The notes under the pieces were generated by a model. That model was given only the letters and a program-made list of their open reading frames with translations, did not search any database and was not told the DNA's origin. This document shows positions 1 to 64,000 of a stretch of 64,000 nucleotides of DNA, one piece after another; positions within the stretch are counted from its first letter, which is position 1, and each line of letters begins with the position of its first letter. This DNA comes from a virus. The stretch lies in IMG/VR virus record IMGVR_UViG_3300045988_156245; one strand, 5' to 3'. The position numbers and the translations under genes are program-made.

Positions 1-21
1 ATTTTTTTTGTTTAAAAAGGC

Positions 22-50
22 TTGACATCTAAAAATTTTTATGTTATAAT
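22..50 (+). promoter_or_regulatory. sigma-A-type promoter for resolvase gene
   Basis: ttgaca 22-27, 17-nt spacer, tataat 45-50 preceded by tgt; aggagg RBS 63-68. Confidence 0.6.
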
Positions 51-75
51 CTAGGTATAGATAGGAGGATTTTAG

Positions 76-567
76 ATGAAAAGACTAGCATTAGATTTAT
101 CTACTAAATCAAGCGGTTGGGCTGTTTTCGACGATGAAGAATTAGTAGATTATGGATGCATTACTGCATCTTCAAATGATTTAATCAAAAGAATACAAAA
201 AATTATATACGGTTTGGATGACGTATTAGAAAAATATAAAGTAGATAAAATTGTAGTAGAAGAAGTAAGACCTGAAACGGGCGTACAAAATATAAAAACA
301 CATAGAGCATTAATGTGGTTGCAGGGAGCTGTAGCAATCTTTGTACATGAAAAATGCGGGAAACTCGATATAGAATATTTATATCCAAGTCAATGGAGAA
401 AAATATGTGGAATAAAAACTGGTAGTGGCGTTCGCCGCACCTCTTTAAAACCAAAAGATATTGAGTTTGTAAAAAATAAATATAATATTACAGTTAATGA
501 TGATATAGCAGATGCTATTGGTATTGGATATGCTTCCGCAATGATTGATAAATTTAATTGGGAATAA
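76..567 (+). CDS. RuvC-like Holliday junction resolvase
   Basis: 163 aa; LALDLSTKSSGWAV (N-terminal catalytic Asp), VVEEV and DDIADAIGIG motifs typical of RuvC-fold resolvases; own promoter and RBS. Confidence 0.75.
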   Translation: MKRLALDLSTKSSGWAVFDDEELVDYGCITASSNDLIKRIQKIIYGLDDVLEKYKVDKIVVEEVRPETGVQNIKTHRALMWLQGAVAIFVHEKCGKLDIEYLYPSQWRKICGIKTGSGVRRTSLKPKDIEFVKNKYNITVNDDIADAIGIGYASAMIDKFNWE

Positions 568-571
568 AAAA

Positions 572-600
572 AAGAGAGATAGAACTTATCTATCTCTCTT
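572..600. terminator. bidirectional hairpin between convergent genes
   Basis: 11-bp stem aagagagatag/ctatctctctt (572-582/590-600), A-run before and T-run after. Confidence 0.6.
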
Positions 601-904
601 TTAAACTTTTAAAAAGGGCATTAGTAATATCTATGATTTCTTCTCCATATGTAGCAATTAAATCGGCAAATAATTCTTCTTGTTCTATTGATAAATCAAT
701 ACCATAAGAAAACATCGCTGCATGAGTAAGTTCATGGCATATTACTCTCTTTAAAAGAAAACCGTTAATATCATTATCTATATAAATAGTATGTGTATTA
801 TTATCGCAAACTCCGACTGTTTTTGTTTTATTGCTCCGTATTAATGCTTCATAATTAGAAGGCACAAATTTCAATTGCCATTCTATACCATTTATATTAA
901 ACAT
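590..904 (-). CDS. putative zinc metallopeptidase (HExxH; SprT/ImmA-like)
   Basis: 104 aa; VICHELTHAAM motif; last gene of the minus-strand operon. Confidence 0.55.
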   Translation of the reverse strand: MFNINGIEWQLKFVPSNYEALIRSNKTKTVGVCDNNTHTIYIDNDINGFLLKRVICHELTHAAMFSYGIDLSIEQEELFADLIATYGEEIIDITNALFKSLKER

Positions 905-1461
905 TAGGCTATCTTATTAGTTAGTTGAGCTAACTTTTGTTTTAATATTGTTTTTTCTTCAGTAGTTGCACCGCTTATCATTTCAGTAATATCTTCACTT
1001 AATTCTTTTAAGTATCTCTCTAATTCTTCTATCTGTTTTTCTTTTCCATGATGCATCTCTTTTGATTCCATATAATATTTTCTCATTACTGGACTTTTAC
1101 CTTCTCTTACGTCTCTCATTTCTGTAGGATAAGAAGTTGATGGAGTTGTATATCTACCATCATTATGTATCATATTACCATCGTGATAATACATTTTTCC
1201 ATAATCTCTATCCATATCTCTATATCTAGTATAATCTGGATAATGTACATAAGGTGTATAATATTTTCTACTGTATTTTTCTTCTTCTTCTCTTTCTTCC
1301 ATTGCTTTTGAAACATTGCAATAGTAAATAGCTTCAGACATATCTTTAATCATATCTATTGCTTCACCTAATTCTTTTGTATTTACTTCTTGCATGTTGC
1401 CATTAATTTGACTTTCAACGCAATTAACTAAATTCTCTTTTATTCTTTTTAATCTTTCCAT
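904..1461 (-). CDS. hypothetical protein, Tyr/Arg/Asp/Met-rich core flanked by coiled-coil-like ends
   Basis: 185 aa ORF, start overlaps the next gene's region; central YYTPYVHYPDYTRYRDMDRDYGKMYYHDG low-complexity segment. Confidence 0.55.
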   Translation of the reverse strand: MERLKRIKENLVNCVESQINGNMQEVNTKELGEAIDMIKDMSEAIYYCNVSKAMEEREEEEKYSRKYYTPYVHYPDYTRYRDMDRDYGKMYYHDGNMIHNDGRYTTPSTSYPTEMRDVREGKSPVMRKYYMESKEMHHGKEKQIEELERYLKELSEDITEMISGATTEEKTILKQKLAQLTNKIA

Positions 1462-1475
1462 TTCCTTATACCTCC

Positions 1476-1898
1476 TTAAGCAACCCTATCTACAATTAGA
1501 TTTGCATTTTGTACTAAAATTGCTTGAGTGCTTGTGTTTTCTACACTTATCTGGGCACAGCAGCATTTAGGCACATCAATATAAACACTACTTGCAACAT
1601 TGTTATATTGTTCTACTGCTGCAGGAGTTTCAATCATTGTAGTAGTAGCAATTGGCTCTCCATTTATAGCAATAGCTAATGAGATTGCTTCTGCTGTTCC
1701 TCCTGTCGGAACCGCAATATTTCCACCAAAAGTAACTTTAAACCTTGCGCGGCACTGTTGAGTAATGCCACGCAAAGTAACTAATCCACTACCTTCCCTA
1801 TGGATTATGGAGTTACTTCCTTTTACTGGCGTTGATGTTAATAAGACATTGTTATTTGCGTTTACAGTTTGAGCTGTATTTGCTGTATATTCTGCCAT
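1476..1898 (-). CDS. hypothetical small beta-rich protein (possibly TNF/C1q-like jelly roll as in BclA C-terminal domains)
   Basis: 140 aa; KCCCAQ triplet-Cys, C-terminal NANLIVDRVA; the fold assignment is only an impression from sequence style. Confidence 0.4.
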   Translation of the reverse strand: MAEYTANTAQTVNANNNVLLTSTPVKGSNSIIHREGSGLVTLRGITQQCRARFKVTFGGNIAVPTGGTAEAISLAIAINGEPIATTTMIETPAAVEQYNNVASSVYIDVPKCCCAQISVENTSTQAILVQNANLIVDRVA

Positions 1899-1936
1899 TT
1901 TTTATATCCTCCAATATAGTTTCTAGTTATTTTTTA

Positions 1937-2809
1937 TTAAGCTAATGTTCCGCAGCAATTACCATAGCTATATGCATTACCACAGTTGCAATATGGATTA
2001 GCTGTAATATATGCTGGGACTGGTGATGGTCTTAACTCATTTACTAAGTAAGCATTTTGTGCTGCCTGACTAGCTGCAAGATTAGCTGAAGTTAACTGAG
2101 CTGTAAGTTCAGTAATTTTATCCTGCATTGCATCTACCTTATTTTGCTGTATTGCTTCTAAAATTGCTCTTGTGTTTGAATTTTGAGAATCAATAATATC
2201 TCTTGTATTATTAGAAGCGTTAGTGTTAATAGCACATGTATCAGTTGCCATATCGTATCTAACCTGAGCAATAGCAGCTCTATTTTCACAGCAGCAATCT
2301 GCTAATTGAGATTGAAGTGCGTTAGTATTTTGCATATTTGCAACAGTGTTAGCATTAATATCCTGCTGAATAGCATTTGTATTCTGCATTGCCCCTACAT
2401 TAACACTATTTATTCCAGCTTGTGTTTGATAACCAAGAGAGCAAATAGCATTATCTACTCCTGAAAATCCTGTTGTTAATGTGTTTTGAACCCCTGCAAA
2501 TCCATTTAACATTCCTGTGTTCATTGCATAAAATCCATCACATAAGCCACTCTGAATACCTCTTACTCCATTTTCAAGCTGACCAAAATTCATATCCTGA
2601 CATAAATCAGCTCTAGTAATAGCACCTTCTACAGCACCTGCACCATTGCGGCCATATCCGAAGCCATTTCCGCCCCATCCACAAAATGCGAATAAGAATA
2701 AAATGATAATCCACCAAGCACCATTTCCGCCAAAGTTATCATCATTTCTGTCTCCAGTTGCAGCTGCAATATCTGATAAGCTGTATCCTGTTGTTCCATT
2801 ATTAAACAT
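1937..2809 (-). CDS. membrane-anchored Gly/Asn/Cys-rich repeat protein
   Basis: 290 aa; one TM segment AWWIIILFLFAFCGW flanked by GGNG runs, MQNTNA(I/L)Q repeats, DCCCEN, C-terminal NPYCNCGNAYSYGNCCGTLA. Confidence 0.6.
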   Translation of the reverse strand: MFNNGTTGYSLSDIAAATGDRNDDNFGGNGAWWIIILFLFAFCGWGGNGFGYGRNGAGAVEGAITRADLCQDMNFGQLENGVRGIQSGLCDGFYAMNTGMLNGFAGVQNTLTTGFSGVDNAICSLGYQTQAGINSVNVGAMQNTNAIQQDINANTVANMQNTNALQSQLADCCCENRAAIAQVRYDMATDTCAINTNASNNTRDIIDSQNSNTRAILEAIQQNKVDAMQDKITELTAQLTSANLAASQAAQNAYLVNELRPSPVPAYITANPYCNCGNAYSYGNCCGTLA

Positions 2810-2841
2810 TTCTGTTTCCTCCTTATAAAATTATTTATTAT

Positions 2842-3081
2842 TTACAATCCAAGAGTTTTCTTGAAATTGTTAAATTCAGTATCAAAATCTATTCCTTTTT
2901 CTTTTGCTAAATTACGAGCAATCTGTTCAATTTCGCCACTTTTATTTCCTTTTGCAAGCTGTAATAAATTTGCGGCAAATGGATTATTTTCTGTTTGTTG
3001 TTCCAACATACTTAATACCATTTGCTGAGGATTCCCGCCATTTTTCATCAAAGAAATAATTTGCATCATATTAGTAGGCAT
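2842..3081 (-). CDS. hypothetical protein (79 aa)
   Basis: start moved to the ATG at 3081, 9 nt after aaggagg; the ORF-track start is a GTG 6 nt upstream. Confidence 0.55.
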   Translation of the reverse strand: MPTNMMQIISLMKNGGNPQQMVLSMLEQQTENNPFAANLLQLAKGNKSGEIEQIARNLAKEKGIDFDTEFNNFKKTLGL

Positions 3082-3499
3082 TTGCACTTACCTCCTTTTT
3101 AGGTTGTTCAACTATTGGTGTTACTTCTTGTGGTGTTGTTTCTGGAATTTTAATAACATTATCTATTTTACTTTCTAGCTGATTTATACGCTCAAGAATA
3201 ACGTCAATAGGATTTTGCTCTGCCATAGGTTGGCTAGTATCTGGCTTAAAAGTTATGATATTTGTAGTCCCATTATTATTCCAAGATTTGATATAGATTT
3301 CACTTAAATCTGCTTTTGGAAAAATCCCATAACTTCCTATAGGTACATCAGTAACTTTTACAATATCCTTACTATCAACAATTTTACCATTTAATGCTTG
3401 TGTTTGAGTTTGCTGTGGTTGCATATTTTGATTATAAGGTATATTATAAGAATAACTTGGATTATAATAGTTGGGATTATAATTTGGATAATAATTCAT
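3071..3499 (-). CDS. hypothetical protein with Tyr/Asn/Pro-rich N-terminus
   Basis: 142 aa; MNYYPNYNPNYYNPSYSYNIPYNQN low-complexity head; first gene after the fibre terminator. Confidence 0.55.
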   Translation of the reverse strand: MNYYPNYNPNYYNPSYSYNIPYNQNMQPQQTQTQALNGKIVDSKDIVKVTDVPIGSYGIFPKADLSEIYIKSWNNNGTTNIITFKPDTSQPMAEQNPIDVILERINQLESKIDNVIKIPETTPQEVTPIVEQPKKEVSANAY

Positions 3500-3730
3500 A
3501 CTTTTTTGCTCCTTTCTTTTAAAAATTTATTTATATCCTTCGTTGTCATTAGTATATAAGTTTTTGCTAAAGATGAATTTATTAAAATGTCCTAAATTTT
3601 AATTAAAATTTATTAAAATCTTAAAATTTGGCATATAATGTAAAAAATAAAAAAGAGATAAGGATTTTATCATATTCGATAAGATTTTAGATGTTTTAAA
3701 ATATAAGAAAAGAAAATTTGCATAAAAAAA

Positions 3731-3755
3731 TAGAGAAGTCTTATAGACTTCTCTA
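3731..3755 (-). terminator. rho-independent terminator after tail fibre gene
   Basis: 10-bp stem tagagaagtc/gacttctcta; A7 at 3724-3730 gives a U-run on the minus strand. Confidence 0.7.
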
Positions 3756-3759
3756 TTAA

Positions 3760-6700
3760 TTATTTAAACAATATTTTAATAGTATTATCACTCACTCTTT
3801 CAAGTACAACCCAAGTATTTAAACCTTGTTGTTCTGCATAAGTTGCAATACCATTATTTGCACATTTACATAATTGACCTGGTAAGCAAGTTCCATCATC
3901 ACGAACGTACATCTGTCCTATTAAACCAACAGCAGACCATTCAGGTCTATCAGTTCTAGGTATATATGATTCAGCTTGCCCTATATCATATTCTTCTGAT
4001 ATTATATCATTCCCATTGTTATTTTTTAATCTTCTTCCTAAAGAATCTGTTTTATATTTTTTATGCCAGTCATTTAATGCATCTGGAGAACCTAAAATTC
4101 CATATGTTTCTGATGTTATACCTATTATATTATCATTAGGATTTGCTTTTTTTATTTTTTGATTATTTACAGTTACAAAATATCCTGTTCTATCTTCTTT
4201 ATTTAAATTATTATCATCCCAAGGGTAAATAAATTCAGCATAATCTGTTCCTTTAATAGACGTTTTTTTAGCAGATATTTGTCCTTGATAACCATCTACT
4301 AAAAAAGTCGTTTCTAATGAAGCTGTTCCCGATGTATTCAGAATTTGAAATTTTATAGTATCCTTATTTGGTGCGGAGTCACCAGAGCCCCAAGTTCCAG
4401 TTAAAGAACCATTTATGATTGCTAATCCAGAACCTAAAACTGTAGCAGAAACTTTATTAAAATTAGCATCCATATTTCCAGCTTTTAACTTATTTGTTCC
4501 AGATGTCATATTGTTCGGACCTAACTGAATATCTCCATTATAATCAACAACAAAAGCGTTATTTAATTTATTAGAGCTAGTCCCATTTCCTACAATAAAT
4601 AATGCATTAGCTGATGTTTTATTAAATTGTCCCACTACAGTTTGACAATTTCTATTAGTATTTAAACTTAGTCCATGTGCAAAACTATATCTATCATTTG
4701 CCAGTGTATTTAGTCCCCCTGCATGAGAAGCATCTCCATTTGCTAGTGTACAGTCTCCCTCTGCGTGAGAGTATTTTCCAATTGCTTGTGTGCCTCCTCC
4801 TTCTGCATGAGCGCCTTCTCCGCTTGCAATAGTTTGGCACTTATTTGCGTGATACTGTGATGTAGAACCCTCTGCATGAGCTCCTCTTCCAGATGCAATA
4901 GTAGCTACACCCTCAGCATGAGCGCCTATGCCACTTGCAGTAGTTGCAGCAGTATTACTAAAATAGTTTCCATGTTCGTCGTATCCAAAAATAATTCCTG
5001 TACAACCTTCAGTGTGAGAATAATCTCCAGATGCAATAGTAGCTTGCCCTTCAGCATGAGAAGCTTTACCCTCTGCTTTTAATGGATTAGCAATTGCAGT
5101 TTTTGTTGTATTTAATATTGATTCTCCCTCTACATGAGAATGAGTACCATAAGCCACTGTCCAATATCCCTCAGCATGAGAACCTTCTGCATCAGCAACA
5201 GTATGAATACCTTCTGCATGAGATGCAATCCCATTTGTTACAGTCTTCGTTCCTTCAACATGGGAATAATCATTCATCGCAGAGTTATCATATCCTTCAG
5301 CATGGGCTGCAACTGCCCATGCTTTAGTTGCCCAACCTTCTGCATGAGCATACTTAGCATCTTCAATGGTGCTAGTGCCTTGACCTTCTACATGTGAACT
5401 TTCTGCCTTTGCATAAGTCCCATTACCAAAAGATGAACTATTTAATCCTTCGGCATGTGCGGCATCTCCTACTGCAATTGAATTACTGCCAGAAGCCAGT
5501 GATTCTGTTCCTATTGAAGCACTATAAACCCCATGTTGCTTAGAACTGCTGCCTCCAAGGTCAATTTTATCATCTTGATACAAACTTCTTTCTGCTTTAT
5601 CTTCTAAAACAACTTGTACATTTTCATGTGTTCCATCATTATATTCTACAATTACATCTTCTGCATTTACGCTAATAGGATACTCAGGAGTTGTAGTCAT
5701 TTCATTAATTTTAATTTTAGCTTTTTTAATAGCATCTTTTTCAACTTCTATTTCTTTATAAGTATAAGTAAAAGAACTTACAGGCTGAGAGCCCACTCCA
5801 TTAACTAAAGAGTCAACTGCAATAACATATCTTCCACCATCTTTAAAATAATTATTATAATCAAAAGTATAGCTTGTATTTGTTAAATTATCTGCTATTA
5901 ATGTATTATTAATATATAATCTATATATAATTGTATATGAATACTGTATTTGTGGATTCCAAGAAAATGTAATTTGTTTACTTGTTCTATCTAAATTAGA
6001 AACTCGAATTCCAGTAATAGGTATTGGTCTATTAATATAAACACAAGGTGCTGAAGTAGCTACTCCCGCATCATTATTAGCAGTTACAGTAATATTAACC
6101 TGTCCTATATAATCTTTTAATGCCGTTTGCTTTAAATCATAAAAATTCTTTTCTGTACTGTAATTATTTCCTAAAATACTTACCACATATGAACTTGCAT
6201 TCTCAATAGCTCCCCAATGCAACACTTTATTTGTATCTATATACAAACCTGTTGGGGCTGCTGGTGCACGCCATTCGCTTAAAAAGAAAGTAGTCTGATT
6301 ACTTGTAGCAGTTTCAGTAATACCAGGGTCTGTGATAGTTCTTGAAGTCTCAACTATTGCTGTATAAGTATTATTTCCATCTAAATTATATTGTCCATCA
6401 TGGGGGAAAAAACTATCTGTATTAGATTTTAATACTTTAGTAAATTTTAATACTGACCCCTTATAAACCTTTAAGAGTTTATTAAAACTATTACTAGAAA
6501 CTTCATTATCATATACTAGTTTTATATTACATTGTTGTCGATATGTTTCATTTACTGTAATAGAAAAAGATTGAGGCTTTAAAGAAGGCCTAGTATCTGC
6601 CTCATATGTAGATGTAATAGATTGCTTAGCTGAATCATATATGTTAGCTCCAACTCTAATTCTATAGAAAAATTCAAACTTATATTCTCCCGCAGTAATT

Positions 6701-7251
6701 GCTCCATTAAAAATATTATATAAACTATAAAAAGCACCATTTTGAATATCTATAGTTTTTATCTCTTTTGTAGTTTTATTTTGAATTGTCATTTTGTATT
6801 CTAGATGATTTTCTAATAAAAAAACATTTTGAATAAGAGCAAAACCTACATTAAATAAAAAATTATTTCTATAACTTTGTTCTTTAGTGTTCGAAGGTGA
6901 ATCATAAAGATTAAACACAGTTCCTTGCACCTGCCCAATATCGGCGGGAGTTGTAAAAGAAATTTCATCACTTGTGCTATCAGCAACTTCTTCATTATCT
7001 TTCATTCCTGTTAATTTTAATTTATATTTTGTATTAGGTTTTATTCCATCTTGAAGTAAATATAAAGGAAGATTTGAAATTGAACTAGTTATTGCTTTTG
7101 TTACAGTGTTGACATAAATTCCACTGCTAGTCATAATTTTACATTGAATATGAGAATAATCTTTGGTACTTTCACCATTCCAAGAAACAGCCATATAATT
7201 TAACTCTTTTGCCTGCTCGGGATTTACTACAACGCCTATAATTTTTGACAT
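3760..7251 (-). CDS. tail fibre/appendage with Ig/FN3-like repeats, SHAEG-type beta-helix repeats and Peptidase_G2-like C-terminal chaperone domain
   Basis: 1163 aa; about 20 repeats of xxAxGxxSHAEG (aa ~560-800); C-terminal GTDYAEFIYPWDDNN...RTGYFVT...IIGITS matches the style of phi29 gp12-type IMC domains. Confidence 0.7.
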   Translation of the reverse strand: MSKIIGVVVNPEQAKELNYMAVSWNGESTKDYSHIQCKIMTSSGIYVNTVTKAITSSISNLPLYLLQDGIKPNTKYKLKLTGMKDNEEVADSTSDEISFTTPADIGQVQGTVFNLYDSPSNTKEQSYRNNFLFNVGFALIQNVFLLENHLEYKMTIQNKTTKEIKTIDIQNGAFYSLYNIFNGAITAGEYKFEFFYRIRVGANIYDSAKQSITSTYEADTRPSLKPQSFSITVNETYRQQCNIKLVYDNEVSSNSFNKLLKVYKGSVLKFTKVLKSNTDSFFPHDGQYNLDGNNTYTAIVETSRTITDPGITETATSNQTTFFLSEWRAPAAPTGLYIDTNKVLHWGAIENASSYVVSILGNNYSTEKNFYDLKQTALKDYIGQVNITVTANNDAGVATSAPCVYINRPIPITGIRVSNLDRTSKQITFSWNPQIQYSYTIIYRLYINNTLIADNLTNTSYTFDYNNYFKDGGRYVIAVDSLVNGVGSQPVSSFTYTYKEIEVEKDAIKKAKIKINEMTTTPEYPISVNAEDVIVEYNDGTHENVQVVLEDKAERSLYQDDKIDLGGSSSKQHGVYSASIGTESLASGSNSIAVGDAAHAEGLNSSSFGNGTYAKAESSHVEGQGTSTIEDAKYAHAEGWATKAWAVAAHAEGYDNSAMNDYSHVEGTKTVTNGIASHAEGIHTVADAEGSHAEGYWTVAYGTHSHVEGESILNTTKTAIANPLKAEGKASHAEGQATIASGDYSHTEGCTGIIFGYDEHGNYFSNTAATTASGIGAHAEGVATIASGRGAHAEGSTSQYHANKCQTIASGEGAHAEGGGTQAIGKYSHAEGDCTLANGDASHAGGLNTLANDRYSFAHGLSLNTNRNCQTVVGQFNKTSANALFIVGNGTSSNKLNNAFVVDYNGDIQLGPNNMTSGTNKLKAGNMDANFNKVSATVLGSGLAIINGSLTGTWGSGDSAPNKDTIKFQILNTSGTASLETTFLVDGYQGQISAKKTSIKGTDYAEFIYPWDDNNLNKEDRTGYFVTVNNQKIKKANPNDNIIGITSETYGILGSPDALNDWHKKYKTDSLGRRLKNNNGNDIISEEYDIGQAESYIPRTDRPEWSAVGLIGQMYVRDDGTCLPGQLCKCANNGIATYAEQQGLNTWVVLERVSDNTIKILFK

Positions 7252-7272
7252 TTATTTTCTCCTTTCTCTCTT

Positions 7273-7560
7273 TTAATTTAATAATATATCAACCAAAGTA
7301 TTATCTGATTGATTATAATTAAATTTTATATAATTTATTTTTATATTATCAAACTCTAAAACTCCAGTAGAACCAGTCTTAAAAACAACTTCATTACTTT
7401 CATTTTTATTTAAAGGTAATGCTATATATACAATTTGGTCTGCTAAAGTTTGTATTCTAAAATGTTTGATATTATAATTTTCTAAATCCGTAAAAATGAT
7501 ATCACCCGCTTTAAAAGGTCCTTGAACCTGAATGAAACCATTATTATCACCGTGTAACAT
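7273..7560 (-). CDS. hypothetical tail-module protein (95 aa)
   Basis: ORF tightly packed between baseplate-region genes, with RBS. Confidence 0.5.
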   Translation of the reverse strand: MLHGDNNGFIQVQGPFKAGDIIFTDLENYNIKHFRIQTLADQIVYIALPLNKNESNEVVFKTGSTGVLEFDNIKINYIKFNYNQSDNTLVDILLN

Positions 7561-7573
7561 TTTTTATACCTCC

Positions 7574-8263
7574 TTAATATTTATAATTCATAATAAAAGA
7601 GGTTTTTGTATTTTGTTGATTAAAAACAAAACCTATAAAACTAATATTGTAATCATCATAAATTTTATAATAATTACTAGGACCAATTTTAATATCTTCA
7701 TTATTTAAAACAAAAAAGATATTTTCATCTCCTTCAATAGTAAGCTCTCTAATTGAAGTCATTGTACTATCTCCAAGTACACTTCCTATTAAATTATTTA
7801 CTATTCTTATCTCTAAATTATCAATAGATAAAACATGAGAAACATAATTATTAGATGTTTCAACTTGAAAGATAACTTGATTACATGCTTTTTCTGGAGA
7901 AAAAATAATTTCATATTTTTTCACATTGTTAGTTTTATCTTGAATCCCACTTTCTAAATTTAATTTTCTAAAGATAATATCATTATCAGCTAATTCTCCT
8001 TCAGAATTATAACTTAATAATATATTTTTATCTGTATCAGATGGTACTAATTCAAAATAAAGATAATAACATTTACCAACTTCGAATTGCTTACCATTTT
8101 CTAGTTGAATAACTGTATAATATCCATTACTGTCTCTTGTGGTATTAATAATTTTATAATCTTCTAAAGCAATAGGCTTAGAATAATAATTATCTATATC
8201 TACTAAAGTATCATTATTAGTGCCTTGATATAAATGTTGTCCTATTTTATATGTTTTAGCCAC
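7574..8263 (-). CDS. hypothetical tail-module protein (229 aa)
   Basis: ORF in tail module; no recognisable motif. Confidence 0.5.
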   Translation of the reverse strand: MAKTYKIGQHLYQGTNNDTLVDIDNYYSKPIALEDYKIINTTRDSNGYYTVIQLENGKQFEVGKCYYLYFELVPSDTDKNILLSYNSEGELADNDIIFRKLNLESGIQDKTNNVKKYEIIFSPEKACNQVIFQVETSNNYVSHVLSIDNLEIRIVNNLIGSVLGDSTMTSIRELTIEGDENIFFVLNNEDIKIGPSNYYKIYDDYNISFIGFVFNQQNTKTSFIMNYKY

Positions 8264-8278
8264 TCCTTTTACTCCTTT

Positions 8279-10456
8279 CTAAATAGTATCCAATGCTCTA
8301 GTGCAAGATATAGACATTGTGCCTTCCGCTTCTAGAGGGATTGAATAAGATTCTATTATATAATCTCCATATATTTCACTCTTTTTATCTAAAACAGATA
8401 TACGAATATTTGGCTCAAGATAATAAATTGGAATACTTTCTATTTCAATACTCTCATTTAAACTTACGCATTGATATAATAAATCTCTAGCTGCATAAAA
8501 AGCACTATTCCAAATAGCACTTGTTTTAGATAAATTTTTATAAATAGATGAAGGAACCAATATATATCTTTGCCCAGTTAATAAGTAATCATCAATTTCT
8601 TTTTGAGTATCTTCTCCCACTGTATAATCTTCATTACATTCAATTAAAACATAATCAGGAATATCAGGTTCAAAAATACAATTAACTTTACTATCAGAAT
8701 ATGATTTAGTTCTTTTTCCAATATTATCTATACTATATTTAGCAACTTCTGTATTGCTATCTATAATATCTAAATAATATTTAACATTATACATATTAAT
8801 ATCTGTTTTTGCTATATATTTATTGTTTTCTATAGAATAAAATGCAGGCCACGCCTCTTCTAGTTCTATAAAATAATTATTAGTATCTCCGCCGGAACGA
8901 GTACCCTCAATCCCGCTTAAATATAAATCATCTCTCCAATTAGGTGGTGTTATAGTGTCTACTATTGTAGCATCTTTTAATATAACATAATCTTTAATTT
9001 TAGGATTCCATTGATAAAAAATATTAGTTGAAATATCTCTATAAACTAATTCATTCACTCCTATTTTAGGAAAATTATCATAATTAGAATAATCAATACT
9101 AACCAATAATCTATTATTTGTTTTATCATAAACAAAATTATTATATTTATGGTTACTCCAATTTGCGGGAATTGTATCAATAGCTAAATGATAACGTATT
9201 TGAGTAGCAGTTCCATCTATACCTTTCGCTTCGCCCCATACTATAAAATCATTCTTTATATTTTCCCATTTCGGAGAATTAGAATAAGAAATAAATAAAT
9301 CTGGATTATTAAATACATATGTAGCATTGCTTTTGCCTATTTCAGATAAATAAGCATCTTTTTCTAAATTTAATAATTTGTTTAAATCTCCCGTTGCTTT
9401 TGAAGTATTTAAGTAATTTTGAATTTCTCTAAATACAAAATTTCCATCTATATCATAAAAATATTCAAAATTGCCAAGTGTATCTTTTATTTTATCTAAG
9501 ATTGAAGTGATAGAATCTCCTGCATTTGCTTGTAATCCATTTGCATCATCTTCTGCGGGGTATACTAAATCTTCATAAAGACCACCAATATAATCTCCTT
9601 CAGAAAAGTATAAATTACCTAAACCATTAGTAGAGAAACTATATCCTGCAGCAGGTGGCGTTGGTACATCTTCTATTTTTTCAACAGTATCACCTAAATA
9701 ATAAATACCATTGTGGCTATCATTTTGAGCAAAATAAATTCCTTGTTTTTTCTCTTGTGTATTATTATTATTATTATCTTCACTTGTCGTAGTAGTTGTC
9801 ACTTTTTTCTTTTTCCACATCATTCCCATAATTGCGGTTTTAGGAACTCCATCAATAATAATTTTACTTAATTGCTCTCCACCCCAATGATTTACTAATT
9901 CAGTAATTAATTGATATATTGTTATTTGCTCTGTTACAATTGCTCCAGTAGCTTTATCAAGAGTATCAAAAGTATCTAAATATACAGAAGCGGGGAATGT
10001 GCCTCCACAATCGCCATTTAATAAACACATTTTATCTTGTAAATTCATTGATATTATTAAACCAGCTTCACTATTAGAAAAAGATGGAGACTGCATTACA
10101 TAAATACCTTGTGGAAACCATATATAATCATAATCAGCATATTGCGGATATTCTTTCTTTAAAGTATTTTTAATACCTATTTGTAAAGAAACCTTTCTAT
10201 TGATAACAAATAATTGCTTTAAATCCATGCTATCATAGTCTACAGTATCCGCAATAAATTCTAAACTAGCTGTTCTTCTCACGGTAGAGCTACCATCAAT
10301 ACTAATGCTACCGGAAGTAACCCTACCAGTTACTTCCGCAATAGCTCTTTCTTCTTTTGTTAAAACTATAACTTTTATAATCTTTGTTTTTATTTTTTCT
10401 AAATCCAACTGATGTAAAAACAAAGAATCAGATAAGTAAGAAAAATTATTTATCAT
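8279..10456 (-). CDS. large distal-tail/baseplate protein (Tal-like position)
   Basis: 725 aa from the ATG at 10456 (10 nt after ggagag); second large gene after the tape measure; poly-Asn/Thr linker. Confidence 0.45.
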   Translation of the reverse strand: MINNFSYLSDSLFLHQLDLEKIKTKIIKVIVLTKEERAIAEVTGRVTSGSISIDGSSTVRRTASLEFIADTVDYDSMDLKQLFVINRKVSLQIGIKNTLKKEYPQYADYDYIWFPQGIYVMQSPSFSNSEAGLIISMNLQDKMCLLNGDCGGTFPASVYLDTFDTLDKATGAIVTEQITIYQLITELVNHWGGEQLSKIIIDGVPKTAIMGMMWKKKKVTTTTTSEDNNNNNTQEKKQGIYFAQNDSHNGIYYLGDTVEKIEDVPTPPAAGYSFSTNGLGNLYFSEGDYIGGLYEDLVYPAEDDANGLQANAGDSITSILDKIKDTLGNFEYFYDIDGNFVFREIQNYLNTSKATGDLNKLLNLEKDAYLSEIGKSNATYVFNNPDLFISYSNSPKWENIKNDFIVWGEAKGIDGTATQIRYHLAIDTIPANWSNHKYNNFVYDKTNNRLLVSIDYSNYDNFPKIGVNELVYRDISTNIFYQWNPKIKDYVILKDATIVDTITPPNWRDDLYLSGIEGTRSGGDTNNYFIELEEAWPAFYSIENNKYIAKTDINMYNVKYYLDIIDSNTEVAKYSIDNIGKRTKSYSDSKVNCIFEPDIPDYVLIECNEDYTVGEDTQKEIDDYLLTGQRYILVPSSIYKNLSKTSAIWNSAFYAARDLLYQCVSLNESIEIESIPIYYLEPNIRISVLDKKSEIYGDYIIESYSIPLEAEGTMSISCTRALDTI

Positions 10457-13337
10457 TTTTTGCATACTCTCCTTTCTCTGTTTCATAAGTATAATTAATA
10501 TAAGCATTAATAGGTACTTTTGCAATTTGACTTTCTTTATCATAAGAATAAAATTTATCGTTCAAATATATATAATTTTCATATTCTGTATCTGTTGTCA
10601 TAATAAAATCTTGATAGTCTGTTCCTTTTTCAAGACCTTTTTTATCTAATAATGCTAAATTTTCTTTAGAAATACTATTTTTTATATCTTCTATGCTATC
10701 AAAATTACTTCCTATTAAATATTTAGTTGAAATTCTATAAATGCCATATTCAACAGGTTGAGATATTTCTGATAAAAAATTATAAATATTTTCATCTTCA
10801 TGGACTTTATTACTTGGAAGATATAATCCTCCAAAATAAGCATCTAAAATAACATACTGGTCATCATAAAAATCAAGTTTATTATTATTCCAAACAATGT
10901 GCTTATAATAATTATTATTGTCTGCGGAGTCTTTGACATATAAAACTGTACCAGCTTCCGCCTCTATTCCTAATCTATCAATAGATAATAACTTAATATA
11001 AAATCTTTTTGAACTAACTTGATATTTATTTCTTAAAATAGGTAATATATGCTCGTTATATCTAAATGTTCTTCTTTCTTGTCCTATACCTTTATAAGCA
11101 AAAATATTATTAATGATTTGATTATTTTTAATATTCTTCTCCATTGTAACAATATAATCAATTACAACTTTTGGTGTTTCATCATATAATTGATTAATTT
11201 TAGGAAAATATAATGAAGTAACTGGAGTATTAAAATCCGCTATTTCATAATAAGGAATATCTTTTGATACAAAAATATCTTTATTATTAATGTTAATAAT
11301 ATATCCTTTACCTACTTCTTTTGCATTAGCAAAATCTGTGCTTATAGAAGATAATTGTCCATCTTCTGAAGTATAAATAGTTTGAGCATCTGTTTCATTC
11401 ACAAATCTAATTTTTAGCCAATTAAAATTTTTAAAAGTATTAATTATATCTGATGCTCCTTCATAAGCATGCTTATTATTTACTTCTTCTATTATTTCAG
11501 TTGTTCCTGTAAAAGTTCCCATAATTTGTCCTACAAAATCTTCTGTAATAATATTTTGTGTGGTGTCTCCTATGTATTGTATTCCATATTTATCAATATT
11601 AGCAAGAGAATAATCAGAAACTTCTGTTACAGTGGCAGATAGATTATATACTAATCTACCTAATTGTTCTTCTGGAGTAATAGAAATTTCAGTAAATTTA
11701 ACTAACATATTTCCTTCAGGAGTTGAACGAAATAATTTTATATTATCTTCATGTAAAAAATCTAATACTTTTTCTCTAAAATCTCTTTCATAAATATAAT
11801 TATTTTGAGAAGTTATATGTTTAATATTATTAAAATTATCATACTCTTTTACTATATCAGAAGAAAAATACATATTATCTTTTGTTGTAAATAAATTTTC
11901 ATTTGTAAAAGTATTATGACCCTCTTCATCTATAGTTACCAGTTCATATTCATCACTAAAAAAAGATATTAAACTATTTAAAGTAAAACTTTTATAATTT
12001 ACAACTCCATTCTTTGTAATGAAAGGATACTTTGAACCAAGAGTAGAGGTAACTGACTCCATTACATTTCTTGTAAGAGAATCAATAGAAGAATTATATT
12101 TTAAACATAACATCTTCCCATCTCTAACTATATAAATATCATCTAAATAATTAATTGCGGAAATAGGGTTATCATTTTTATCTAACTCTTTTAATAAAAC
12201 TCCCCTTCTACCTAAATTATCAAATCTTTGAACTCCATATCTATAAAAAACTCCGCTCTTCGTTGTATAATCATACCAAGTATAATCTAAAGGAACTCCG
12301 TCTGATATATATACTCTATGTACATCTTCCCATACTGTATAATTACTTTCACTAGAAGTTCTTCTAAAATTTATAACGCCAATAAATCCCGATATATTAT
12401 CTTCTTTATGTCTTACATTAATTTTTATACGTCCTAAATCATTCTGAGCTTCCGTGGAAAGAATTGCGTTAAGCGAATTCCCGCCGCTTGTAATTATCTT
12501 TATATAAAAATCTTTTGACTCTTTATATTTAGTTATAGTAGTATAATCAAACCTAATTCTATAATTCATATCTTCACTAAATTGATAATTAAATGTATAT
12601 TTAAAAACATTAGGAGTATATTCATTAGCATAAAGAATACCAGAATCACTGATTAAAGTTTCTTCTTTATCATCAATATAAGCTCTTATACGGTAAGACT
12701 CTAATTTCTCTTGTTCTTGGCTATCTCTAAAAAGCAATTGACCATTTAAGTCAGTTAAATTTGAAACATAAAAAATGCTTGATAAAGCACCAGTTAAAGA
12801 TTCTTGATTTAATTCTGATATATAAATACTAGGTTGTGAAATAGGTCTTAATAAACAAACAGTTGACCATTCCGAAAAATTATTTATTTGTTCATTAAAC
12901 CAATCAATAGTTCCAATATTTTTTGCATTTGTCGCTTCGCCTTTTTTAGTGAAACGAATTTGAGCTTTCATATATTGATTTATTGTAAATTTTTTTTCAT
13001 TTTTATTATCAAGACTAATAAAGTCTTCTTCAGTTAATGTAATATAATATTTATTATTACCACTAACAGTTTCATCAATCCCAAATTTATCTTTATCTTT
13101 GCTAGTAAATACTTTTATGCCATTAGTTGCTTTTAATAAAGATTGATTAGTATATTGATTTCTAACTGTAACTTGAATACAATCTGAAATTTGTTCATAA
13201 CTATTATAGGCAGAAATGCCAAAATATATTCTAATAGTTGCTCTTTGTTTCTCTTCATTAAATTTATCATTTATAATAGGGAAAGCAGGCATATAAGTAT
13301 CTACTATTGGCGGATAAATATCTATTTTAAAAGCCAT
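10446..13337 (-). CDS. large distal-tail/baseplate protein (Dit-like position)
   Basis: 963 aa; first large structural gene downstream of the tape measure block. Confidence 0.4.
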   Translation of the reverse strand: MAFKIDIYPPIVDTYMPAFPIINDKFNEEKQRATIRIYFGISAYNSYEQISDCIQVTVRNQYTNQSLLKATNGIKVFTSKDKDKFGIDETVSGNNKYYITLTEEDFISLDNKNEKKFTINQYMKAQIRFTKKGEATNAKNIGTIDWFNEQINNFSEWSTVCLLRPISQPSIYISELNQESLTGALSSIFYVSNLTDLNGQLLFRDSQEQEKLESYRIRAYIDDKEETLISDSGILYANEYTPNVFKYTFNYQFSEDMNYRIRFDYTTITKYKESKDFYIKIITSGGNSLNAILSTEAQNDLGRIKINVRHKEDNISGFIGVINFRRTSSESNYTVWEDVHRVYISDGVPLDYTWYDYTTKSGVFYRYGVQRFDNLGRRGVLLKELDKNDNPISAINYLDDIYIVRDGKMLCLKYNSSIDSLTRNVMESVTSTLGSKYPFITKNGVVNYKSFTLNSLISFFSDEYELVTIDEEGHNTFTNENLFTTKDNMYFSSDIVKEYDNFNNIKHITSQNNYIYERDFREKVLDFLHEDNIKLFRSTPEGNMLVKFTEISITPEEQLGRLVYNLSATVTEVSDYSLANIDKYGIQYIGDTTQNIITEDFVGQIMGTFTGTTEIIEEVNNKHAYEGASDIINTFKNFNWLKIRFVNETDAQTIYTSEDGQLSSISTDFANAKEVGKGYIININNKDIFVSKDIPYYEIADFNTPVTSLYFPKINQLYDETPKVVIDYIVTMEKNIKNNQIINNIFAYKGIGQERRTFRYNEHILPILRNKYQVSSKRFYIKLLSIDRLGIEAEAGTVLYVKDSADNNNYYKHIVWNNNKLDFYDDQYVILDAYFGGLYLPSNKVHEDENIYNFLSEISQPVEYGIYRISTKYLIGSNFDSIEDIKNSISKENLALLDKKGLEKGTDYQDFIMTTDTEYENYIYLNDKFYSYDKESQIAKVPINAYINYTYETEKGEYAKNDK

Positions 13338-13368
13338 ATTATTTTCTCCTTTTTCTCTTTTATTTTTA

Positions 13369-13842
13369 TTATTCCGTTGGAGGGGTATTAGGCAATGCTC
13401 TTAAATCCTGCATTAATTTACCAATATAAGAATTACCATGTTCATCTCGATAATTTTTATATCTTCTCTCTATTCCTTCCAAACTGTAATCATCAATCCA
13501 TTTTTTTTCATAGCAAAAATAATGATGTTTTTCTGTTATCCACGTTTTTATATCATTTTTATCTGAATCAATTAACAAATCTACTTTATTAGCAATAATT
13601 GTTAAATACTCACAAATATGTTTTTGCTCTGCTGCTAAATCTTCTATTTTTTTATCTTCTTTTCTAATTTTTGCATATACATTTTCTCTTTCTTTATCTT
13701 CATTAAAACCTTTCTTAAAAAGTTGTCTTAATTTTGTCACAGCCCATTCTATAAAAGTAACAACCTCTTTAATGGCAATAGCTAACATAACAACAAACAT
13801 AAGTATTTCTGCTATAGAATATGTTGTTAATAGTTCTAACAT
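13369..13842 (-). CDS. membrane protein with one N-terminal TM segment
   Basis: 157 aa; ILMFVVMLAIAI TM then a charged coiled-coil-like region. Confidence 0.5.
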   Translation of the reverse strand: MLELLTTYSIAEILMFVVMLAIAIKEVVTFIEWAVTKLRQLFKKGFNEDKERENVYAKIRKEDKKIEDLAAEQKHICEYLTIIANKVDLLIDSDKNDIKTWITEKHHYFCYEKKWIDDYSLEGIERRYKNYRDEHGNSYIGKLMQDLRALPNTPPTE

Positions 13843-13958
13843 AATATCCTCCTTCGACTTTTCGCTATTTTATATAAAACTCTATTAGTTAAAATAAAAC
13901 AATTTAGTCCAAGCAATAAAAAAATAGGGATAGTTTAAAACTATCCCTATTATATTTA

Positions 13959-14318
13959 TTATTTTTGCTTACCAATAATTCCTTCAATAGTAGTAATAAC
14001 AAACTTTTCTATATCACCATAGTTATTTTGAATTGCGGAAGTTACTTTATCATTCATTAGATTTAAGGCTTGATTTTTAGCTTTTTCTAATGCTTTCTTT
14101 TGAGCCTCTAAAGTAAAGTCGCCATTCTTTTTTAGGTCATCAACATATGTCTGTTGAACTGAATTAACTGCTGTAGCAATAATATCTGCTGCTTTCTTTA
14201 ATTGCTCATTATCAACTTTTTCATCTACATATTTTTTTGCAAAATATGTTAATACTGAAATAGCAACAGGTATAACAATAGATATAATTGTTTGTAAAAT
14301 CATTAAAAATACTTCCAT
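13959..14318 (-). CDS. holin-like protein (LL-H family style)
   Basis: 119 aa from the ATG at 14318 (aaggagg + 5 nt); N-terminal TM ILQTIISIVIPVAISVLTYFA followed by a helical charged tail, as in Holin_LLH proteins. Confidence 0.45.
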   Translation of the reverse strand: MEVFLMILQTIISIVIPVAISVLTYFAKKYVDEKVDNEQLKKAADIIATAVNSVQQTYVDDLKKNGDFTLEAQKKALEKAKNQALNLMNDKVTSAIQNNYGDIEKFVITTIEGIIGKQK

Positions 14319-14328
14319 ATTTACCTCC

Positions 14329-14619
14329 TTAATCAAGAAAACAATTAGGTTCTGTAGAACCTAAAATAAATTTAGTTTCATTTATATCTCCATTTGTGAT
14401 TAAAACATAAACACCAACACCAGGTTTATATTTTTTATCTGTACTACTATAAGCAACAATAGAAGAATCTTGATAGGTAACTTTATATTGATTACCTTCA
14501 ATGTTTTCTTCTATTATTCCATATATAGTTGTGTTAAAATTACTTGTTTCTAATCTTCTATTAATTAAAATATCAATAGCATTTAGAATTGCATTATTAA
14601 TTTCTTTTTCTCTCTTCAT
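14329..14619 (-). CDS. hypothetical protein (96 aa)
   Basis: ORF immediately downstream of the tape measure. Confidence 0.5.
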   Translation of the reverse strand: MKREKEINNAILNAIDILINRRLETSNFNTTIYGIIEENIEGNQYKVTYQDSSIVAYSSTDKKYKPGVGVYVLITNGDINETKFILGSTEPNCFLD

Positions 14620-14713
14620 AACATATTCTCCTTTTTTCTCTATGATTAAAATAAAAATTAATATAATAATATTAATTTATTTTAACCAGCGGAAGCGGGG
14701 TTGCCGCCATCCG

Positions 14714-17700
14714 CTATCTTCTTTTAGTAGAATATGCTTTTTGAGTTGCCATATTTTCTAACGAATTAAATGCTTTTTCAATTTCTTTTGCATTTGATAC
14801 TCCAGGGAAGTCCGCATTTATAGTAACATTTTGGTCTATAGTTAATTCATCATTTGAAACGCCTTGCTTCATAGATAATTGACTTTGAAGAACAAAATCT
14901 TTTTTGATATTTTGCATATTACTATATAAAGTATCTATAATTTGTTGAGCAATTAAAGAAGATAAATCTAAACTTTGAGTATTTATTTCTCTAACGCTAT
15001 CAACAATTTTCAGCATATTTGCAGTATCTTCTTTATTAAGAACTAATTCTTTTTCATGCAACATAGCAATTTTACCTTCTGAAGAGTTCCAATCTCCAGT
15101 ATATCCACCAGTATCAAAACCTGAGAATCTATTATAAAAAGTTTTTGCTGAAATCCAACCTGAATACTCAAATGGTTGAACATTACCTGACCCATGAGTA
15201 TCACCAGCAAAAGGTAACACAGAAAATTGAATTTTTACTGCTCCATTTTTTTCATCATATTTTAATACTTTTACTTTACTATGTAAAACGTTTTCTGTAT
15301 AGCCTTCATTTGCTTTATGTACCTTTACAATACTTTTTGCATTTTTACTTCTATCGCCTATTGCTTCTTTTTTTGTATTCCATAAATCAAATTCCACATG
15401 TTTTTTCCCATCACTATGGATTCCATTATTAGTCCATGAAACTTTATCCCCTTTTTCTATCTGATTGTTAACTGAAGCTTTTGCTTTTGGAAGATGATTT
15501 TTAGTTTTCTTTATTTTTGTTGGAGAAGCTTTACCAGGGTTATTACCACCCCCACCGCCACCACTAGGGTTTCCTGATGTAACATATCTAGTTGTAACTG
15601 TAATAGTTTTACCCTTTAAAGCATCGATAGCATTCTTTAAATTTCCTGCTTTTTCAGTAGCAGTATCTAAAGAATTATATAAATTTATGATTGGTTGTTT
15701 TACTGCATTTAAACTTTTTTCTAATGCTGATATACGTTTGTCATCATTAACCGCTTTTTCATATGCTTCATAATTTTCTAAAACTTTTTCCCACTGTTTC
15801 TTAACTCCTTCTACTTTATCTTTGTGAGTATTAATAATTGTATTAACAGCTGGAATTTGAACGTTAGCTTCATTTTTTAATGTTTCAAATCCATTTTTAT
15901 ACGCTACCATTGCATTGTTACAATTTCTCCAGACTTCTGTAACTGCTTCTTCCATATGTTGAGAATCTTGAGTAACACCAGTATAATATTCTTTAAAAGC
16001 ACTGCCTAATTTAGGTAAAGTATCTTTTATCCAACGTTGTTTTTCATCATCAGATAATTGTTGCCAAACTTTATCAGTTTTTCCTGACTGAACCATTGCA
16101 ATTGTATATGCGGCTTCCGCATAATCATTCTGAGCTTGCAAATAATCATTATAAGCAGCATCATATTCTGTCTTCCAATTAGTATAATAATCTCCTACAT
16201 GGTTTTGCATCCATGTTTCTATTTCTTGTTGAGATAAGGTATCTATATTTTCAAGACCTTCAGATTCAGCTTTAGCTTTTAAATCTGTTACTAATGAACT
16301 AATTAAACTTGCAGACTTTTCATATGTTGACATACGTTGGTCTTTTGTAATTTTATACCATTCATTATTAGCATCATTAAGTTCACTTCTTGCTTTATTT
16401 ATATCATTATTATTAGCAGTGTATTGATAAGTATAATTACCTTGAGAGTTTCTTCTTAATCTTAAAGATGTTTTCTTATCTTGAGCCTCTTGTAAGGCAA
16501 TTTGTTTCTTTAAAACATTATACTTTGCTTTTGCTAATTTAAAATCATATTCACTTAAATATGCTTGATTTTTTAATTGTTTTTCTTGTTCGTCTCTAAA
16601 TTGTGCTAATTTTTCTTTTATTGCATCAGAAGATGCTTCATCAATATCCATATCAATAGATAAAGTAAAATCTTTTAAATTAAGGTCTTTTTCAATATTA
16701 TCATACCAATTATTAATATAATCTTTATCTAAAGACCAAAGTTTATTAGCCCAATCAAAACCTTTTCCATCAGTCATTTCGTTTTCAAAATCTTGAAAAG
16801 CTGCTTCAATAGAATACTTAAAAGCGTCTTGGTATGCTTTTAACGAATTTAATGAAGCCTGTTGAGCATTGTTTTGTGCTATTTCAGAATTTTTAATTGC
16901 TTCATCTCTTAAATTTTCTAACTCTTCAATACTATTTTTAGTTGTCTGTAATTCTTGTTTTGCTTGTTTTTTGGCTTTTTTAGTTTTAGCATTTTTAACT
17001 TTATCTTCTAATTTATCTCTTTCTTTTTGTTTTTTATTAATTCTCTTTTGATAATTATCTTCTATTTTATCCCATTTATCCTGTTCTTTATAATAGTATT
17101 TAGTTTGCTCAGCATACTCATTCCCTTGTTGAGTAGATAGTTGTGCTTGTTCAGCTTTATTACTACCATGAATTAAATTTAATAAATCTGCATAATATTT
17201 AGTTTCATCTGTAATATTCTTTAATTTATTTTGTACGTCATCAAAATCTGATTTAAGTGAAGACATCCATTCTTTCATAGTGCTATAATAATTTTTTATA
17301 GCTTCTTGTATAGATTTTGCTGATTCAGCAGCTTTATCAGTATAATTTTTATAAGCATCCATTGCTGCTTGAGAATCAGTACCATATGTTTTATCTTTTC
17401 CACCTTTAACAATCTTATTATAAGCTTTTTTTGCTTTTTCAGCATTTTTTATATAAGTTTGCATCTCTTTTGATTGAGTATAACTTAATCCTTTTGCAAT
17501 ATTAGTTTGCAATTTAGTAAAATAATCTGAATCAGATGCCATTGATTCTTTAAACTCTTGAAGATTTCTAATAGCCTCTCCAGTATCTACCCTAACAGTA
17601 ACCTCAGCCTCAATAGCTTTAATATTATTTTCAACTTTTTGATATATTAATTCTTGCTGCTTAGCTAAATTATCTCCGGCTTCCTGTAATGCTTCATTAT

Positions 17701-20700
17701 ATTTACCATAAGCATCTTCATAATCTTCAAATTCTTGCTTAGCTTTTTCATAAGTTTTCTCTTTTCCTGATGCTGCGGCCTTATTAACTTTAGCCTTTAA
17801 TTTTTCCCACACTTGCTGATGGTTTGATACTGTTCCATCTTCTCCAAAATTAGCTCCATAATGAATTAATTTACTACCTTGTCTATTAATATCTTTTTGA
17901 ATTAGCTTATCTTTTTGTTTATATAATTTTAATTGAGCATCAAGTATTTTATTTTCTTCTTTAATTCCTTGTATTTTAGTTAAACCATATGTATGCTCTA
18001 TTAAAGTGTTTATTCTATCATAATGATTTTCTTGAATTTCTAATTGGTTATTAATATTTTCTAATAAGTCAAATTCATCAGTTATTGGCTCTAAATCAGT
18101 GCTATCTTTATCTTTGTCCTTATCTCCACTAGCACCTTTCCCCTTTTTAACATTACTAGCGGCAACATTAGATGCATTTAATTTAGCTCTTATACCTTGA
18201 GCTTCGCTAAAGGCTGTATTTGCAGCTTGTTGTTCACTTTCAGCTTTTGCCTTATATTCTTGAGCTAAATCACCTAAATCTTCTTTAGTTGCTTTTTCTA
18301 TATCAGGAATTTCTGAAACAGTAGTTGTACTTCCTTCCGCTCCTTCATAATGAGGTACAATATTCTTTGTTTCAATTTTTCCATCTCCAGTTGCAGCTTC
18401 ATTATTGGCTTTTGCAACGGCAGCAAACTCTGCAGAATTTAAAGCAGCTGATTGATAAGCTTCAGCCCAGTTTGAAGCTAAAATACCACCATTTTCTTGT
18501 GAAGAATCTGCTAATTTCTTTTGATTAGTAATTTCTGTTTCTTTTAACATTTTATTATTGTTAGCCTGAACATCTATTGCTTTTGCTAACAATTTATTTT
18601 TAGCATCTTCTATACCAATTTCGTTATTAGCTGCTTGTTGAGCTATTTCCGCCATACTTCCATATAAAGTTGCTTGAGCTGAATGATATTCTGCCTCTGT
18701 CTCTAATTTTGTGGCAGTTTCTTCTACTTTAGTTTTGATAGATTGTCTAGCTGCATCAATAGAAGATTGAATTGCTTCTTTATTTAATTTTACAGTTCCA
18801 TCAGACATATACTGCATTTGCTGTAGAACACCAGGAATTGCCTCACCAATAGCTGTAACATCATCAGCAGCAACAATATAATCTTCACCAATTTTTTCAA
18901 CTGCTTCATCTATATTATCTAACTGACCTGTTAAACTAGTAAAATCTTGATGCCCTTCAGCTCTAATTTTTACAGATACGCTATAAGAATCATTTAATAA
19001 ATCATCCATTTTATCAGTAAATTCTTGAGTATTAGCATCTATATTTACTGAAAAATCTTCTTGTCTATATTTTAAAAGAACTTCCTCTAAATTATCATAA
19101 GCTGTTGTATTAGCCTGAGAAATTTGAATATTCTCCATTTTATCTTGAACTTCATCAAGAGCATCATACCATGCTTGAGTACCAATAAGAGCAGTATTAT
19201 TAACAATATTGATTTCATTTTCTAATTTTGGATAAATTTCACTTGCTGATTCTAATTGTTTCTGATATGATTTAAATTCATCTGAAATATTATCAGGAGT
19301 TAAATCCCCAGATAAGGCTTGACTCATTGCATCTTTCCCACCCGATACAACATCATCAATACCTTTTTCAAAAGTTTTTCTAATTGTATCCATGCTAGAA
19401 TCAATAATATATTCTGCTGCTTTATTTGCACTATCTGCATTATATATCTTTTCCCAATCTTCTTGATTGAAAACACTTAAATCAACATAAGACATTAAAT
19501 TAGTATCATCTAATGCATTAACAATATCTTTGTTTGTATTTTTTCTATGTTTAATTAATTTTTGAAAATCTTCATCCTGTTTTTGGGCTTCATTCCATCC
19601 ATAGTCTTCGACACCATAAGTTTTCTTAACGGCATTTCCCATAGCCATTCTTTGAGATTCTCTATTTTGCTCTGCTTCATATTGAGCTTGAATATCAGTA
19701 GAACCATAAGCATAAATATCACTTTTGAATCTATCTTCATAATAAGCTTTTGCATCTCCTGATGCCTCTGCTGCTTTTTTAATATAATCATTATCCTTAT
19801 AGGCATTAATCATATTAGTTTTATATGCTTCATAATCTTTACGATTATTCATTTCATCATCTGCATCAGTTGTATTTGTAGCGAAAACACCAGCAGAATA
19901 ATACTCACTTAAAGTTTCTAATTGTTCTCTATAAGCTTGAGTAGCTTCATCTAATTGTTGATATTGAGCACTTAAACTAGAATAAGTTTCAGTTGTTTGT
20001 TTACCGTCTTTTTCTAAGTCTTTTAAAGCTTTTTCTAACGCTTGCATTGCAACTACAGACTCTTCAGCATTTAAGTTTTCAAAATTCATTACAAAATCAG
20101 AAGCTCTATCATGGTCTACAATTTGCGCCCATTTATCCCAGTTAGTTTGTATTGCACTACCATAATCAGATAAAGTATCTTCTATTATACTAACAGCGTC
20201 AGATTCTTCTTGACTAGTAAAAGTCATTCCATAAGTATGTTCCCCTTCAGCACTAGCTGCATGATATGCGTCTCCAGTAATTAAAGTAGCTAAATCTTCT
20301 AATCCGGTAAAACCAAGAGTACTAACAAAACCAGCTAATTCAGCACCGGTTTGGCTCCAAAAACCTGCTTTATCTTCACTTGCATCTTCTTGGTTTTGCA
20401 ATGATACATTTCTTCCAGCTGCTTCATAACTTTTAATTAAATTAGTTGCATCTGTATTTTTTATTTGTAATCTTGTAGCTAATACTTCTTTTAATTTATC
20501 ATTAAATAAAGAATAGTTATCTATTACACTTAATAAAGCAGTTCCTTCATCTCCTAATTTATCAATTAAATTTTGAGAAGCTGTAACTAATTCACTTTTT
20601 CCCTCGCCAGTTTCTTTATATTTATTATAAGCTTCATTATATGCTTTTGCATTTTCAGAAATAGCATCTTTTTCATCTTTTAAAGCTTGATTTCCTTCTA

Positions 20701-23401
20701 TAATTTTATTATTAGTCTCAATTTTTGCTTGTCTTGCTTCTGAAGCTCTTCTTGTTAAAATAGAATAAGCAGTAACTAAAGTTAAAATTGCTGTAACAAC
20801 AGCCACTATAACATTTGTATTCATTGCTGTATTTAAAGCTGTTTGTGCAATGGCAGCTCCTTTGGCAGATGGAATAAATTTTAAAATCGCTGCATTTAAA
20901 AATTCTTGCGCAGCTGCTCCAATAGTCGTTTGACTAATACTAATCGCTTGTATAGCATTTAATGATGTATAAGCACTATATAACATTGGTAAAATAAAGG
21001 CTAATTGAGTAAAAATTTGTAATATTTTTTCTCCACCCGATATATCTTTATTAAAAACAGTATCTAAAATACTATTTACACCACCAAGAGTCATTGCAAG
21101 AGAAGATGCAGCTCCTATCATTCCTTGAATATTTTGTGTTTTTTCCTGGTCTTCTTTTCTATTATTTACATTTTGTTTTACTCTATTTTCAGTATTAGCT
21201 TGTTGCTCTTTCCATTCTGCTTCTTGTTTGTCTTGTTTTACAATTTCTTTTGCTAATTCCAATCTTTCTTTATTTCGATTAACTATAACTTCCGCAGTGG
21301 CTTTACTGTCTTTACTATATCCAGCTTCTACTTTTAATTTTTGAATTTGTTTTTCTGTTAATTTATTACCTTCGTTTTTTAATCTATTTGCTGCTTCTAA
21401 TCTTTCTTTTTGTTTTTTTAAAAATGTATCGCCTGCTAATTCTACATTTGCACCAGGTGTATTTTTTGCATTTTGGTATTCTTGATAAGCATCACCCTGC
21501 TGAAAAGCAAATAAAGTATTACTTTCTTTTTTAGAAATAGCTTGTTGTTCTTTTAAAATTGCTAACTTCTTTTCTAAAATTCCAACTTCTTGTTGTTGGG
21601 CTACTAATGAATTATATTCTTCTTCTGTTAAACTTTTTCTAATTGAATCTATTTCTTTAGCAATTGCAGCTTCTTTTTCAAAAGCACTAATATTGCCAGC
21701 TTGATTTGCTGTTAATTGTTGTGTATTCCCATTGGTATCTGTTGCTTGCCATTTTCCATTTGAAAATTCAGGGGTTCCATTTATATTTTTTAAATTTTGT
21801 CCTGCTAAATAAGTTTCTTTTTTCCCTTGAATAACAGCTTGATTATAATCATCTAACCTTTTATTTTCAAAATGTTTTAATAACCCTTTTCCAATTTGAT
21901 TTTTAAATAAATTAGCTATAATAGTCATATAGCCAATCATAGATTTAAAACCACCACCCATTCCATTTGTAAATTGAGTTACAACAGTCATTAATTCTGT
22001 TAATCCATCTACTAGGTTATTAACTTCTTGGCCATCACCAATTAAAGCGCTATAAAAAGCTTCAGTTTGAGTTGAAAGTCGTTGCTGTTTAGCAGCCATA
22101 CTTTCCATATAAGTATTTTGTTGCTGTTGTAATGTGCCTAAAGAATCTTTAGAAACTTCTAATTCTTTATTATATTGATTCCAATTTTCAAAAAGAGCAA
22201 ATAAGTTATTGTACTGTCTCTTACCAGCCATAGCAATTGCGGCAGCCTGTTTCTGTTCTCTAGTCCATCCTTGCCATTTTTGACCAACCTCTTCAATTAC
22301 GTCTCCCATGTCACGCATTGAGCCAGTTTCATCTAAAATACTAACACCCATTGATTGCATTTGAGAAGTAATATCCCCAAGAGACACTCCAAATTCATCT
22401 GTACCATCTGCCTCTAAATCACCCATACGAGCATAAATTGTTTTTAAAGCAGTACCAACCGTTTCTGGTGCTTGTCTTGTAGTAGAAATAATAGTTGAAA
22501 TTTGTGCGTTCAAACTATCTACATCTACACCCATTGCATTAGCTGAAGATGCTACTTTAGACATAGCAGTTGATAATTCTTCCAAGTCTGAAGCTGAATC
22601 TGCAGCCACTGCTGCCAATTTATCTACATATTTTTCAGTATCTTGTGCTTGTACTTTATAACCATTCCATACAGCAGTTAATTCTTCTGATGTAGTAGAG
22701 GTAGATTGACCCGTAACATTTGCAGTTTTTAAAGTTGTTTCAGTTCTAGCTTTAACTTCATCATCCTTCAAGCCCTGCTGATAATAAATTAAAGATGCTT
22801 CAGTATAATCTCTTGTACTTTTACCTAAGCTTTTTGCTGCTTTATTTGCCTCTACTGAAAAATCTTTCATACTATCAGCTGATTTATTAGTTACAATACG
22901 AATATCATTTAATGATTTATCTAATTTTTCAACATAAGCATAAGCTTCTCTTACAGATTGAGTTATTGTATTAAAAACTCCAGATGCGATACCCCATTTT
23001 ACAGTATTTGCCATAGTCGTAGCCATCTGGTCTAATAAAGTATTACTCTCTTTTATTTGAATTTTAGTATTTAGAATGCTACTGCCCAATGTTGCAAAAG
23101 TATTTTGACCTACTGAACCAGCAGAATAAAATCCAGTTCTTAATTGTTGCATAGAAATGCCTGCTTGATTTAATCCTTGAGTAAATTTACCAATATTAAT
23201 TTGTCCAAAATCATAATTAAAAGATTCTCTTAATATTGTCCCTACTTGTTGAGCCATAGCGCCAGCTTCTTTTAATTGCTTAGTAGCTCCAGGCATTTGA
23301 CTTAACGCAGTAACTTTATTAAAATTTTCATTTAATTGAGTAAAACCAGTTTTATCTATATTAAAACCGATAGTAAAGTCAATTCTATTACTACCTGCCA
23401 T
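14714..23401 (-). CDS. tail tape measure protein (2895 aa)
   Basis: N-terminal TP901-type core (KSLGKSTRDYTEASLIYYQQG...TANVTGQSTSTTSEELTAVWNGYK), internal TM cluster (aa ~790-890), very long coiled coil, C-terminal GFDTGGYTGDW...MLHEKELVLN motif. Confidence 0.9.
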   Translation of the reverse strand: MAGSNRIDFTIGFNIDKTGFTQLNENFNKVTALSQMPGATKQLKEAGAMAQQVGTILRESFNYDFGQINIGKFTQGLNQAGISMQQLRTGFYSAGSVGQNTFATLGSSILNTKIQIKESNTLLDQMATTMANTVKWGIASGVFNTITQSVREAYAYVEKLDKSLNDIRIVTNKSADSMKDFSVEANKAAKSLGKSTRDYTEASLIYYQQGLKDDEVKARTETTLKTANVTGQSTSTTSEELTAVWNGYKVQAQDTEKYVDKLAAVAADSASDLEELSTAMSKVASSANAMGVDVDSLNAQISTIISTTRQAPETVGTALKTIYARMGDLEADGTDEFGVSLGDITSQMQSMGVSILDETGSMRDMGDVIEEVGQKWQGWTREQKQAAAIAMAGKRQYNNLFALFENWNQYNKELEVSKDSLGTLQQQQNTYMESMAAKQQRLSTQTEAFYSALIGDGQEVNNLVDGLTELMTVVTQFTNGMGGGFKSMIGYMTIIANLFKNQIGKGLLKHFENKRLDDYNQAVIQGKKETYLAGQNLKNINGTPEFSNGKWQATDTNGNTQQLTANQAGNISAFEKEAAIAKEIDSIRKSLTEEEYNSLVAQQQEVGILEKKLAILKEQQAISKKESNTLFAFQQGDAYQEYQNAKNTPGANVELAGDTFLKKQKERLEAANRLKNEGNKLTEKQIQKLKVEAGYSKDSKATAEVIVNRNKERLELAKEIVKQDKQEAEWKEQQANTENRVKQNVNNRKEDQEKTQNIQGMIGAASSLAMTLGGVNSILDTVFNKDISGGEKILQIFTQLAFILPMLYSAYTSLNAIQAISISQTTIGAAAQEFLNAAILKFIPSAKGAAIAQTALNTAMNTNVIVAVVTAILTLVTAYSILTRRASEARQAKIETNNKIIEGNQALKDEKDAISENAKAYNEAYNKYKETGEGKSELVTASQNLIDKLGDEGTALLSVIDNYSLFNDKLKEVLATRLQIKNTDATNLIKSYEAAGRNVSLQNQEDASEDKAGFWSQTGAELAGFVSTLGFTGLEDLATLITGDAYHAASAEGEHTYGMTFTSQEESDAVSIIEDTLSDYGSAIQTNWDKWAQIVDHDRASDFVMNFENLNAEESVVAMQALEKALKDLEKDGKQTTETYSSLSAQYQQLDEATQAYREQLETLSEYYSAGVFATNTTDADDEMNNRKDYEAYKTNMINAYKDNDYIKKAAEASGDAKAYYEDRFKSDIYAYGSTDIQAQYEAEQNRESQRMAMGNAVKKTYGVEDYGWNEAQKQDEDFQKLIKHRKNTNKDIVNALDDTNLMSYVDLSVFNQEDWEKIYNADSANKAAEYIIDSSMDTIRKTFEKGIDDVVSGGKDAMSQALSGDLTPDNISDEFKSYQKQLESASEIYPKLENEINIVNNTALIGTQAWYDALDEVQDKMENIQISQANTTAYDNLEEVLLKYRQEDFSVNIDANTQEFTDKMDDLLNDSYSVSVKIRAEGHQDFTSLTGQLDNIDEAVEKIGEDYIVAADDVTAIGEAIPGVLQQMQYMSDGTVKLNKEAIQSSIDAARQSIKTKVEETATKLETEAEYHSAQATLYGSMAEIAQQAANNEIGIEDAKNKLLAKAIDVQANNNKMLKETEITNQKKLADSSQENGGILASNWAEAYQSAALNSAEFAAVAKANNEAATGDGKIETKNIVPHYEGAEGSTTTVSEIPDIEKATKEDLGDLAQEYKAKAESEQQAANTAFSEAQGIRAKLNASNVAASNVKKGKGASGDKDKDKDSTDLEPITDEFDLLENINNQLEIQENHYDRINTLIEHTYGLTKIQGIKEENKILDAQLKLYKQKDKLIQKDINRQGSKLIHYGANFGEDGTVSNHQQVWEKLKAKVNKAAASGKEKTYEKAKQEFEDYEDAYGKYNEALQEAGDNLAKQQELIYQKVENNIKAIEAEVTVRVDTGEAIRNLQEFKESMASDSDYFTKLQTNIAKGLSYTQSKEMQTYIKNAEKAKKAYNKIVKGGKDKTYGTDSQAAMDAYKNYTDKAAESAKSIQEAIKNYYSTMKEWMSSLKSDFDDVQNKLKNITDETKYYADLLNLIHGSNKAEQAQLSTQQGNEYAEQTKYYYKEQDKWDKIEDNYQKRINKKQKERDKLEDKVKNAKTKKAKKQAKQELQTTKNSIEELENLRDEAIKNSEIAQNNAQQASLNSLKAYQDAFKYSIEAAFQDFENEMTDGKGFDWANKLWSLDKDYINNWYDNIEKDLNLKDFTLSIDMDIDEASSDAIKEKLAQFRDEQEKQLKNQAYLSEYDFKLAKAKYNVLKKQIALQEAQDKKTSLRLRRNSQGNYTYQYTANNNDINKARSELNDANNEWYKITKDQRMSTYEKSASLISSLVTDLKAKAESEGLENIDTLSQQEIETWMQNHVGDYYTNWKTEYDAAYNDYLQAQNDYAEAAYTIAMVQSGKTDKVWQQLSDDEKQRWIKDTLPKLGSAFKEYYTGVTQDSQHMEEAVTEVWRNCNNAMVAYKNGFETLKNEANVQIPAVNTIINTHKDKVEGVKKQWEKVLENYEAYEKAVNDDKRISALEKSLNAVKQPIINLYNSLDTATEKAGNLKNAIDALKGKTITVTTRYVTSGNPSGGGGGGNNPGKASPTKIKKTKNHLPKAKASVNNQIEKGDKVSWTNNGIHSDGKKHVEFDLWNTKKEAIGDRSKNAKSIVKVHKANEGYTENVLHSKVKVLKYDEKNGAVKIQFSVLPFAGDTHGSGNVQPFEYSGWISAKTFYNRFSGFDTGGYTGDWNSSEGKIAMLHEKELVLNKEDTANMLKIVDSVREINTQSLDLSSLIAQQIIDTLYSNMQNIKKDFVLQSQLSMKQGVSNDELTIDQNVTINADFPGVSNAKEIEKAFNSLENMATQKAYSTKRR

Positions 23402-23447
23402 AATCCTTTTCCTCCTTATTTTCCGTTCATATTTATATGTAAAAAAA

Positions 23448-23486
23448 TATAACCCTTACTATCATTGTATGATAATAAGGGTTATA
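23448..23486 (-). terminator. hairpin plus U-run between chaperone-position gene and tape measure
   Basis: 11-bp stem tataaccctta/taagggttata with an inner 5-bp stem; A7 at 23441-23447 gives a U-run on the minus strand. Confidence 0.5.
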
Positions 23487-23508
23487 ATATTAATTTATTT
23501 TGTCCGTT

Positions 23509-24084
23509 CTATTCTGTAATATCTCTTCCACCATTTGCCGCTTTAGCAAATTCAACTACATTACTATAATCTTCTGGGTTAAAATCTTTTAAAGATTGTA
23601 ATAAATTTTGCATTTCTTCTTGCTTAGGTAATTTTTTACTTATCTGTTCAATAGCATTTGCAATACCATAAGATACACTCTTTCTTTCACTTACGTATTC
23701 TTCTTTATTAGATACTAATGAAGAATATAATGTTGCATATTCATCATCAGGAATCACATCAATAATCATGTCTAACAAACCGCTAGTTTTGAATTTATCA
23801 TATAAATCTGATAATTCCATATCTTGTTCTTCTTCTGAAAAAACAATATTAGTATATGCAATAGCCAAATTAATATTAAAGAACATATCTAATTTATATT
23901 CATTAATAATAACAGTATCATCTATACTTTGTAATAAAGTTGTATTTAATAAGTTATATTTTTCAATAGATGGAAGATATTTTAATACTTTTATTTCTTT
24001 ATCTTTAAAAGTAATAACTGTATATTTATCAGTATCTTCCTGTTTAAAATCTAAATCTGAATAATTTATAAATGTTTCTGACAT
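23509..24084 (-). CDS. tail assembly chaperone-position protein
   Basis: 191 aa acidic protein directly upstream of the tape measure; no slippery site identified. Confidence 0.4.
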   Translation of the reverse strand: MSETFINYSDLDFKQEDTDKYTVITFKDKEIKVLKYLPSIEKYNLLNTTLLQSIDDTVIINEYKLDMFFNINLAIAYTNIVFSEEEQDMELSDLYDKFKTSGLLDMIIDVIPDDEYATLYSSLVSNKEEYVSERKSVSYGIANAIEQISKKLPKQEEMQNLLQSLKDFNPEDYSNVVEFAKAANGGRDITE

Positions 24085-24141
24085 TCCTTTTATCTCCTTT
24101 TATATTTCTTAATTCTAGTATATCATAAAATTTTTTAATTG

Positions 24142-25347
24142 TCAAGAAAGTTCCCAATCTGCAAGAATCTTTTTGAGGTTTTCATCTAAAGCCTCTCTAA
24201 CTGTATCTTCTAAATCTTCTCTTATATGATTTCTTAATCCTCTATTTTGTTCAGCAAAATTACCAGTTGTCATTCTTTCTCTTACAATCAATTCTAACAT
24301 TTGTTTTCCATTCATACTTTTTCCTTCTGTTAACACTTTATCTATTAATTTTTTGACTTGCGGAAGACCAAATAAATCAGCCTTGTTTGATTTTGCAGAA
24401 TAGGCTAATCCATTATTTAATTCTATATCACTACCATATAAACCTGAAGTTTGGTCAACTGTTCCAACGCCTTTTTGCATAAATTGTCTAACTCTATCTT
24501 CTTCTGCTATTGCAGTTAAAGCTGCTCTTTTAAAATAGAAAACTTGATAACCTTCTGCAATATCTCCTGAATTACTTACTGACATATAATTATATTTCTG
24601 ATTTTCTTTCCAAAATACAAGATAAGGAGCATTATCTTTTAAGTTCTTTGACTTATTAAAACGATATATAACTTCTTTATATGTTTCATTTAATTTAGTT
24701 AATTCTGCTTCTTCTAAATTACTATTTAATATTTTTAAAGAATTATTTTGAGAAACAGCCTTCAATGTCATTTTTAATGCATTTTGTCCAGAATTATAAG
24801 CTAATGAAACCCATTTATTAATTTTTTGACTTGTATTCAAGTCTAATTGATAAATAACTGGTTTATTATTCTTTTCAAATAAATAAGTTATTTTTTCTGA
24901 CCAGCCTTGCATTTCTAGTACTGCTTGTTGAAATCTTAAAACTTTTGCTCTTAAATCATATAAAACTTCTCTTTGACTCTCTGCCTTAATTTTATTAACT
25001 ATAGTATCTTTTTGTTCTTGTAATGACGAAATAATGTTATCAACCTTAATTTCATCGTCTGTATAAGATAATTCTTTTAAAGCCTCTTTTCTTGCTTTAA
25101 TTTGGCTGTTAATACCTGTTTTTGTTCCAATTTGCCCACGCATCTTTTCTATACCTTTGTAAACATAGCCACTCATAATTGAATTTACATCTTCCGCAGT
25201 CTTTATAACTTTTTGTCTTAACTGCTCTAAATCTGAACCATTTTTCTTTAATATTTCTAAACTTCGTTCTATAGTCTCTTGTGTCTGTTCTTCTATAGTT
25301 TTTTCACTAACTTTAACTTCTCCAACTTGAACATTAGCTTTTGCCAT
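24142..25347 (-). CDS. hypothetical protein (401 aa) between tail tube and chaperone
   Basis: start moved to the ATG at 25347 (ggaggaattaaat ATG); coiled-coil-rich N-terminal half. Confidence 0.55.
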   Translation of the reverse strand: MAKANVQVGEVKVSEKTIEEQTQETIERSLEILKKNGSDLEQLRQKVIKTAEDVNSIMSGYVYKGIEKMRGQIGTKTGINSQIKARKEALKELSYTDDEIKVDNIISSLQEQKDTIVNKIKAESQREVLYDLRAKVLRFQQAVLEMQGWSEKITYLFEKNNKPVIYQLDLNTSQKINKWVSLAYNSGQNALKMTLKAVSQNNSLKILNSNLEEAELTKLNETYKEVIYRFNKSKNLKDNAPYLVFWKENQKYNYMSVSNSGDIAEGYQVFYFKRAALTAIAEEDRVRQFMQKGVGTVDQTSGLYGSDIELNNGLAYSAKSNKADLFGLPQVKKLIDKVLTEGKSMNGKQMLELIVRERMTTGNFAEQNRGLRNHIREDLEDTVREALDENLKKILADWELS

Positions 25348-25523
25348 ATTTAATTCCTCCTTTCCCCAAAAATAAAAAAAATGAGGAGAGTTACCTCTCC
25401 TCATTAAATTACTTTATTAAAATTGATTTTTCATCAATATTAATATCATCTAATCCATCATTAACAGTATCAGATTTTAATGAATCAGTTTTTGCTTCAT
25501 TTTTTATGTCTGTACTGTCTGTG

Positions 25524-26465
25524 CTAGGGTGTCACACTGTCTTCAAATTCAGCTTTTTCGTCATCAACAACTTTTTCACCTTCGGCATGGCTCATTACCT
25601 GTTGTCTGCTTGTTGAAGCAGCATTTCTATCAATAATCTGCATTACACATAATACCTTTTTCTTTCTATTGAAATAAGTATAACCTGGCATAGCATCCAT
25701 TGTGAATGTAAATGTTGATGGGTCTCCAGTTGGAGCCATTGTAAATGTAAAGTTAGACTGGATTTTAACATTAGGGAATGTTAATTCAGCTGGCATATCT
25801 TTACCGTTCTTTTGCTTTCTAAATAATGTACTAGCTTCTACATAGTAGTATCCTGCAAAGTTTTCTGCATCAATTACTAATTCTGAAACTGTTTCACCTT
25901 TCTGTAATATATAATAATCTACAATTACAGTAGTTCCTTCAGCAGGAATAGTATCCCCAGTGATTGTAACACTATTCTTTGTAGCTGTTGCTGTATAAGA
26001 TTTACCTGTAACTTCTCCACCTTCTTCTTCTAATACGAAAATAGGAGCAGTTGTACAAACTTCATCACCAGCTTCTAATGCATCTGCTAAATTAATAAGA
26101 CCACTTGCACCAACTGTTGTTTCAGTTGAAGTATGAACATGAACCTTTTCAGCACCGTCTCCTGCAGTACCGCCAAATAAACCAGCACCTGATAACATTG
26201 CAAAACTTATTGGAGATAAAAGAGCATCTTCAACAGTAAATGTTAAAGTTTTTTCACCTTCCCAAGCAATTAAGTTTGTATTACCTTTACCACCCTGAGC
26301 ATATACTGTTGTAGCAGCTTCTTCCATTGTAGAAGTTTTAGCTGAATCAATATATAATACAGGTTGTCCTGGCTTAAAAACGTACTTAGAATTAGCATCA
26401 CCTAATCTAATAGTTGATTTAGCTTTAAATACAACATCACATATTTCTCTTACACCAAATCTCAT
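25524..26465 (-). CDS. major tail (tube) protein
   Basis: 313 aa; position and MRFGVREICDVVFKAK...YAQGGKGNTNLIAWEGEKTLTFTVEDA pattern resemble siphovirus major tail proteins. Confidence 0.55.
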   Translation of the reverse strand: MRFGVREICDVVFKAKSTIRLGDANSKYVFKPGQPVLYIDSAKTSTMEEAATTVYAQGGKGNTNLIAWEGEKTLTFTVEDALLSPISFAMLSGAGLFGGTAGDGAEKVHVHTSTETTVGASGLINLADALEAGDEVCTTAPIFVLEEEGGEVTGKSYTATATKNSVTITGDTIPAEGTTVIVDYYILQKGETVSELVIDAENFAGYYYVEASTLFRKQKNGKDMPAELTFPNVKIQSNFTFTMAPTGDPSTFTFTMDAMPGYTYFNRKKKVLCVMQIIDRNAASTSRQQVMSHAEGEKVVDDEKAEFEDSVTP

Positions 26466-26500
26466 GTATAGTTTCCTCCTTAATTTTTTGTCTTATCTTT

Positions 26501-27259
26501 TTATATATCATCATGAATATCATCCATCCAATACTTACCATCTTGTAAATCTTTTGCTCCTGCTAATCGAGCTTTAAAAGTATAATCAAAATTTTGTTTC
26601 AATAAAAATCTTTCATATTCATCTCTAATTTGATAAATAGTATACTCTAATAAAGTATTTATATCCTTATGCTCTCCAACAGCTAAAATAGAAACATATT
26701 TACTTAAAATGTTTACTTTAACCCGTTCTCCTTTTGCTTCAGCCGCCCTTTGACGACCTTTTTTAAGTTTTTCCGCAATTCTTCGAGCTTGCTCATTTGC
26801 AGGATTAAATTCTTGACCTTCTTCTTGTTGAAAGGTTAAACAAAATATTATATTTAATATTTCTTTAAAATCTTCAAAATTATCTTCATTAATAGAACCT
26901 ACTAATTGTTCTTCTTGAAAAAAGTCAATTGAGTTTGTTTGAATAGTATATTCATATCTTGGAAACAATAGCATAAAAATCATATTAATACTCTCTTTAC
27001 CTACCTGTATTTCATGGTTTTTATCATCGCTATCATTTTCATTCATTATTGACATTATTATTTCAAAATTTGTTTTATTTCCTAAAAGAATTTTGTCCTG
27101 CTCTAACAAAATATCTTTAGAAAATTTTAATAATTCACACCCCATATAGAAGTTTTCTTCTCCTATAAAAGCAATTTCTTTTAAAGAAGGCTGATGAATA
27201 ACTATACCGGCTTGAATAAAAGGAATATCATTTCCAGATATTAATAATAATTCATCCAT
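26501..27259 (-). CDS. hypothetical head-tail region protein (252 aa)
   Basis: ORF in the morphogenesis operon. Confidence 0.5.
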   Translation of the reverse strand: MDELLLISGNDIPFIQAGIVIHQPSLKEIAFIGEENFYMGCELLKFSKDILLEQDKILLGNKTNFEIIMSIMNENDSDDKNHEIQVGKESINMIFMLLFPRYEYTIQTNSIDFFQEEQLVGSINEDNFEDFKEILNIIFCLTFQQEEGQEFNPANEQARRIAEKLKKGRQRAAEAKGERVKVNILSKYVSILAVGEHKDINTLLEYTIYQIRDEYERFLLKQNFDYTFKARLAGAKDLQDGKYWMDDIHDDI

Positions 27260-27261
27260 AA

Positions 27262-27843
27262 CTATTCATCATTTTCTATTTTATCATCAGTACCATGAAT
27301 AGCTTCATATACTAATGTATAGCCGGATAATTGTTCATTTAATATAAGCTCATTTGCAGTTAAAAATTGTAATGTTCCTATACCTGATAATTTAGAATTA
27401 TTTAAAATTCCATCTATATATCCTGCTATTTTTAAAGGCCTTAATCTATAATCACCTAAATCCCAATAGTCAGTATGACATATAATATCAAAATGAACAA
27501 AACAATCTCTAAATTGCGGATTGTTTGCATTTGGTGTAAAATTATCAAATGAAATAATAATATATGCTTTTACTTCTTCATTCTCTGGAAATTTAATTTT
27601 TGGAACATTTCTGATATATCCTTCTTTTATTAATTTTCCAATAGACATTTCTTGAATTTTTTTCTTATAAACTTCATTGTCAAGATTATCTAAACAATCT
27701 TTAGCGTTTATAACTAATAATCTTTTCAATTCATCACAATAAGGTTTGCTTTCTATAAAAAGTTTACGCAAAATTTTTTCTGTATCATTTTCACATGAAA
27801 GAAAAGATGATTGAAAATCTTTCATTATTAAATCTTTTCTCAT
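27262..27843 (-). CDS. hypothetical head-tail region protein (193 aa)
   Basis: ORF in the morphogenesis operon. Confidence 0.5.
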   Translation of the reverse strand: MRKDLIMKDFQSSFLSCENDTEKILRKLFIESKPYCDELKRLLVINAKDCLDNLDNEVYKKKIQEMSIGKLIKEGYIRNVPKIKFPENEEVKAYIIISFDNFTPNANNPQFRDCFVHFDIICHTDYWDLGDYRLRPLKIAGYIDGILNNSKLSGIGTLQFLTANELILNEQLSGYTLVYEAIHGTDDKIENDE

Positions 27844-27859
27844 ATTCCTTTTATCTCCT

Positions 27860-28813
27860 TTATAAAGAAGTTATCGTAATTGGTAATACTATATCTTCTT
27901 CATTATCTTTTTTATACAATAAATTAAAAGAACCGCTTTTCCCAGTTGTAACTTCAAGAGTAACAATATTATCTTCAAGTTCTATAATTTTTACTTTATG
28001 ACTATCAACGCTCCATACTCCACCTGTGGTTCCAGCAATAGAATAACTAACAATATCATAAGGCTGGATAGTTGCGGGACCGTCGATATAAATTGCGCCA
28101 TGTTCAGGTTTATCCGGATTAATCGGCTCCTCCGCATTTTCCATACTATTTTGATAATATTCTTTTGCTGTAATCATTATAATACCTTTGCCATAATATG
28201 GATTCGCCGCTTGAACTTGCCAAATTTTTCCATCAAACTCTAATTTAGCAAAACGTTTTAAATATTCTAAAGTATATTCATTTTTAGGTATATACATAAC
28301 TAAAGTATAATTAGGGGTATTCCAAACTATATTATTCTTTTGATTCCAAGGAATTGTAGTTTCAATGGGCCCTCTAACATACCCTTTATACTTTTTACCT
28401 TGTAAATTTATTTCTGCAGTTTGACAAGCTCTACATTCAGCTCTAAAATAGGCTTTTTCTTCTGGATAAGGAAGATAAACTATCCAATATGTATTATCAT
28501 CCACCCATTTAAAAATATCACCTGAGTTAATTCCTATCTCTTCTTCTCCTGCACTAGTTTTACCAAATCTTTTTTTATTTAAACATATGTCTTTAAAAGG
28601 TATTGATAAAATTTTATTATCATAATCTGGTTTTAATTTATCTGGGTTAATCAACGCTCTAAACTGTCTACCATCCGCTAATTCAATAGTAGCAGATTGA
28701 TATGAGTATAATAAAGCTTTTTTTAAACTTCTTAACTTATCTAGATTCATTCGACCTTGTTGATTTCCACCTTGATAACTTAATCTTAATTTTAAATTAT
28801 CTAATCCTGACAT
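27860..28813 (-). CDS. structural protein with C-terminal Ig-like (Big_2-style) domain
   Basis: 317 aa; C-terminal IDGPATIQPYDIVSYSIAGTTGGVWSVDSHKVKIIELEDNIVTLEV resembles bacterial Ig-like domains. Confidence 0.45.
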   Translation of the reverse strand: MSGLDNLKLRLSYQGGNQQGRMNLDKLRSLKKALLYSYQSATIELADGRQFRALINPDKLKPDYDNKILSIPFKDICLNKKRFGKTSAGEEEIGINSGDIFKWVDDNTYWIVYLPYPEEKAYFRAECRACQTAEINLQGKKYKGYVRGPIETTIPWNQKNNIVWNTPNYTLVMYIPKNEYTLEYLKRFAKLEFDGKIWQVQAANPYYGKGIIMITAKEYYQNSMENAEEPINPDKPEHGAIYIDGPATIQPYDIVSYSIAGTTGGVWSVDSHKVKIIELEDNIVTLEVTTGKSGSFNLLYKKDNEEDIVLPITITSL

Positions 28814-29130
28814 TGTTCTCTTAAATTACTTACTAAATTTAAACTTTCAAAAATTGTTCTTCTAAATAATTGAAAATCTTCATCTAAAATAAGTAATCCT
28901 TCCAATTTACATAATAAAGAAAATAAAATAGTATGTTGGTCGATTAACAAACTATCCATTCCTGATAATTCTTCTATAAGAGTAATAAGTGGTTTTTTCC
29001 ATTCGCCGCCTTCTTCTCTTACAGGAAGTAATCTATATATTTGGTTTGTAATTCTCTTCAAATTATCATCAATAGCGGAATTATTTATAATAGCATTATA
29101 TTTTAAATACACGCTGCTTTTTGTATCCAT
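28801..29130 (-). CDS. hypothetical protein (109 aa)
   Basis: start set to the ATG at 29130 (ggaaag + 8 nt); the longer ORF-track start would overlap the upstream gene by 140 nt. Confidence 0.4.
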   Translation of the reverse strand: MDTKSSVYLKYNAIINNSAIDDNLKRITNQIYRLLPVREEGGEWKKPLITLIEELSGMDSLLIDQHTILFSLLCKLEGLLILDEDFQLFRRTIFESLNLVSNLREQCQD

Positions 29131-29662
29131 CTGTAGAACTTTCCATAATTTCACCAAAAGTAGAAACAATGTTTCCTTTTTTATCCACTTTTCTTCTTTT
29201 GTATAGTCTCTGCAAATGGAAGCCCTCTCTTTCATAATCTTTTTTCAAAGTTTGTATTTTTGCCATATGATTAGCTTGAGAAGTAAATTTAAAATCAGTT
29301 CCGCTATATTTCATTCTTGTGTTTTCAACACTTGCTAATTGTTGACCAAACCATTCAACAATCATATAAGTAGAAAGAATATTAATTTCTTCTTCTGTCA
29401 AATCTTCGTCAAAAGCTCCACCCATATATAAAAATGCGGGAACCTCTACATTATCACTTTCTACTCCTTTATAACTATCTACATCTTCATAACTTAATTC
29501 ATAATTACTTAAATTAATTCTTGGAAATTCAAATTTCTGAATTGCCGCCTTTAAAAAATCTTCTAATAATCTAAAAGTGTCTAATTCAGTCATTTCCATA
29601 TACATATCATCTGTTACTTTTGATAGAAAACTATCATATATTTTTGTAAAAGAAGTACCCAT
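29096..29662 (-). CDS. head-tail connector-position protein (188 aa)
   Basis: position after the capsid genes. Confidence 0.4.
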   Translation of the reverse strand: MGTSFTKIYDSFLSKVTDDMYMEMTELDTFRLLEDFLKAAIQKFEFPRINLSNYELSYEDVDSYKGVESDNVEVPAFLYMGGAFDEDLTEEEINILSTYMIVEWFGQQLASVENTRMKYSGTDFKFTSQANHMAKIQTLKKDYEREGFHLQRLYKRRKVDKKGNIVSTFGEIMESSTDGYKKQRVFKI

Positions 29663-29677
29663 GTTTACTCCTTTCTA

Positions 29678-30256
29678 TTATTTACTTACTGATGTTACTT
29701 TATAATTAGGAACACGTCTTTGAGGTTGTTGTTCCTTTTTTTCTTCTAATGTAATTGGAGAAGTACGTCTATTTATTTTTTCAGATGCTTCTTCTACATC
29801 AGTTTCTTCATTTATTTCAATAGCTTTTGATACATTAAAACCAGTTTTTGCTAATATAGCATCTCTTTTACTAACATCATTTAATTTAATTTTTACTGCA
29901 ACATCTTTAATAATGTCAATAACTCCTTCTGGAGCAAAATCTAAACAATCCAATAATTGGTCTAATGTACCAGTTTCTAATAATGTTCTAACTTCAACTT
30001 CTGTATAATAATATTCTGGCTCTGGTCTAGTAGAAAATAACTCTTTTACAGCTTCTTCATTTTTAATTACTAACAAATTAGTAAAAATATATTCTCCACC
30101 TACTTGATATAATAATTTTCTTATCTCTTCAAAAGGAATTTTTTTCTTTTCTCTTTTTTGAAAAGTTCTAATTAAACCATTAGAATCTGGAATTTCATAA
30201 CCAACTCCACCAGAACTTCTATTTATAACCTCTATTAAATCTGTATCTTTTAGCAT
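29678..30256 (-). CDS. hypothetical protein (192 aa)
   Basis: ORF after the capsid gene. Confidence 0.5.
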   Translation of the reverse strand: MLKDTDLIEVINRSSGGVGYEIPDSNGLIRTFQKREKKKIPFEEIRKLLYQVGGEYIFTNLLVIKNEEAVKELFSTRPEPEYYYTEVEVRTLLETGTLDQLLDCLDFAPEGVIDIIKDVAVKIKLNDVSKRDAILAKTGFNVSKAIEINEETDVEEASEKINRRTSPITLEEKKEQQPQRRVPNYKVTSVSK

Positions 30257-30295
30257 ATTTTTATTCTCCTTTTATCTCTATATTTACAAATAATC

Positions 30296-30319
30296 GGGGA
30301 GTTTAATAAAAAACTCCCC
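30296..30319 (-). terminator. hairpin after capsid gene (possible attenuator)
   Basis: 8-bp stem ggggagtt/aactcccc; weak U-run on the minus strand. Confidence 0.35.
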
Positions 30320-30330
30320 ATTTATTTTTA

Positions 30331-31380
30331 CTAACCTTCAGGGTTAATTTTATGTTCAATCTTTAAATCTGAGTTTTCATAAATACAAATATTATTTGTA
30401 ATTAATGTTGCTACACCAAATTTCTTATAAACTTGAACTTCTTTTGACATATCAGCATTATCAATGTCTCTAACAATTGTTTGACCTTCAAAAGCAACCT
30501 TTACAGGCTTATTTGCTCCTGTTGGAATAATATAAGCATAAGCTGGGTCAATAACTTTAGTTGTATTTGTTTCATCTTCAAAAGACTGTGGTAAAATAAT
30601 TACCTTATGACCTTTATAATTTCCAAGATAACCAGTATTCCATCTCTGGTCTTTCATTGCATCTGAAATCCATCCTTCATTAGGAATCATAGTTGATGCA
30701 AATTCAAAAGTACAATAAATTGTAGACTGACCATATGAATCTGCTGTTGCTAATAATCTATCCATAACATCTTCATTGAAACCTTTAAAGCTGTATTTAT
30801 TAGCTGTTTGTAAACTTGTATAAGCTTTCTTTAAAGCTTTTGCAATTTCTCTATAAACTGATTCATCAAGACCTTCCATAATAATATCTAATACATCAGC
30901 CATATTAACTCTACCATCTAAGAATTCTTCAAATCCAATTTGAGCTGCGCCACCAAAAGCTTCAGTAGGAACTTCTAATGTCTTTCCATCTAATTTGAAT
31001 ACTTCATAGATACCAGCTAAACCAACTTTTGTTACAAACTGTTTTCCACGTCTCTTTGCTGCAGAAGTAATTCTCTGTACAAATACTGGCTTATCACCTT
31101 GTTTAAAAGTCTTAACTTCAGCAAACTGTCCGTATGCTTCTAAAACCTTTTTAGGTAACACATCATCAATAATTTCTTCCATTAATGAGAAGATAGTATT
31201 TTTATTTTCTCTAAATAAAGCATATGTGCTTGAAATTTCTAATAATTCATCTCTGAATGTATCATTAAGCTGTTCATAGCTAAAGTTTTCTCCGTTGTAG
31301 GCAAATGCTGTTGCTACAGAAGGATTAGCAGAAGCTACTTTTTTACCTAATGCAATTAAATCTTTTTTACTTAATGCCAT
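30331..31380 (-). CDS. major capsid protein (by position and size)
   Basis: 349 aa, follows the scaffold-like gene and a 176-aa gene, followed by a hairpin; no motif-level proof. Confidence 0.55.
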   Translation of the reverse strand: MALSKKDLIALGKKVASANPSVATAFAYNGENFSYEQLNDTFRDELLEISSTYALFRENKNTIFSLMEEIIDDVLPKKVLEAYGQFAEVKTFKQGDKPVFVQRITSAAKRRGKQFVTKVGLAGIYEVFKLDGKTLEVPTEAFGGAAQIGFEEFLDGRVNMADVLDIIMEGLDESVYREIAKALKKAYTSLQTANKYSFKGFNEDVMDRLLATADSYGQSTIYCTFEFASTMIPNEGWISDAMKDQRWNTGYLGNYKGHKVIILPQSFEDETNTTKVIDPAYAYIIPTGANKPVKVAFEGQTIVRDIDNADMSKEVQVYKKFGVATLITNNICIYENSDLKIEHKINPEG

Positions 31381-31393
31381 TTTTAAATCCTCC

Positions 31394-31924
31394 TTATTTA
31401 ATTCTCTGAAGCTTTACAGCTGGCTGTCCATCTGCCATAGTGTAAACTTTTACTACTTGCCATAGTAGACCTTCATCAGTTTCTTCGCCTTTTACAAGGT
31501 AACCTGTTGTATCTACCTTTAAAATATCTGTTTCTTGTAATTCAATACCTGCATATGTTGCCTTACCTGAAGTATTTGGACCACCTACGCAATTAGTTGT
31601 GTAAATATCTCCAACATTAGTCTTTATAACTCTTGGAACCATTTCTCCATCAACATAGTTTTCTTTAACCATTGCGAAATCTTTATATGATTCTCTCCAA
31701 TCATCATATAATTTAATTTCATTGAAAACCATCATCCATTCACCTTTGCCAGTAAAATCAACTTTTCCTGCAGCATAATCATATTTTACAAACTGACCAT
31801 TTTCAAGAATATTGATTGAACCATCAGCTGGTAACTGAGCATAAATCTGAGATGTTCTCTGAGCTGAAAGATGATTTGGTTCAACTTGACCAAAACCAAC
31901 TCTACTGATTGTTGTTGTTGCCAT
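31394..31924 (-). CDS. hypothetical head protein (decoration/auxiliary position)
   Basis: 176 aa between the scaffold-like and capsid genes. Confidence 0.4.
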   Translation of the reverse strand: MATTTISRVGFGQVEPNHLSAQRTSQIYAQLPADGSINILENGQFVKYDYAAGKVDFTGKGEWMMVFNEIKLYDDWRESYKDFAMVKENYVDGEMVPRVIKTNVGDIYTTNCVGGPNTSGKATYAGIELQETDILKVDTTGYLVKGEETDEGLLWQVVKVYTMADGQPAVKLQRIK

Positions 31925-31950
31925 CTGTCTATTTCCTCCTTGATTTTTTC

Positions 31951-33291
31951 TTATTTATGATTTTGTATAGCTTTTATCCAAGCTGGAACAGAATCTCCTG
32001 CATTTTCTAAATTAAATGTTGTAACAGGATTTTCTTCTTCTGTTTTATTTTCATTTTTAGATGTATCGTCTAAATCAAAATTAACCTTTTTTCTTACACA
32101 AATTACTGATAATTTTGCTTCAATATCATCTAAAGAATATTCATCAATGTGAGCAACCACATCTTTTTTATCTTCATCTGAAAGCATATAGAATCCACCA
32201 ATTAATTCTTCTTTTTGCTGCTTTTCAACATTCTTTTTGAAAGCAACCAAATCTTCATACTTTGCAGATAAATCATTATACTTAGTTTCTAATTCTGAAT
32301 ACATTAAAGCATAATCTTTTTTATCTTTATCTTCTTTTTCCTCTTTCTTCTCTTCTGCTGGAGTCTTTGTTTCTTCCTTCTTTTCTTCAGGTTTCTTATC
32401 TTCCGCAGAAGTTGGATTATCTTCTTTTTCTTCTTTCTTATCTTCTTCCTTTGTATAGTTCTTTTTCTTATCTTCTTCTTCTTTATTATCCTTTTTTGTT
32501 TCAGTATCTTTAACTTCTTCTGTAGTTTTATCAGTTTTATTTTCTACAGTTTCATTAGTTTTGTCCTTTTTTTCTTCATCTACTTTTGCCATGTTTCCTC
32601 CTTCTAATGCAAATTTTAAATCTTGCATCATACTAAATAATGTTTGCTTAAAGTTATCATCTACTTTACTGAAATTAGTACTTACATTAGGAGCTGTTAC
32701 ACTTGAACCTTCAAAACAAGGTTCTACATCATCACCTAAAATACATAATTTAGAAAAAATTGCATCATTAACAATAAACAATTCCATTTTTGTATTAACA
32801 TTTTCTGACCAATAACCATCTAAGGTATCTTTATCTAATTCCATAGAATGAGGACGTCCTTGTTCAGTAGCTAACTTAGCCTCTTCAAATTGTCCTGTCC
32901 ATAGAAAACCTGTAGTCATTAAATATTCTCTAACTATTTTGTTTCCAAAATCATCTGTATCTTCAAATTTTTGAAACCAAACTTTAGCATCTGGAGAAAC
33001 AAAACCATATGGCTTAGTAAGACATTTAAATTGAATCCCTTTTTCATCAATAATAATCTGGTCGCCATGGTCTCTAAAATCTTGATTTTCTTCTTTATAA
33101 TATCCAACAATAGGAGCGCCACGCAATGTCTTAGACATTTCTGTGGCAACATCTTTTGTTATGAAAGAATGATTTCTATTCTCTCCAATATACAAAACTT
33201 TAATTTCACATTTAGACATCAAAGGATTAATATCTAAAGGTTGAAGATTTATAAATTCCGGAGAATCAATAGTTGCAACTGATTGATGCAT
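31951..33291 (-). CDS. scaffolding / prohead protease-like protein
   Basis: 446 aa; follows the portal; long Lys/Glu/Asp-rich low-complexity centre (KKDKTNETVENKTDKTTEEVKD...EEKKEEKEDKDKK). Confidence 0.5.
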   Translation of the reverse strand: MHQSVATIDSPEFINLQPLDINPLMSKCEIKVLYIGENRNHSFITKDVATEMSKTLRGAPIVGYYKEENQDFRDHGDQIIIDEKGIQFKCLTKPYGFVSPDAKVWFQKFEDTDDFGNKIVREYLMTTGFLWTGQFEEAKLATEQGRPHSMELDKDTLDGYWSENVNTKMELFIVNDAIFSKLCILGDDVEPCFEGSSVTAPNVSTNFSKVDDNFKQTLFSMMQDLKFALEGGNMAKVDEEKKDKTNETVENKTDKTTEEVKDTETKKDNKEEEDKKKNYTKEEDKKEEKEDNPTSAEDKKPEEKKEETKTPAEEKKEEKEDKDKKDYALMYSELETKYNDLSAKYEDLVAFKKNVEKQQKEELIGGFYMLSDEDKKDVVAHIDEYSLDDIEAKLSVICVRKKVNFDLDDTSKNENKTEEENPVTTFNLENAGDSVPAWIKAIQNHK

Positions 33292-33364
33292 AATTGTTTT
33301 TCTCCTTTCTAATTTTGACTATTATATTATAAAAAACTTCTTTATGAAATTAATTACGTTTGTC

Positions 33365-34957
33365 CTAATTCATACTTTCACGATTAGCTATGGTTTTTTC
33401 TGATTTTTCATCATCAGCTAATTCCTTGCGGCCTGCGCCCTCTTTCTCGCTACCATTACTCTGGTTTGCCGCATTTTGATTTGTCTTTAAAGCATCAGCG
33501 TTCATCGTAGAACTCATTAACGGTGGAATAAATACATTAAATAATTCTAATACATCATTTTCAAAATAAGCTGTAGCTAAAATAGAACTTTGTGATTGAC
33601 CAAGAGCAATCTGAGGTAGCATTTTGGAATATCCTAATTGAGTTTGTTCTTTGTATAATTTTGCCATGTCTTTATAATTATAAATAGTCGTTGTCAAAAT
33701 TTGAACTTTATATTTTAATTTTTTAGGATTTTTATTAAAAGGTTCTATTATCATATTTAGAAATGATTCAAATTGTAAAATTAAATTATATAAAGAAGCC
33801 TCATCATTTAAAATAGACTTCTCTAATGCAATATTACCGTCTGTATTAAATAAATTTTGAGCTGTACCAGATTCGTTAAATACTGTTCTTTCAACTTTTT
33901 CTAATTCGTCTATTGTAGTGGAACTATTCTTATCAGCCAAATCCGCCACATCTACATCAGCAAAAGTTGTCAATACATCTACGCCAATCGCTTTACCTAA
34001 CATTTGAACAGCGTTATTATGTAATTCTTTTGCTTCATCAACATCAAATATTAAATCACCATTCTTATCTAAAGGCATTTTTTGAATGATAATTTTTAAT
34101 AACTGCTGTTGCATCTTTTTTCTATCTAATCCTTGAGCTTCATTTAAGTCTATGATTGCAGGGATTACTGAAATGAAAACAGGAAAATCGTCTCCATTAA
34201 TATTAAATTTAATTGTATTTTTAATATCTAGTAAGTACCATCCTGAAGTATCTCCTAAAAAGTCTGGTTGTAATTTTCCTTCTTTATATAAAATATAGCC
34301 CTTTTTAAATTCAGAAGGAAATAAATTTAATATTTTCATTTTTTGAGTAGTATCTCTAAAAGTATCATCAAAAAACTTCATATTAAATTCTACAGCCGGA
34401 CGCCCATTAACACTAAATCTTGAACGACAATAATTAGGCGGAAGCTCTTGAATACACATTCTATCTTTTTGAGGAATTAAATATCCATAATAACAACCAT
34501 ACTTTAGAACTTTTAAGGCTGTGTCACCAAAAAATTTTTTTATTTCAAAATTATCTAAATAGGTTAAAACATTATTAAAACCGCTTAATATTTTATCACT
34601 TTTAACGCTTTCTGAATTAATATAAGGTGTTACTAACCAATCATATCTATATAAATTAGCCATATATCTACATAATCTAGAATAAATACCGCTAGTTTTA
34701 TAGAAAAATTCTGATATATCTCTCATCGTTTCTTCATCATTTTCATGTATTGCTCTTAATACTTCTTTTTTATCAGCTAGTCTATCATCTATTTGTTTGT
34801 AATCACCTACATTAACAATAGCATCATCTAATGTTTTTAATCCAACTTTAATTTTTGAAAAGTTTGGGTCCATAGAAGGACTATACTTCTCTCTGGTGTC
34901 TCGCATAGGACTCATTCGAAAACCTTTTTCTCTAATTTGTTCTTGTCTATTAATCAA
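33365..34957 (-). CDS. portal protein
   Basis: 530 aa, downstream of the terminase (separated by a small nuclease gene), acidic C-terminus. Confidence 0.6.
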   Translation of the reverse strand: MINRQEQIREKGFRMSPMRDTREKYSPSMDPNFSKIKVGLKTLDDAIVNVGDYKQIDDRLADKKEVLRAIHENDEETMRDISEFFYKTSGIYSRLCRYMANLYRYDWLVTPYINSESVKSDKILSGFNNVLTYLDNFEIKKFFGDTALKVLKYGCYYGYLIPQKDRMCIQELPPNYCRSRFSVNGRPAVEFNMKFFDDTFRDTTQKMKILNLFPSEFKKGYILYKEGKLQPDFLGDTSGWYLLDIKNTIKFNINGDDFPVFISVIPAIIDLNEAQGLDRKKMQQQLLKIIIQKMPLDKNGDLIFDVDEAKELHNNAVQMLGKAIGVDVLTTFADVDVADLADKNSSTTIDELEKVERTVFNESGTAQNLFNTDGNIALEKSILNDEASLYNLILQFESFLNMIIEPFNKNPKKLKYKVQILTTTIYNYKDMAKLYKEQTQLGYSKMLPQIALGQSQSSILATAYFENDVLELFNVFIPPLMSSTMNADALKTNQNAANQSNGSEKEGAGRKELADDEKSEKTIANRESMN

Positions 34958-34983
34958 AGTGACACCTCTTTCTTTCTTTTATT

Positions 34984-35340
34984 TTAATAGCCCGCCGCCT
35001 TCATAATATAATCATAATTTACACGACCTTCATCCCAATAGGGAATAGCAATAAGAGTAATTCCATGCTTTGCACAGAACTCTCTTTTTTTCATATCATT
35101 ATATTGCTGTTTCCTTAAGCCACTCAAACCACCAAATTTACTTTTTGGTTCATAATGTTGAACGCCTTGGTATTCTATTAAAAAATCTAAATCATTATTA
35201 TCATCAAAGACAGCAAAATCAAATCTTAGAGGTCTACCATTTGTACTAACTAATTCTGGAAAAATATATTCTTCTTTAAAATTTAAACCAGCTTCTTTTA
35301 AAATTTCTTCTATTTTTATCTCTCCTCGACTTGCTCGCAT
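34984..35340 (-). CDS. PD-(D/E)XK-like nuclease fold protein
   Basis: 118 aa; RPLRFDFAVF...DFLIEYQGVQH arrangement (D...ExQ/K plus QH) as in Vsr/DUF559-type endonucleases; inserted between terminase and portal. Confidence 0.4.
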   Translation of the reverse strand: MRASRGEIKIEEILKEAGLNFKEEYIFPELVSTNGRPLRFDFAVFDDNNDLDFLIEYQGVQHYEPKSKFGGLSGLRKQQYNDMKKREFCAKHGITLIAIPYWDEGRVNYDYIMKAAGY

Positions 35341-35411
35341 ATTTTGCCTCCTTTTTTACACAATATATTTCAAAAAAACTTTTATTCTAATAATTAAAAA
35401 TACCCAATCTT

Positions 35412-37154
35412 TTAATTCATAAACATAAAATCACTAATATGTCTTTTTCTTCTTTTTCTTTTATTATCTTCTTCTTGCTTTATATAATATAAACCATAAA
35501 TAAAAGCAGAAAACTTATCTTTCTTAATACTCTTAGAAGACTGTTCTAATATAATATTGACACCTGAATTTTTTTCAACCAAATTTAACATTTGTTCTCT
35601 CAATATAGAAGTTAAAGTAAAAGGCTTTAAAAATTCATTTCTCTTATCACTATCCATATTTTGTCCAACTTTTGTAGACATTAATTTAGTTTTAGCCATT
35701 GATTCATCTATTAAGAATTTAATTTTTCCACTAGATAATTGAGTTTGAGCATAAGAATATGCTTCTGTGTTAATTGGTGCATTAGCTTTAATTAAATAAA
35801 GTGCATTTTCTTCTACATCCGCACCTTTTATTTTTTTATAAGGCTCAACAGCATCTTCTGAGGTTCCGCCTTCAACACCAAAAGGAGGTAAAGAATCTCC
35901 ACTTTCTGGATCTACTTGAGATTTTACCATAAAATCAACTAAACCAATACCTAAACCATTAGCATCAATAGAAATAACTCTTGCTTTATATTTATAATAC
36001 AATTTTTTAATATGAATAGCTTGGTCTTCAAAATGTTCTGCTTCATATGTATAAATATGAACTAAACTTTTCAATGATGTTCCTTGCGGTTGCGGCGTCA
36101 CCTTAAATACACAAACTTCAGTTGTACATCCGATACGACCGACGTCCACGCCAAGAACATAATAAGCATTTTTAGAACTTCTGCCGCTATATTCATATTC
36201 TGGTTGTAATAACACTCTATGTTTATCAAATTTTTCTGAAGAATAAAATGCATTTTCTGCATCTCCGCTCCATAAACTTCTATATTCTCTATCAAAAGAC
36301 TCTTCTTTAAATGTGCCTTGAAGTTTCAGCTGGTCTACAAAGTCTTCATCCAAAAGTCCTTCTGTAACAGGTGTTTCATAAGTTCCACCCATAATCATAA
36401 CTCTATCAGGTTCAATTACTGATTGTATCAAAAGCTCTATCAGTTTATCATATGCAAAAGAATTTTTCCATCCAGCAGTTGTAATATATATTTGACTTTT
36501 ATTAATTACTTCTTCTTTATGTCTTGTTCCGTCTGGTAATAATCTATCTACGTTTGTTGTAGGAATAATAACTTCATTAAGAATATCTCCATCAATTAAT
36601 ACACATTCTTCCATTAAGCCTCCGGTTCTACGTTGTCCTCTTGATGACTGCTTTGCCGCTAAAATATCAATAGAAGAACTATTCTTGAAAATATATTTTA
36701 CATCATCTTTAGATTTTTTTGATGCCCCTCTGGTCCAATCAATCTCATTATTCAATGAAGGAATTAGTTTACAAATTTCTTCTATTTTCGCAATCGTAAT
36801 ACTTGCCGCTTGCTCTTTACCACCAGTAGTTACAAACAAATGTGAGTTAGGATAAAGAATACATCTTATCATTAAAACCATCATAGATAAAAATGATTTA
36901 GAATAAGCACGCGGGAATGTAGCATATACATATCTGTGTCGCATAACTATTCTTAAAAATACTCTTTGATAAAAATAGAAATTAAAGGTACTATCTGGAC
37001 CTTTCATAAAATCTATCAAATAGTCAGGATATTCTCTATAAAAAGAAACTAAATTTCTTAAATGAGGCAATTGAGCTTTTAATCTTTCTTCTGATAAGCC
37101 CTGCTTTTTTAAACCTCTTGAATCGGATAAATCTAATAAACTTTGTAAACTCAT
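35412..37154 (-). CDS. terminase large subunit
   Basis: 580 aa from the ATG at 37154 (gaggagga + 8 nt); deviant Walker A FPRAYSKSF, GGLMEE Walker B-like, nuclease-half motifs VLGVDVGR and ISIDANGLG. Confidence 0.75.
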   Translation of the reverse strand: MSLQSLLDLSDSRGLKKQGLSEERLKAQLPHLRNLVSFYREYPDYLIDFMKGPDSTFNFYFYQRVFLRIVMRHRYVYATFPRAYSKSFLSMMVLMIRCILYPNSHLFVTTGGKEQAASITIAKIEEICKLIPSLNNEIDWTRGASKKSKDDVKYIFKNSSSIDILAAKQSSRGQRRTGGLMEECVLIDGDILNEVIIPTTNVDRLLPDGTRHKEEVINKSQIYITTAGWKNSFAYDKLIELLIQSVIEPDRVMIMGGTYETPVTEGLLDEDFVDQLKLQGTFKEESFDREYRSLWSGDAENAFYSSEKFDKHRVLLQPEYEYSGRSSKNAYYVLGVDVGRIGCTTEVCVFKVTPQPQGTSLKSLVHIYTYEAEHFEDQAIHIKKLYYKYKARVISIDANGLGIGLVDFMVKSQVDPESGDSLPPFGVEGGTSEDAVEPYKKIKGADVEENALYLIKANAPINTEAYSYAQTQLSSGKIKFLIDESMAKTKLMSTKVGQNMDSDKRNEFLKPFTLTSILREQMLNLVEKNSGVNIILEQSSKSIKKDKFSAFIYGLYYIKQEEDNKRKRRKRHISDFMFMN

Positions 37155-37155
37155 A

Positions 37156-38373
37156 TTAGTTATCCTCCTCTGTGTAGACCTTCGCATCAGCCTCTTTTTG
37201 TTCTGCTATATCATCATAATACTCTTTATAGTGTTCGTCTTGTAATTCTACTTCTGATAACCCCTGTTTCTTTGCTTCTTCTCTATCTTTCTTCATGCTT
37301 TCCGCATTTTCTCTGTTCTTAATATAGTTTTCTATCTGTTGAGCTAACGCTTTATCTTCATAAATTAAAGACCTATTATACTCTTTTAAATCAGCAATAA
37401 CTTTATCAACTATATCATTTGGAACTTTAATTTCATATCTAGGAATTTCTCCGCCATTTTTTTCGCAATAGGCAACCATCTCGCCAATACAATCAACAAA
37501 GTCATTCTTTTGTTCCTTATTTTGAGCGGCTGTAAATTTTGCGGATTTTCTTAAAGTATCATAAACCCTAGATAATTTCTGGAAACCATCAACATCTCCG
37601 CAATCAAGAGCCTGATTCATTTTTAAATACGTTTTACAAGTTAAAATTAAAGTACCAATAGTATCGGAATCTTGAATATCAAATGAGTTCATCATCTCAT
37701 TATATTTTGTTTCTAATTCTACCCATTCACCAGGTTGATAAGTTCTACCCCATTTCATTGCTAAATAAATTTTATCTTCTTTTGTTAATTCTGAAGCAGG
37801 GTCATTTAATTCTTCTTCTGGAATAAAATTATTTTCCATAAAAGGGTTAGAACCTGGTGCATAATTATTAGCACCATCTGTCCCACTAACATAGGCGGGT
37901 GGTAGCTGATTATTCAATTCAGTTGTACTCATAAAAGTATTATATTGAGCTTCAGAAATATCTCCTCTACGAAATTGCATCTGTAATTGAGCTTCTCTTG
38001 CCGCAAGTTCAGGATGGTCTTCTAAATATAATTCTCGTTTCTTGTCATCTTCCGCCTTTAATTTTTCTGTATCTGACCAATGGTAATCTTTCCATTGTCT
38101 TAATTTCATTTTAGATAAATATTTACCAAAAACTGACATACCATTCATTTTTCTAGGGTCTTTAGCAAATGCTTTATCTCTTAAGCTATTCCATTCTGAA
38201 GGGACGTAAGGTACATCCATTTTTTCCAATAGCCAAACATAAGTGTCTGGATTAAAATTATCTATATGCATAGTTAAGCATTTCTTACATAATTCAACTT
38301 TACTTCCATCTCTATATGTGTAAAATTGACTTTCATCCATGCTCTTCCCGCATTTTTCACAATAACAATTCAA
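37156..38373 (-). CDS. zinc-ribbon protein upstream of TerL (possible small terminase/DNA-recognition role)
   Basis: 405 aa; N-terminal CEKCGK...CKKC; function inferred from position only. Confidence 0.35.
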   Translation of the reverse strand: MNCYCEKCGKSMDESQFYTYRDGSKVELCKKCLTMHIDNFNPDTYVWLLEKMDVPYVPSEWNSLRDKAFAKDPRKMNGMSVFGKYLSKMKLRQWKDYHWSDTEKLKAEDDKKRELYLEDHPELAAREAQLQMQFRRGDISEAQYNTFMSTTELNNQLPPAYVSGTDGANNYAPGSNPFMENNFIPEEELNDPASELTKEDKIYLAMKWGRTYQPGEWVELETKYNEMMNSFDIQDSDTIGTLILTCKTYLKMNQALDCGDVDGFQKLSRVYDTLRKSAKFTAAQNKEQKNDFVDCIGEMVAYCEKNGGEIPRYEIKVPNDIVDKVIADLKEYNRSLIYEDKALAQQIENYIKNRENAESMKKDREEAKKQGLSEVELQDEHYKEYYDDIAEQKEADAKVYTEEDN

Positions 38374-38523
38374 ACATTTTCACCTTCCTTTTATTCTATT
38401 GTAAATATAAAGCAAAAATAAATCATCAAACTTAATTATTTTTGACCAGGTTTCTTTAAAAAATCCGGCGTCATTTTTATATTTGAAGTCCATCCATATT
38501 TTTATTTAACCTTTGGTCAGAAA

Positions 38524-39636
38524 TTAAGATTTTTTAGCTGGCTTTTTGTTACGGCATACCTTGCATATACTATAAAAGCCGTCACGACTCGTTTTATTTT
38601 TAGAAAAGAATTTATTATGAGCTAATTTAATTTCTCCACATCTTGAACATTTTTTCCATTGACCTTTTTCTTCTTCTGTATAATGCCAGATTAAATAATC
38701 TTCTACCGCCTTCTCCGCAATTAATTTTGGAATTTTATTTCTCCATAAAGATGATAAATATTCAACAGTATAAGTCATATTGTATTTTTCTTGTAACAAT
38801 TGTTGTATTTCTATATTCTGTTTACCATCTATTTTATATATCATTAAATCATAATATAGGGGATAATCAAATTTTAGAGTTCTGTCAACTAAATCTTCTA
38901 AGTCTTTCATTAAATAATAAGAATCACTGCTAAATTTATCAAAACAATCTTCTTTTAATTTACCATAATTGCACAATAATGCAGAAATATGTTTTGGATT
39001 AAAAAATGAAATTAATCCATCATTATGAGGTATACCATTCTCATCTATTGAAAATTTATCACTAAAATCTATTTTACTAAAACTTTTAATAGCATTAACA
39101 CTATACATTGGTGGTTTATATGCATTTTTTATTACGTATTGGTCTTTACGCATTTCTATAATTTGCTTTTTTAATAAATATTTTTTCTTACCTCTTGCAT
39201 TTTTAGCTTTTTCTTCTACTTTTTCTATTGCATCTCTAAGGTCTTTTAAAGCGGGGATTTCCGCCACATCTTTCTCTGTAATTTCAAATTTTGGTTTAAA
39301 AATAATATTTTTATCATTTGCAATAATATTATAGATACCATCTTCGCCATTTTCAAATTTACCTACAAGTCCTTCAAAAGACATCTCTCTTTCATTTACT
39401 GTTACCATTCTATTGTCAGTTAATATCTTTTTCTTTTTTCTTTCTTCTTTATCCATTGCAAATACTATATAATCTGTTAATATACTTATATATCTTTTTG
39501 AAAGTTTTTCAGGAGGCGTTTCAGCTATAATCTTTTTTACTAATTCATTGCGGGCTTCCGGTGTTTCAAGCGTATAATCTAGCTTTAATCTGCCATCATC
39601 GGCCACCGCCGCATTTTCATACATTGTCTCTGTCAT
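38524..39636 (-). CDS. hypothetical protein with C-terminal zinc ribbon; first gene of late operon
   Basis: 370 aa; C-terminal CSRCGEIK...DGFYSICKVC motif common in phage DNA-binding/HNH-associated zinc ribbons. Confidence 0.5.
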   Translation of the reverse strand: MTETMYENAAVADDGRLKLDYTLETPEARNELVKKIIAETPPEKLSKRYISILTDYIVFAMDKEERKKKKILTDNRMVTVNEREMSFEGLVGKFENGEDGIYNIIANDKNIIFKPKFEITEKDVAEIPALKDLRDAIEKVEEKAKNARGKKKYLLKKQIIEMRKDQYVIKNAYKPPMYSVNAIKSFSKIDFSDKFSIDENGIPHNDGLISFFNPKHISALLCNYGKLKEDCFDKFSSDSYYLMKDLEDLVDRTLKFDYPLYYDLMIYKIDGKQNIEIQQLLQEKYNMTYTVEYLSSLWRNKIPKLIAEKAVEDYLIWHYTEEEKGQWKKCSRCGEIKLAHNKFFSKNKTSRDGFYSICKVCRNKKPAKKS

Positions 39637-39704
39637 TAAGCTCTCCTCTATCTTTTTATATTCAATAGACTACTAAATGTAATCTATTTTTCTCATCTAT
39701 AATA

Positions 39705-39733
39705 ATTATAACACAAAATTTTTTCTTTGTCAA
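39705..39733 (-). promoter_or_regulatory. consensus promoter of the minus-strand structural operon
   Basis: reverse complement reads TTGACA-aagaaaaaattttgtgt-TATAAT (N17, TGn). Confidence 0.6.
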
Positions 39734-39828
39734 ACTCGTTTAATATTCTTTAATTTGATTTTATAAAAAATTTATTATATTATATTTATATAAAGAAAAT
39801 AATAAAATTAAAAATAAAGGAGATATTT

Positions 39829-40258
39829 ATGGTTTTATTTATTATAGTATGTATAATAGCTTGGGGGTGTTTGTCGTTTTAAAAAAGTAGATTTTTTAAG
39901 TACTCTTTTTATAGGTTTTCTAATTGGAATTGCATCTATATTTATTTCTGGATTTATAGGTCTTTGTGCTGCTTCATTAACACAAACGAAAGTAAAAACA
40001 GAAACTTATAAAAATGTAAATTATTATATTTCACATGGAAAATTATTCGCCTATAGTAAAGAAAATGTTTATATTACCGCGGCGACTGAAGATGATAGTT
40101 ATACTGATTTTTCTATTGTCAAGAAACAAGATATGGCGGAAGGAGAAAATATTTTAGTTAAAGAAACTTATCAAGGGGCTTTAAAAAATTATAGCTGTCT
40201 TTTTCTTGGTGCTGATTGGAAAACAACTAAATATATTATTTATGAGAAAGGAGAATAA
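39829..40258 (+). pseudogene. two-TM membrane protein gene interrupted at a G5 run (paralog of next gene)
   Basis: the ATG 39829 frame stops at 39880; removing one G of ggggg (39863-39867) gives a 142-aa ORF ending at 40258 with the same TM-TM-soluble layout as 40261-40659. Confidence 0.5.
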
Positions 40259-40260
40259 TT

Positions 40261-40659
40261 ATGCTAGTAATGCTTATATGTATGATAGTAGGAGCTATGT
40301 TTTTTAGATGGCTACAAGATGAAGATTATATGAAGAATTTTGGTGCAATGATAGGTTCGTTTACAGGATTTATCATTGGATTACTCCTTTCTATTGCTAT
40401 TGGATTGGCGGTAGTGCCTACAACAACAACTAAAATTGAAGAATATAATATAACTAAATATTATATTGATGATAATAAATTATATTATGTAGGCGAAGAT
40501 GGAACTATGGGAAGAATTGATATAGATAATGGAAATATTAAAACGGGTAATAAAACTTATATTGAGAAAAGATATTATAAAGTAAATAAAAGAATGAATT
40601 TTGTTGTATTTTGTGCGAATGGAATGGAAGAAACACTTTATTTGAAAGGAGCGGACTAA
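40261..40659 (+). CDS. membrane protein (2 TM)
   Basis: 132 aa; MLICMIVGAMFF and FTGFIIGLLLSIAIGLAVV segments. Confidence 0.6.
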   Translation: MLVMLICMIVGAMFFRWLQDEDYMKNFGAMIGSFTGFIIGLLLSIAIGLAVVPTTTTKIEEYNITKYYIDDNKLYYVGEDGTMGRIDIDNGNIKTGNKTYIEKRYYKVNKRMNFVVFCANGMEETLYLKGAD

Positions 40660-41057
40660 TGGTTTTAAGTGGAGCAAATGCCGCAATTTTTGTAGCAGAA
40701 CTAGAGAATCCTTATCCAACACCCCCAAGAATTACTGTTTCTTGGGAAAAAGCCACTGATGTACAAAAAGAAAAGCTAAATTGGTTTACGGTAAATGGGA
40801 AGAAGATGGCATTTGAAGCAATAAGTGAAACATATAGACAAGAAATAGAAAAAGAACATTTAGAAAAAGTTTATAATTTTTTATTAGAGTGTGATAGTGG
40901 AATATATGCTCTTGAATATTATAATAGAAATAAAGACAACTTTGAAAAATATGGGGCGGAAGTAAACTTGAATATTCCTATATGTAAATATGAAGAAGAC
41001 CATCAATGCAGATTTGACTGTCCTATTTTTGGGGTATGTGAAAAAAATCCGTGTTAA
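40659..41057 (+). CDS. hypothetical protein (132 aa)
   Basis: start set to the ATG overlapping the previous stop (taATGg) with gaaaggag RBS. Confidence 0.5.
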   Translation: MVLSGANAAIFVAELENPYPTPPRITVSWEKATDVQKEKLNWFTVNGKKMAFEAISETYRQEIEKEHLEKVYNFLLECDSGIYALEYYNRNKDNFEKYGAEVNLNIPICKYEEDHQCRFDCPIFGVCEKNPC

Positions 41058-41105
41058 GAATTTAAAAATACTTTTGAGCGTTTTCTGAATTTAAAAATAC
41101 TTTTG
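41058..41105. repeat. 19-bp direct repeat x2 upstream of promoter
   Basis: gaatttaaaaatacttttg at 41058-41076 and 41087-41105. Confidence 0.7.
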
Positions 41106-41114
41106 GAGAAAGTT

Positions 41115-41143
41115 TTGACGAGGCAATATCATTTTTCTAAAAT
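41115..41143 (+). promoter_or_regulatory. promoter without downstream ORF
   Basis: TTGACG-N17-TAAAAT. Confidence 0.45.
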
Positions 41144-41149
41144 CAAATA

Positions 41150-41312
41150 TTTTTTCTCCCGAAATACACCCCCCATCAATAGTTAAACAAGAGATAAAAG
41201 AATAAGATAAAATTTTTCTTTCAGTTTTCAAATGAGAAAAATATTTTTAGTACGTCTGCGTAGTCACAAAGATTTGCAGCGGTCGAGGTTGGATGGTCAT
41301 CCCCGCTCTTTT
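41150..41312 (+). ncRNA. candidate structured non-coding RNA
   Basis: about 160 nt downstream of the promoter, no RBS-led ORF; long-range pairing caagagataaaagaata (41188-41204) with tattctttatctcttg (41315-41330); GC-rich hairpin plus ctttttat at 41278-41314. Confidence 0.3.
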
Positions 41313-41462
41313 TATATTCTTTATCTCTTGATAGGTAAGATGATACCATAGAGACAGATAGTATAAGTGTTTGTAATTATATATAAATAATATGATATGA
41401 TAATAATGTTATCTATATACTGTTCAGAATAAAAGAACAAATGCTATATATAGCTATTGCGT

Positions 41463-41502
41463 CGGGCCGTGGACATTGTTCCTTGTTCCTGTCCACGGGC
41501 CG
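41463..41502 (+). other. conserved GTGGACA hairpin, copy 1
   Basis: stem ccgtggaca/tgtccacgg plus basal cgg/ccg, 14-nt loop ttgttccttgttcc. Confidence 0.7.
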
Positions 41503-41520
41503 TCTTTACCATAGGTAAAA

Positions 41521-41753
41521 TTGCACAAAAATTTTTGAATTGAAACGTTTTTATTTGTGCAATATGCACAATTCCCACAAAGAACATACGTTTGTCAATA
41601 GGCAAATTGCACAAAAATGTGGGGATAAAAACGTTTCAATCCTGTGCAATTTGTACAAATTGCACAAAACAGTTTTAGTGCAATTTTACCAACTTCCGGC
41701 ACTTTGCACAAAAAGTATCAAAAGCTTTAGAGTTATTTTTGTGCAATTTGCAC
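41521..41753. repeat. cluster of at least 8 TTGCACAAA / TTTGTGCAA boxes
   Basis: forward copies at 41521, 41607, 41659, 41704; reverse at 41554, 41644, 41738; variant ttgtacaaa at 41650. Confidence 0.75.
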
Positions 41754-41827
41754 TCTTGACAAAGCCAAAGGTTTGGTTCTAAGGCTAAGATTAAGCACTC
41801 AAGAGCAGAGCAATACACTACATCACA

Positions 41828-41856
41828 TTGACAAGAACCACAAGAAGTATTATAAT
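41828..41856 (+). promoter_or_regulatory. perfect consensus promoter
   Basis: TTGACA-N17-TATAAT. Confidence 0.65.
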
Positions 41857-41889
41857 AAAAGAAAAGGAATAGAGAGGAGTGACAACATT

Positions 41890-42114
41890 ATGATAACTTT
41901 ACAATTTACACTATTCAGTACAACAGGTAAATACAAACCAGTAACTACTTTAATAAAGGTTGATAGTGTGCAACAGTACAATGAGAATAAACATAAATAT
42001 CAACAAAGAGCAATCACTAAAATGTGTGCAGAAAAACATACTACTTGGTGGGCATTAAAGAGCAACGGTTTTACAAAATTAAAAGTAAGGGTTTATCCTA
42101 AAAATAATAGTTGA
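41890..42114 (+). CDS. hypothetical protein (74 aa)
   Basis: ATG after gagaggag RBS, downstream of the promoter at 41828. Confidence 0.55.
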   Translation: MITLQFTLFSTTGKYKPVTTLIKVDSVQQYNENKHKYQQRAITKMCAEKHTTWWALKSNGFTKLKVRVYPKNNS

Positions 42115-42139
42115 CAGTTTTAAAAATGTATGATAAAAT
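42111..42139 (+). promoter_or_regulatory. promoter
   Basis: TTGACA-N17-TAAAAT with TGn. Confidence 0.55.
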
Positions 42140-42176
42140 AAGGTATACTCAAAAAGGAAAGAGAGGTAATAAGGTT

Positions 42177-42491
42177 ATGAGTAGAACAAGACAGAATAGA
42201 AGAAGTAAGAGAGAAGAGTGTGTGATTAATGGGTGCATTTGTTTATTAATTGCTATTATATTGTATGGTTCAATGGGTGCTATTGATTACATTGAAACAC
42301 ATTACAACAGATTAGCAATAGTGACAGAATGTAAAGATGACAATATTATCACTAAAGACAAGCAAGGTAATCTATTCGCTTTTGAGGGCGATGGCTTTAA
42401 GGTAGGCGATGAAGTAGTGCTTGAAATGTATACTAATCATACAGACAATACAATCAAAGATGATGAAATTTTAAATGTAAAATTAAAATAG
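42177..42491 (+). CDS. membrane-anchored small protein (104 aa)
   Basis: basic N-terminus then TM CICLLIAIILYGSMGAI. Confidence 0.55.
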   Translation: MSRTRQNRRSKREECVINGCICLLIAIILYGSMGAIDYIETHYNRLAIVTECKDDNIITKDKQGNLFAFEGDGFKVGDEVVLEMYTNHTDNTIKDDEILNVKLK

Positions 42492-42494
42492 TAA

Positions 42495-42573
42495 AAAGTA
42501 AATGGCTACCTTTGTAGGGTACTACAAAGGTAGCACAATATTAAGAGAACAGACCAGAACGTCCGTTCGGGTC
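42495..42573 (-). ncRNA. candidate antisense small RNA a
   Basis: starts about 7 nt after the minus-strand promoter 42580-42609; GC-rich cggacccgaacggacguuc head; ends at the 13-bp hairpin 42505-42534 followed by uuuuu on the minus strand. Confidence 0.35.
42505..42534. terminator. 13-bp hairpin shared by the plus gene end and antisense RNA a
   Basis: gctacctttgtag/ctacaaaggtagc; the U-run is only on the minus strand. Confidence 0.55.
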
Positions 42574-42579
42574 CGAAAT

Positions 42580-42609
42580 ATTATACCACAAAGTATGTGG
42601 TGTTGTCAA
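42580..42609 (-). promoter_or_regulatory. antisense consensus promoter a
   Basis: reverse complement TTGACA-acaccacatactttgtgg-TATAAT (N18, TGn). Confidence 0.6.
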
Positions 42610-42707
42610 GACTTTTTTTAAAATTTTTTTAAAAAATTTTAAAAATCCTGAAATAAAACTGGTTAAAAAACATCAAGGATTTTAATAAAAGAGGTTAAAA
42701 AACATCA

Positions 42708-42735
42708 TTGAATTGTTCTGTTATTTTGATATAAT
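42708..42735 (+). promoter_or_regulatory. promoter with conserved ATAAGATAAAG leader
   Basis: TTGAAT-N16-TGaTATAAT; leader acataagataaaggaaagg then hairpin 42760-42776. Confidence 0.55.
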
Positions 42736-42790
42736 GTATACATAAGATAAAGGAAAGGACAACATCAAAGATGTTGAAAGGTAAAGTAAA

Positions 42791-43006
42791 ATGAGATTTT
42801 TTGTACAAGACACAGAGGAATTTGAAAATAATGGAATTGAATACAAGAGTTTAGATAAAGCAATTGAAGCTTGTTTAGAAGCAAAAAATAAAGCTTATCT
42901 TATTCATATAGGTTATTGGAATTTAGATTATTATAAAAAAGGTGACACATTCGAAAGTCTAAAGGCTAGATGTGAAAACATCATAAAAGAAAATAATCTC
43001 AAGTAA
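42791..43006 (+). CDS. hypothetical protein (71 aa)
   Basis: ORF behind the conserved leader. Confidence 0.6.
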   Translation: MRFFVQDTEEFENNGIEYKSLDKAIEACLEAKNKAYLIHIGYWNLDYYKKGDTFESLKARCENIIKENNLK

Positions 43007-43057
43007 TTGAGATTATTTTCAAAAAAGACTTGATAAACTGTATAATTACTAAAATAA

Positions 43058-43147
43058 AGAAAAAAGGGGGGCAACCCCTTTTTATTATTTTAAAAGAAGG
43101 CGAACACCGTTCGAACAGGTGTTCACCCCGAATTCGCAAGGGCACCC
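43058..43147 (-). ncRNA. candidate antisense small RNA b
   Basis: minus-strand promoter 43154-43182; RNA contains the gaacacc/ggtgttc hairpin and ends at the aaaaagggg...ccccttttt hairpin with a U-run. Confidence 0.35.
43061..43086. terminator. bidirectional G/C hairpin with flanking A/T runs
   Basis: aaaaagggggg caa cccctttttatt. Confidence 0.6.
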
Positions 43148-43153
43148 CATTCA

Positions 43154-43182
43154 AGTATATCATATTTCAAAAAGTTTGTCAA
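43154..43182 (-). promoter_or_regulatory. antisense consensus promoter b
   Basis: reverse complement TTGACA-aactttttgaaatatga-TATACT (N17, TGn). Confidence 0.6.
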
Positions 43183-43352
43183 GACTTTTTTTGAAAAAAT
43201 CCTGAGAAAAATTGCACAAAAAAGATACTGAATTTTTGTTACTATTTGCTATTGATTTTAAAAGTCAATAGTAAATATTAACAAAAATTTTGCTGTAAAC
43301 TTTATCTGTTTTTGTGCAAATTGCTAAAGTTAAAAAACTTTTGTAAAAACTA

Positions 43353-43381
43353 TAGACAAAACCAAAAAAAAGCTGTATAAT
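43353..43381 (+). promoter_or_regulatory. promoter with conserved leader
   Basis: TAGACA-N17-TATAAT; leader acataagataaagaaaggg plus hairpin 43405-43422. Confidence 0.5.
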
Positions 43382-43437
43382 GTTTACATAAGATAAAGAA
43401 AGGGAGCGACCAAGGGGTCGCTGATAGGTAAAACAAA

Positions 43438-43713
43438 ATGATGAATCTTACAGAAAGAATTAAAAAAGTTGAAGAAATTAGCAGACAGTTACAAATAGCA
43501 TACCCACAATATAGTAATAAAGATATTGAATCATTTAATTTGAATTGTATAAAATCAATTGGAGATTTTGCTTTTATTGCTATTTTTGCTAATGTAGACT
43601 GTTATACAATAACTTTATATAACTCAATAGGGTTTAAAAAAATAGAAATAGAAAAAAATGATATTGATTTTCAATACCTTTATAAAATAATAGAAATATT
43701 TATGGAAAGATAA
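43438..43713 (+). CDS. hypothetical protein (91 aa)
   Basis: ORF behind the conserved leader. Confidence 0.6.
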   Translation: MMNLTERIKKVEEISRQLQIAYPQYSNKDIESFNLNCIKSIGDFAFIAIFANVDCYTITLYNSIGFKKIEIEKNDIDFQYLYKIIEIFMER

Positions 43714-43723
43714 AAAGAGGTAA

Positions 43724-43736
43724 GGGGGGGGGGGGG
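43724..43736 (+). repeat. G13 homopolymer tract
   Basis: 13 consecutive G immediately 5' of the ATG at 43737. Confidence 0.9.
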
Positions 43737-43774
43737 ATGAAAAGCCCCCACACAATAAAAAAGAGGTGTTTAAA

Positions 43775-43912
43775 ATGAAACAAAAATATTTTGAAATAGG
43801 TAACCGACTAACAACTGGCTTAGGACTTGAAAATAAAACAGTGATTAAATACTGGAAAGCATACGAAAAAAATAATTTTTTTGTCTGCTGGCTAATATCT
43901 AAAGTGGCATAA
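43775..43912 (+). CDS. small ORF (45 aa) coupled to a 13-codon leader ORF
   Basis: leader ORF 43737-43778 (MKSPHTIKKRCLK) ends in ATGA overlapping the ATG at 43775; aagaggtg RBS; terminator follows. Confidence 0.4.
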   Translation: MKQKYFEIGNRLTTGLGLENKTVIKYWKAYEKNNFFVCWLISKVA

Positions 43913-43964
43913 ATGCCACTTTTTATTTTTGTGCGTTCGGTCTACCCGAACGTACGTTCGGAGC
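43900..43964 (-). ncRNA. candidate antisense small RNA c
   Basis: minus-strand promoter 43971-43999; RNA begins ggcuccgaacguacguucggguagaccgaacgc with mutually exclusive CCGAAC/GUUCGG pairings. Confidence 0.3.
43903..43930 (+). terminator. rho-independent terminator
   Basis: agtggcat/atgccact stem followed by tttttattttt. Confidence 0.6.
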
Positions 43965-43970
43965 CGAAAA

Positions 43971-43999
43971 ATTATATCATATATGTGTCAAGTTGTCAA
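43971..43999 (-). promoter_or_regulatory. antisense consensus promoter c
   Basis: reverse complement TTGACA-acttgacacatatatga-TATAAT (N17, TGn). Confidence 0.6.
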
Positions 44000-44056
44000 G
44001 AGAAAAAAATGAAATTTTTTCAATTAAATAATTTTATCCCAAAATTAAAAAGGTGC

Positions 44057-44085
44057 TTGACTATTCGGTTATTATACTGTATAAT
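44057..44085 (+). promoter_or_regulatory. promoter
   Basis: TTGACT-N17-TATAAT. Confidence 0.6.
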
Positions 44086-44121
44086 TGTATACAGATAGAG
44101 AGATATAGGAGGCTTAATAAT

Positions 44122-44430
44122 ATGATTAATATTAGAACAATTAAAAAGTTACAAAATAATGACGGATTAACATTAAAAGGTGGTAAGTGTATCACTTATA
44201 AATCAGGTTATCAGGTAGCAACAGAGGGAATCGAAACAACAAACCCTCAAGAGGCTATACAAGCCGTTAGGGCATACGGCGGGAATTGCGGTGTATGGTT
44301 TGAAAATGGTATCTATTATATAGATAAAAGCCACAGAGTAACCACAAAAAAAGACGCTTTACAGTTAGGGAGAGAAAAAAATCAAATAAGCATTTTACAA
44401 TGGCGAACAATGAAATTAATATATTGTTAA
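44122..44430 (+). CDS. hypothetical protein (102 aa)
   Basis: ATG after the aggagg RBS. Confidence 0.6.
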   Translation: MINIRTIKKLQNNDGLTLKGGKCITYKSGYQVATEGIETTNPQEAIQAVRAYGGNCGVWFENGIYYIDKSHRVTTKKDALQLGREKNQISILQWRTMKLIYC

Positions 44431-44448
44431 AAAGGGGAAACCCTTTTT
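44429..44448 (+). terminator. short terminator hairpin
   Basis: aaaaagggg aaa cccttttt. Confidence 0.45.
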
Positions 44449-44460
44449 AACTTTTTGTTG

Positions 44461-44740
44461 TGACTAACAGAAGTTAGTCTTGACTAACTGTTATTAGTAT
44501 TATCTAACTATAGTTAGTTTAGTCTAATTTTAATTAGTGATGTCTAACTATGGTTAGTCTAGACTAACTGAAGTTAGAAGTGTCAAACTTTAGTTACTAT
44601 AGGCTAACTTTGATTGGTTGTTTGAAACTCAGGTTAGTATAGGCTAACCGCAGTTAAGTGTTTGAAACTCTTGTTAGGTGTAACTAACCAGAGTTAGTAT
44701 AGGCTAACTCAAATTAGTTATTTGAAACTCTTGTTTTATT
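44461..44740. repeat. array 1: 14 phased 20-bp units with CTAAC-N4-GTTAG palindromes
   Basis: exact 20-bp register from 44461; arms conserved, centres and spacers variable; 40-bp super-period in the right half. Confidence 0.9.
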
Positions 44741-44743
44741 AAG

Positions 44744-44783
44744 CGGACCGTGGACATTGGACCTTATTTTTGTCCACGGTCCG
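44744..44783 (+). other. conserved GTGGACA hairpin, copy 2
   Basis: 13-bp stem cggaccgtggaca/tgtccacggtccg, 14-nt loop ttggaccttatttt. Confidence 0.75.
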
Positions 44784-44793
44784 TCTGGTCCAG

Positions 44794-44814
44794 CCGAACA
44801 TACGTTCGGGTTTT
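44794..44814 (+). terminator. CCGAAC-atac-GTTCGG terminator
   Basis: 6-bp GC-rich stem plus tttt; identical copy at 49289-49309. Confidence 0.6.
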
Positions 44815-44998
44815 AAACTGATTAAAAAACATCAAGTTGATTGATGTTTTTTATCCCATAAAATAAATCAAGTTAGTTGATGTTTTTTAATCAGTAAAAT
44901 ATATCAAATTCCTTGATATATTTTAATTTGAAATATTTTTATTTATTTTTGTGCAAATTGTACAAAAATTCAATGTAAATTTTGTGCAATATTCCCCC

Positions 44999-45027
44999 TT
45001 GCAATTATACACCGTAGGGTGTATAAT
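44999..45027 (+). promoter_or_regulatory. promoter with conserved leader
   Basis: TTGCAA-N17-TATAAT; leader acataagataaagaaagg plus hairpin 45052-45068. Confidence 0.55.
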
Positions 45028-45083
45028 GTATACATAAGATAAAGAAAGGAACACCCCACAAGGGGGTGGAAAGGTAAAACATT

Positions 45084-45368
45084 ATGAACAAAAATTATTC
45101 AATTGAAAAAGACAATCCATATTACAGGGAGATAGTCTGCCTTGAGATAATAGGCGAGCATATCGACGAATCCGACAAGTGTTTCTTATGTTATCAGAGA
45201 AAAGTATGGGAAGAAGTTGAGGATGGAGAAATAGAACATATGGGATTTGAACCTATTTGTTCATTAGATGAACCAATACCTAACAAAAATATTCCAACCC
45301 TCACTGTTAGTAGTAGTGAAATTGAGGATATTGAAGAAAATGATAAATATGTATGGGTAGCAAAATAA
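45084..45368 (+). CDS. hypothetical acidic protein (94 aa)
   Basis: ORF behind the conserved leader. Confidence 0.6.
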   Translation: MNKNYSIEKDNPYYREIVCLEIIGEHIDESDKCFLCYQRKVWEEVEDGEIEHMGFEPICSLDEPIPNKNIPTLTVSSSEIEDIEENDKYVWVAK

Positions 45369-45419
45369 TAAAATAAAGATAAAATCCTAGCCCTATATGG
45401 GCTAGGTAGGAGGTTTAAT

Positions 45420-45674
45420 ATGAGAACAATTACAGTTGAAAAAATAGAAGTAATAAGTTGTGTAATCGCAGTCAGTGCAAATGATAATATATATGAAGCT
45501 TGGCTTGAAGTGTTTGGTATGATTAAAGATTTTGAAACAATAGTCAATAATACAGATATATGCGAAAAACTTATAGAGATTATTAATAAGGGACTTGCAA
45601 CTGATGACTTTTTCAAAGAAGAATTATTTGAAACTTTGAGAAAAATGGGCGAAAATATTGAAAATTGGTTATAA
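45420..45674 (+). CDS. hypothetical protein (84 aa)
   Basis: aggagg RBS; preceded by the intercistronic hairpin 45386-45406. Confidence 0.6.
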   Translation: MRTITVEKIEVISCVIAVSANDNIYEAWLEVFGMIKDFETIVNNTDICEKLIEIINKGLATDDFFKEELFETLRKMGENIENWL

Positions 45675-45724
45675 AATAAAATCCTGCCCCTTGAAAAAGG
45701 GGTGGGTAGAAAAGAGGTTTTAAT

Positions 45725-46183
45725 ATGAAAGTTATAGTTTTTGATATGGACGGTACAATAGCAGACTTATATGGCTATCCAAATTGGCTAAAAGCATTAA
45801 GAAATGAGGATGAAACACCATATTCAGGTTGTAAGCCTTTGGTTGATATGCGTGAGTTATATAAAGTTTTAATGGCTTTAAAAAAAGTTGGCTATAGGAT
45901 AGTTGTAACAAGTTGGCTATCAAAAGATAGTTCAAAAGAATATAAAAGTAAAGTCAGAAAAGCAAAAAAAGATTGGCTAATAACAAGAGGTTTTCCTTAT
46001 GATGAAGTTCATTTAGTACAATATGGTACAACAAAAGCCGATTGCACTAGAAAATTAGGTGGGTTTCAGATTTTAGTTGATGATGATGAAAAGGTCTTAA
46101 AAGGTTGGCATTTAGGTGCGACTATCAACGCAAAAAGTGATATTATAAAAGCACTTTATAGGCTTTTAGAATCTGAATATTAG
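45725..46183 (+). CDS. HAD-superfamily hydrolase, 5'(3')-deoxyribonucleotidase-like
   Basis: 152 aa; motif I VFDMDGTIAD (DxDxT), VVTSW motif II-like, ILVDDD motif IV-like. Confidence 0.6.
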   Translation: MKVIVFDMDGTIADLYGYPNWLKALRNEDETPYSGCKPLVDMRELYKVLMALKKVGYRIVVTSWLSKDSSKEYKSKVRKAKKDWLITRGFPYDEVHLVQYGTTKADCTRKLGGFQILVDDDEKVLKGWHLGATINAKSDIIKALYRLLESEY

Positions 46184-46240
46184 AATGATAAATACCCCTA
46201 TACGGCATTGAAAAATAAGTAAATGAAATGCTGTATAGGG

Positions 46241-46270
46241 TTGACAAAATAAAAAAAATTATTATATAAT
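46241..46270 (+). promoter_or_regulatory. promoter with conserved leader
   Basis: TTGACA-N18-TATAAT, then gtataagataaagaaagagg. Confidence 0.55.
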
Positions 46271-46302
46271 ATATGTATAAGATAAAGAAAGAGGTATTAG
46301 AT

Positions 46303-46566
46303 ATGAATAAAATGAATTATTTACAATATAGCACAGCAATAGACGTAGTAGCAAATATGACAAATGTTGACAATGAAGTTGCAATTAAGACAGTTGGTGC
46401 ATTATGCCAAATTTTTGATTTGCAACCAGAAGAAAATCTTGATGATATTACTAAAGCATTAGTTGACTCATTAGAAAAAGCTGGTATTTTTACAGAAGAA
46501 GAAATTGAAATGGTTAAGAATGGCGAAACTAATGAAGAAATCATAGATAAAATAATGAATATGTAA
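46303..46566 (+). CDS. hypothetical acidic protein (87 aa)
   Basis: ATG 46303 after the agagg RBS. Confidence 0.55.
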   Translation: MNKMNYLQYSTAIDVVANMTNVDNEVAIKTVGALCQIFDLQPEENLDDITKALVDSLEKAGIFTEEEIEMVKNGETNEEIIDKIMNM

Positions 46567-46631
46567 TTTTATTATATATATCAAGAGTATGAAAAACTAA
46601 AGACAATAAAATATATGAAAGGAGTAAACCA

Positions 46632-46799
46632 ATGTCACAAAATCTTAATGAAATTGCGGCGATGGCACTCATTGGCGAATTTGTTTCCGTCAAAGAATTA
46701 CTCACCGCCGCAATGAAAGGTTTTGCAGAAGATGAAGATATTAAATCACAAGAAAATGCTGATTTATGTTTTAAGGCTTTGCAAACATTCCTAAAGTAA
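46632..46799 (+). CDS. small ORF (55 aa)
   Basis: aaaggag RBS 8 nt upstream; below the ORF-track length cutoff. Confidence 0.45.
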   Translation: MSQNLNEIAAMALIGEFVSVKELLTAAMKGFAEDEDIKSQENADLCFKALQTFLK

Positions 46800-46919
46800 T
46801 TAGGGAGCTACCGAAAATGGTCGTTGGTGGCTCGGTTCACTCCATAGCACCCATAAAGCAAGGTTTTTTAAATGAAAATTCAGAAATAAAGAAAAAATAA
46901 AGTTTCCTAAAATAAACAG

Positions 46920-46948
46920 TTGACACAGCCCCTTTTATATGATATAAT
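46920..46948 (+). promoter_or_regulatory. promoter
   Basis: TTGACA-N17-TGaTATAAT. Confidence 0.6.
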
Positions 46949-46979
46949 ATATGTATCAACAGAAAGAGAGGATATATAA

Positions 46980-47126
46980 ATGAAAAAAAGATTTACTTTA
47001 GTTATAAGAAATAAAAAATATAATATGATAGACCTTGATACACACGATTTATATATAGGACTTTGGCAGATATTCAAAGCCTTATGGAAAAATAGAAAAA
47101 ATTACACACTATATATAAATAAATAA
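46980..47126 (+). CDS. small basic ORF (48 aa)
   Basis: agagagg RBS; terminator 47141-47192 follows. Confidence 0.45.
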   Translation: MKKRFTLVIRNKKYNMIDLDTHDLYIGLWQIFKALWKNRKNYTLYINK

Positions 47127-47140
47127 AATAGACAAATCCC

Positions 47141-47192
47141 GATAGCAGAAACACCCTTTCCTTTTTTACCTTAAGTTTCTGCTATCTTTTTT
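47141..47192 (+). terminator. rho-independent terminator
   Basis: 12-bp stem gatagcagaaac/gtttctgctatc then tttttt. Confidence 0.65.
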
Positions 47193-47204
47193 ATAAAAAA
47201 ACTA

Positions 47205-47233
47205 TTGACAATCATTTAGTTTTGATGTATAAT
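47205..47233 (+). promoter_or_regulatory. promoter with conserved leader
   Basis: TTGACA-N17-TATAAT then atatacataagataaaggaaagg. Confidence 0.6.
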
Positions 47234-47267
47234 ATATACATAAGATAAAGGAAAGGAAGTAAATGAT

Positions 47268-47705
47268 ATGAGAAAAGTACTTGACAGACAAACTTATGTA
47301 AGAGCAATAGGAGAGAAAGAGTGGCACAGAACTTCAATTTTTAAACATTTATCCTATCAAGAGGAAAAAGAAATTACAATTAAAATAATACAGTATGATA
47401 ATTTTAAAGACACATTAAGATACGTAGAAACAGATGAAATTTATAATGCAGAAATTGATTATACTTTATTTAGAAATAAGCCTTATATTAATATTTATCA
47501 CGCACCTAAATATTCATTAATGGAACGCTCTTACTTCAAAATTACAGAAAAGAATTTTGTTCCTATAGAATTTAAAATTGAATATGAAGAGTGTGAAGAT
47601 ATAAGCCTAGATGCTCTTAAGAGATTACTTACTGCCAAAGAATATTGTGATTTTATAAATGATAATTTAGATACAAAAGTAAAAAATATGTTGTTGAGGG
47701 GTTGA
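47268..47705 (+). CDS. hypothetical protein (145 aa)
   Basis: ORF behind the conserved leader. Confidence 0.6.
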   Translation: MRKVLDRQTYVRAIGEKEWHRTSIFKHLSYQEEKEITIKIIQYDNFKDTLRYVETDEIYNAEIDYTLFRNKPYINIYHAPKYSLMERSYFKITEKNFVPIEFKIEYEECEDISLDALKRLLTAKEYCDFINDNLDTKVKNMLLRG

Positions 47706-47731
47706 CAAAAACCCCTCCCCTATGTTATAAT
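47702..47731 (+). promoter_or_regulatory. promoter of candidate small RNA
   Basis: TTGACA-N18-TGtTATAAT overlapping the stop codon of the 145-aa gene. Confidence 0.55.
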
Positions 47732-47737
47732 TAATAA

Positions 47738-47858
47738 TGGGAATGGAATTTGAATGTAGCAAAGAACAATCTGTTTTTAATTGGTCGGCTCGTGGACATT
47801 GCACCTTATTTCTGTCCACGAGCCGAATTGTGCGTCAGAGTGACGCTTGAAACGTTTT
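47738..47858 (+). ncRNA. candidate small RNA ending in GTGGACA hairpin copy 3
   Basis: no RBS; 14-bp stem tcggctcgtggaca/tgtccacgagccga (47785-47826, loop ttgcaccttatttc), second hairpin gcgtca-gag-tgacgc (47832-47846), U-run 47855-47858. Confidence 0.4.
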
Positions 47859-47953
47859 ATCTTAAAATAAATCAATTTGCTTGACCTTTTTTAATCCCGA
47901 AAAAGTGGTTAAAAATAATCAAGGATTTTGGTAAAAAAGGATAAAAAATATCA

Positions 47954-47981
47954 TTGTATTATTTTGTTATTTTGATATAAT
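47954..47981 (+). promoter_or_regulatory. promoter with conserved leader
   Basis: TTGTAT-N16-TGaTATAAT then agacacataagataaaggaaagagg. Confidence 0.5.
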
Positions 47982-48014
47982 AGACACATAAGATAAAGGA
48001 AAGAGGTAATTAAT

Positions 48015-48266
48015 ATGAGAGAAAAAAGATTAGCAGTAATGCACAATGTAGTAGTAGGATATGCAGATGATTATGCTTTAAATAATTGGTTGTCTGTAAT
48101 ACCAGATGGTGAAACTCCAGAATGTTTTGCAGAAATCGCCGCAGATGATGAACTATATCACGAGGCTTGGCAAGTGTTTAGTGAAATAATCAAGAGAGAT
48201 AGAACTGTAGCATTACAGTATATCGCAGAAATTGATAAAATGATTGAAGAAGATTATCAAATCTAA
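48015..48266 (+). CDS. hypothetical acidic protein (83 aa)
   Basis: ORF behind the conserved leader. Confidence 0.6.
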   Translation: MREKRLAVMHNVVVGYADDYALNNWLSVIPDGETPECFAEIAADDELYHEAWQVFSEIIKRDRTVALQYIAEIDKMIEEDYQI

Positions 48267-48325
48267 ATAAAAATAAAGGGTGCTATAAGCACCCTTTGAA
48301 ATCAAAAGAAAGAGAGGTAAATAAT

Positions 48326-48571
48326 ATGGAAGTAAATTGTAAGAATATACTAGAAAATAATGAAGATTTAACAATCCACGGAGAGGGACTAAATGACGGA
48401 GATACTTTTGCTTTTAAAGATGAGCCAACAACAATTTATATGATTGCAGATGGATTGTCTCAAATTTTTAATATTGAGACGGGCGAAACTTTTACATTAC
48501 AAAGAAAAGATTATGAAAAACCAATTAATATAGTATATGGTAAATTTCAAATTATATCAATACAAAGATAA
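48326..48571 (+). CDS. hypothetical protein (81 aa)
   Basis: ATG 48326 after the agagagg RBS. Confidence 0.55.
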   Translation: MEVNCKNILENNEDLTIHGEGLNDGDTFAFKDEPTTIYMIADGLSQIFNIETGETFTLQRKDYEKPINIVYGKFQIISIQR

Positions 48572-48583
48572 GGGGGCGATAAT

Positions 48584-48886
48584 ATGCTAAAAAAAGGTAC
48601 AAGAGTAAAAATAGCAGATAAACATTTAAAAAGTAATGGCAGATTAGGTACATTTGTAGGATTAAATTCACAAGATTATTATAAAATTTATCTTGATGAA
48701 CCCATTGGTAAAAATGTATATTTAGTTACATTAAGAGATATGGAATCATTTGAGATTGCGTGGGAAGAAATGGAGCCTGATGTAGTAAAAGCAGAATGTT
48801 TTGAATGGGTTAAAAATAGAGTATCAAGTTTAACCTCTCAACTAGACGCAGTAACTAAAGTTATAAAAAGGTGGAGTGATGAATAA
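48584..48886 (+). CDS. hypothetical protein (100 aa)
   Basis: gggggcg RBS-like sequence; KOW/SH3-like KKGTRVKI start. Confidence 0.55.
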   Translation: MLKKGTRVKIADKHLKSNGRLGTFVGLNSQDYYKIYLDEPIGKNVYLVTLRDMESFEIAWEEMEPDVVKAECFEWVKNRVSSLTSQLDAVTKVIKRWSDE

Positions 48887-48914
48887 TTAAATAATCAAAA
48901 GAAAGGATTTAAAA

Positions 48915-49122
48915 ATGAAAACAGTAGATTTATACAAAGAGATTCAGAATATAGCAGATAGACTTGAAGATATTAGGATGTTACTTTATAATAGTGCAGA
49001 ACATAGGGGGTAACTTTGAAGAAGATTTTCAAAATTTTGATGATGATATGTTTCGTTTGCAAAGTGAGTTAAGAAATTTAGTTTCTGATGAATTAGAACT
49101 TTATGATAATGAAGAAGATTAA
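48915..49122 (+). pseudogene. small acidic ORF interrupted at a G5 run
   Basis: the ATG 48915 frame stops at 49011-49013 right after ggggg (49006-49010); removing one G gives a continuous 68-codon ORF ending at 49122. Confidence 0.45.
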
Positions 49123-49136
49123 TAAAAAATCAATAG

Positions 49137-49167
49137 GCAAGTTGCACAAAATGTGACTTGCTTTTTT
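49137..49167 (+). terminator. terminator
   Basis: gcaagt/acttgc stem (loop carries a TTGCACAAA box) then tttttt. Confidence 0.5.
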
Positions 49168-49182
49168 GTGCAAAATTACTAC

Positions 49183-49211
49183 TTGACAAAGTGCGGCGGA
49201 TGTGCTATAAT
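49183..49211 (+). promoter_or_regulatory. promoter of candidate small RNA
   Basis: TTGACA-N17-TATAAT; the -10 context atgtgcTATAAT is identical to the promoter at 53770. Confidence 0.55.
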
Positions 49212-49217
49212 AAAATG

Positions 49218-49309
49218 GGACTCTATAGACTCATATATTTCAGATGTTTGTCGGCTCGTCGATGGTTGAGACGAGCCGAGTTGTCAAGCCGAACATACGT
49301 TCGGGTTTT
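49218..49309 (+). ncRNA. candidate small RNA with hairpin variant copy 4 and CCGAAC terminator
   Basis: 10-bp stem tcggctcgtc/gacgagccga (49251-49279), then ccgaac-atac-gttcgg plus tttt (49289-49309); no RBS. Confidence 0.4.
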
Positions 49310-49385
49310 AAATTGATTAAAATACATCAAGAACCTTGACTTATTTTATCCCATAAAAAACATCAAGTTGATTGATGTATTTTAA

Positions 49386-49640
49386 TCTAACAAAAGTTAG
49401 ACACAACTAATTCTAGTTAGGCTTGACTAACCCCAGTTAGCCTAAACTAACTAAAGTTAGTTACTATTAATTTAAGTTAGCTGTAACTAACTTTTGTTAG
49501 CCACCTCTCATTAAAGTTTTGTTAAACTAATTTTAGTTAGATTGCCCCTAATTCAAGTTAGTTATAACTAACGCAAGTTAGACTTCACAAATAAAAGTTA
49601 GTTAAAACTAACAGCAGTTAGATTAAACTATCGTCATTTT
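49386..49640. repeat. array 2: 13 phased 20-bp units with CTAAC-N4-GTTAG palindromes
   Basis: left arms at 49387, 49407, 49427, 49447, 49467, 49487, 49507, 49527, 49548, 49568, 49588, 49608, 49628; GTTAG arm nearly invariant; alternate units read aACTAAY. Confidence 0.9.
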
Positions 49641-49747
49641 GCACAAAATTTTCAATTGAAAAATTTTGTATGATTGCACAAAAAATAATATCCCCAACCC
49701 CGCATTTTTGTGCAATCTGCTAAAGTTAATTAAAATGATAACAAAGT

Positions 49748-49775
49748 ATTGTTTTTTGTAACGCATTTGATATAA
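49748..49775 (+). promoter_or_regulatory. promoter (weak -35, extended -10)
   Basis: TTGTTT-N16-TGaTATAAT; 75-nt leader with hairpin gtgctt/aagcac 49781-49800. Confidence 0.45.
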
Positions 49776-49849
49776 TAGACTTGTGCTTGATAAATAAAGC
49801 ACTTGAACATTTACAATTTAATATTTTAAGAGAAAGGTGGTAATATTTT

Positions 49850-50332
49850 ATGATTATCGAATTTGCAACTATTATCTTTTTTATTTGTAGTTTAATCAAT
49901 GTAATGTTATCTACATTAAAAACCATTTTAACAGTTAAAGCGTCAAAAGGTGTGGCAACCATTATTAATGCAATAACTTATGGCTTTTATGCTATTGTAG
50001 TAAAACAGTTAGCAAGTTTAGACTTAATAACTACTGTTACAGTTACTATTGTAACTAATATAATAGGGGTGTATGTTTCAATGTGGTTATTAGAAAAAAC
50101 AAAAAAAGATTGTTTATGGAAAATATCCGTTACTACTAAAGATAATACTTTAGTAGAAAAATTAGAAAAGTTTAGTATTTCTTATGTAATGAACCCAGTT
50201 CAGTATAAAAAACAAACTTATTATAATATTGATGTTTTTAGTGAAAATCAAAAGGATAGTTCTATTATTGAAAACATACTAAAAGAATATAAAGTAAAAT
50301 ACAATATTACAGAAATTAATAAAAAATTTTAA
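49850..50332 (+). CDS. UPF0316 (YebE-like, DUF5698/DUF2179) membrane protein
   Basis: 160 aa; 3 TM N-terminal half with LSTLKTILTVKASKGVATIINAITYGFYAIVV resembling B. subtilis YebE, small soluble C-terminal domain. Confidence 0.55.
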   Translation: MIIEFATIIFFICSLINVMLSTLKTILTVKASKGVATIINAITYGFYAIVVKQLASLDLITTVTVTIVTNIIGVYVSMWLLEKTKKDCLWKISVTTKDNTLVEKLEKFSISYVMNPVQYKKQTYYNIDVFSENQKDSSIIENILKEYKVKYNITEINKKF

Positions 50333-50349
50333 AAAAATTAAAAAAGTGC

Positions 50350-50378
50350 TTGCAATTCCTCGCAAGATATGATAATAT
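50350..50378 (+). promoter_or_regulatory. promoter (TTGCAATTCC class)
   Basis: TTGCAA-N17-TGaTAATAT; paralogous to 51466-51493, both followed by gtcaagRg...ttgcaacYcca. Confidence 0.5.
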
Positions 50379-50459
50379 TAATATTGTCAAGAGGCACAAG
50401 GGATTGCAACTCCACTTTTGACAATGTACATTTATAAATTAATAAAGAGAGGTAACAAA

Positions 50460-51437
50460 ATGAACAAGAAATTTTATTTAACAGTAGACACCGAAACGGC
50501 AACAATTCCATTTGCAAATCAGATTTGCAAAAATGCTAATCAAAAACAGAAAATTGCGATTGCTAAACCTTTAGTATATGATATTGGTTGGAGCATTACC
50601 GACAGACAAGGTAATATCGTAAAAACAGAAAACTTTTTAGTTCAGGAAACGTTCTTTGTTCCTAACGTTTTCAATACTGCTTATTACAGAGATAAAAGAC
50701 CTATTTATATGGAATTGTTAGAAAAAGGCGAGATTAAAGTTGATTGCTGGAATAACATTATGAAGTTATTCATCGCAGACCTTGAAAAAGTTGATATTTC
50801 AACTGCCTACAATGCGTGTTTTGATTTTAAAAAGGCAATACCATTTACTGAACGTTATATCAAGGCTTTATATTCAAGTGACTATCAAAAATGGGAAGAT
50901 AGACAAAAAAAGAGTTGTGAGGACATTCTTAATAATCGCAGTAATGCTAAAAATGAAGAATATCTAAATCCATATTTTGAATTAAGGGGCGTACAGTACC
51001 CTATAGCCGACTTATGGTGTATTGCTTGTGAACGTTTAATAAACATCAATAAATACAGAAACTTTTGTCTTGATAGAGGTTATGTAACAAACAGTGTAGT
51101 ATTTTTCAAATCATCAGCCGAAACATCATTTCAATATTTAATGAACAACTATGATTTTATCGAGGACCACACCGCATTATCGGACGCACTAATTGAAAGC
51201 CAGATTTTAACAAAAGCCTTGAAAAAGGGCAAAATTGAGCCTACATTATATGCGTTTCCGTTTAGGGATTTAGGTTCAACTATAGATTATGCAATAGACA
51301 CAAACCATAAATATATTGAGCCATTATACGAATTGTTATTAAAATATATTGAAAATAATGATGGTTTTGACAAAGGTGGGGCATATTGGAAGAAGATTAT
51401 GAAAGAACTTGAAAAACTTGAAAATGCAAACTTTTAA
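50460..51437 (+). CDS. DEDDh (DnaQ-like) 3'-5' exonuclease
   Basis: 325 aa from the ATG at 50460; ExoI LTVDTETA, ExoII YNACFDF, ExoIII HTALSDA. Confidence 0.7.
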   Translation: MNKKFYLTVDTETATIPFANQICKNANQKQKIAIAKPLVYDIGWSITDRQGNIVKTENFLVQETFFVPNVFNTAYYRDKRPIYMELLEKGEIKVDCWNNIMKLFIADLEKVDISTAYNACFDFKKAIPFTERYIKALYSSDYQKWEDRQKKSCEDILNNRSNAKNEEYLNPYFELRGVQYPIADLWCIACERLININKYRNFCLDRGYVTNSVVFFKSSAETSFQYLMNNYDFIEDHTALSDALIESQILTKALKKGKIEPTLYAFPFRDLGSTIDYAIDTNHKYIEPLYELLLKYIENNDGFDKGGAYWKKIMKELEKLENANF

Positions 51438-51465
51438 AAAAAATAAAAAAATTTAATAAAAAGGG

Positions 51466-51493
51466 TTGCAATTCCATTTCAAAGTGCTATAAT
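51466..51493 (+). promoter_or_regulatory. promoter (TTGCAATTCC class)
   Basis: TTGCAA-N16-TGcTATAAT. Confidence 0.5.
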
Positions 51494-51559
51494 AGATAGT
51501 GTCAAGGGAATGGAGTTGCAACCCACCAAATAAAAAATTAAGAAAAGAGGTAATGTATT

Positions 51560-51931
51560 ATGACAAACAAAAAAATGACAAAGAGAGATTATTTTAACGG
51601 ACTTTTAGGAGTGATTGAAAATCACAAAGATAGCATTGAGAATTATGAAGATTTTAAGGCTTTCATTGAAAGAGAGATTGAATTACTTAATAAGAAACGT
51701 AGCAATTCAAAACCAACAAAGACACAGATTGAAAATGAAAAAATCAAAGAAAAAATTCTTGAGGTTTTAACAGATGTAAATGAAGTTATGACAATTTCTG
51801 AATTAATGACTGCTGACGGTTTAGAAAATTATTCAAATCAGAAACTTTCAGTTTTATGTCATCAGTTAGTAAATGAGCATAAGGTAGTCAATACCAAAGT
51901 AAAAAAAGTTTCATATTTCAAAATTGCCTAA
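51560..51931 (+). CDS. hypothetical winged-helix-like protein, paralog A
   Basis: 123 aa; shares EIELLNKKRS..KPTKTQIENEKI...MTI.E(L/M)M....L..YSNQKLS.LC with 53238-53633. Confidence 0.6.
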   Translation: MTNKKMTKRDYFNGLLGVIENHKDSIENYEDFKAFIEREIELLNKKRSNSKPTKTQIENEKIKEKILEVLTDVNEVMTISELMTADGLENYSNQKLSVLCHQLVNEHKVVNTKVKKVSYFKIA

Positions 51932-51993
51932 AGGCTATGGGGATAGCCACAAAGGTTATCCCCTTAAAATCTTAAAAAAGGAGTTGATAAAAA

Positions 51994-52362
51994 ATGACTA
52001 AGGCAGAAGAAAAAGCCAAAGAAATTAAAGGTTTAATGGAACGTCATTCTTTAACATTGGAAGAAGCCACCCAACTATGGGAAGAAGATAATTCAGACTA
52101 CTGTAATGAAGAAATGGCAGAAATGGAGAATAAGGCTAAAGCCTTAAAACGCAGGTATGAGAAAGATTTAACAAAAAAACGCAAGCCTACCGAAAGGGAA
52201 CGCAAAGTTGATACAGAAAAACTTGAAATTTTAAATTTAATAGTTCCAACATTACAAACAATTAGTGACAATGTGGAACGCAAGAATGAAGTTGAGTTAC
52301 ATTTTACAAAAGGTGGTAATGATTACACGATTAAATTAATCAAACATCGTAAAAAGAAGTAA
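51994..52362 (+). CDS. hypothetical charged protein (122 aa)
   Basis: aaggag RBS; strong terminator follows. Confidence 0.6.
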   Translation: MTKAEEKAKEIKGLMERHSLTLEEATQLWEEDNSDYCNEEMAEMENKAKALKRRYEKDLTKKRKPTERERKVDTEKLEILNLIVPTLQTISDNVERKNEVELHFTKGGNDYTIKLIKHRKKK

Positions 52363-52372
52363 TGACAACGAG

Positions 52373-52413
52373 TGCAAGTAGTATTCAATACTACTTGCAT
52401 TTTTTATTTTTTT
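52373..52413 (+). terminator. strong rho-independent terminator
   Basis: tgcaagtagta/tactacttgca stem then tttttattttttt. Confidence 0.75.
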
Positions 52414-52580
52414 CAATGTTACATATTGTATGAGTGCGGGGGAGCCGGTATTAGTGACTTTTACCTAAATACAATATGTGATATGTCACGTACTATGTTA
52501 CATATTATAATATGTGATATATCACACGCAAGGTCACATATTACAATATGTGATATGTTACATACAATATGTGACCTTAA
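52405..52580. repeat. cluster of ATATGTGAT / ATCACAT direct and inverted repeats with 7-bp phasing
   Basis: acaatatgtgatatgt(c/t)ac at 52471, 52543, partial 52564; tgtgatatatcaca palindrome 52513-52526; tcacatatt-ac-aatatgtga palindrome 52534-52553. Confidence 0.8.
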
Positions 52581-52590
52581 CAGGACTCAT

Positions 52591-52617
52591 CGCAGCGTTT
52601 CCGGTTGAAACGCTGCG
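52591..52617. other. GC-rich 10-bp hairpin
   Basis: cgcagcgttt/aaacgctgcg, loop ccggttg; lies at the 5' end of the transcript predicted from the antisense promoter 52635-52663. Confidence 0.6.
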
Positions 52618-52634
52618 TGTTTGGGTAATATTTT

Positions 52635-52663
52635 ATTATACCACTTTTTCACTCCGATGTCAA
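52635..52663 (-). promoter_or_regulatory. antisense consensus promoter d
   Basis: reverse complement TTGACA-tcggagtgaaaaagtgg-TATAAT (N17, TGn). Confidence 0.6.
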
Positions 52664-52712
52664 TAGTAATTTTGCACAAAAATTTTTTCCCAAAATTGTG
52701 AAATTTTACTAA

Positions 52713-52741
52713 TTGTAATTATTAAAATATTATGCTATACT
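52713..52741 (+). promoter_or_regulatory. promoter
   Basis: TTGTAA-N17-TGcTATACT; leader atacatagataagagatagag plus hairpin 52767-52805. Confidence 0.5.
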
Positions 52742-52834
52742 ATATACATAGATAAGAGATAGAGTTCTTTACAAGGGCTTAACAAAGGGTTAGGTTCTTG
52801 TAAAGGTCTATCGCCAAAGAAAGGAGATATTAAT

Positions 52835-52936
52835 ATGTGGAATAAAGAAAAACATTGGAAGCACGACGTATTAAAATTGCATAGAAAATATGAAAAAGAA
52901 AGAAAAAAAGTGCTTGACAAAAAAGTAAATAAGTAG
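52835..52936 (+). CDS. small basic ORF (33 aa)
   Basis: aaaggag RBS; the next promoter is embedded in its 3' end. Confidence 0.35.
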   Translation: MWNKEKHWKHDVLKLHRKYEKERKKVLDKKVNK

Positions 52937-52942
52937 TATAAT
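52914..52942 (+). promoter_or_regulatory. promoter
   Basis: TTGACA-N17-TATAAT. Confidence 0.6.
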
Positions 52943-52976
52943 GATTATATCAAAAGAAAGAGAGGAGGATAAAAAA

Positions 52977-53114
52977 ATGTATTTTGAAGTAAAAGAAAAT
53001 GAGAATGAACCTGTATATTTAACAAAAGTAAGTCTATACCATGGGGTGATAATGCTATTATGTAACTATGATTTTTATAAATTTGTCCCATGGTGGCGTG
53101 TTAAAAAAGTATAA
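52977..53114 (+). CDS. small ORF (45 aa)
   Basis: agaggagg RBS 7 nt upstream. Confidence 0.45.
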   Translation: MYFEVKENENEPVYLTKVSLYHGVIMLLCNYDFYKFVPWWRVKKV

Positions 53115-53174
53115 TAAATAAGAAAGTAGGTGTTATTATGAGAAGTCCACCAAAATAAAAAAATAAAAAAACTA

Positions 53175-53203
53175 TTGACAAAATAAAATAAAAATGATAT
53201 ACT
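53175..53203 (+). promoter_or_regulatory. promoter
   Basis: TTGACA-N17-TGaTATACT. Confidence 0.6.
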
Positions 53204-53237
53204 AAAAAAGTAATAAATAAGAAAGAGGTGTTTTAAT

Positions 53238-53633
53238 ATGGAAAAGATGATAAAGAGAACTAAAAGAGCAATGTATGAAGAAATTATGAAAATGGTAGAG
53301 GGCAAAGAAAGAGTTGCAACCGAAGAAGAAATTATTGCTTTCTGCGAACACGAAATTGAACTCTTAAACAATAAGAGAAGTGGCTCAGGTAAACCAACAA
53401 AGACACAGATTGAAAATGAGAAAATTATGGAAACTATCTATTCAGTTCTTGAAAATGCGGGTGTCGGAATGACAATTACAGAAATGATGAAAACTGATGA
53501 ATTAAATGCTTATTCAAATCAGAAATTATCTGCTCTTTGCAAGAAAATGTATGAAAATGAGAAAATTCAGAAGAAAATCATCAAGAAAAAGTCATTTTTC
53601 GCTGTAAAAGGTGTAGAAATCACTGAAAAGTAG
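53238..53633 (+). CDS. hypothetical winged-helix-like protein, paralog B
   Basis: 131 aa; paralog of 51560-51931. Confidence 0.6.
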   Translation: MEKMIKRTKRAMYEEIMKMVEGKERVATEEEIIAFCEHEIELLNNKRSGSGKPTKTQIENEKIMETIYSVLENAGVGMTITEMMKTDELNAYSNQKLSALCKKMYENEKIQKKIIKKKSFFAVKGVEITEK

Positions 53634-53769
53634 TATAAAAGGGCGAAAAGGGGGCAACATCCTCCCCTTTTTGCCCAAATTGTTTAAAAAATATAAAAAA
53701 ATTAGTAGAAATGCACAAAAATTGTTAAAAAAATACAGTTTTTGTGTATTTTTTTGTGAAAATTTACTA

Positions 53770-53798
53770 TTGACAAATAGTAACAAATGTGCTATAAT
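53770..53798 (+). promoter_or_regulatory. promoter of candidate GC-rich RNA
   Basis: TTGACA-N17-TATAAT (atgtgcTATAAT). Confidence 0.6.
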
Positions 53799-53803
53799 TG
53801 TCG

Positions 53804-53968
53804 GAGCCTGAGCGAGCGACAGGCTCCGAGTCCCAGTCCCATACTCTATATGGCGAATTTTTCTGAGTGTTTGAACTTGCATATTTTTTTCTACCGCGTC
53901 CCGAAATCCTTTACCGGCATCTCCGCATATGGCCGCCAATTCTGAGTGTTTTGAGTCCCCTATTTTTT
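53804..53968 (+). ncRNA. candidate structured non-coding RNA (GC-rich island)
   Basis: about 165 nt, visibly GC-rich against the AT-rich background; 5' hairpin cggagcctg/caggctccg (53802-53828); internal duplication atatggc(c)g..aatt(t)tctgagtgttt(t)ga at 53848 and 53927; ends in tattttttaa; no plausible ORF on the plus strand. Confidence 0.4.
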
Positions 53969-54060
53969 AATTTGATTTTTATAAAAAAATATGATATAAT
54001 AATAAAAAAAGACTAAAATATTCCCGCTGCCTTTCTCCGCCTTATTATAATATTTCTAAT

Positions 54061-54292
54061 GTCTTTTCCATAAAACTATATTTCTAACATTTCCTGCCCG
54101 TTTATCAATAGAATAATATAGCAAAAACTTTTTCTCTCACTTCATTTTTCAGTGTTTATTTTTTCAAGAGTGCAACTTAACAATTTAAGCCTAAAAAATT
54201 TTAGCATTTTTGCTTACTCTAAGTCTTATTCATAAAACTTATATTCTAACATTTTCCGCCAAATCAATAGCACAATAATATAACAAAATTCA
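54061..54292. repeat. pair of ~68-bp imperfect direct repeats in a 350-bp ORF-free gap
   Basis: gtcttttccataaaactatatttctaacatttcctgcccgtttatcaatag... (54061-54128) versus gtcttattcataaaacttatattctaacattttccgccaaatcaatag... (54223-54292). Confidence 0.75.
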
Positions 54293-54310
54293 GTCCACTC
54301 TTCCCAATTG

Positions 54311-54336
54311 AATTTTATAAAAATTTTTAGTATAAT
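54311..54336 (+). promoter_or_regulatory. AT-rich class B promoter with conserved leader
   Basis: ttttataaaaatttttagTATAAT then atatatataagataaagaaag. Confidence 0.5.
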
Positions 54337-54375
54337 ATATATATAAGATAAAGAAAGAAATAAGAGGTAATAAAA

Positions 54376-54777
54376 ATGGTAAAAGATATTTCAACTATGA
54401 TAGCAGAAGGTGCAACAAGAGCAGAAATTATGGCAGTTATTGATGAACAGATTGCCGCACGTGATAGTAAGAGTAAGCGTGCAGAGAATAAGAAAGACAT
54501 TTGTGATATGATGACATCTCTTGAAAACATTTTAGTAAGAGAAGGTATTATTACTGAGGCGGAAAGAACTGACTTTGCGAATGACCCTATAATGGACACC
54601 ATGACTAATGCTTTTATTGAAGCTATGAGAGAAGAAAGAGCATCAGGAAGCTTTATTCCAAAGGTTGGATTTGCTTCTGCTGAAAAACCAAGAGTAAGAG
54701 TAAAAAGAAGTGAAAATAATGAACCTGAAGATATTGATGCGGCAATCAATGACTTCTTAAAGCACTTAAATGATTAA
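54376..54777 (+). CDS. hypothetical acidic protein (133 aa)
   Basis: ORF behind the conserved leader; terminator follows. Confidence 0.6.
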   Translation: MVKDISTMIAEGATRAEIMAVIDEQIAARDSKSKRAENKKDICDMMTSLENILVREGIITEAERTDFANDPIMDTMTNAFIEAMREERASGSFIPKVGFASAEKPRVRVKRSENNEPEDIDAAINDFLKHLND

Positions 54778-54826
54778 ATAGATAGCCTGCATTTTGCAGA
54801 CTATCATATCAAGAGCTAAAGAATTT

Positions 54827-54856
54827 AAGAACTCTAGAAATAGAGTTCTTTTTTTA
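54827..54856 (+). terminator. rho-independent terminator
   Basis: aagaactcta/tagagttctt stem then ttttttt. Confidence 0.7.
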
Positions 54857-54935
54857 TGTTTATATGTGCGGATAACGATGAGGGTAGCGGTAACAAGAGA
54901 AGATGAAAGTGATATAGGTCGGGTCCCGTGCCACC

Positions 54936-55140
54936 CACTCTACTTAATTTCACTTAATTTTATATAATTCTACTCAATTTTACTCAGTTTTATTTATTTT
55001 CTGCTCAAATTTTATTTAATCTTTACTTAATCTTACTTATTTTCCACTCAATTTTTTATTTACCTTCACTTAATTTTATCTTATCTACTCTACTTAATTT
55101 AACTTACTTTAATTTTATCTTATCTTTATCCCACTTTCCC
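54936..55140. repeat. degenerate array of about 11 (C/T)ACT(T/C)AATTTTA-like direct repeats
   Basis: ctctacttaattt, cacttaatttta, tactcaatttta, actcagtttta, gctcaaatttta, tacttaat, cttacttatttt, cactcaatttttt, cacttaatttta, tacttaattta, cttactttaatttta at 10-22 bp intervals. Confidence 0.7.
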
Positions 55141-55161
55141 TTATCATTTTATAATTATTTT

Positions 55162-55383
55162 TTATTCCTGACATCTGCTATCTTCATAAACTTCCATCGC
55201 CCTTCTCAGCCCTCTCACTCTTTTATTCTTCCTTTTTTCCCAAATGGTTCTACTATTTTCTCTTATAAATATCTCTCTTACCAATACTCCATTAACAAAA
55301 ACTATACCTTTATCACATTTCCATTTAAAAACTGGCTGTTCCATTTGGTCCAAATCAGTTTTCTGTAGTTTCCTTTTCATCAC
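55162..55383 (-). CDS. hypothetical basic protein (73 aa)
   Basis: ORF; start overlaps the end of the 58-aa ORF. Confidence 0.5.
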   Translation of the reverse strand: MMKRKLQKTDLDQMEQPVFKWKCDKGIVFVNGVLVREIFIRENSRTIWEKRKNKRVRGLRRAMEVYEDSRCQE

Positions 55384-55531
55384 TACCTCCCGTTACTTTA
55401 TCTAAATCTTCCAAAATTTTTTCCAATTTCATTTGCAATTCTTTTTTCTGTCTCCTAGCTTCTTGCTCTGCGGCAGTTGCTTCCATTTGATTTTTTCGCA
55501 AATTTTTAACCAAACTTTCTTTTTTATTCAT
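55355..55531 (-). CDS. small coiled-coil ORF (58 aa)
   Basis: MNKKESLVKNLRKNQMEATAAEQEARRQKKELQMKLEKILEDL...; ggaagga RBS; below the ORF-track cutoff. Confidence 0.4.
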   Translation of the reverse strand: MNKKESLVKNLRKNQMEATAAEQEARRQKKELQMKLEKILEDLDKVTGGSDEKETTEN

Positions 55532-55573
55532 AATCTCATCTTCCTTCCGCCATTAAGCCCAAAATTCTCATAA

Positions 55574-55624
55574 GGTTAATTTCAAATCAGCTGAGCGAAG
55601 CGAAGCTAAGATTTGAAATTAACC
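55574..55624. other. perfect 15-bp-stem hairpin
   Basis: ggttaatttcaaatc/gatttgaaattaacc with a 21-nt GC-rich loop. Confidence 0.7.
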
Positions 55625-55681
55625 GTTCATACTATTTTTTAATAGCCTCTATTTTTCAAAAAATCTATTACTATTATTAAG

Positions 55682-55799
55682 GGTAACACTTCATTAACAT
55701 TTTTAATTAAACTTGGTACACTTTATTAACAATCATTTAAGCAAAGTTGGTACACTTTTTTAACATTTATTTAAAATTTTTTGGTACACTTTATTAACA
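55682..55799. repeat. four 17-18-bp iteron-like direct repeats, 33-34 bp phasing
   Basis: ggtaacacttcattaaca 55682, ggtacactttattaaca 55715, ggtacacttttttaaca 55749, ggtacactttattaaca 55783. Confidence 0.85.
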
Positions 55800-55805
55800 T
55801 TTTTC

Positions 55806-56432
55806 TTAAATAATTTTTGTTTTAACTTCTTCTTCATTAAAATTTAAAGTATTATTAACACTGTCTAAATAATATTTAGTTTTATTGCCTTCCATTTGAG
55901 CATGGTATTCAATTAAATCTAATTTTTTTAAAACAAAAAGTATATCTAATATAGTTTGATTACTAGCCCCTTTATTTTTAGTACTTAAACCTAAAATAGC
56001 TTTAATATAGCTTAAAGAAAAAGGTCCAGATTTTTCTTCGTTTTTATACCATATCTTAATTAAAATTGCTAATACAGATAAACTTCTTTCTTTTAATGTA
56101 TTAACTAAAACCCTAACAGTATTAATAGGCAATAGAGTAGCAATATTACTATCTAATACAACTAATTCATACATCTTTACTTCTTCATTATAAATAATAA
56201 GACCACTATCTAATAAATTATGAAAATTTTTTGATGCAGTTTGTCTTGTTATTCCTAATCCTTCTGCAAGATTAACAAATTTACAATCTTCCTTTTTTAC
56301 AAATCTAGCTTCCATATCTGGAAAAGTTACAGAAATAGATTGCAAATAACCATACATTCTGTCTGAATAGGTTCTACTAGATAAATAATGCTTATCACTA
56401 GGCATTTGTCTTGAATTTTTTTCTATTTTCAT
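55806..56432 (-). CDS. double winged-helix DNA-binding protein (RepA-like initiator or repressor candidate)
   Basis: 208 aa; two wHTH-like segments NLAEGLGITRQTASKNFHNLLDSGLIIY and YIKAILGLSTKNKGASNQTILDILFVLKKLDLIEY; flanked by inverted iteron arrays. Confidence 0.45.
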   Translation of the reverse strand: MKIEKNSRQMPSDKHYLSSRTYSDRMYGYLQSISVTFPDMEARFVKKEDCKFVNLAEGLGITRQTASKNFHNLLDSGLIIYNEEVKMYELVVLDSNIATLLPINTVRVLVNTLKERSLSVLAILIKIWYKNEEKSGPFSLSYIKAILGLSTKNKGASNQTILDILFVLKKLDLIEYHAQMEGNKTKYYLDSVNNTLNFNEEEVKTKII

Positions 56433-56534
56433 ATAAATAATCTCCTTTCACCTTTATATAAAAATAGTCCAAATACTGTTTTTAACTTTTGTCCTATGTT
56501 TATTAACGCTTTTATTATCTTTAAATATTTTATT

Positions 56535-56621
56535 AAAAATGTTAGCAAAAAATGTTAATAAAGTGCACCACTTAACAGTTTATCCAAAAATGTTAATAAA
56601 AAATGTTAATAAACTGCACCA
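56535..56621. repeat. iteron copies in opposite orientation upstream of the wHTH gene
   Basis: tgttaataaagtgcacc 56553-56569 and tgttaataaactgcacc 56604-56620, each preceded by an aaaaatgtta half repeat (56540, 56591). Confidence 0.8.
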
Positions 56622-56814
56622 TTCTTATTAAAAATGCGGGAAGGCTGCCTTTATGTTGCCATTAATCAAGAACATCCGCATTATTATACGATTCTTAGCA
56701 TTTTTATTAAAACTCGTAACGATTTTGCTTGATTTCTTATCAAGAGCCAAAAATCATCCAAATTTTCACTATTCTAATAAAGTGCTTTCTACACTACCTA
56801 GTTTATATATTGCG

Positions 56815-57117
56815 TCAGGACCCCTCCCTATCTTCACTAGTAGGACTCCCCGCCTTTTCAGACTCTCTTGGAGTCTCTTGAAGTGTTTCCTCACATAATT
56901 CTCGCTCACATTCAACTTCATCGCCACTTCCGCACTCGTCATAATCTACCTCCACTATAGTTGGCTTTTGTTTTAATCTATCATCAACAGGCATCATATA
57001 TCCACGCACTACCTGATTAAAAAATATACATTGTCCATTTCTAATTGGCACTAAAGGTTTACTACAATCTGTATTAATATTCCATGGACAATTCATCATA
57101 TCACATTTAACTATCAT
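56815..57117 (-). CDS. Cys-rich small protein with acidic tail (100 aa)
   Basis: own consensus promoter 57148-57176 and a ggaaagg leader similar to the plus-strand leaders. Confidence 0.55.
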   Translation of the reverse strand: MIVKCDMMNCPWNINTDCSKPLVPIRNGQCIFFNQVVRGYMMPVDDRLKQKPTIVEVDYDECGSGDEVECERELCEETLQETPRESEKAGSPTSEDREGS

Positions 57118-57147
57118 AATATTTATCCTTTCCTTATTTATATAAAT

Positions 57148-57176
57148 ATTATATCAAAATTTTAGAGAATTATCAA
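57148..57176 (-). promoter_or_regulatory. promoter of the minus-strand regulatory cluster
   Basis: reverse complement TTGATA-attctctaaaattttga-TATAAT (N17, TGn). Confidence 0.6.
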
Positions 57177-57214
57177 GTGTAAATACATCATCGCCGCCTT
57201 TAAAAACTACTTCA

Positions 57215-57243
57215 TTTATTTTTTATAAAATTTATTATATAAT
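57215..57243 (+). promoter_or_regulatory. AT-rich class B promoter
   Basis: ttttttataaaatttattaTATAAT then atttatataagatatgaaaagg. Confidence 0.5.
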
Positions 57244-57276
57244 ATTTATATAAGATATGAAAAGGAGTGAATAAAT

Positions 57277-58386
57277 ATGACAACTATTATACAAACTGGA
57301 ACTAAATATGATTTATATGATTCAAGTATACAGACACATCAGTCTTTACCTGCGGGAATCTATAAGGTAACTTTTAACCCTCAGTCAGGACATCAATTAT
57401 TATATGTTGCGGATAAGAATGATATTAAAGAAAAAATTTATGGCGTTCATACAAAGAAAGTTGAAAAAGTATTAAATACATTTCGTAACTTCAATAGAAG
57501 CGAAGGAGTGTTATTAAGCGGCGATAAAGGTATTGGTAAATCTTTATTCACTAAATTATTAACAAATGCGGTAATTGATATGGGATTACCAGTTATTTAT
57601 GTTAATGAAGCTAGTCCAAATTTAGGGGATTATATTGATAGTATTCCTACTGAATGTATGATTTTATTTGATGAATTTGATAAAACTTTTAGTTCTCCTT
57701 ATGAACAAAATGATTTATTATCACTTTTTGACGGAACTTCTCGTAATAAAAAGTTATTTGTAATTACTTGTAATAATTTAGATAGCCTTAGTTCATTTTT
57801 GGTAAATAGACCAGGAAGATTTCATTATCATATCTGCTTTAAATATCCTACATCAGAAGATATTGTAAAATATTTAAAAGATAAGTTAGATGAAAAATAT
57901 TGGGGCGAGATACCAAAAGTAGTAAAGCGAGCAACCGCAATTAAAACAAACTATGATACTTTAAGAGCAATAGCTTATGAACTTCAGCAAGGTTGGTCTT
58001 TTGAAGAAGCAATAGAAGATTTAAACATTGATAAAGGTAATAAAACAATTTATTTTAATATATGCTATACGCAAAAAAATAAAGAACGTCATAGTCTTAA
58101 AGTACCATTTGTTCCTTCTAAAGTAGAAGCGGAAAAGGTAAAATTATCACTTACAGATAAATTGGGAAATTTTATTGGTGAAGCAATATTTTCTACTGAT
58201 GATTTTTACTTTGATATAAATGATAATGATTTTAAACTTAATATAGAAAAAGCAACTTATCAGTTTAGCACAATTAAACGTGGTATATATATGTCACAGG
58301 ATGGAGAAGAAATTGTAACTGACAAAGACAAAGAAAATGCAGTTATCACTGAAATTGTTATTACCAATATATCAGAAGATTTTTGA
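57277..58386 (+). CDS. classic-clade AAA ATPase
   Basis: 369 aa; Walker A LLSGDKGIGKS, Walker B MILFDEFD, sensor-1 VITCNN, SRH NRPGRFHY; about 130-aa C-terminal domain of unknown type. Confidence 0.75.
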   Translation: MTTIIQTGTKYDLYDSSIQTHQSLPAGIYKVTFNPQSGHQLLYVADKNDIKEKIYGVHTKKVEKVLNTFRNFNRSEGVLLSGDKGIGKSLFTKLLTNAVIDMGLPVIYVNEASPNLGDYIDSIPTECMILFDEFDKTFSSPYEQNDLLSLFDGTSRNKKLFVITCNNLDSLSSFLVNRPGRFHYHICFKYPTSEDIVKYLKDKLDEKYWGEIPKVVKRATAIKTNYDTLRAIAYELQQGWSFEEAIEDLNIDKGNKTIYFNICYTQKNKERHSLKVPFVPSKVEAEKVKLSLTDKLGNFIGEAIFSTDDFYFDINDNDFKLNIEKATYQFSTIKRGIYMSQDGEEIVTDKDKENAVITEIVITNISEDF

Positions 58387-58405
58387 TAATCATAAAAAAA
58401 TATTA

Positions 58406-58462
58406 TATAATATATATAGAAAGTAAAAAAGAAAAGCAGTTTTACCAAAAAGGTAAAACTGC
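58406..58462 (+). promoter_or_regulatory. class B promoter plus 5'-UTR hairpin
   Basis: tattaTATAAT (58406-58411); 11-bp stem gcagttttacc/ggtaaaactgc 58436-58462 ahead of the RBS. Confidence 0.5.
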
Positions 58463-58490
58463 TAATAAAAATTAGAGAGAGGTGTTTTAT

Positions 58491-58796
58491 ATGATTATGA
58501 ATAAGAAATTATATGAAGAAGTTTTCAAGACAGTTGTTGATGCTTTTGAATTTGAGCAAATTCTTATGGACAATGCAACAATAGATAGAAGAATAACAGA
58601 CTGGTATAATCATACAGATTACACTGATGTAGAAACTTTGGCGGCGTTAGTTATGGGAAGTGAATATAGAGCATCTATAACTTGTGATGAAGTTGAAGAA
58701 ATGAAAGAGTTTTTCTTTCCATCTCACCCTCATTTTGAGTTATCTATTGCTGAAATAGAAATGGCTTTGCATGATTATGATTTTTTATTTGAGTAG
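58491..58796 (+). CDS. hypothetical acidic protein (101 aa)
   Basis: ATG 58491 after the agagagagg RBS. Confidence 0.55.
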   Translation: MIMNKKLYEEVFKTVVDAFEFEQILMDNATIDRRITDWYNHTDYTDVETLAALVMGSEYRASITCDEVEEMKEFFFPSHPHFELSIAEIEMALHDYDFLFE

Positions 58797-58809
58797 GGAG
58801 GAATAAGTT

Positions 58810-58959
58810 ATGTTTGAATATATAAAATTAGCAATGTTACCTTTATCATCTAGTACAGCTTATACTTTAATCAATAGACTAAGTAATAAAGGTAAGGCGG
58901 CGGTTGCCTGTCTTTATGCAGCATGTAGTTTGGGTATAGTGTTTTTAGGGGGTGTATAA
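58810..58959 (+). CDS. small ORF (49 aa), hydrophobic C-terminus
   Basis: gggagga RBS; below the ORF-track cutoff. Confidence 0.4.
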   Translation: MFEYIKLAMLPLSSSTAYTLINRLSNKGKAAVACLYAACSLGIVFLGGV

Positions 58960-58960
58960 A

Positions 58961-59167
58961 ATGCACCCTTTTAAGAAGATTTTAATTTACTTACTTTTAA
59001 CAATAATAACAATTTTAGTTACTATATTAGGTGGTCTTATGTTTGCCGCTTTATTTAGTATACCATTTTTTATAGGTGTTTTAATTTTTATAGCTGTGAT
59101 ATTAATTTGTGAATTTATTATAGTAAAAATAGAAATAAGTATTTATGAGAAAAAAGATGAAGAATAA
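58961..59167 (+). CDS. small membrane protein (68 aa, 2 TM)
   Basis: ILIYLLLTIITILVTILGGLMFAALFSIPFFIGVLIFIAVILI. Confidence 0.55.
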   Translation: MHPFKKILIYLLLTIITILVTILGGLMFAALFSIPFFIGVLIFIAVILICEFIIVKIEISIYEKKDEE

Positions 59168-59256
59168 CTCTTCATCTTTTATTTTATATAAAAATTATTA
59201 TATAATATATTTATAAAGATATAAAAAGAGTAAGTATTAAAAGGAGTTGATACAAT

Positions 59257-59820
59257 ATGACTAAAGCAGAATGGTTAGAAAAACATGGGTTTAATACAGA
59301 CGGAGTAACTTATTGTATATATGGAGAAGATACATACGCTATTAAAGACTGGTTAAAAGAACAAGGAGCTAAATATAATCCAATATTAAAGTGGCATATT
59401 CCAAATAAAATTGAATTATCTGAAGATTTTACATTAATTCCGATTACTTTTGATGAAATTTATGGTTGGGATGAAGAATGTGAAGAAGCTTGTTTCTTTG
59501 AAAAATCAAAACAGATTATTGATAAGAAATTTGCGGAAGCTGCAGGTCCATCTTTATCTGAGTATGTAGGAGAAATAGGTGAGCGTCTCCGCAATTTAAC
59601 AGTAGTATATCATTCAACTCGTGGTTTTAATGGTAATTATGGTTATACCTATATCCATACTTTTTATCATGGCGAAGATTGCTTGGTATGGTTTACTCAG
59701 AAAGAATTATTTTTAGATAAAGGCTCTGTTGTTGATTTAACTGGAACGGTGAAAAAATTTGAAGAATTTAGAGGAGTAAAGACAACTCAGCTTTCAAGAT
59801 GTATTATAAAGGAGATTTAA
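59257..59820 (+). CDS. hypothetical protein with OB-fold-like C-terminal half
   Basis: 187 aa; GERLRNLTVVYHSTRGFNG.YGYTYIHTF...VWFT...GSVVDLTGTVKKFEEFRGVKTTQLSR pattern resembles nucleic-acid-binding OB folds. Confidence 0.4.
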   Translation: MTKAEWLEKHGFNTDGVTYCIYGEDTYAIKDWLKEQGAKYNPILKWHIPNKIELSEDFTLIPITFDEIYGWDEECEEACFFEKSKQIIDKKFAEAAGPSLSEYVGEIGERLRNLTVVYHSTRGFNGNYGYTYIHTFYHGEDCLVWFTQKELFLDKGSVVDLTGTVKKFEEFRGVKTTQLSRCIIKEI

Positions 59821-59822
59821 TT

Positions 59823-60083
59823 ATGGAGGGATATATTATTCCAGCAAAAGAAGCAAAAGAAATTACAGCTGCAGCAAAAGATAGAGCTAGAGAATTAAAA
59901 AAAGTTATGACTGAAATCAATATTGGAATAGGTGAAAGAGCTAAGCAAGGTTATAGTAGCTATCAACCTCAAATACCAATATTTTTTACAAAAGAAATTC
60001 AAGAAATATTACAAAAATTAGGCTATGAAATAACATATTCAATTTCTAATGAAGAAGAAATTGTTTGTATCTATTGGAAATAA
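59823..60083 (+). CDS. small protein, tandem paralog 1 of 3
   Basis: 86 aa; ends ...LQKLGYEITY...IYWK. Confidence 0.55.
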   Translation: MEGYIIPAKEAKEITAAAKDRARELKKVMTEINIGIGERAKQGYSSYQPQIPIFFTKEIQEILQKLGYEITYSISNEEEIVCIYWK

Positions 60084-60101
60084 AAAAGGAGTGAAATATA
60101 A

Positions 60102-60374
60102 ATGAAATATAATATGCCTAAAACACCAAAAGAAAAATTAATGCAGCCGGAAGAATTAAAAGCTTTAACTAAAGAATCTTATGAAGAAGGATATAAAGAA
60201 TTAGTTCGATTATTAAATCTTGAATTTAAAAAGGCGGCGACCTCAGGAAAATTTATGATAACTATTACAACACCTCCTCTTTTTAAAAAAGATATAATAC
60301 CACAGCTAGAAGAAATGGGATATAAAGTAGAAGAGAGTCCTTGTTTTAGTCTGTTTGAAATTTCTTGGAAATAA
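60102..60374 (+). CDS. small protein, tandem paralog 2 of 3
   Basis: 90 aa; ends ...LEEMGYKVEE...ISWK. Confidence 0.55.
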   Translation: MKYNMPKTPKEKLMQPEELKALTKESYEEGYKELVRLLNLEFKKAATSGKFMITITTPPLFKKDIIPQLEEMGYKVEESPCFSLFEISWK

Positions 60375-60394
60375 GATAAAAAGGAGAAGTAAGA

Positions 60395-60682
60395 ATGAGC
60401 ATTATATCTACATTAGAACAAGAAGAACCAATTTTAGTTACCGCAAAAGAACTAAGAAAAATAGTTACTATTGAAAATGATAAAGATTATTATCATTTTT
60501 TAAGAAATGCTAATGAAGCTTTAAAAAACTCTGCTAAACATGGGCGTTTAGCAGGTGAATTTAGCATGCCACCTCAATTTATTGATAGGTTTGCAAAAGA
60601 ATTAAGAAATAATGGTTTTAAAGTTACTATAATGGGTCAAGAGCAGATACGTATTGATTGGAGGAGTGAAGATAATGATTAA
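60395..60682 (+). CDS. small protein, tandem paralog 3 of 3
   Basis: 95 aa; ends ...LRNNGFKVTI...IDWR. Confidence 0.55.
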   Translation: MSIISTLEQEEPILVTAKELRKIVTIENDKDYYHFLRNANEALKNSAKHGRLAGEFSMPPQFIDRFAKELRNNGFKVTIMGQEQIRIDWRSEDND

Positions 60683-60845
60683 AAGATTTTGTGATAGATG
60701 CGAAACTGAGCTTTCAAAAGGCGATTATATTCACCTTAGTATGAATGGGTACGGTCTAAATAAATATAATAATAAATATAATAGTAAAGACGCACAACTT
60801 TGTCATAAATGTGCAAAACTTATATTAAAAATTTTAGAAAGATAG
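60675..60845 (+). CDS. zinc-ribbon mini-protein (56 aa)
   Basis: CDRC...CHKC; ATG after ggagg. Confidence 0.5.
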   Translation: MIKRFCDRCETELSKGDYIHLSMNGYGLNKYNNKYNSKDAQLCHKCAKLILKILER

Positions 60846-60919
60846 TATTTTATTGAATTTTAATAAAAAATATTATATAATATAATTATAAAAGATATAA
60901 AGAAAAGAGGTATTAGATA

Positions 60920-61546
60920 ATGAAGAATATTTTTAAAAATTTTGATTTTGGAGCAATTAAAGACGGACATTTAAGTCATTTAGGTATCGCTATTAAAAAT
61001 AAAATGGGCGAAATGGTATCATATGATACTGATAAAGATGAAATCGTAAATGTAGATTTAATTGATATAGATGCTAAGGGTATGATTTTTAAAATGCCTT
61101 GTGCTATTAAAGATATTAAAAAGGGTGATATTATTATGCATAATGGGGTACCAGTATTCGTAACATCAACAGAAAATGGTATTCAGGTAACTGATGTTGC
61201 GGCAGGTGAAAAGAAAACAATCCTTCCTACAAAATCTATGTTCGGATTTGATTTTGTAACAAAAGTAGTATCAATGATTGACTTTACAGGAATAACTGCA
61301 TCTGAAGATAATCCATTTGGTAATCTTATGCCTCTTATGTTAATGTGCGGCGATGGCGGTTTAAAGGAGAATCTTATTCCGATGATGTTTTTAATGAATC
61401 AGACTAATGGAGAAGATAAGGGAGTTTCCGCATTTGATATGAGCAACCCTTTACTTTTGATGGCTTTAATGCAGGATAAAGGAGGAAGCGAAAGCAATGA
61501 TTTTTTTACAATGATGATTCTTGGTCAGATGATGAAGTCGAAATAG
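60920..61546 (+). CDS. hypothetical protein (208 aa), Met-rich C-terminus; zero-frame product of a possible frameshift gene
   Basis: class B promoter (-10 at 60876-60881); T7 slippery run 61501-61507 lies 13 codons before its stop. Confidence 0.55.
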   Translation: MKNIFKNFDFGAIKDGHLSHLGIAIKNKMGEMVSYDTDKDEIVNVDLIDIDAKGMIFKMPCAIKDIKKGDIIMHNGVPVFVTSTENGIQVTDVAAGEKKTILPTKSMFGFDFVTKVVSMIDFTGITASEDNPFGNLMPLMLMCGDGGLKENLIPMMFLMNQTNGEDKGVSAFDMSNPLLLMALMQDKGGSESNDFFTMMILGQMMKSK

Positions 61547-61935
61547 AACTAAAAAAATCAGATAAATTTGACCCGCATATACTAGACCCTTCTGCAGCTT
61601 GCAAAGAGGGTTATGATATTGAGCCTAGTCATTCAGTAAATTTACGCACTCAAAATTTTATAAATTATTATGATGAAAATGGTTATTTTCCTGATATGAT
61701 TATTGCTGATAGAGTAAGACTTAGCGAAAGACCTAAATATCATCAGATGAAAAGATATAAGGATTATATTATTTTTGACCCTCAAAATAAACAGTTTGAT
61801 TGTTCGATTGAGTTTATTGTTCCGTCTGAAGATACTAAATCATATTATGCTTATGTAAAAATTCGTATAAATACTGCTACTACAATAGAATATTTGTACG
61901 GGTATATTAGTCTTAATTCAGATGCTATTTTATAA
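61501..61935 (+). CDS. -1 frame extension open from 61501 (no start codon before 61696)
   Basis: 144 sense codons FFYNDDSWSDDEVEIELKK... in the -1 frame relative to 60920-61546; the ORF track lists only 61696-61935. Confidence 0.4.
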   Translation, partial: FFYNDDSWSDDEVEIELKKSDKFDPHILDPSAACKEGYDIEPSHSVNLRTQNFINYYDENGYFPDMIIADRVRLSERPKYHQMKRYKDYIIFDPQNKQFDCSIEFIVPSEDTKSYYAYVKIRINTATTIEYLYGYISLNSDAIL

Positions 61936-62044
61936 TATTTTAATTTTATAATTAAAGAAGTAGAACATTTTCTACTTCTTTAATTTTTTATAAAAATTTG
62001 TTATAATATTATTATAAAATAAAAAAAGAAAGGCGTTTTTATTT

Positions 62045-62743
62045 ATGACTAATAATGATTTCTTAAAGATTTTTCAAGATTGTGATTTTACAGATATAGG
62101 ACTTGATGAACAAGGTGAAATGTGTTATATAAATGAAAAAATATTTGAAAAACTGAACATTCCTAAAGGAGTAGATTATGAACATTATTGTGGAGCTAGT
62201 AAATTAGTATTTATATTCTGGGATTCAAAAGAGAAGAACACAACGGTTATTAAAATCCCATTTCAAGGAGAATATCATTATATTTATGATACTGAATCAG
62301 AAAATTATGATAAATTAATATTTGAACGTTTTAGTGGAAGTGATACTGATAATGGATGGGACTATTGTGAAAAAGAAGTTGAAAATTATAAAATTGCTGA
62401 AAAAGAAGGTTTATCTTTTCTTTTTGCTAAAACTGAATTTATTGGAACAGTAAATAAATATCCTATTTATAAACAAGAATATGTAGAATATACAAATGCA
62501 GATGATGAAACTTATGATTCTAAAGAGATTAATAAAAAAACTGGTACTATTTGTGAAAAAAAGAACTTTTTCAATATAGCAGAAAACTGGTTAAGAGGCG
62601 TTTGCCTTTATTATGGCGGTGATATATTAGAAAAATTAATTGATTTTATTACAGATAATTGTATTTATGATTTACATGAAGCAAATATAGGATATAATAA
62701 CGGAGCACCTATTATTTTTGATTACAGCGACTTCAACTCTTAA
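62045..62743 (+). CDS. atypical protein-kinase-like fold protein (candidate)
   Basis: 232 aa; GASKLVFIF...TVIKIP (Gly-rich loop plus Lys), CEKEVENY (helix-C Glu), YDLHEANIGY (D-x-H-x-x-N catalytic loop), IIFDYSDF (DFG-like Asp). Confidence 0.4.
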   Translation: MTNNDFLKIFQDCDFTDIGLDEQGEMCYINEKIFEKLNIPKGVDYEHYCGASKLVFIFWDSKEKNTTVIKIPFQGEYHYIYDTESENYDKLIFERFSGSDTDNGWDYCEKEVENYKIAEKEGLSFLFAKTEFIGTVNKYPIYKQEYVEYTNADDETYDSKEINKKTGTICEKKNFFNIAENWLRGVCLYYGGDILEKLIDFITDNCIYDLHEANIGYNNGAPIIFDYSDFNS

Positions 62744-62760
62744 AGAAAGGGGAGATAATT

Positions 62761-62958
62761 ATGGCAAAAGATAGAGAAATTACTTGTATACACTACAAAT
62801 ATGAAGGATGTTGTGACTTAGGTCACGAAGGAACTTTTCGTAAAGCGTGTCAAAAATGTAAACAATACAAGGCATTAAAAGGCGGGAAGCCAGCACGCCG
62901 CAATTTAAAAAGAGAAAAGAAAGAAAAATTTGAAAAAGATAGGAGGAATTGGATATAA
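62761..62958 (+). CDS. Cys-rich zinc-binding mini-protein with basic tail
   Basis: 65 aa; CIHYKYEGCC...HEG...CQKC then KPARRNLKREKKEKFEKDRR. Confidence 0.5.
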   Translation: MAKDREITCIHYKYEGCCDLGHEGTFRKACQKCKQYKALKGGKPARRNLKREKKEKFEKDRRNWI

Positions 62959-63395
62959 TGATTACATCTTTTGAAGGAAAATATAGTTTTTTATCAAATT
63001 TTTATGCATGTCAGACAGAGTATCATAATGTAAAATATCCTACTTCTGAACATGCATATCAGGCTGCAAAAACAAGTAACCCAATACAGAAAGAAGCAAT
63101 TAAAAATGCAGATACTCCAGATGATGCAAAACGAATGGGAAGAAGAGTAGAGATAAAAAGCAATTGGGATGAAATAAAAGATGAAGTGATGTATGAAATT
63201 GTTTCAAATAAGTTTAAAAACAAAAGGATGCAGGCTAAATTATTAGCAACAGAGAATGAACAGTTAGTAGAAGGTAACTATTGGCATGATAATCATTTTG
63301 GTTCTTGTTATTGTAAAAAATGTTTACAATTACCAAAAGAAAATGTTTTAGGTAAGATTTTAATGAGAGTTAGAGAAGAATTAAAAGAAGCATAA
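62958..63395 (+). CDS. NADAR (YbiA/DUF1768) family protein
   Basis: 145 aa from the ATG at 62958 (TAATG overlap, aggagga RBS); FLSNFY, YPTSEHAYQAAK, AKRMGRR, NWDEIKDEVMYEIVSNKF, LLAT...LVEGN.WHDN.FG match E. coli YbiA motif for motif. Confidence 0.8.
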   Translation: MITSFEGKYSFLSNFYACQTEYHNVKYPTSEHAYQAAKTSNPIQKEAIKNADTPDDAKRMGRRVEIKSNWDEIKDEVMYEIVSNKFKNKRMQAKLLATENEQLVEGNYWHDNHFGSCYCKKCLQLPKENVLGKILMRVREELKEA

Positions 63396-63435
63396 TATAC
63401 AGGACTTTTATGGCATCATAAAAGTCCTTGTTGTT

Positions 63436-63459
63436 TTTTTAGAAAAAATATTATATAAT
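63436..63459 (+). promoter_or_regulatory. class B promoter with conserved leader
   Basis: tttttagaaaaaatattaTATAAT then atttatataagataaagaaaggg. Confidence 0.5.
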
Positions 63460-63492
63460 ATTTATATAAGATAAAGAAAGGGAGTGTTGTTT

Positions 63493-63903
63493 ATGATATA
63501 TAAATACAAAAAGAAACTCCAAAGAAAAATGAATCGAGATATTAAAAGAGCAAACCAGATTATTAGAGAAGATGATTTATGGAGAGGTAGATTTGAAATC
63601 CGCCAAATAAAAGATAGTTACTGTTCTTTTAAAGATGGAAGTGGCGGTATCTTAGCAGTAAAAATTAGAATGATAGATAAAAAGTCTAGAAAGTGGGCGG
63701 ATTGTACTCTTACTTACTCACATCATTTTAATCTTAGTCATCTTTTAGATGCTTTAAATTATTTTATTGTAGAATATATTGATGTTTGGACTAATGAAAC
63801 AAGAGATTCAATCTATAGCAGAGAAGATTTTTGTAATGTAGAAGGAGATTATCATTTAGATAGACCTACTGATTGGGAACATTTTATTAAATTAAGATAT
63901 TAA
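63493..63903 (+). CDS. hypothetical protein (136 aa)
   Basis: ATG 63493 after the aagggag RBS. Confidence 0.55.
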   Translation: MIYKYKKKLQRKMNRDIKRANQIIREDDLWRGRFEIRQIKDSYCSFKDGSGGILAVKIRMIDKKSRKWADCTLTYSHHFNLSHLLDALNYFIVEYIDVWTNETRDSIYSREDFCNVEGDYHLDRPTDWEHFIKLRY

Positions 63904-63920
63904 GATAAGGAGATAAAAAT

Positions 63921-64000
63921 ATGTTTGGAATGGGAATGGGATTTGATTTATATGCAATGGATAAAGAAGGAGTTTTTGATTCAGAAAGAGAAAAGGCTAT
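63921..64000 (+). CDS. partial ORF running off the window
   Basis: aaggag RBS; MFGMGMGFDLYAMDKEGVFDSEREKA... Confidence 0.4.
   Translation, partial: MFGMGMGFDLYAMDKEGVFDSEREKA

What the first reader, a model, noticed from the sequence alone, without database searches (positions are those of the whole stretch)
41521..41753. TTGCACAAA box family: at least 8 copies in 230 bp and further pairs beside many early promoters
TTGCACAAA and its complement TTTGTGCAA occur at 41521, 41554, 41607, 41644, 41659, 41704 and 41738, with the variant ttgtacaaa at 41650. Further copies are at 43212, 43311, 44950-44990 (tttgtgcaa-a-ttgtacaaa, a near-perfect 19-bp palindrome, plus tttgtgcaat), 49142/49164, 49638-49715, 52674 and 53727-53750. 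All are intergenic and usually lie 40-80 bp upstream of a promoter. The paired inverted arrangement looks like an operator for a dimeric regulator. The dense 41.5 kb cluster, which the ORF track mis-reads as an 80-aa ORF, looks like a high-capacity binding region such as a master control region or sink.
Basis: seen in the sequence. Interest (0 to 1): 0.65.

Follow-up and report, generated by a model that had tools for sequence, protein, structure and literature searches.

The report
Operator boxes shared with host bacteria
The 9-base box repeated about 20 times between this gut phage's early genes is the strong half of a protein-binding operator set against strong promoters; the same operator occurs in unrelated phages and at more than 100 promoters of gut Clostridia, so the phage probably links part of its early programme to a bacterial regulator that is still unidentified.

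Summary
TTGCACAAA occurs 17 times against 1.06 expected, and 16 copies lie between genes at 41.5-52.7 kb. Each box is the strong half of a 19-bp pseudo-palindrome, TTTGTGCAA-n-TTGCACAAA. Operators come in inward-facing pairs with gaps of 16 or 26 bp, one helical turn apart. In the phage clade, 122 of 341 boxes lie exactly 8 or 9 nt upstream of a near-consensus TTGACA -35. This is a DNA operator for a dimeric protein, most likely a repressor. The same module, with the same weak outer half, also occurs in the terminal repeats of unrelated phi29-like phages and in 55-60% GC elements. It is also found in at least 120 promoter regions of bacterial genomes, about 90% of them Clostridia. No protein is shared among these phages. 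A sister phage carries 17 copies of the Clostridial Rex operator in the equivalent early region. My best reading is a host-encoded regulator whose operator the phage has adopted. The binder is not identified. A TetR-family protein is the only recurrent neighbour, and its own sites differ. The origin and RNA-hairpin readings are unlikely.

The parts
41511..41529 (.). Operator O1. The strong half is TTGCACAAA at 41521-41529; the weak outer half is cataggtaa. It pairs with O2 (8-mer gap 26).
41554..41572 (.). Operator O2, a near-complete palindrome: TTTGTGCAA-t-ATGCACAAT.
41597..41615 (.). Operator O3. The strong half is TTGCACAAA at 41607-41615. It is preceded by tgtCAAtaGGCAAa, a mirrored -35-like TGTCAA 8 nt away.
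41641..41668 (.). Operators O4a and O4b. Three half-sites sit at 9-bp spacing (CCTGTGCAA-t-TTGTACAA-a-TTGCACAAA). The stretch 41650-41668 matches the 19-bp palindrome with no mismatch.
41675..41693 (.). Weak operator O5 (TTAGTGCAA, one mismatch).
41694..41712 (.). Operator O6. The strong half is TTGCACAAA at 41704-41712. It pairs with O7 (gap 27).
41738..41756 (.). Operator O7, TTTGTGCAA-t-TTGCACTCT. It abuts the TTGACA at 41756-41761, 9 nt after the box.
41828..41856 (+). Consensus sigma-A-type promoter (TTGACA-17-TATAAT) of the first operon to the right of the cluster (gene 41890-42114 onward).
41461..41505 (+). GC-rich hairpin just left of O1. It is probably the terminator of the leftward-lying early genes. 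The same 'terminator next to operator' layout occurs in relatives.
   Evidence: L016, L043, L051, L072
43202..43220 (.). Operator upstream of the minus-strand promoter 43182-43154.
43311..43329 (.). Operator TTTGTGCAA-a-TTGCTAAAG, 33 nt upstream of promoter 43353-43381 (gene 43438-43713).
44948..44966 (.). Perfect 19-bp palindromic operator TTTGTGCAAATTGTACAAA.
44981..45027 (+). Operator TTTGTGCAA at 44981-44989, then 9 nt, then promoter TTGCAA-17-TATAAT at 44999-45027 (gene 45084-45368 onward).
49132..49211 (+). Complete module. It reads caatagGCAAg-TTGCACAA-N16-TTGTGCAA, then 9 nt, then TTGACA-17-TGcTATAAT. It drives an RNA of about 95 nt that ends at terminator 49289-49312.
49629..49725 (.). 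Three operators (boxes 49639+, 49674+, 49707-). The last two form a gap-26 module upstream of the promoter of genes 49850-50332 and 50460-51437.
52635..52680 (-). Minus-strand unit: TTTGTGCAA (52680->52672), then 8 nt, then TTGACA-17-TGnTATAAT (52663->52635). No ORF follows it.
53711..53798 (+). Degenerate boxes ATGCACAAA (53711) and TTTGTGAAA (53753), then 8 nt, then consensus promoter 53770-53798. The transcript starts with a GC hairpin.

Best explanation
The boxes are half-sites of a composite DNA operator.

Shown:
- Each TTTGTGCAA is the strong half of a 19-bp 9-1-9 pseudo-palindrome, TTTGTGCAA-n-TTGCACAAA. That is the size and symmetry expected for one dimer of a helix-turn-helix protein.
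- Two such operators usually sit with their strong halves facing inward. Their centres are 33 or 43 bp apart, about 3 or 4 helical turns, so they lie on the same face of the DNA.
- The outer weak half of the promoter-proximal operator abuts or overlaps the upstream edge of a near-consensus -35 hexamer.

Inferred:
- A bound pair of dimers blocks or traps RNA polymerase at otherwise very strong sigma-A-type promoters. The protein therefore acts as a repressor of a subset of early promoters. Box-free consensus promoters in the same region escape this control.
- The protein is most likely host-encoded, a regulator conserved in gut Clostridia. The phage has adopted its operator, so that part of the early programme depends on the state or amount of that regulator. 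The controlled units include the exonuclease-like operon and several short, hairpin-capped RNAs.
- The 41.5-kb cluster of 8-9 operators is the strongest control point. It would also bind much of the regulator as phage DNA copies accumulate.
For: Enrichment and placement in the window:
- The box occurs 17 times against 1.06 expected, and 16 copies are intergenic in the early block.

Operator structure:
- The extended motif is TTTGTGCAA-nn-TG-n-C-n-A. In 334 unique phage boxes, T at +10 is 92% and G at +11 is 64%.
- The full 19-bp palindrome, with up to 3 mismatches, has 6 sites (12 strand matches against 0.52 expected). Two of them are perfect.

Pair spacing:
- In the clade, start-to-start distances are 24 (31 cases) or 34 (about 19 cases).
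- In an unbiased IMG/VR scan, gap 16 has 37 cases and gap 26 has 23. Gaps 17 and 27 have 8 and 6. Every other gap from 10 to 32 has 6 or fewer.

Phase with promoters:
- 122 of 341 unique boxes have a TTGACA (at most one mismatch) exactly 8 (96) or 9 (26) nt downstream. Random positions give 2.7%. Of the 125 boxes with a -35 at 7-10 nt, 86 also have a -10 at 16-18 nt spacing.
- Five window promoters show this layout.

Conservation:
- The boxes occur in relatives whose anchor protein is 53-66% identical, and only on the early-gene side of that gene.

Evidence for a host-encoded binder:
- The same module lies 17-58 nt from both termini of complete 13-kb phi29-like genomes.
- It also lies in the divergent promoter regions of 55-60% GC elements, again 9 nt from the -35.
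- No protein is shared between the phi29-like phages and this clade by blastp or jackhmmer.
- 113 of 124 bacterial modules lie outside long ORFs, against 36% of random positions. 90 have a gene starting within 250 bp and pointing away.
- The neighbouring genes are diverse housekeeping genes, including in isolate chromosomes.
- Bacterial modules carry the same weak outer half at positions the search pattern did not fix: T12 52%, G13 43%, C15 44%, A17 59%.

Precedent inside the family:
- Relative L063 has 17 matches to the Clostridial Rex operator in its early region against 0.31 expected. Eight of them form a cluster about 2.4 kb from the sigma gene, the same position as the window cluster. The consensus is given in PMC8457756.
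Against: - No binding protein is identified, and nothing here shows binding.
- Only part of the phage genome is in the window, so a phage regulator encoded elsewhere cannot be excluded.
- Box types differ between sister clades (TTGCACAA type, Rex type, and the L031 22-bp palindrome). Co-evolving phage regulators would also produce that pattern.
- A strict 8-9 nt distance to the -35, putting the operator centre near -43, is also the geometry of class II activators.
- Many bacterial hits come from metagenome bins, which can contain phage contigs.
- The chance expectation for the bacterial scan (about 10-25 hits) is my estimate from base composition. It is not a computed control.
- Box presence upstream of orthologous genes is not conserved.
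Confidence: 0.5

Rival explanations
1. The boxes are operators of a phage-encoded early regulator. The regulator would be a Cro-, CI- or p4-like protein made from the early region or from outside the window. It would shut off or switch early promoters, and the dense cluster would be its main control region.
For: - The boxes are confined to the early region and conserved across the clade.
- Sister clades carry different palindromes at equivalent places, as expected for co-evolving regulator-operator pairs.
- The early region holds many small ORFs of unknown function, and two paralogs have a weak HTH_52 match.
- Homologs of these paralogs sometimes have a module 200-300 bp upstream (L169, L180, L051, L072).
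- Only 64 kb of a genome of at least about 130 kb was available (a near-identical homolog lies on a 129-kb contig).
Against: - The same module, including its weak half and spacing, occurs in complete 13-kb phi29-like genomes, in GC-rich elements, and at chromosomal promoters in Clostridia. None of these shares a detectable protein with this phage.
- The sister clade's box is the host Rex operator.
- Pfam, PHROGs and NCBIfam give no confident DNA-binding regulator in the early block.
- The first gene after the cluster folds confidently (pLDDT 88) into a beta-beta-alpha-alpha-alpha-beta domain with no helix-turn-helix motif and no PDB match.
Confidence: 0.25
2. The bound protein is an activator rather than a repressor. 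It would work like Mu Mor/C or lambda CI at PRM: a dimer centred near -43 touches sigma region 4 or the alpha subunit and boosts a class of promoters.
For: - The box-to--35 distance is strictly 8 or 9 nt in 122 of 341 boxes. This puts the operator centre at about -43/-44, the classic class II position.
- A few boxed promoters in the window have imperfect hexamers: TTGCAA at 44999, TAGACA at 43353, and a poor -10 after 41756.
Against: - Most boxed promoters have consensus TTGACA and TATAAT, often with an extended TG, and should not need activation.
- In bacterial genomes the distance to the -35 differs. The commonest is 6 nt, and many others occur. In several loci the two boxes flank the promoter elements of an ECF sigma gene. 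That fits occlusion better than recruitment.
- Modules are often symmetric, with -35-like hexamers on both sides.
Confidence: 0.15
3. The dense 41.5-kb cluster is a replication origin, or an iteron or partition site. The boxes would be iterons for an initiator, next to the AT-rich stretch 41330-41450 and at the point where GC skew changes sign.
For: - There are eight to nine sites in 250 bp beside an AT-rich segment and a strong hairpin.
- The sign of the GC skew changes at about 40 kb.
- In phi29-like phages the module lies inside the terminal repeats, where protein-primed origins are.
Against: - The skew change coincides with the switch in gene orientation, so it is not independent evidence.
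- The same boxes occur at at least 7 other intergenic places, phase-locked to promoters, and at chromosomal promoters of bacteria.
- The sites are mostly inverted pairs, not regularly spaced direct repeats.
- A better origin candidate exists at 54.9-55.8 kb. It has about 14 phased ACTTAATTT repeats and 34-bp iterons repeated 3.4 times. It lies beside the 208-aa wHTH gene and an AAA+ / DnaC-like ATPase.
Confidence: 0.07
4. The inverted boxes act in RNA, as stems of hairpins such as terminators, processing sites or riboregulators.
For: - The pairs could form 9-11 bp stems. One pair (49135-49163) is listed by the terminator scan.
Against: - The two preferred loop sizes differ by exactly 10 nt. 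That is a property of the DNA helix and has no meaning for RNA loops.
- Only the arrangement TTGCACAA...TTGTGCAA is preferred, although the everted order would pair equally well.
- The box sequence is invariant instead of covarying.
- The boxes lie upstream of promoters, not inside the transcripts they control.
- No Rfam family matches.
Confidence: 0.03

Closest known systems
Spo0A boxes of Bacillus phage phi29 (from memory: Meijer et al. 2005; Castilla-Llorente et al. 2006)
   Same: A host transcription factor has binding sites at early promoters and near both genome ends of a phage, so that lytic development depends on host state. Here the module sits against early promoters of a large siphovirus-like phage. 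It also lies 17-58 nt from both termini of phi29-like gut phages.
   Different: The sequence is not a 0A box: TTTGTCRAA has 2 copies in the window against 3.1 expected. The sites are palindromic pairs, not tandem repeats. The binding protein is unknown.
Rex operators (Clostridial consensus TTGTTAANNNNTTAACAA; PMC8457756, citing Ravcheev 2012)
   Same: Both are palindromic operators of a host repressor, present in many copies in the early region of this phage family. Relative L063 has 17 such sites, including a cluster of 8 at the position equivalent to the window cluster.
   Different: The window has no enrichment of Rex-type sites: 3 against 1.4 expected. The window palindrome is 9-1-9 (TTGTG-N7-CACAA). 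Rex is TTGTG/TTGTT-N8-CACAA/AACAA, so the geometry differs by one base pair.
Cooperative operator pairs of temperate-phage repressors (lambda OR/OL; P1 C1 and mycobacteriophage L5 dispersed operators)
   Same: There are multiple 17-19 bp operators. Pairs are phased on one face of the helix. Sites overlap promoters. Many copies are dispersed over a block of the genome.
   Different: No repressor gene lies beside the sites, and no integrase or lysogeny module was seen in the window. The spacing is 33/43 bp rather than about 24 bp. The sites are not oriented with transcription as L5 stoperators are. The same operator also occurs outside the phage lineage and in bacterial chromosomes.
TetR-family regulator operators
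   Same: In 13 bacterial loci the module lies 0-40 nt from the start of one conserved TetR-family gene, divergent from a class III aminotransferase / FGGY kinase operon. A pair of dimers on a long palindromic operator is a common TetR-family mode.
   Different: Those 13 sites have a different outer half (CTACAAAT). No TetR-family gene is present in the window, in the phage loci, or among IMG/VR contigs for this orthologue. Binding is untested.

Membership tests
Rex operator (ROP) site | An 18-bp palindrome, TTGTGAANNNNTTCACAA or the Clostridial form TTGTTAANNNNTTAACAA. | tested here: not met
   TTGTNAANNNNTTNACAA with at most 1 mismatch has 3 matches against 1.44 expected, and none is in the box regions. 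The feature is met in relative L063 (17 against 0.31).
Spo0A 0A box | TGTCGAA / TTTGTCRAA (consensus recalled from memory). | tested here: not met
   The window has 2 matches against 3.09 expected. The box differs from TTTGTCGAA by a CG-to-GC swap.
Palindromic operator of a dimeric helix-turn-helix protein | A two-fold symmetric site of 15-20 bp. | tested here: met
   The site is a 9-1-9 pseudo-palindrome. There are 6 sites with at most 3 mismatches, 2 of them perfect. The weak half is conserved in phages and in bacteria.
Palindromic operator of a dimeric helix-turn-helix protein | Cooperative pairs phased by whole helical turns. | tested here: met
   Gaps of 16 and 26 dominate in two independent data sets.
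Palindromic operator of a dimeric helix-turn-helix protein | Sequence-specific binding by a protein. | not testable with these tools
   This needs EMSA, DAP-seq or a pull-down.
Temperate-phage immunity switch (cI/cro type) | Operators lie between divergent repressor and cro-like genes, and the repressor is encoded by the phage. | tested here: not met
   No confident HTH regulator flanks the clusters. The gene after the cluster is not a helix-turn-helix protein. Only 64 kb was searched.
Iteron-type replication origin | Regularly spaced direct repeats beside an AT-rich unwinding element and an initiator gene. | tested here: inconclusive
   An AT-rich stretch is present. However, the sites are inverted pairs, are dispersed at promoters, and no initiator gene is adjacent. 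A better candidate lies at 54.9-55.8 kb.
TetR-family operator | The operator overlaps the promoter of the TetR-family gene that binds it. | tested here: inconclusive
   This holds in 13 of 120 bacterial loci. No such gene is in the phage, and those sites have a different outer half.
UP element (alpha-CTD site) | An A+T-rich sequence from -40 to -60 with no specific G/C positions. | tested here: not met
   G and C positions are invariant. The site occurs in inverted pairs and at variable distances in bacteria.

The most novel reading that the evidence does not exclude
A still unnamed global regulator of gut Clostridia has a 19-bp operator that several unrelated phage lineages have captured independently. 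These are the early promoters of a large siphovirus-like phage, the terminal repeats or origins of phi29-like podoviruses, and GC-rich mobile elements. A sister clade has captured Rex operators instead. These phages would read host physiology through host repressors. The multi-operator cluster could act as a copy-number-driven titration timer that releases the boxed promoters as phage DNA replicates.
Probability: 0.3. Interest if true: 0.8.

Novelty: new member of a known kind. Interest (0 to 1): 0.6.

Why it matters
Almost nothing is known about how phages of the dominant gut Clostridia time their gene expression or sense their hosts. This box provides a concrete, testable cis-element, and a 19-bp palindrome or 50-bp module can be used directly as bait to find the protein.

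If the binder is a host regulator, this would extend the phi29-Spo0A principle. In that case a virulent phage defers to a host master regulator. The extension would be to uncultured gut phage families, with the Rex-box arrays of the sister clade as a second and more readily interpretable example (sensing of redox state).

It would also define a regulon of more than 100 promoters in Clostridia for a regulator not yet described. If the binder is instead phage-encoded, the finding is an ordinary early-gene operator system.

Tried and rejected
- **Literature search for the box sequence:** searches returned only primer noise. The supplementary files of the C. thermocellum DAP-seq paper contain the 8-mers only as chance occurrences in peak sequences.
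- **Annotation of the early ORFs:** Pfam, PHROGs and NCBIfam on about 30 early ORFs gave no confident DNA-binding regulator.
- **The 74-aa product of the first gene after the cluster:** it has only near-identical homologs. Its model is confident but not a helix-turn-helix fold, and it has no PDB match.
- **Extending relatives' early regions with the 325-aa protein as anchor:** this returned only near-identical phages.
- **Cultured relative Enterococcus phage H1:** the 41 kb fetched around its sigma gene has no box enrichment (2 copies).
- **The phage sigma factor (38524-39636) as reader of the box:** rejected, because the boxes occur as inverted pairs upstream of sigma-A-type promoters and also in genomes that lack this sigma.
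- **Sigma-54 promoter (GGCA...TTGCA):** rejected, because the GG-to-GC spacing is 4 bp too short.
- **'TGCTAAAGTTAA' after boxes 43311 and 49707:** this is simply the weak half of the operator.
- **GC-rich hairpins directly after box-N8-TTGACA in relatives and at 41461-41505:** these are terminators of genes reading toward the operator, not promoter parts.
- **The TetR-family orthologue:** no relative was found in 2.9 million viral contigs.
- **Rfam and tRNA scans of the window:** both were empty.

Full report
**Context**

The window is 29% G+C. Positions 1-39.6 kb carry a minus-strand block of structural genes: terminase, portal and a 2895-aa protein. This block ends with a 370-aa phage sigma factor gene at 38524-39636, which matches phrog_5767. 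From 40 to 54 kb there is a plus-strand block of small ORFs with no known function. That block contains many perfect TTGACA-17-TATAAT promoters and Shine-Dalgarno sites, so the host is a Firmicute.

The closest public records are unannotated human faecal contigs. IMG/VR holds at least 138 related stretches, and the 80 fetched come mostly from contigs of 55-200 kb. The nearest cultured relatives have a sigma factor only 25-39% identical. They are large phages of Enterococcus, Brevibacillus, Geobacillus and Mammaliicoccus.

**The observation**

TTGCACAAA or its complement occurs 17 times, against 1.06 expected from shuffles. Sixteen copies lie in non-coding stretches between 41.5 and 52.7 kb. 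The seventeenth, at 20842, is inside a long ORF. The copies at '41644' and '53727-53750' are degenerate variants. The 80-aa ORF over the cluster is made of the boxes and has no ribosome-binding site.

**Anatomy**

I aligned 334 unique boxes from the window and 80 related loci. The motif extends outward as TTTGTGCAA-nn-TG-n-C-n-A, with T at +10 in 92% and G at +11 in 64%. This is a weak copy of the reverse complement. Each box is therefore the strong half of a 19-bp 9-1-9 pseudo-palindrome. Complete versions exist. The window has six sites with at most three mismatches, which is 12 strand matches against 0.52 expected. Two of them are perfect, at 41650-41668 and 44948-44966.

Boxes come mainly in pairs with the strong halves facing inward (TTGCACAA...TTGTGCAA). 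In the clade the start-to-start distance is 24 in 31 unique cases and 34 in about 19 cases.

I then scanned IMG/VR for the pair with any gap from 10 to 32. Gap 16 had 37 cases and gap 26 had 23. Gaps 17 and 27 had 8 and 6. No other gap had more than 6. The operator centres are therefore 33 or 43 bp apart, about three or four turns of the helix.

The everted order is not preferred at these distances. The two favoured gaps differ by exactly one DNA turn, and the box sequence does not covary. All this points to a protein reading DNA, not to an RNA hairpin.

**Relation to promoters**

Of 341 unique oriented boxes in the clade, 122 have a TTGACA (at most one mismatch) exactly 8 (96) or 9 (26) nt downstream. 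Random positions give 2.7%. Of the 125 boxes with a -35 at 7-10 nt, 86 also have a -10 at the right spacing.

In the window this layout is seen at five places:
- 41738, followed by TTGACA at 41756
- 44981, followed by TTGCAA at 44999
- 49165, followed by TTGACA at 49183
- 52680, followed by TTGACA at 52663 on the minus strand
- 53753, followed by TTGACA at 53770

The operator centre is then near -43/-44, and its weak half touches the -35. Many modules are symmetric, with a -35-like hexamer 8 nt outside the distal box as well.

Other perfect promoters in the same block have no box (46241, 46920, 47205, 47702, 52914). There are thus two classes of early promoter.

Some boxed promoters drive short RNAs that start with a stable hairpin instead of driving genes. 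In the window these are P49183 (to terminator 49289-49312), P53770 and P52663(-). In relatives such units often point against the neighbouring genes.

**Conservation**

The boxes occur in relatives whose sigma factor is 53-66% identical. They lie almost only on the early-gene side of that gene. Clusters of 4-7 boxes recur. Which gene carries a box is not conserved. For example, only 1 of 22 homologs of the 160-aa gene has a box upstream, against 15 of 24 homologs of the exonuclease-like gene. The 41 kb fetched around the sigma gene of Enterococcus phage H1 shows no box enrichment (2 copies).

**Who binds?**

The evidence points away from the phage. The IMG/VR scan found the module in other kinds of elements.

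- *Complete phi29-like podoviruses of about 13 kb and 50% G+C.* They encode a type B DNA polymerase, the Gp16 packaging ATPase, the phi29 capsid protein and the connector. A gap-26 module sits 17-58 nt from both physical ends, inside the terminal inverted repeat. Sequencing adapters flank the contig ends, so the ends are real.
- *Elements of 55-60% G+C.* The module lies in a divergent promoter region, interleaved with clade-specific 12-mers. It is again 9 nt from a -35.

Neither blastp nor iterative profile searches find any protein shared between the podoviruses and the window's clade.

A scan of one genome per bacterial species for TTGCACAAA-N14-TTTGTGCAA hit the limit of 120 loci. From base composition I estimate 10-25 hits by chance. 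That figure is an inference, not a computed control. Of the 80 listed records, 71 are Clostridia. They include Ruminococcus bromii ATCC 27255, the Hungatella hathewayi DSM 13479 chromosome and Anaerotignum neopropionicum.

In these loci 113 of 124 modules lie outside long ORFs, against 36% of random positions. Ninety have a gene starting within 250 bp and pointing away. Eighty-one of the 120 loci contain only the one module.

The neighbouring genes are diverse:
- a GntP permease and a GntR-FCD regulator
- carA
- a V-ATPase subunit
- ABC-transporter lipoproteins
- ECF sigma genes
- mobile elements

Crucially, positions that the search pattern did not fix show the same weak half as in the phages: T12 52%, G13 43%, C15 44% and A17 59%. 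This holds after removing phage-like loci and the TetR loci. The phage boxes and the bacterial promoter sites are therefore the same kind of site.

**A parallel within the family**

Relative L063 has a sigma factor 55% identical to the window's and lacks the box. Its early region instead has 17 matches to TTGTTAANNNNTTAACAA, against 0.31 expected. Eight of them form a cluster about 2.4 kb from the sigma gene, the same position as the window's cluster. That sequence is the Clostridial consensus of the host redox repressor Rex (PMC8457756). Relative L031 carries yet another palindrome. The window has no excess of Rex-type or Spo0A-type sites.

**Candidate binder**

The only regulator gene that recurs beside the module in bacteria is one TetR-family orthologue. 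It is present in 13 loci, with the module 0-40 nt from its start. It lies divergent from a class III aminotransferase / FGGY kinase operon.

This orthologue is absent from the window and from all phage loci. It has no relative in IMG/VR. Its own sites have a distinct outer half. It is a lead and nothing more.

The 208-aa winged-helix protein lies next to a separate iteron array and an AAA+ ATPase, and looks like a replication initiator. The 123/131-aa paralogs are 48% identical and are absent from the podoviruses.

**Mechanism**

Shown:
- the palindromic operators
- the helical phasing of pairs
- the contact of the operator with the -35 of consensus promoters
- the occurrence of the same site at bacterial promoters

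Inferred:
- Two dimers bind cooperatively and block RNA polymerase. The promoters are consensus and should not need help. In bacteria the distance to the -35 varies (most often 6 nt), and some modules straddle promoter elements.
- The binder is a host protein.

Speculative: the 41.5-kb cluster titrates the repressor as phage DNA copies rise, and so releases the boxed promoters.

An activator role, a phage-encoded binder and an origin function for the cluster remain possible. Their likelihood decreases in that order.

**Verdict**

The finding is real and is a cis-regulatory operator system, which is a known kind of thing. What is unusual is that the operator is shared with unrelated phages and with more than 100 promoters of gut Clostridia. 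The sister clade's use of Rex operators is also unusual. Interest is 0.6.

Noticed in passing
window 44464-44717 and 49387-49621: Two arrays hold about 8-10 copies each of a 14-bp palindrome, CTAAC-N4-GTTAG, with an exact 20-bp period. Each array lies just upstream of a group of TTGCACAAA boxes. The arrays are conserved in relatives L015, L017, L024 and L025. This is a second family of binding sites, of the centromere or iteron type.
   Followed up: partly
window 54941-55140 and 55686-55819: A likely replication origin. It has about 14 helically phased ACT(T/C)AATTT repeats and a 34-bp iteron (GGTACACTTTATTAACA) repeated 3.4 times. It lies next to the 208-aa winged-helix gene (55806-56432, minus strand) and the AAA+ / DnaC-like ATPase gene (57277-58386). 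GC skew changes sign at 54 and 58 kb.
   Followed up: partly
L063:3402-7983: A relative of this phage carries 17 copies of the Clostridial Rex operator (TTGTTAANNNNTTAACAA, at most 2 mismatches; 0.31 expected) in its early region. Eight of them are clustered at 7267-7677. This suggests redox-dependent control of phage early genes by host Rex.
   Followed up: partly
L128:1-125 and 13650-13774 (also L166, L107, L145 and others): Phi29-like gut podoviruses of about 13 kb have inverted terminal repeats of at least about 125 bp. The repeats carry the TTGCACAA-N26-TTGTGCAA module 17-58 nt from each physical end.
   Followed up: partly
window 49183-49312; 53770-53830; 52663-52400 (minus strand); L014:209, 4935, 5835; L016:3520; L020:4870; L076:8130: Box-controlled consensus promoters drive short transcripts that begin with a GC-rich hairpin. 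In relatives the start reads AAAUUUCG, then the hairpin, then CCGCC. No ORF follows, and the units are often convergent with the neighbouring early genes. They may be small or antisense RNAs.
   Followed up: partly
L223, L225, L232, L257, L258, L267, L303, L306, L307, L312, L316, L317, L323: A conserved divergent gene pair in gut Clostridia. A TetR-family regulator faces a class III aminotransferase plus an FGGY-type kinase, with the module over the regulator's promoter. The outer half-site there is CTACAAAT.
   Followed up: partly
L090, L109, L132, L152, L184; L211, L291, L310: These are elements with 49-58% G+C in the fetched stretches. In them the constant TTGCACAA/TTGTGCAA pair is interleaved with element-specific repeats (CACTGTTGCGTG, CCCTGTACCGTG, TACTTACGGAAGTATA). 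In most of them the region lies upstream of a small, apparently ribbon-helix-helix-like gene (my reading of the sequences, not a database match).
   Followed up: no
L031:5177-6670: Another relative carries four copies of a 22-bp perfect palindrome, TTGTTAGTTAATTAACTAACAA, in its early region in place of the box.
   Followed up: no
window 43382-43437 and 45028-45083: Two boxed promoters are followed by near-identical 5' leaders: acataagataaagaaagg, then a short GC hairpin, then aggtaaaaca, then ATG. This suggests duplicated promoter-leader cassettes.
   Followed up: no
window 52470-52567 and 44823-44927: Two further tandem repeats, each with a 36-bp unit. One has 2.7 copies and lies in the region transcribed from P52663(-). 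The other has 2.9 copies and lies between the first CTAAC array and boxes 44948-44989.
   Followed up: no
window 39705-39733 (minus strand): The phage sigma factor gene (38524-39636) has its own perfect TTGACA-17-TGnTATAAT promoter and no box. The host polymerase should therefore express it without box control.
   Followed up: no

What the first reader, a model, noticed from the sequence alone, without database searches (positions are those of the whole stretch)
42495..43999. Three consensus antisense promoters define a family of short GC-rich minus-strand RNAs between plus-strand early genes
Reverse-complementing the intergenic spacers reveals textbook promoters pointing against the early genes. 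They are TTGACA-N18-TGgTATAAT (42580-42609), TTGACA-N17-TGaTATACT (43154-43182) and TTGACA-N17-TGaTATAAT (43971-43999). Each would start a transcript about 7 nt downstream, entering a locally GC-rich patch built around CCGAAC/GTTCGG-type pairings. Each transcript would run into the hairpin that also ends the upstream plus-strand gene. For copies a and b that hairpin is followed by a U-run only or also on the minus strand (42505-42534, 43061-43086). The predicted products are about 60-90 nt, contain no RBS-led ORF, and are complementary to the 3' UTRs of convergent early mRNAs. Copy c (43935-43968) can fold into three mutually exclusive hairpins (gttcgg/ccgaac, ccgaacg/cgttcgg, ttcgg/ccgaa), which looks like a switch. 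Three such units in 1.5 kb plus a fourth at 52.6 kb argue for a dedicated antisense or small-RNA layer in the early region.
Basis: partly seen in the sequence, partly recalled or inferred. Interest (0 to 1): 0.75.

Follow-up and report, generated by a model that had tools for sequence, protein, structure and literature searches.

The report
SOS-box-gated antisense promoters in phage
Between the early genes of an uncultured SPO1-like gut phage sit conserved, backward-pointing consensus promoters whose GC-rich "hairpins" are most likely binding sites for the host DNA-damage repressor LexA, so a probably lytic phage may gate short antisense transcripts on host stress.

Summary
Minus-strand promoters lie at 42609-42580 (12/12), 43182-43154 (11/12), 43999-43971 (12/12) and 52663-52635 (12/12). 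The window has 13 perfect sigma-70 promoters against 0.08 expected. The units are non-coding, under purifying selection, and recur in a clade of uncultured gut and rumen phages. One distant relative has six units in 4.3 kb.

The interpretation needs correcting. The "CCGAAC/GTTCGG pairings" are copies of a 14-bp palindrome, CGAAC-N4-GTTCG. The window has 5 sites with at most 1 mismatch against 0.10 expected. This is the published LexA operator consensus of Bacillus. The sites sit at about +5..+18 (a, c) and +23..+36 (b) of the antisense promoters.

Conservation stops at the 14-mer. Symmetry continues into the supposed loop. The stem shows no covariation. Promoter-free clusters of the motif also exist. 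All this points to a protein-bound DNA operator rather than an RNA switch.

Unit a has minus-only terminators and unit b a bidirectional one. Units c and d lack a good minus-strand terminator.

Best reading: repressor-gated, probably SOS-gated, convergent transcription units. The closest known case is lambda pO-oop-tO, which also carries a LexA site. Here the unit is multi-copy and sits in a probably virulent SPO1-like phage. LexA binding, the host and the transcripts themselves are all untested.

The parts
42580..42609 (-). Promoter a: TTGACA-N18-TGgTATAAT, preceded by an A-tract
   Evidence: 12/12 match with extended -10. Near-invariant in relatives.
42556..42569 (.). SOS-box-like palindrome a. 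The minus strand reads CGAACGGACGTTCT (1 mismatch). It starts 10 nt after the -10, at about +5..+18.
   Evidence: It is a perfect CGAAC-N4-GTTCG in relatives L005, L008, L018, L025 and L038. Only the N4 spacer varies.
42505..42534 (-). 13-bp hairpin with a U-run on the minus strand only. It terminates transcript a just before the stop codon of the upstream gene (42491).
   Evidence: 0.998 mean identity to the window across 8 relatives.
42490..42573 (-). Predicted non-coding transcript a, about 78 nt, or about 36 nt if it stops at the first hairpin (42547-42568)
   Evidence: Inferred from promoter and terminator positions. Fold z-score -6.4. No ORF.
43154..43182 (-). Promoter b: TTGACA-N17-TGaTATACT, with a TTTGTGCAA motif and an A-tract upstream
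   Evidence: 11/12 match. 100% conserved in relatives.
43112..43125 (.). SOS-box-like palindrome b. The minus strand reads TGAACACCTGTTCG (1 mismatch), at about +23..+36. An extra CGAAC half-site lies at 43101-43105.
   Evidence: It is a perfect CGAAC-ACGT-GTTCG in L025 and L038. Invariant among close relatives.
43061..43083 (.). Bidirectional terminator shared by plus-strand gene 42791-43006 and transcript b
   Evidence: Flagged on both strands. T-rich tails on both sides.
43053..43147 (-). Predicted non-coding transcript b, about 59-95 nt. Its 5' part (TGAATGGGGTGCCC...) is conserved in distant relatives.
   Evidence: The small ATG frame is not conserved.
43971..43999 (-). Promoter c: TTGACA-N17-TGaTATAAT
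   Evidence: 12/12 match. Conserved in relatives.
43947..43960 (.). Perfect SOS-box palindrome c, CGAACGTACGTTCG, at about +5..+18. Extra half-sites lie at 43935-43940 and 43964-43968.
   Evidence: Invariant in relatives. The distal half-site varies.
43901..43922 (+). Terminator of plus-strand gene 43766-43912. It has a poor U-run on the minus strand, so transcript c may read through in antisense.
52635..52663 (-). Promoter d: TTGACA-N17-TGgTATAAT, with TTTTTGTGCAAAATTACTA upstream
   Evidence: 12/12 match.
52590..52616 (-). 11-bp GC hairpin after promoter d. It is not a CGAAC box. One compensatory change is seen in relative L041.
   Evidence: No minus-strand terminator within about 260 nt.
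44795..44808 (.). Perfect CGAACATACGTTCG on a plus-strand non-coding unit. A T-run follows it, and it borders a 20-bp-period CTAAC-N4-GTTAG array.
49290..49303 (.). Perfect CGAACATACGTTCG about 75 nt downstream of plus-strand promoter 49183-49211. A T-run follows it, and it borders the second array.

Best explanation
The three elements, and a fourth at 52.6 kb, are genuine host-sigma-A-type promoters that fire against the early genes. They form a distinct, separately regulated promoter class.

In units a, b and c the initially transcribed DNA carries a 14-bp palindrome, CGAAC-N4-GTTCG. This most likely works as a protein operator, and its sequence is that of the Firmicute LexA (SOS) box. While the repressor is bound, at about +5..+18 or +23..+36, RNA polymerase is blocked. 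When it is removed, for example by RecA-stimulated LexA cleavage after DNA damage or once phage replication produces single-stranded DNA, the promoters fire.

Units a and b then make short, self-terminated, non-coding RNAs of about 36-95 nt. These are complementary to the 3' ends of the convergent early transcripts. Units c and d lack a good terminator and can read antisense into the upstream genes. Either way, the likely effect is to damp or insulate early (host-takeover) operons, by RNA pairing or by head-on transcription.

What is shown: the promoters, the palindromes and their positions, the terminator polarity, the sequence conservation, the class distinction, and the lack of RNA covariation.

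What is inferred: the identity of the binding protein (host LexA or a phage protein of like specificity), actual transcription, and the downstream effect on early genes.
For: - The promoters are far beyond chance: 13 perfect against 0.08 expected.
- The window holds 5 CGAAC-N4-GTTCG sites with at most 1 mismatch against 0.10 expected. Three lie just downstream of promoters a, b and c.
- In an unbiased ranking of all N4-spaced 5-mer palindromes, CGAAC is second in the window and first in the pooled distant relatives.
- The published B. subtilis LexA consensus is CGAAC(n)4GTTCG. In phage GIL01, LexA represses promoter P1 from a box plus a half-site located downstream of the transcription start (PMC4551915).
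- Across 15 diverged units the 14-mer is conserved, the N4 spacer is hypervariable, the sixth pair is often mismatched, and the first and last 'loop' bases are G and C/T.
- There is no covariation.
- Some copies read CGAACATATGTTCG.
- Clusters of about 5 boxes occur without any promoter in L009 and L023.
- Boxes follow GC-start non-coding promoters (9 of 29 clusters), not gene-driving ones (1 of 65; p=7e-5). That class also has an upstream TGTGCA motif (22/29 against 11/65), 18-bp spacers and an extended -10.
- Purifying selection is evident. Sites 43112-43182 are invariant, against 0.81-0.96 identity at third codon positions.
- Unit a has minus-only terminators and unit b a bidirectional one.
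- A Firmicute host is likely. The promoters and ribosome-binding sites are of that type, the ATPase is 49-54% identical to those of Enterococcus and Bacillus Herelleviridae, and there is a phage sigma factor.
- Lambda oop is a precedent for a short convergent RNA with a LexA site in its promoter (PMC5869508).
Against: - The host is unknown, so its LexA specificity is untested.
- No binding or transcription data exist.
- About two thirds of the non-coding promoter units in relatives, and unit d here, carry unrelated GC hairpins rather than the box. A hairpin as such may therefore be the general requirement.
- The plus-strand copies (44795, 49290) sit far from their promoter and are always followed by a T-run of varying sequence, as a terminator hairpin would be.
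- Much of the cross-phage recurrence was retrieved with a pattern that already contained CCGAAC. Only the 3' half-site, the spacer and several extra sites are independent evidence.
- Why a probably virulent phage would gate very short RNAs on SOS is unclear.
- The prototype phage SPO1 has nothing similar.
Confidence: 0.45

Rival explanations
1. The units are constitutively expressed genes for small, structured, GC-rich RNAs. The CCGAAC/GTTCGG hairpins are the functional RNA structure, acting as a 5' stabiliser, a terminator or a switch. The RNAs act as antisense or trans-acting regulators.
For: - Strong predicted folds, with z-scores from -3.8 to -6.4.
- Terminators in the right orientation for a and b.
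- Plus-strand units end in the same palindrome followed by a T-run of variable sequence, which looks like a terminator.
- The 5' part of unit b is conserved beyond the box.
- Unit d and the plus-strand hairpin family GNNCGTGGACA...TGTCCACGNNC show compensatory changes.
- SPO1 early leaders also start with GC hairpins.
Against: - No covariation in the CGAAC stem. Outer pairs match shuffled controls.
- The alternative pairing is not significant.
- Only 5 bp are conserved, which makes a marginal hairpin.
- The conserved G and C/T in the 'loop' would close an impossible 2-nt loop.
- Variants of the distal half-site break the proposed switch pairings.
- Promoter-free clusters of the motif exist.
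- No Rfam family matches.
Confidence: 0.22
2. The operator reading is correct, but the binder is a phage-encoded regulator rather than host LexA. It could be related to the protein that presumably binds the 20-bp-period CTAAC-N4-GTTAG arrays. The antisense promoters would then be timed by the phage's own programme and not by host DNA damage.
For: - CTAAC-N4-GTTAG has the same architecture with one base different per arm. It is the most enriched palindrome in the window, at 11 exact copies against 0.056 expected.
- Both arrays are bordered by a perfect CGAAC box.
- The non-coding promoter class also shares an upstream TGTGCA motif, which suggests dedicated regulators.
- GIL01 encodes a LexA-like protein that uses LexA-like sites (PMC6182141, title and abstract).
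Against: - No LexA-like or clear sequence-specific DNA-binding protein was found among about 30 window proteins scanned. Only weak helix-turn-helix hints below the Pfam cut-offs turned up.
- The exact identity with the Bacillus LexA consensus, including CGAACATATGTTCG copies, would be a coincidence.
Confidence: 0.15
3. The units are mainly PeSL-like regulatory cassettes. These would be repeated promoter-plus-palindrome modules whose chief consequence is to provide recombination sites for shuffling ORFan early genes. Their antisense orientation and their transcripts would be secondary.
For: - A 156-aa gene is present or absent exactly at the 3' arm of box a (window against L005, L008, L018, L025 and L038).
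- Tandem cassette duplications are bounded by units in L009 (9572 and 10326) and in L038 (2214 and 2798; 4272 and 4581).
- The flanking genes are ORFans.
- PeSLs are consensus early promoters plus stem-loops that mediate such shuffling in T4-type phages (PMC2839356).
Against: - PeSLs are co-oriented with, and immediately upstream of, the ORFan they serve. These units point away from genes.
- Recombination does not explain the exact operator-like motif, its fixed distance from the -10, the minus-only terminator of unit a, or the distinct promoter class.
- Shuffling may simply be a by-product of any repeated sequence.
Confidence: 0.1
4. The units act at the DNA or polymerase level and need no RNA product. 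They could be near-perfect promoters that serve as RNA polymerase or LexA sinks. They could be back-to-back partners that boost the adjacent plus-strand promoter through negative supercoiling. They could be head-on roadblocks that stop read-through between early operons.
For: - Each minus-strand promoter lies 58-170 bp upstream of, and divergent from, the next plus-strand promoter.
- The transcripts are very short and are terminated at once in a and b.
- Gene 42111-42491 has no plus-strand terminator of its own.
- Convergent promoter pairs flank a single hairpin in L023 and L009.
Against: There is no direct evidence. The model does not explain the specific palindrome or the conserved 5' region of unit b. 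Units b and c already have plus-strand terminators for the upstream genes.
Confidence: 0.08

Closest known systems
Lambda pO-oop-tO (OOP antisense RNA)
   Same: It is a short phage RNA with its own promoter and its own terminator. It is transcribed convergently to an early regulatory gene, and its promoter region carries a LexA-binding sequence. It acts by pairing with the 3' end of the convergent mRNA (PMC5869508; PMC2327240).
   Different: OOP is a single-copy unit in a temperate Gram-negative phage and overlaps 52 nt of cII coding sequence. Here there are three to four copies, and up to six per 4.3 kb in relatives, in a probably virulent SPO1-like phage of a Firmicute. Transcripts a and b stop at the neighbour's stop codon and cover only the 3' UTR. 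The operator is of the Gram-positive type and lies downstream of the start site. There is no sequence homology.
LexA-repressed promoter P1 of Bacillus phage GIL01 (dinBox1 and dinBox1b)
   Same: It uses the same operator consensus, CGAAC(n)4GTTCG. A full box plus an extra half-site lies downstream of the transcription start of a phage promoter, and host LexA acts as the phage's repressor (PMC4551915). Units b and c here also have a box plus extra half-sites.
   Different: GIL01 P1 drives the phage's early genes, and LexA maintains lysogeny there with the help of gp7. Here the gated promoters are antisense and non-coding, and no lysogeny functions or gp7-like proteins were identified.
PeSL (promoter-early stem-loop) cassettes of T4-type phages
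   Same: They are repeated modules of a consensus sigma-70 early promoter plus a stem-loop, concentrated among ORFan early genes. They are associated with gene insertions, deletions and duplications between close relatives (PMC2839356; here).
   Different: PeSLs are co-oriented with the genes and serve as their promoter and the preceding gene's terminator. The units here are inverted relative to the genes, drive no ORF and carry an operator-like palindrome.
SPO1 host-takeover module (Herelleviridae prototype)
   Same: It is a dense run of strong sigma-A promoters, short ORFan genes and terminators. GC hairpins sit at the 5' ends of early leaders, and a phage sigma factor is made early.
   Different: SPO1's 16-kb region has no antisense strong promoter and no CGAAC-N4-GTTCG site with at most 1 mismatch.

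Membership tests
Firmicute LexA (SOS / Cheo) operator | 14-bp palindrome CGAAC-N4-GTTCG | tested here: met
   Box c is perfect. Boxes a and b have 1 mismatch each and are perfect in relatives. The window has 5 sites against 0.10 expected. The consensus is taken from PMC4551915.
Firmicute LexA (SOS / Cheo) operator | The site overlaps or lies just downstream of a promoter, so that binding blocks RNA polymerase | tested here: met
   The box starts 10 nt (a, c) or 28 nt (b) after the -10 hexamer. Boxes are associated with this promoter class in 9 of 29 clusters against 1 of 65.
Firmicute LexA (SOS / Cheo) operator | Conservation pattern of a dimer-bound DNA site: arms fixed, spacer free, no compensatory changes | tested here: met
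Firmicute LexA (SOS / Cheo) operator | Bound by the host's LexA, with de-repression on SOS induction | not testable with these tools
   The host is unknown. No binding or expression data exist.
Firmicute LexA (SOS / Cheo) operator | The host's own SOS genes (recA, lexA, uvrB) carry the same motif | not tested
   The host was not identified.
OOP-type cis-antisense RNA | Own promoter, convergent with the target gene | tested here: met
   This is at sequence level only.
OOP-type cis-antisense RNA | Own terminator giving a short discrete RNA | tested here: inconclusive
   Met for a (minus-only terminator) and b (bidirectional). Not met for c and d.
OOP-type cis-antisense RNA | Complementarity to the coding 3' end of the convergent gene | tested here: not met
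   Transcripts a and b end at or before the neighbour's stop codon (42491 and 43006) and cover only the 3' UTR. Transcript c would overlap only if it reads through.
OOP-type cis-antisense RNA | RNase III-dependent cleavage of the duplex, lowering target expression | not testable with these tools
   This needs experiment.
   No pair in the core stem covaries, and the totals equal shuffled controls.
   Rfam at gathering thresholds gave 0 hits. In the sensitive search the best hit was 27.8 bits against a cut-off of 46.7. No tRNA or tmRNA was found.
PeSL regulatory cassette | Consensus early promoter plus adjacent stem-loop, repeated among ORFans | tested here: met
PeSL regulatory cassette | Positioned immediately upstream of, and co-oriented with, an ORFan | tested here: not met
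   The units point away from the next gene and drive no ORF.
PeSL regulatory cassette | Coincides with insertions, deletions and duplications between close relatives | tested here: met
   An indel of a 156-aa gene lies at unit a. Tandem duplications occur in L009 and L038.
Type I toxin-antitoxin with 3'-overlapping antitoxin RNA | The convergent gene encodes a small hydrophobic toxin peptide | tested here: inconclusive
   The upstream ORFs are 126, 71 and 48 aa with no family match. Only the 126-aa product shows a hydrophobic stretch on reading its sequence, and the 48-aa product is not hydrophobic. No formal toxin test was done.

The most novel reading that the evidence does not exclude
A clade of virulent SPO1-like phages of gut and rumen Firmicutes has wired the host SOS repressor LexA into its early programme. 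Multiple consensus antisense promoters are each held shut by a LexA box in the initially transcribed region. They open when LexA is cleaved, whether by DNA damage in the host or by the phage's own replication intermediates. This shuts down or insulates host-takeover operons. It would be a DNA-damage or replication sensor used as a developmental timer by a lytic phage. With dozens of boxes per replicating genome, it might also serve as a LexA sponge.
Probability: 0.3. Interest if true: 0.75.

Novelty: new variant of a known kind. Interest (0 to 1): 0.55.

Why it matters
LexA control of phage genes is known for temperate phages, where it couples induction to DNA damage. A LexA site in an antisense-RNA promoter is known from a single case, lambda oop. 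I found no description of a probably virulent Herelleviridae-like phage carrying several LexA-type operators placed precisely behind strong antisense promoters in its host-takeover region. The prototype phage SPO1 lacks them.

If real, three things follow. Lytic phages could read host stress, or their own replication, through a host repressor in order to time early-gene shut-off. There would be a defined, easily testable promoter class: an upstream TGTGCA motif, an 18-bp spacer, an extended -10 and a downstream box. And antibiotic-induced SOS could change the infection programme of gut phages.

The finding is also a caution. GC-rich palindromes next to promoters in AT-rich phage DNA can be protein operators and not RNA structures.

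Tried and rejected
- **Known RNA families.** Rfam at gathering thresholds over the whole window gave no hits. The sensitive pass over 41.0-54.5 kb gave only sub-threshold chance hits. No tRNA or tmRNA was found.
- **RNA covariation.** The extended hairpin and the alternative 'X/X-prime' hairpin I had suspected from four units were both indistinguishable from shuffled controls. The switch idea was dropped.
- **Coding potential.** The 21-codon ATG frame at the start of transcript b is interrupted by stops in relatives. No other ORF led by a ribosome-binding site is present.
- **Anti-CRISPR RNA, CsrA decoy, origin or primer RNA, Q-type antitermination.** These were considered from the sequence alone. 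Nothing specific supported them. The variable loop sequences argue against a GGA-loop decoy, and no test was run.
- **Flanking and other window proteins.** Pfam and PHROGs searches found no LexA-like or clear DNA-binding protein. They showed mostly ORFans, a phage sigma factor, a portal, a terminase and an AAA ATPase.
- **Isolated phages carrying the unit.** Only the unannotated metagenomic record MT835855 matched.
- **SPO1 control.** No boxes and no antisense promoters.
- **Genome-collection scan.** It gave one relevant contig, L018, binned with an Oscillospiraceae MAG, plus 11 hits with no similarity to the window. It did not identify the host.
Full report
**What the window is.** The window has 29% G+C. 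Its only database relative among deposited phages is an unannotated human-faecal contig at 93% identity. Late genes occupy the minus strand from 1 to about 40 kb. These include a portal, a large terminase and tail proteins. A run of small ORFan genes occupies the plus strand from 40 to 54 kb.

An AAA ATPase at 57277-58383 is 49-54% identical to those of Enterococcus and Bacillus Herelleviridae. The first gene behind the minus-strand consensus promoter at 39733 is a phage sigma factor (phrog_5767, E=1e-45). So this is an SPO1-like, probably virulent phage of a low-GC Firmicute. The 40-54 kb stretch corresponds to a host-takeover early region read by host sigma-A polymerase. That correspondence is an inference from these homologies and from the promoter and ribosome-binding-site types.

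**The observation.** Promoter a is at 42609-42580 (12/12, N18, TG). Promoter b is at 43182-43154 (11/12, N17, TG). Promoter c is at 43999-43971 (12/12, N17, TG). The fourth is at 52663-52635.

The window holds 13 perfect 12/12 promoters against 0.08 in shuffles. Each of the three promoters leads into a GC-rich patch.

The hairpin at 42505-42534 has a U-run only on the minus strand. The hairpin at 43061-43083 has one on both strands. The hairpin at 43901-43922 is a good terminator only on the plus strand.

With a start 7 nt after the -10, the predicted RNAs are 36 or 78 nt (a), 59 or 95 nt (b) and about 70 nt (c). Unit d has no minus-strand terminator for about 260 nt.

There is no conserved ORF. 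The 21-codon frame in b is broken in relatives.

**The units are conserved and common in a phage clade.** Protein-guided and pattern-guided searches brought in about 30 related contigs from human-gut and other metagenome assemblies. Their identity to the window ranges from 97% down to about 68%.

Among close relatives, unit b is invariant over 71 consecutive sites (43112-43182). Box c is invariant, and box a varies only in its 4-nt spacer. Third codon positions of the flanking genes show 0.81-0.96 identity.

Distant relatives have the same arrangement in greater density. L023 has six antisense units in 4.3 kb, L030 has three and L009 has four.

**They form a distinct promoter class.** I clustered all strong promoters in the window and the phage loci. 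Promoters that start into GC-rich, non-coding sequence differ from gene-driving promoters in four ways.
- An upstream TGTGCA/TGCACA motif: 22 of 29 clusters against 11 of 65 (p=6e-8).
- An 18-bp spacer: 13/29 against 4/65.
- An extended -10 TG: 25/29 against 32/65.
- A GAAC-N4-GTTC element within 90 nt downstream: 9/29 against 1/65 (p=7e-5).

**What the GC-rich patches are.** The "CCGAAC/GTTCGG pairings" resolve into a 14-bp palindrome, CGAAC-N4-GTTCG. The window has five sites with at most one mismatch against 0.10 expected.
- Site a, 42556-42569, lies just downstream of promoter a.
- Site b, 43112-43125, lies downstream of promoter b.
- Site c, 43947-43960, is perfect and lies just downstream of promoter c.
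- Sites at 44795-44808 and 49290-49303 lie on plus-strand non-coding units.

In an unbiased ranking of all N4-spaced 5-mer palindromes, CGAAC is second in the window, after CTAAC. It is first in the pooled distant relatives.

The published B. subtilis LexA operator consensus is CGAAC(n)4GTTCG. In phage GIL01, host LexA represses promoter P1 from a full box plus a half-site lying downstream of the transcription start (PMC4551915). The geometry here is the same. The box begins 10 nt (a, c) or 28 nt (b) after the -10. Units b and c carry extra half-sites.

**RNA structure or DNA operator?** I aligned fifteen diverged promoter-proximal units without gaps. The five core pairs never covary; they are invariant or simply break. 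The four outer pairs are no better than shuffled controls, at 153/500 and 128/500. A suspected alternative hairpin is not significant either, at 41/500 and 71/500.

Conservation ends exactly at the 14-mer. The sixth pair is C.T, C.C, T.C or G.A in L009, L023 and L025.

The first "loop" base is invariant G and the last is C or T. That extends the DNA symmetry to CGAACG-NN-CGTTCG. As RNA, a pair there would have to close a 2-nt loop.

Some copies read CGAACATATGTTCG. Distant relatives also have clusters of about five boxes in 200 bp with no promoter nearby.

In unit c, variants of the distal half-site (CTGAAC, CCAAAC, GTTCGT) break the pairings that the proposed three-way switch needs.

Together these results favour a sequence-specific, dimer-bound DNA site over an RNA fold.

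**Points against the operator reading.** About two thirds of the non-coding promoter units, and unit d, carry unrelated GC hairpins. SPO1 early leaders also begin with GC hairpins.

The plus-strand boxes are always followed by a T-run of varying sequence, as a weak terminator would be.

My search patterns contained CCGAAC. Only the 3' arm, the spacer and the several sites found incidentally count as independent evidence.

**Most likely mechanism.** Promoters a, b and c are strong sigma-A promoters that are held shut while a repressor occupies the box. By sequence that repressor is host LexA. A phage protein of like specificity cannot be excluded.

Loss of the repressor lets the promoters fire. 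This could follow RecA-stimulated cleavage after DNA damage, or the appearance of single-stranded phage replication intermediates.

Units a and b then make short, self-terminated RNAs complementary to the 3' untranslated ends of the convergent early transcripts. The minus-only terminator of unit a shows that minus-strand transcription is expected, and that it is deliberately stopped before the upstream gene. Units c and d can read antisense into the upstream genes.

The effect would be to damp or insulate early operons, by pairing or by head-on transcription. Only the anatomy is shown here. Binding, transcription and effect are all inferred.

**Comparison with known systems.** The closest case is lambda pO-oop-tO. 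It is a short convergent RNA with its own terminator, it is linked to RNase III cleavage of the target message, and it has a LexA-binding sequence in the promoter region (PMC5869508; PMC2327240).

The differences are substantial.
- The units here are multi-copy.
- The phage is probably virulent and infects a Gram-positive host.
- The operator lies downstream of the transcription start.
- Transcripts a and b cover only the 3' UTR of the neighbouring gene.

GIL01 P1 shares the operator type and its position, but it drives genes and maintains lysogeny.

T4-type PeSL cassettes share three features. They have a repeated consensus promoter plus stem-loop, they sit among ORFans, and they are associated with gene gain and loss (PMC2839356). 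Here a 156-aa gene is present or absent exactly at box a, and cassette duplications are bounded by units in L009 and L038. But PeSLs are co-oriented with the genes they serve.

SPO1's own 16-kb host-takeover region has neither boxes nor antisense promoters. Literature searches found no description of such units.

**Verdict.** There is a conserved layer of non-coding convergent transcription units. Their GC-rich cores are best read as LexA-type operators, not as RNA switches.

This is a new variant of a known kind: lambda-oop-like, LexA-linked antisense units. Confidence in the full mechanism is moderate at 0.45, because neither the binder nor the transcripts have been observed.

Noticed in passing
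window 44464-44717 and 49387-49621: Two arrays of the palindrome CTAAC-N4-GTTAG repeat with an exact 20-bp period. There are about 14 and 12 units, with 18 matches at 1 mismatch or fewer against 1.5 expected. Each array is bordered by a perfect CCGAAC-ATAC-GTTCGG, and one lies just downstream of the strong promoter at 49183-49211. They look like iteron or partition-type protein-binding arrays, possibly replication origins.
   Followed up: partly
window 41520-41760, also 49640-49720 and upstream of promoters at 43182, 49183, 52663 and 53770: TTGTGCAA/TTGCACAA motifs are clustered, about 10 copies in 240 bp, and include the 24-bp perfect palindrome TGTGCAATTTGTACAAATTGCACA. The same motif lies about 40-55 bp upstream of the non-coding promoter class (22/29 against 11/65 clusters). 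It is probably the site of an unidentified regulator.
   Followed up: partly
window 41461-41505, 44745-44785, 47784-47826, 49250-49280, 53800-53830 (plus strand): This is a family of plus-strand GC-rich hairpins of the form GTCGG-NN-CGTGGACA...TGTCCACG-NN-CCG. The paralogues show compensatory differences (GGCC/GGCC, GACC/GGTC, GCTC/GAGC). Three of them follow strong promoters (47702, 49183, 53770) with no ORF. They are probably genuine structured small RNAs or leaders, distinct from the CGAAC boxes.
   Followed up: partly
window 52400-52570: A block of repeats and palindromes built on CACATATTGTA/ATATGTGA (for example TCACATATTGTAATATGTGA) lies directly downstream of antisense promoter d. It varies between relatives.
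   Followed up: no
window 38524-39633 (minus) with promoter 39733-39705: A phage sigma-factor gene (phrog_5767, E=1e-45) is the first gene behind a perfect host-type consensus promoter at the head of the minus-strand block. This fits an SPO1-like early-to-middle sigma cascade.
   Followed up: partly
window 53800-54300: About 500 nt of non-coding sequence follows the perfect promoter 53770-53798. It has several GC-rich patches and hairpin-plus-T-run elements before the next gene promoter at 54308.
   Followed up: no
window 43724-43736: A run of 13 G lies between genes 43438-43713 and 43766-43912. This intergenic stretch (43714-43765) is the least conserved segment of the region, at 0.825 identity. 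It may be a slippage-prone tract.
   Followed up: no
L023 469-577 and 3937-4068; L009 8599-8708: Face-to-face pairs of consensus promoters lie only about 70-100 bp apart and flank a single GC-rich hairpin. They would make fully complementary short RNAs or cause polymerase collisions.
   Followed up: no
L005 4641-5108 (also L008, L018, L025, L038): A 156-aa ORFan gene that is absent from the window sits exactly between the upstream gene and box a. The junction lies in the 3' arm of the palindrome. Tandem duplications of gene-plus-unit cassettes occur in L009 (9572 and 10326) and L038 (2214 and 2798).
   Followed up: partly
window 42585-42601: The spacer of promoter a contains an inverted repeat, ACCACA-N5-TGTGGT, that overlaps the extended -10. 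The arms are conserved in relatives and the centre varies. It may be a second operator, or it may be incidental.
   Followed up: no

What the first reader, a model, noticed from the sequence alone, without database searches (positions are those of the whole stretch)
42730..45083. Conserved transcript start ATAAGATAAAG(A/G)AAGG at at least 9 promoters; three copies carry an inserted 5'-UTR hairpin with fully compensatory stem changes
Nine promoters are followed 4-8 nt after the -10 by (ac)ATAAGATAAAGRAAGG. Motif starts are 42742, 43388, 45034, 46277, 47240, 47988, 54343, 57250 (variant) and 63466. Looser versions are at 44088, 52748, 59212, 60888 and, on the minus strand, near 57130. In six copies the purine tract serves directly as the RBS. 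In three copies a hairpin is inserted between the tract and a duplicated AAAGGTAAAAC RBS: caacatc-aaa-gatgttg (42760-42776), agcgacc-aagg-ggtcgct (43405-43422) and cacccc-acaag-ggggtg (45052-45068). The stems are unrelated in sequence but occupy the same position with similar length. Further leader hairpins occur at 49781-49800, 52767-52805 and 58436-58462. This looks like a modular early-gene leader, with a shared 5' end for stability, translation enhancement or recognition by a phage factor. The optional structural insert may tune individual genes.
Basis: seen in the sequence. Interest (0 to 1): 0.7.

Follow-up and report, generated by a model that had tools for sequence, protein, structure and literature searches.

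The report
Shared phage promoter leader with hairpin insert
A gut phage of Gram-positive bacteria expresses many small early genes from near-identical promoter and leader cassettes, some with a conserved hairpin of unknown function; the cassette resembles phage T5 early promoters, and only the hairpin looks new.

Summary
ATAAGATAAAGRAAGG occurs 8 times within 2 mismatches (0.47 expected). With the 57250 variant there are nine copies, all on the + strand and each exactly 6 nt after a TATAAT box.

In 457 promoters from relatives chosen without reference to the motif, the base before this position is a pyrimidine (90%) and the first base is A (86%). That fits a host sigma-A transcription start. 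The 3' half of the motif is an extended Shine-Dalgarno sequence, and the ATG lies 26-28 nt downstream in five copies and 33 nt in a sixth.

The motif is one of several recurrent leader starts in a large phage family; ATCAAAAG and AGAAAGAG are others. It closely resembles the phage T5 N25 early promoter.

The three hairpins are real. In other contigs the same site holds at least 12 unrelated stems. Orthologues show compensatory changes and + strand G·U intermediates.

The cassettes also appear to act as recombination modules. Transcript start, stability and translation effects are inferred, not shown. No evidence points to a dedicated phage factor.

Verdict: a new variant of a known kind, of moderate interest.

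The parts
42708..42793 (+). Cassette 1: -35 TTGAAT (42708-13), TGn + -10 TATAAT (42730-35), start motif 42742-42757, hairpin 42760-42776 (CAACATC-AAA-GATGTTG), second RBS AAAGGTAAAG, ATG 42791 (71-aa gene of unknown function).
   Evidence: the orthologue in L001/L219 has compensatory stem changes
43353..43440 (+). Cassette 2: -35 TAGACA, -10 43376-81, motif 43388-43403, hairpin 43405-43422 (AGCGACC-AAGG-GGTCGCT), RBS ATAGGTAAAAC, ATG 43438.
44999..45086 (+). Cassette 3: -35 TTGCAA, spacer palindrome 45006-45025, -10 45022-27, motif 45034-45049, hairpin 45052-45068 (CACCCC-ACAAG-GGGGTG), RBS AAAGGTAAAAC, ATG 45084.
46241..46305 (+). Cassette without hairpin: TTGACA-18-TATAAT, motif 46277, leader 26 nt, ATG 46303.
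47205..47270 (+). Cassette without hairpin: TTGACA-17-TGTATAAT, motif 47240, leader 28 nt, ATG 47268.
47954..48017 (+). Cassette without hairpin: motif 47988, leader 27 nt, ATG 48015. The whole cassette 47732-48300 is absent from close relatives L219, L220 and L202.
54308..54378 (+). T-rich -35 / A-rich spacer promoter (TTGAATTTTATAAAAATTTTTAGTATAAT), motif 54343, separate RBS AAGAGGT, ATG 54376.
57215..57279 (+). Same promoter class, variant motif ATAAGATATGAAAAGG at 57250, ATG 57277 (AAA ATPase).
63431..63495 (+). Same promoter class, motif 63466, leader 27 nt, ATG 63493.
44057..44124 (+). Loose version: TTGACT-17-TATAAT, start AGATAGAGAGATATAGGAGG at 44093, ATG 44122.
52713..52837 (+). Loose version ATAGATAAGAGATAGAG at 52748, followed by a 24-bp leader hairpin (about 52758-52812) and an RBS.
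59178..59259 (+). Loose version ATAAAGATATAAAAAG at 59213, ATG 59257.
60853..60922 (+). Loose version ATAAAAGATATAAAGAAAAGAGG at 60888, ATG 60920.
57113..57176 (-). Minus-strand promoter TTGATA-17-TGATATAAT with leader ATAAATAAGGAAAGGATAAATATT and an ATG.
46920..46982 (+). Second leader type in the same phage: TTGACA-17-TATAAT, start ATCAACAGAAAGAGAGG. A further copy follows the promoter at 52914-52942, with start ATCAAAAGAAAGAGAGGAGG at 52949.
58383..58484 (+). Promoter whose leader is a purine tract, then a 12-bp hairpin (58436-58462), then the RBS. Same architecture, different start sequence.

Best explanation
These are expression cassettes for early and probable middle genes, read by the host's primary-sigma RNA polymerase.

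Each cassette has a -35 box, a perfect TATAAT (often with an upstream TG) and a 6-nt discriminator ending in a pyrimidine. The transcript then begins at the first A of ATAAGATAAAGRAAGG.

The first half of the motif (AUAAGAUAA) is an A-start, A/U- and purine-rich initially transcribed sequence. Sequences of this kind let very strong promoters escape efficiently, as in phage T5 N25. The second half (AAAGAAAGG, often running on into AG or GT) pairs with the 3' tail of 16S rRNA. The whole leader is then about 27 nt, so an initiating ribosome would cover the 5' end and protect the mRNA.

ATAAGATAAAG is one of several interchangeable leader starts in this phage family. It is kept similar between copies by selection for this design and by recombination between cassettes, which also moves genes and hairpins around.

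In some cassettes a short hairpin sits at a fixed site between the 5' purine tract and a second RBS (RAAGGTAAA). The stem is 3-7 bp and the loop is purine-rich. Selection acts on pairing in the + strand RNA, not on sequence. Its most likely role is a structural 5'-UTR element. It would leave the first purine tract as a non-initiating ribosome-binding stabiliser, block 5'-to-3' decay and insulate the real RBS, so tuning individual genes.

Shown: the anatomy, spacing, family-wide conservation, covariation and cassette exchange. Inferred: the transcript start and every effect on promoter escape, stability and translation.
For: Enrichment and fixed spacing:
- The motif is enriched and always sits 6 nt after TATAAT.

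Promoter association, tested without bias:
- In 457 non-redundant strong promoters from loci anchored on the sigma-factor gene, -1 is C or T in 90% and +1 is A in 86%. Positions +8 to +16 are purine-rich.
- The commonest start 8-mers are ATCAAAAG (37), ATCAAATG (18), AGAAAGAG (17) and ATAAGATA (14).
- Two composition-matched permuted 11-mers give 46 and 30 singleton loci, and few of those have a -35 box.
- Of 121 distinct real copies, 88% have a -35 box, 121 of 121 have a pyrimidine at -1, and 76% have an RBS plus ATG.

Leader length:
- Leader lengths peak at 25-29 nt among 189 distinct leaders.

Not translation-only:
- In relative L005 the same promoter plus motif lies 24 nt upstream of a tRNA-Asn gene.

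Precedent:
- T5 N25 reads TGTATAAT-AGATTC-ATAAATTTGAGAGAGGAG and is primed with ApU. It matches the motif at 13 of 18 positions.
- Enterococcus phage VPE25 and lactococcal 936-type phages have the same design with other start sequences.

Hairpin:
- All 23 distinct inserts caught by a pattern with no structure requirement fold. They represent 12 independent stems, each with p <= 0.025 against shuffles.
- In the covariance-model alignment, 7 of 7 pairs change on both sides. There are 54 such cells against 26.3 +/- 3.8 in shuffles (0 of 500). The covariation score is 0.354 against 0.123, and every slid register scores lower.
- Orthologues of cassette 1 read CAACATC/GATGTTG, CAGCAC/GTGCTG and CAGTACC/GGTGCTG. 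That is two double changes plus a U·G intermediate, which pairs only in the + strand. L210 has a second such wobble.
- L003 has a hairpin-less leader carrying both purine tracts...GGAAAGGA|AAAGGTAAAAGG.

Stabiliser precedent:
- In Bacilli, a strong SD without a start codon, or occlusion of the 5' end, stabilises mRNA (PMC3997798).

Cassette exchange:
- L201 carries hairpin 1 on gene 2. L219 has a promoter like that of cassette 2 on leader 1. Window 47732-48300 and 44131-45093 are present or absent as units.
Against: - There is no transcript-end data of any kind.
- Among 92-96% identical relatives the motif is not more conserved than its flanks (3.3% differences against 2.6-6%). Only the -10 box is invariant. 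Short-term purifying selection on the exact sequence is therefore not demonstrated.
- Exact 11-mer identity across contigs of 28-54% GC is more than a loose design constraint predicts. This leaves room for a specific reader of the sequence, or for horizontal spread.
- The strand test rests on only two or three G·U cases.
- The hairpins lie 17-19 nt from the predicted 5' end, whereas classic protective hairpins sit at the very end.
- Stems of 3-4 bp in some relatives would be only marginally stable.
Confidence: 0.6

Rival explanations
1. The motif, as DNA at +1 to +11 or as the RNA 5' end, is the binding or cleavage site of a dedicated phage or host regulator. Candidates include an early-gene shut-off repressor, a translational repressor like T4 RegA, or a nuclease like T4 RegB. 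The motif would then define a regulon.
For: - The exact 11-mer recurs while promoter spacers are unrelated.
- It is shared by two promoter classes and by contigs of very different GC content.
- Discrete start types co-occur in one genome, as if they marked classes.
Against: - No candidate factor was identified.
- There is no extra conservation in close relatives.
- Other start types serve equivalent genes.
- The design is generic in T5, VPE25 and lactococcal phages.
- Contigs that share the motif share no detectable proteins within the stretches held.
Confidence: 0.12
2. The hairpins work on the minus strand. There, each stem followed by CCUUUCUUUAUCUUAU would be an intrinsic terminator or insulator. 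It would stop antisense transcription, for instance from the convergent promoters at 43182 and 43999, before it reaches the early promoter.
For: - The terminator scan flags all three hairpins, and also 58463-58435 and 45406-45386, on the minus strand.
- Strong minus-strand promoters face cassettes 1 and 2.
- The hairpin always abuts the purine tract.
Against: - The U-tract starts with C residues.
- Stems are only 3-5 bp in many relatives.
- Cassette 3 has no facing promoter.
- The convergent promoters have their own hairpin and T-run terminators immediately downstream.
- The two clear non-Watson-Crick pairs are U·G in the + sense, which is C·A in the minus sense.
Confidence: 0.1
3. The similarity is mainly historical. 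Promoter-leader cassettes duplicate and gene-convert, like the PeSL elements of T4-type phages. The shared sequence then persists as recombination homology, and the hairpins are hitch-hiking inserts with little function of their own.
For: - Hairpin swapping, promoter swapping and cassette-sized indels occur between close relatives.
- PeSL provides a precedent (PMC4122927).
- There is no excess short-term conservation of the motif.
Against: - Spacers and upstream regions of the copies are unrelated, so the copies are not simple recent duplicates.
- Twelve or more unrelated stems at one site, with compensatory changes, show selection on pairing.
Confidence: 0.13
4. TAAGAT at +2 to +7 is a -10-like element that causes a sigma-dependent promoter-proximal pause near +17. 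The adjacent hairpin would help load an antitermination or elongation factor, in the manner of lambda Q or N/nut.
For: - TAAGAT keeps the key A2 and T6 of a -10 hexamer (seen directly in the sequence).
- The hairpins start at +18 or +19.
- Loops are purine-rich, some of GNRA or GACAA type.
- Many terminators follow the early genes.
Against: - Other start types in the family lack any -10-like element.
- Loop length (3-8 nt) and sequence vary.
- No boxA-like element is present.
- Nearly every gene has its own promoter, so antitermination is not needed.
Confidence: 0.05

Closest known systems
Phage T5 early promoters (PN25 type) with a conserved initially transcribed region
   Same: - A near-consensus promoter for the host primary sigma factor, with an upstream TG.
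- A 6-nt discriminator ending in a pyrimidine.
- A transcript starting AUAA, followed by a purine-rich tract containing the RBS. N25 reads ATAAATTTGAGAGAGGAG and matches at 13 of 18 positions.
- Many promoters of one phage share it; this point and the known effect of this region on promoter escape are from my own knowledge of the Bujard and Hsu laboratories' work.
   Different: - T5 infects E. coli, whereas these phages appear to infect Bacillota.
- The start sequence differs.
- T5 has no optional hairpin or second RBS.
- Function here is untested.
PeSL (promoter-early stem-loop) cassettes of T4-type phages (PMC2839356, PMC4122927)
   Same: - Repeated regulatory cassettes that combine a near-consensus early promoter with a stem-loop of variable sequence.
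- They flank small genes of unknown function in plastic regions.
- They are associated with indels and replacements between close relatives.
   Different: - In PeSLs the stem-loop is a terminator upstream of the promoter. Here it lies downstream of the start, inside the 5' UTR, without a T-run on the coding strand.
- Recombination at the cassettes is suggested here by a few cases only and is not demonstrated.
5' mRNA stabilisers of Bacilli: STAB-SD (cryIIIA), the SP82 polypurine stabiliser, the aprE and ermC leaders (reviewed in PMC3997798)
   Same: - A polypurine, SD-like tract close to the 5' end.
- In the hairpin leaders this tract lies about 33 nt or more from the ATG, so it cannot serve initiation.
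- It is combined with a leader stem-loop.
   Different: - Those elements were defined by function; here there is sequence only.
- The hairpin is not at the extreme 5' end.
Repeated promoter-leader units of cultured Firmicutes phages (Enterococcus phage VPE25, lactococcal 936-type), seen here rather than taken from the literature
   Same: - VPE25 has more than 20 TTTACA-17-TGnTATAAT promoters followed by ATAA-type starts.
- The start ATAATAAATAAACAAA recurs 7 times there, each followed by AAAGAAAAGAGG and an ATG.
- Lactococcus phage AF6 reads TATAAT-aataca-TATAGTTAAAGAAAGGAGGTAATAAAATG.
   Different: - Their start sequences differ.
- No inserted covarying hairpin was seen in the stretches examined.

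Membership tests
Primary-sigma (sigma-70 / sigma-A) promoter | A -35 TTGACA-like hexamer, a 17 +/- 1 bp spacer and a -10 TATAAT | tested here: met
   All nine copies have a perfect TATAAT. The -35 matches 3-6 of 6 positions at 16-18 bp. In the viral collection, 88% of 121 motif copies have a -35 match of at least 4 of 6.
Primary-sigma (sigma-70 / sigma-A) promoter | Start at a purine 6-8 nt after the -10, preceded by a pyrimidine | tested here: met
   By sequence only. The discriminator is 6 nt in all nine copies. In 457 unbiased family promoters, -1 is a pyrimidine in 90% and +1 is A in 86%. No 5' end mapping is available.
T5 N25-type early promoter with conserved initially transcribed region | Several promoters of one phage share an A-start, purine-rich +1 to +20 region containing the RBS | tested here: met
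   N25 sequence.
T5 N25-type early promoter with conserved initially transcribed region | The transcribed region determines promoter escape and strength | not testable with these tools
   Needs in vitro abortive-to-productive transcription assays.
PeSL cassette (T4-type phages) | A stem-loop acting as terminator directly upstream of an early promoter | tested here: not met
   The hairpins lie at +18 to +35, downstream of the start, and have no T-run on the + strand.
PeSL cassette (T4-type phages) | Flanks small genes of unknown function and marks indel or replacement breakpoints between close relatives | tested here: inconclusive
   The downstream genes have no known function. A few cassette-level exchanges occur in L200, L201, L219 and L220. 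No systematic breakpoint statistics were made.
STAB-SD / polypurine 5' stabiliser | An SD-like tract near the 5' end, complementary to the 16S 3' tail and not used for initiation | tested here: met
   In the three hairpin leaders, AAAGRAAGG lies at +8 to +17 and the ATG follows a 49-50-nt leader, with a second RBS 9 nt before the ATG. Complementarity was judged against the canonical Firmicute tail, because the host's 16S rRNA is unknown.
STAB-SD / polypurine 5' stabiliser | Confers mRNA stability independently of translation | not testable with these tools
   Needs half-life measurements.
Intrinsic terminator (minus strand) | A G+C-rich stem directly followed by a U-rich tract | tested here: inconclusive
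   The consensus scan flags the hairpins. However, the tract begins with C residues, relatives have stems of only 3-5 bp, and the wobble pairs fit the + strand only.
Lambda-type nut site (boxA + boxB) | A conserved boxA plus a 5-bp stem with a fixed GNRA-like pentaloop | tested here: not met
   Loops are 3-8 nt and of varied sequence, stems are 3-7 bp, and there is no boxA-like element.
Any curated RNA family (Rfam 15) | A match at the family's gathering score | tested here: not met
   No hit in the whole window. Only sub-threshold chance-level hits occur in 42400-45400.

The most novel reading that the evidence does not exclude
The 5' motif together with the covarying hairpin could be a dedicated recognition module rather than a generic strong leader. 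For example, it could be read by a phage-encoded RNA- or DNA-binding regulator or nuclease that times a defined subset of early genes. Or it could act together with the convergent promoter-hairpin units as a two-strand insulation system around each gene cassette. Exact conservation of the 11-mer across unrelated contigs of 28-54% GC, and the fixed insertion site of the hairpin, are not fully explained by the generic reading.
Probability: 0.12. Interest if true: 0.65.

Novelty: new variant of a known kind. Interest (0 to 1): 0.4.

Why it matters
The finding gives a concrete, testable picture of how a large and uncultured family of 100-200 kb gut phages of Bacillota expresses its early genes. 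These phages are distant relatives of phAss-1. Each small gene has its own consensus promoter and a roughly 27-nt purine leader.

It also identifies a small structured 5'-UTR insert with unusually clean covariation. The cassettes could serve as portable strong promoter and 5'-UTR parts for gut Firmicutes. The hairpin is a compact natural case for studying how leader structure tunes mRNA stability and translation in organisms that rely on RNase J and RNase Y.

It does not overturn anything known.

Tried and rejected
- Literature search for the exact 11-mer found only unrelated primers.
- The phAss-1 paper contains no promoter analysis.
- Rfam gave nothing at gathering score. Only weak chance-level hits appeared in the region.
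- The substitution-rate test in 92-96% identical relatives showed that the motif is not more conserved than its flanks. It therefore gives no support for sequence-specific selection.
- The strand test counted G·U against A·C inside helices. There were too few informative cases: 3 against 2, and only the G·U cases lie in convincing helices.
- Bacterial genome scan: 76 hits, mostly Bacillota and many on phage-like contigs. By my own estimate, a purine-rich leader composition could give tens of hits by chance, so I do not count this as evidence for a host-wide signal.
- A search for proteins shared between the window and unrelated motif-bearing contigs found none in the short stretches held.
- The MAFFT alignment of hairpin leaders was out of register. 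I replaced it with a covariance-model alignment and a shuffle test.
- BLAST against cultured phages found the general design but not the exact motif.
- I saw no consistent upstream mini-ORF in the hairpin leaders, judging by eye.


Full report
**What the window is.** The window has about 29% G+C. Minus-strand structural genes fill 1-40 kb, including portal, terminase, tail proteins and a 2,895-aa protein. A sigma-factor gene lies at 38524-39636 (phrog_5767). A + strand block of small genes starts at 40 kb. A 94% identical fragment comes from human faeces (MT835855). The portal is 38% identical to that of phage phAss-1 and about 30% identical to those of 140-kb Enterococcus siphoviruses. The phAss-1 paper predicts Clostridia hosts and says nothing about promoters. 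There are no tRNA genes and no Rfam families in the window.

**Check of the observation.** ATAAGATAAAGRAAGG with up to 2 mismatches occurs 8 times, all on the + strand, against 0.47 expected. With the variant at 57250 there are nine copies. Each lies exactly 6 nt after a perfect TATAAT, with a -35-like hexamer 16-18 bp upstream and often a TG before the -10. The spacers between -35 and -10 are unrelated in sequence, so the copies are not simple duplications.

The three hairpins are at the stated coordinates and fold better than shuffles, with z-scores of -4.2, -5.0 and -2.9. The leader hairpins at 52767-52805 and 58436-58462 are also strong; the one at 49781-49800 is weak.

Some small corrections apply. 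The spacing is 6 nt, not 4-8. In five copies the purine tract is itself the RBS, giving leaders of 26-28 nt, while 54343 has a separate RBS.

**Is it a promoter feature?** I fetched 80 loci through homology to the sigma-factor protein, so without reference to the motif. They carry dense arrays of consensus promoters in front of small genes. Among 457 non-redundant strong promoters with coding leaders, position -1 is a pyrimidine in 90% and +1 is A in 86%. Positions +8 to +16 are purine-rich, and information content vanishes after about +17. That is the classical start-site signature, and it falls exactly where the motif begins.

The commonest start 8-mers are ATCAAAAG (37), ATCAAATG (18), AGAAAGAG (17) and ATAAGATA (14). 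The window itself has two ATCAA-type cassettes, with promoters at 46920 and 52914. ATAAGATAAAG is therefore one of several recurrent leader starts, and this lineage favours it.

**Specificity.** Two composition-matched permutations gave 46 and 30 loci, all singletons. Of 121 distinct real copies, 88% have a -35 box, 121 of 121 have a pyrimidine at -1, and 76% have an RBS and ATG 18-55 nt downstream. The controls show 38% and 10% with a -35 box, and one or two leaders each.

The motif occurs in contigs of 28-54% G+C. Several of these share no detectable proteins with the window in the stretches held. In L005 the motif-bearing promoter lies 24 nt upstream of a tRNA gene, so the 5' half is not only a translation signal.

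A scan of bacterial genomes gave 76 hits, nearly all Bacillota and many on phage-like contigs. I estimate that purine-rich leaders could give tens of such hits by chance, so I do not lean on this result.

**Leader design.** Leader lengths of 189 distinct motif-bearing leaders peak at 25-29 nt. A second group at about 39-53 nt carries inserts. AAAGAAAGG, running into AG or GT, is the complement of the canonical Firmicute 16S 3' tail; this rests on established knowledge, because the host's rRNA is unknown.

The closest precedent is the T5 N25 early promoter, TGTATAAT-AGATTC-ATAAATTTGAGAGAGGAG, which is primed with ApU. It has the same spacing, the same pyrimidine at -1, the same AUAA start and the same purine-rich RBS-bearing tract, with 13 of 18 positions identical. 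From my own knowledge, this transcribed region is known to govern promoter escape.

Cultured Firmicutes phages show the same design with other sequences. Enterococcus phage VPE25 has more than 20 TTTACA-17-TGnTATAAT promoters with ATAA-type starts, one of which recurs seven times. Lactococcal 936-type phages also show it. In Bacilli, a strong SD near the 5' end, or occlusion of that end, stabilises mRNA even without translation (PMC3997798).

**The hairpin.** A pattern requiring only the motif, 14-28 free bases and AGGTAAAA returned 19 matches in 15 loci, and every one holds a hairpin in the gap. With a slightly looser pattern, all 23 distinct inserts fold. These represent 12 independent stems: ACC, CACCCC, ACCAC, CGGC, ACTACC, ACTCC, AGTCC, ACCG, AATCC, CAACATC, CAGCAC and AGCGACC. 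Each has p <= 0.025 against shuffles. The hairpin fills the insert to within 1-3 nt on each side.

A covariance model found further examples, including six in L003 and some in the motif-independent loci L223 and L245. On its alignment all 7 pairs change on both sides. There are 54 doubly changed cells against 26.3 +/- 3.8 in shuffles (0 of 500). The covariation score is 0.354 against 0.123, and all slid registers score lower. Only 60% of cells pair, because registers differ between sequences.

Orthologues of cassette 1 read CAACATC/GATGTTG (window), CAGCAC/GTGCTG (L001) and CAGTACC/GGTGCTG (L219). That is two compensatory double changes and a U·G intermediate, which pairs only in the + strand. 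L210 has a second such wobble. Loops are purine-rich. The 5' arm is A/C-rich and the 3' arm G/T-rich. L003 has a leader with both purine tracts and no hairpin, which shows that the hairpin is an insert at a fixed site.

**Rivals.** On the minus strand the hairpins are followed by CCTTTCTTTATC, and the scan calls them terminator-like. Strong minus-strand promoters face cassettes 1 and 2. Several points argue against this reading. The tract begins with C residues, and many stems are only 3-5 bp. Cassette 3 has no facing promoter. The convergent promoters have their own terminators. The wobble pairs fit the + strand.

A sigma-dependent pause at TAAGAT, or a nut-like site, is not supported. Other start types lack any -10-like element, loops vary, and almost every gene has its own promoter.

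A dedicated regulator cannot be excluded, but it has no positive evidence. In 92-96% identical relatives the motif varies as much as its flanks (3.3%), and only the -10 is invariant.

**Cassette exchange.** L201 and L220 carry the hairpin of cassette 1 on the leader of gene 2. L219 has a promoter like that of cassette 2 on leader 1, with homology to the window resuming two bases into the motif. Window 47732-48300, a complete cassette, is missing from L219, L220 and L202. Window 44131-45093 is missing from L200. This resembles the PeSL cassettes of T4-type phages, except that PeSL stem-loops lie upstream of the promoter and act as terminators.

**Verdict.** These are host-polymerase early and probable middle gene cassettes with a shared start and leader, and an optional covarying 5'-UTR hairpin. 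The generic part is already known in kind from T5 N25, PeSL and 5' stabilisers. The hairpin insert and the breadth of the family are new details. The downstream genes have no known function, except an AAA ATPase at 57277. Function remains to be tested.

Noticed in passing
window minus strand 42609-42580, 43182-43154, 43999-43971, 52663-52635; plus strand 47702-47731, 49183-49211, 53770-53798; also L225, L226, L231 and L003: Perfect or near-perfect TTGACA-17/18-TGnTATAAT promoters drive no ORF and start directly at G+C-rich hairpins, often closed by TCGG...CCGA. Most are convergent with the end of an early gene. The same arrangement, with different covarying stems, occurs in sigma-anchored relatives. 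In L003 the hairpin is followed at once by a T-run, so the product would be a tiny RNA, or the unit might work as a polymerase roadblock. I have no explanation for this.
   Followed up: partly
window 44472-44696: An array with a 20-bp period and about 11 copies (Tandem Repeats Finder). The units contain CTAAC-N4-GTTAG palindromes. It looks iteron-like and could be an origin, a partition site or an operator array. It lies between the terminator of gene 44122-44430 and cassette 3, and the whole stretch 44131-45093 is absent from relative L200.
   Followed up: partly
window 43724-43736: A run of 13 G between ORFs 43438-43713 and 43766-43912, followed by ATGAAAAGCCCCC. It could be a slippage-prone or phase-variable tract, or an assembly weak point.
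   Followed up: no
window 45006-45025; L150, L198, L199, L204, L207, L146/L165: Inverted repeats sit inside the -35/-10 spacer and overlap the extended -10, for example TATACACC-GTAG-GGTGTATA. Their sequences vary between promoters and phages. They are often on promoters that also have the leader hairpin. They might be operators or single-strand structures.
   Followed up: no
window -35 boxes at 53972, 54308, 57215, 58383, 59178, 60853 and 63431: A second promoter class has a T-rich -35 and an A-rich spacer (TTGATTTTTTATAAAAAWTWT-n-TATAAT). It lies in the region encoding the AAA ATPase. The class is conserved in many relatives and also precedes tRNA genes in L005. It may be a middle class that needs a phage factor.
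   Followed up: partly
L370 (Enterococcus phage VPE25, record 30000-79999): More than 20 TTTACA-17-TGnTATAAT promoters are followed by ATAA-type starts. The start ATAATAAATAAACAAA recurs seven times before AAAGAAAAGAGG and an ATG. This is a cultured phage in which the conserved-leader idea could be tested directly.
   Followed up: partly
window 45369-45422: Between two genes of cassette 3's operon lies an A-rich tract (AAAGATAAAAT), then an 8-bp G+C-rich hairpin (45386-45406), then an RBS. This is the same architecture as the leaders. On the minus strand the scan calls it terminator-like.
   Followed up: no
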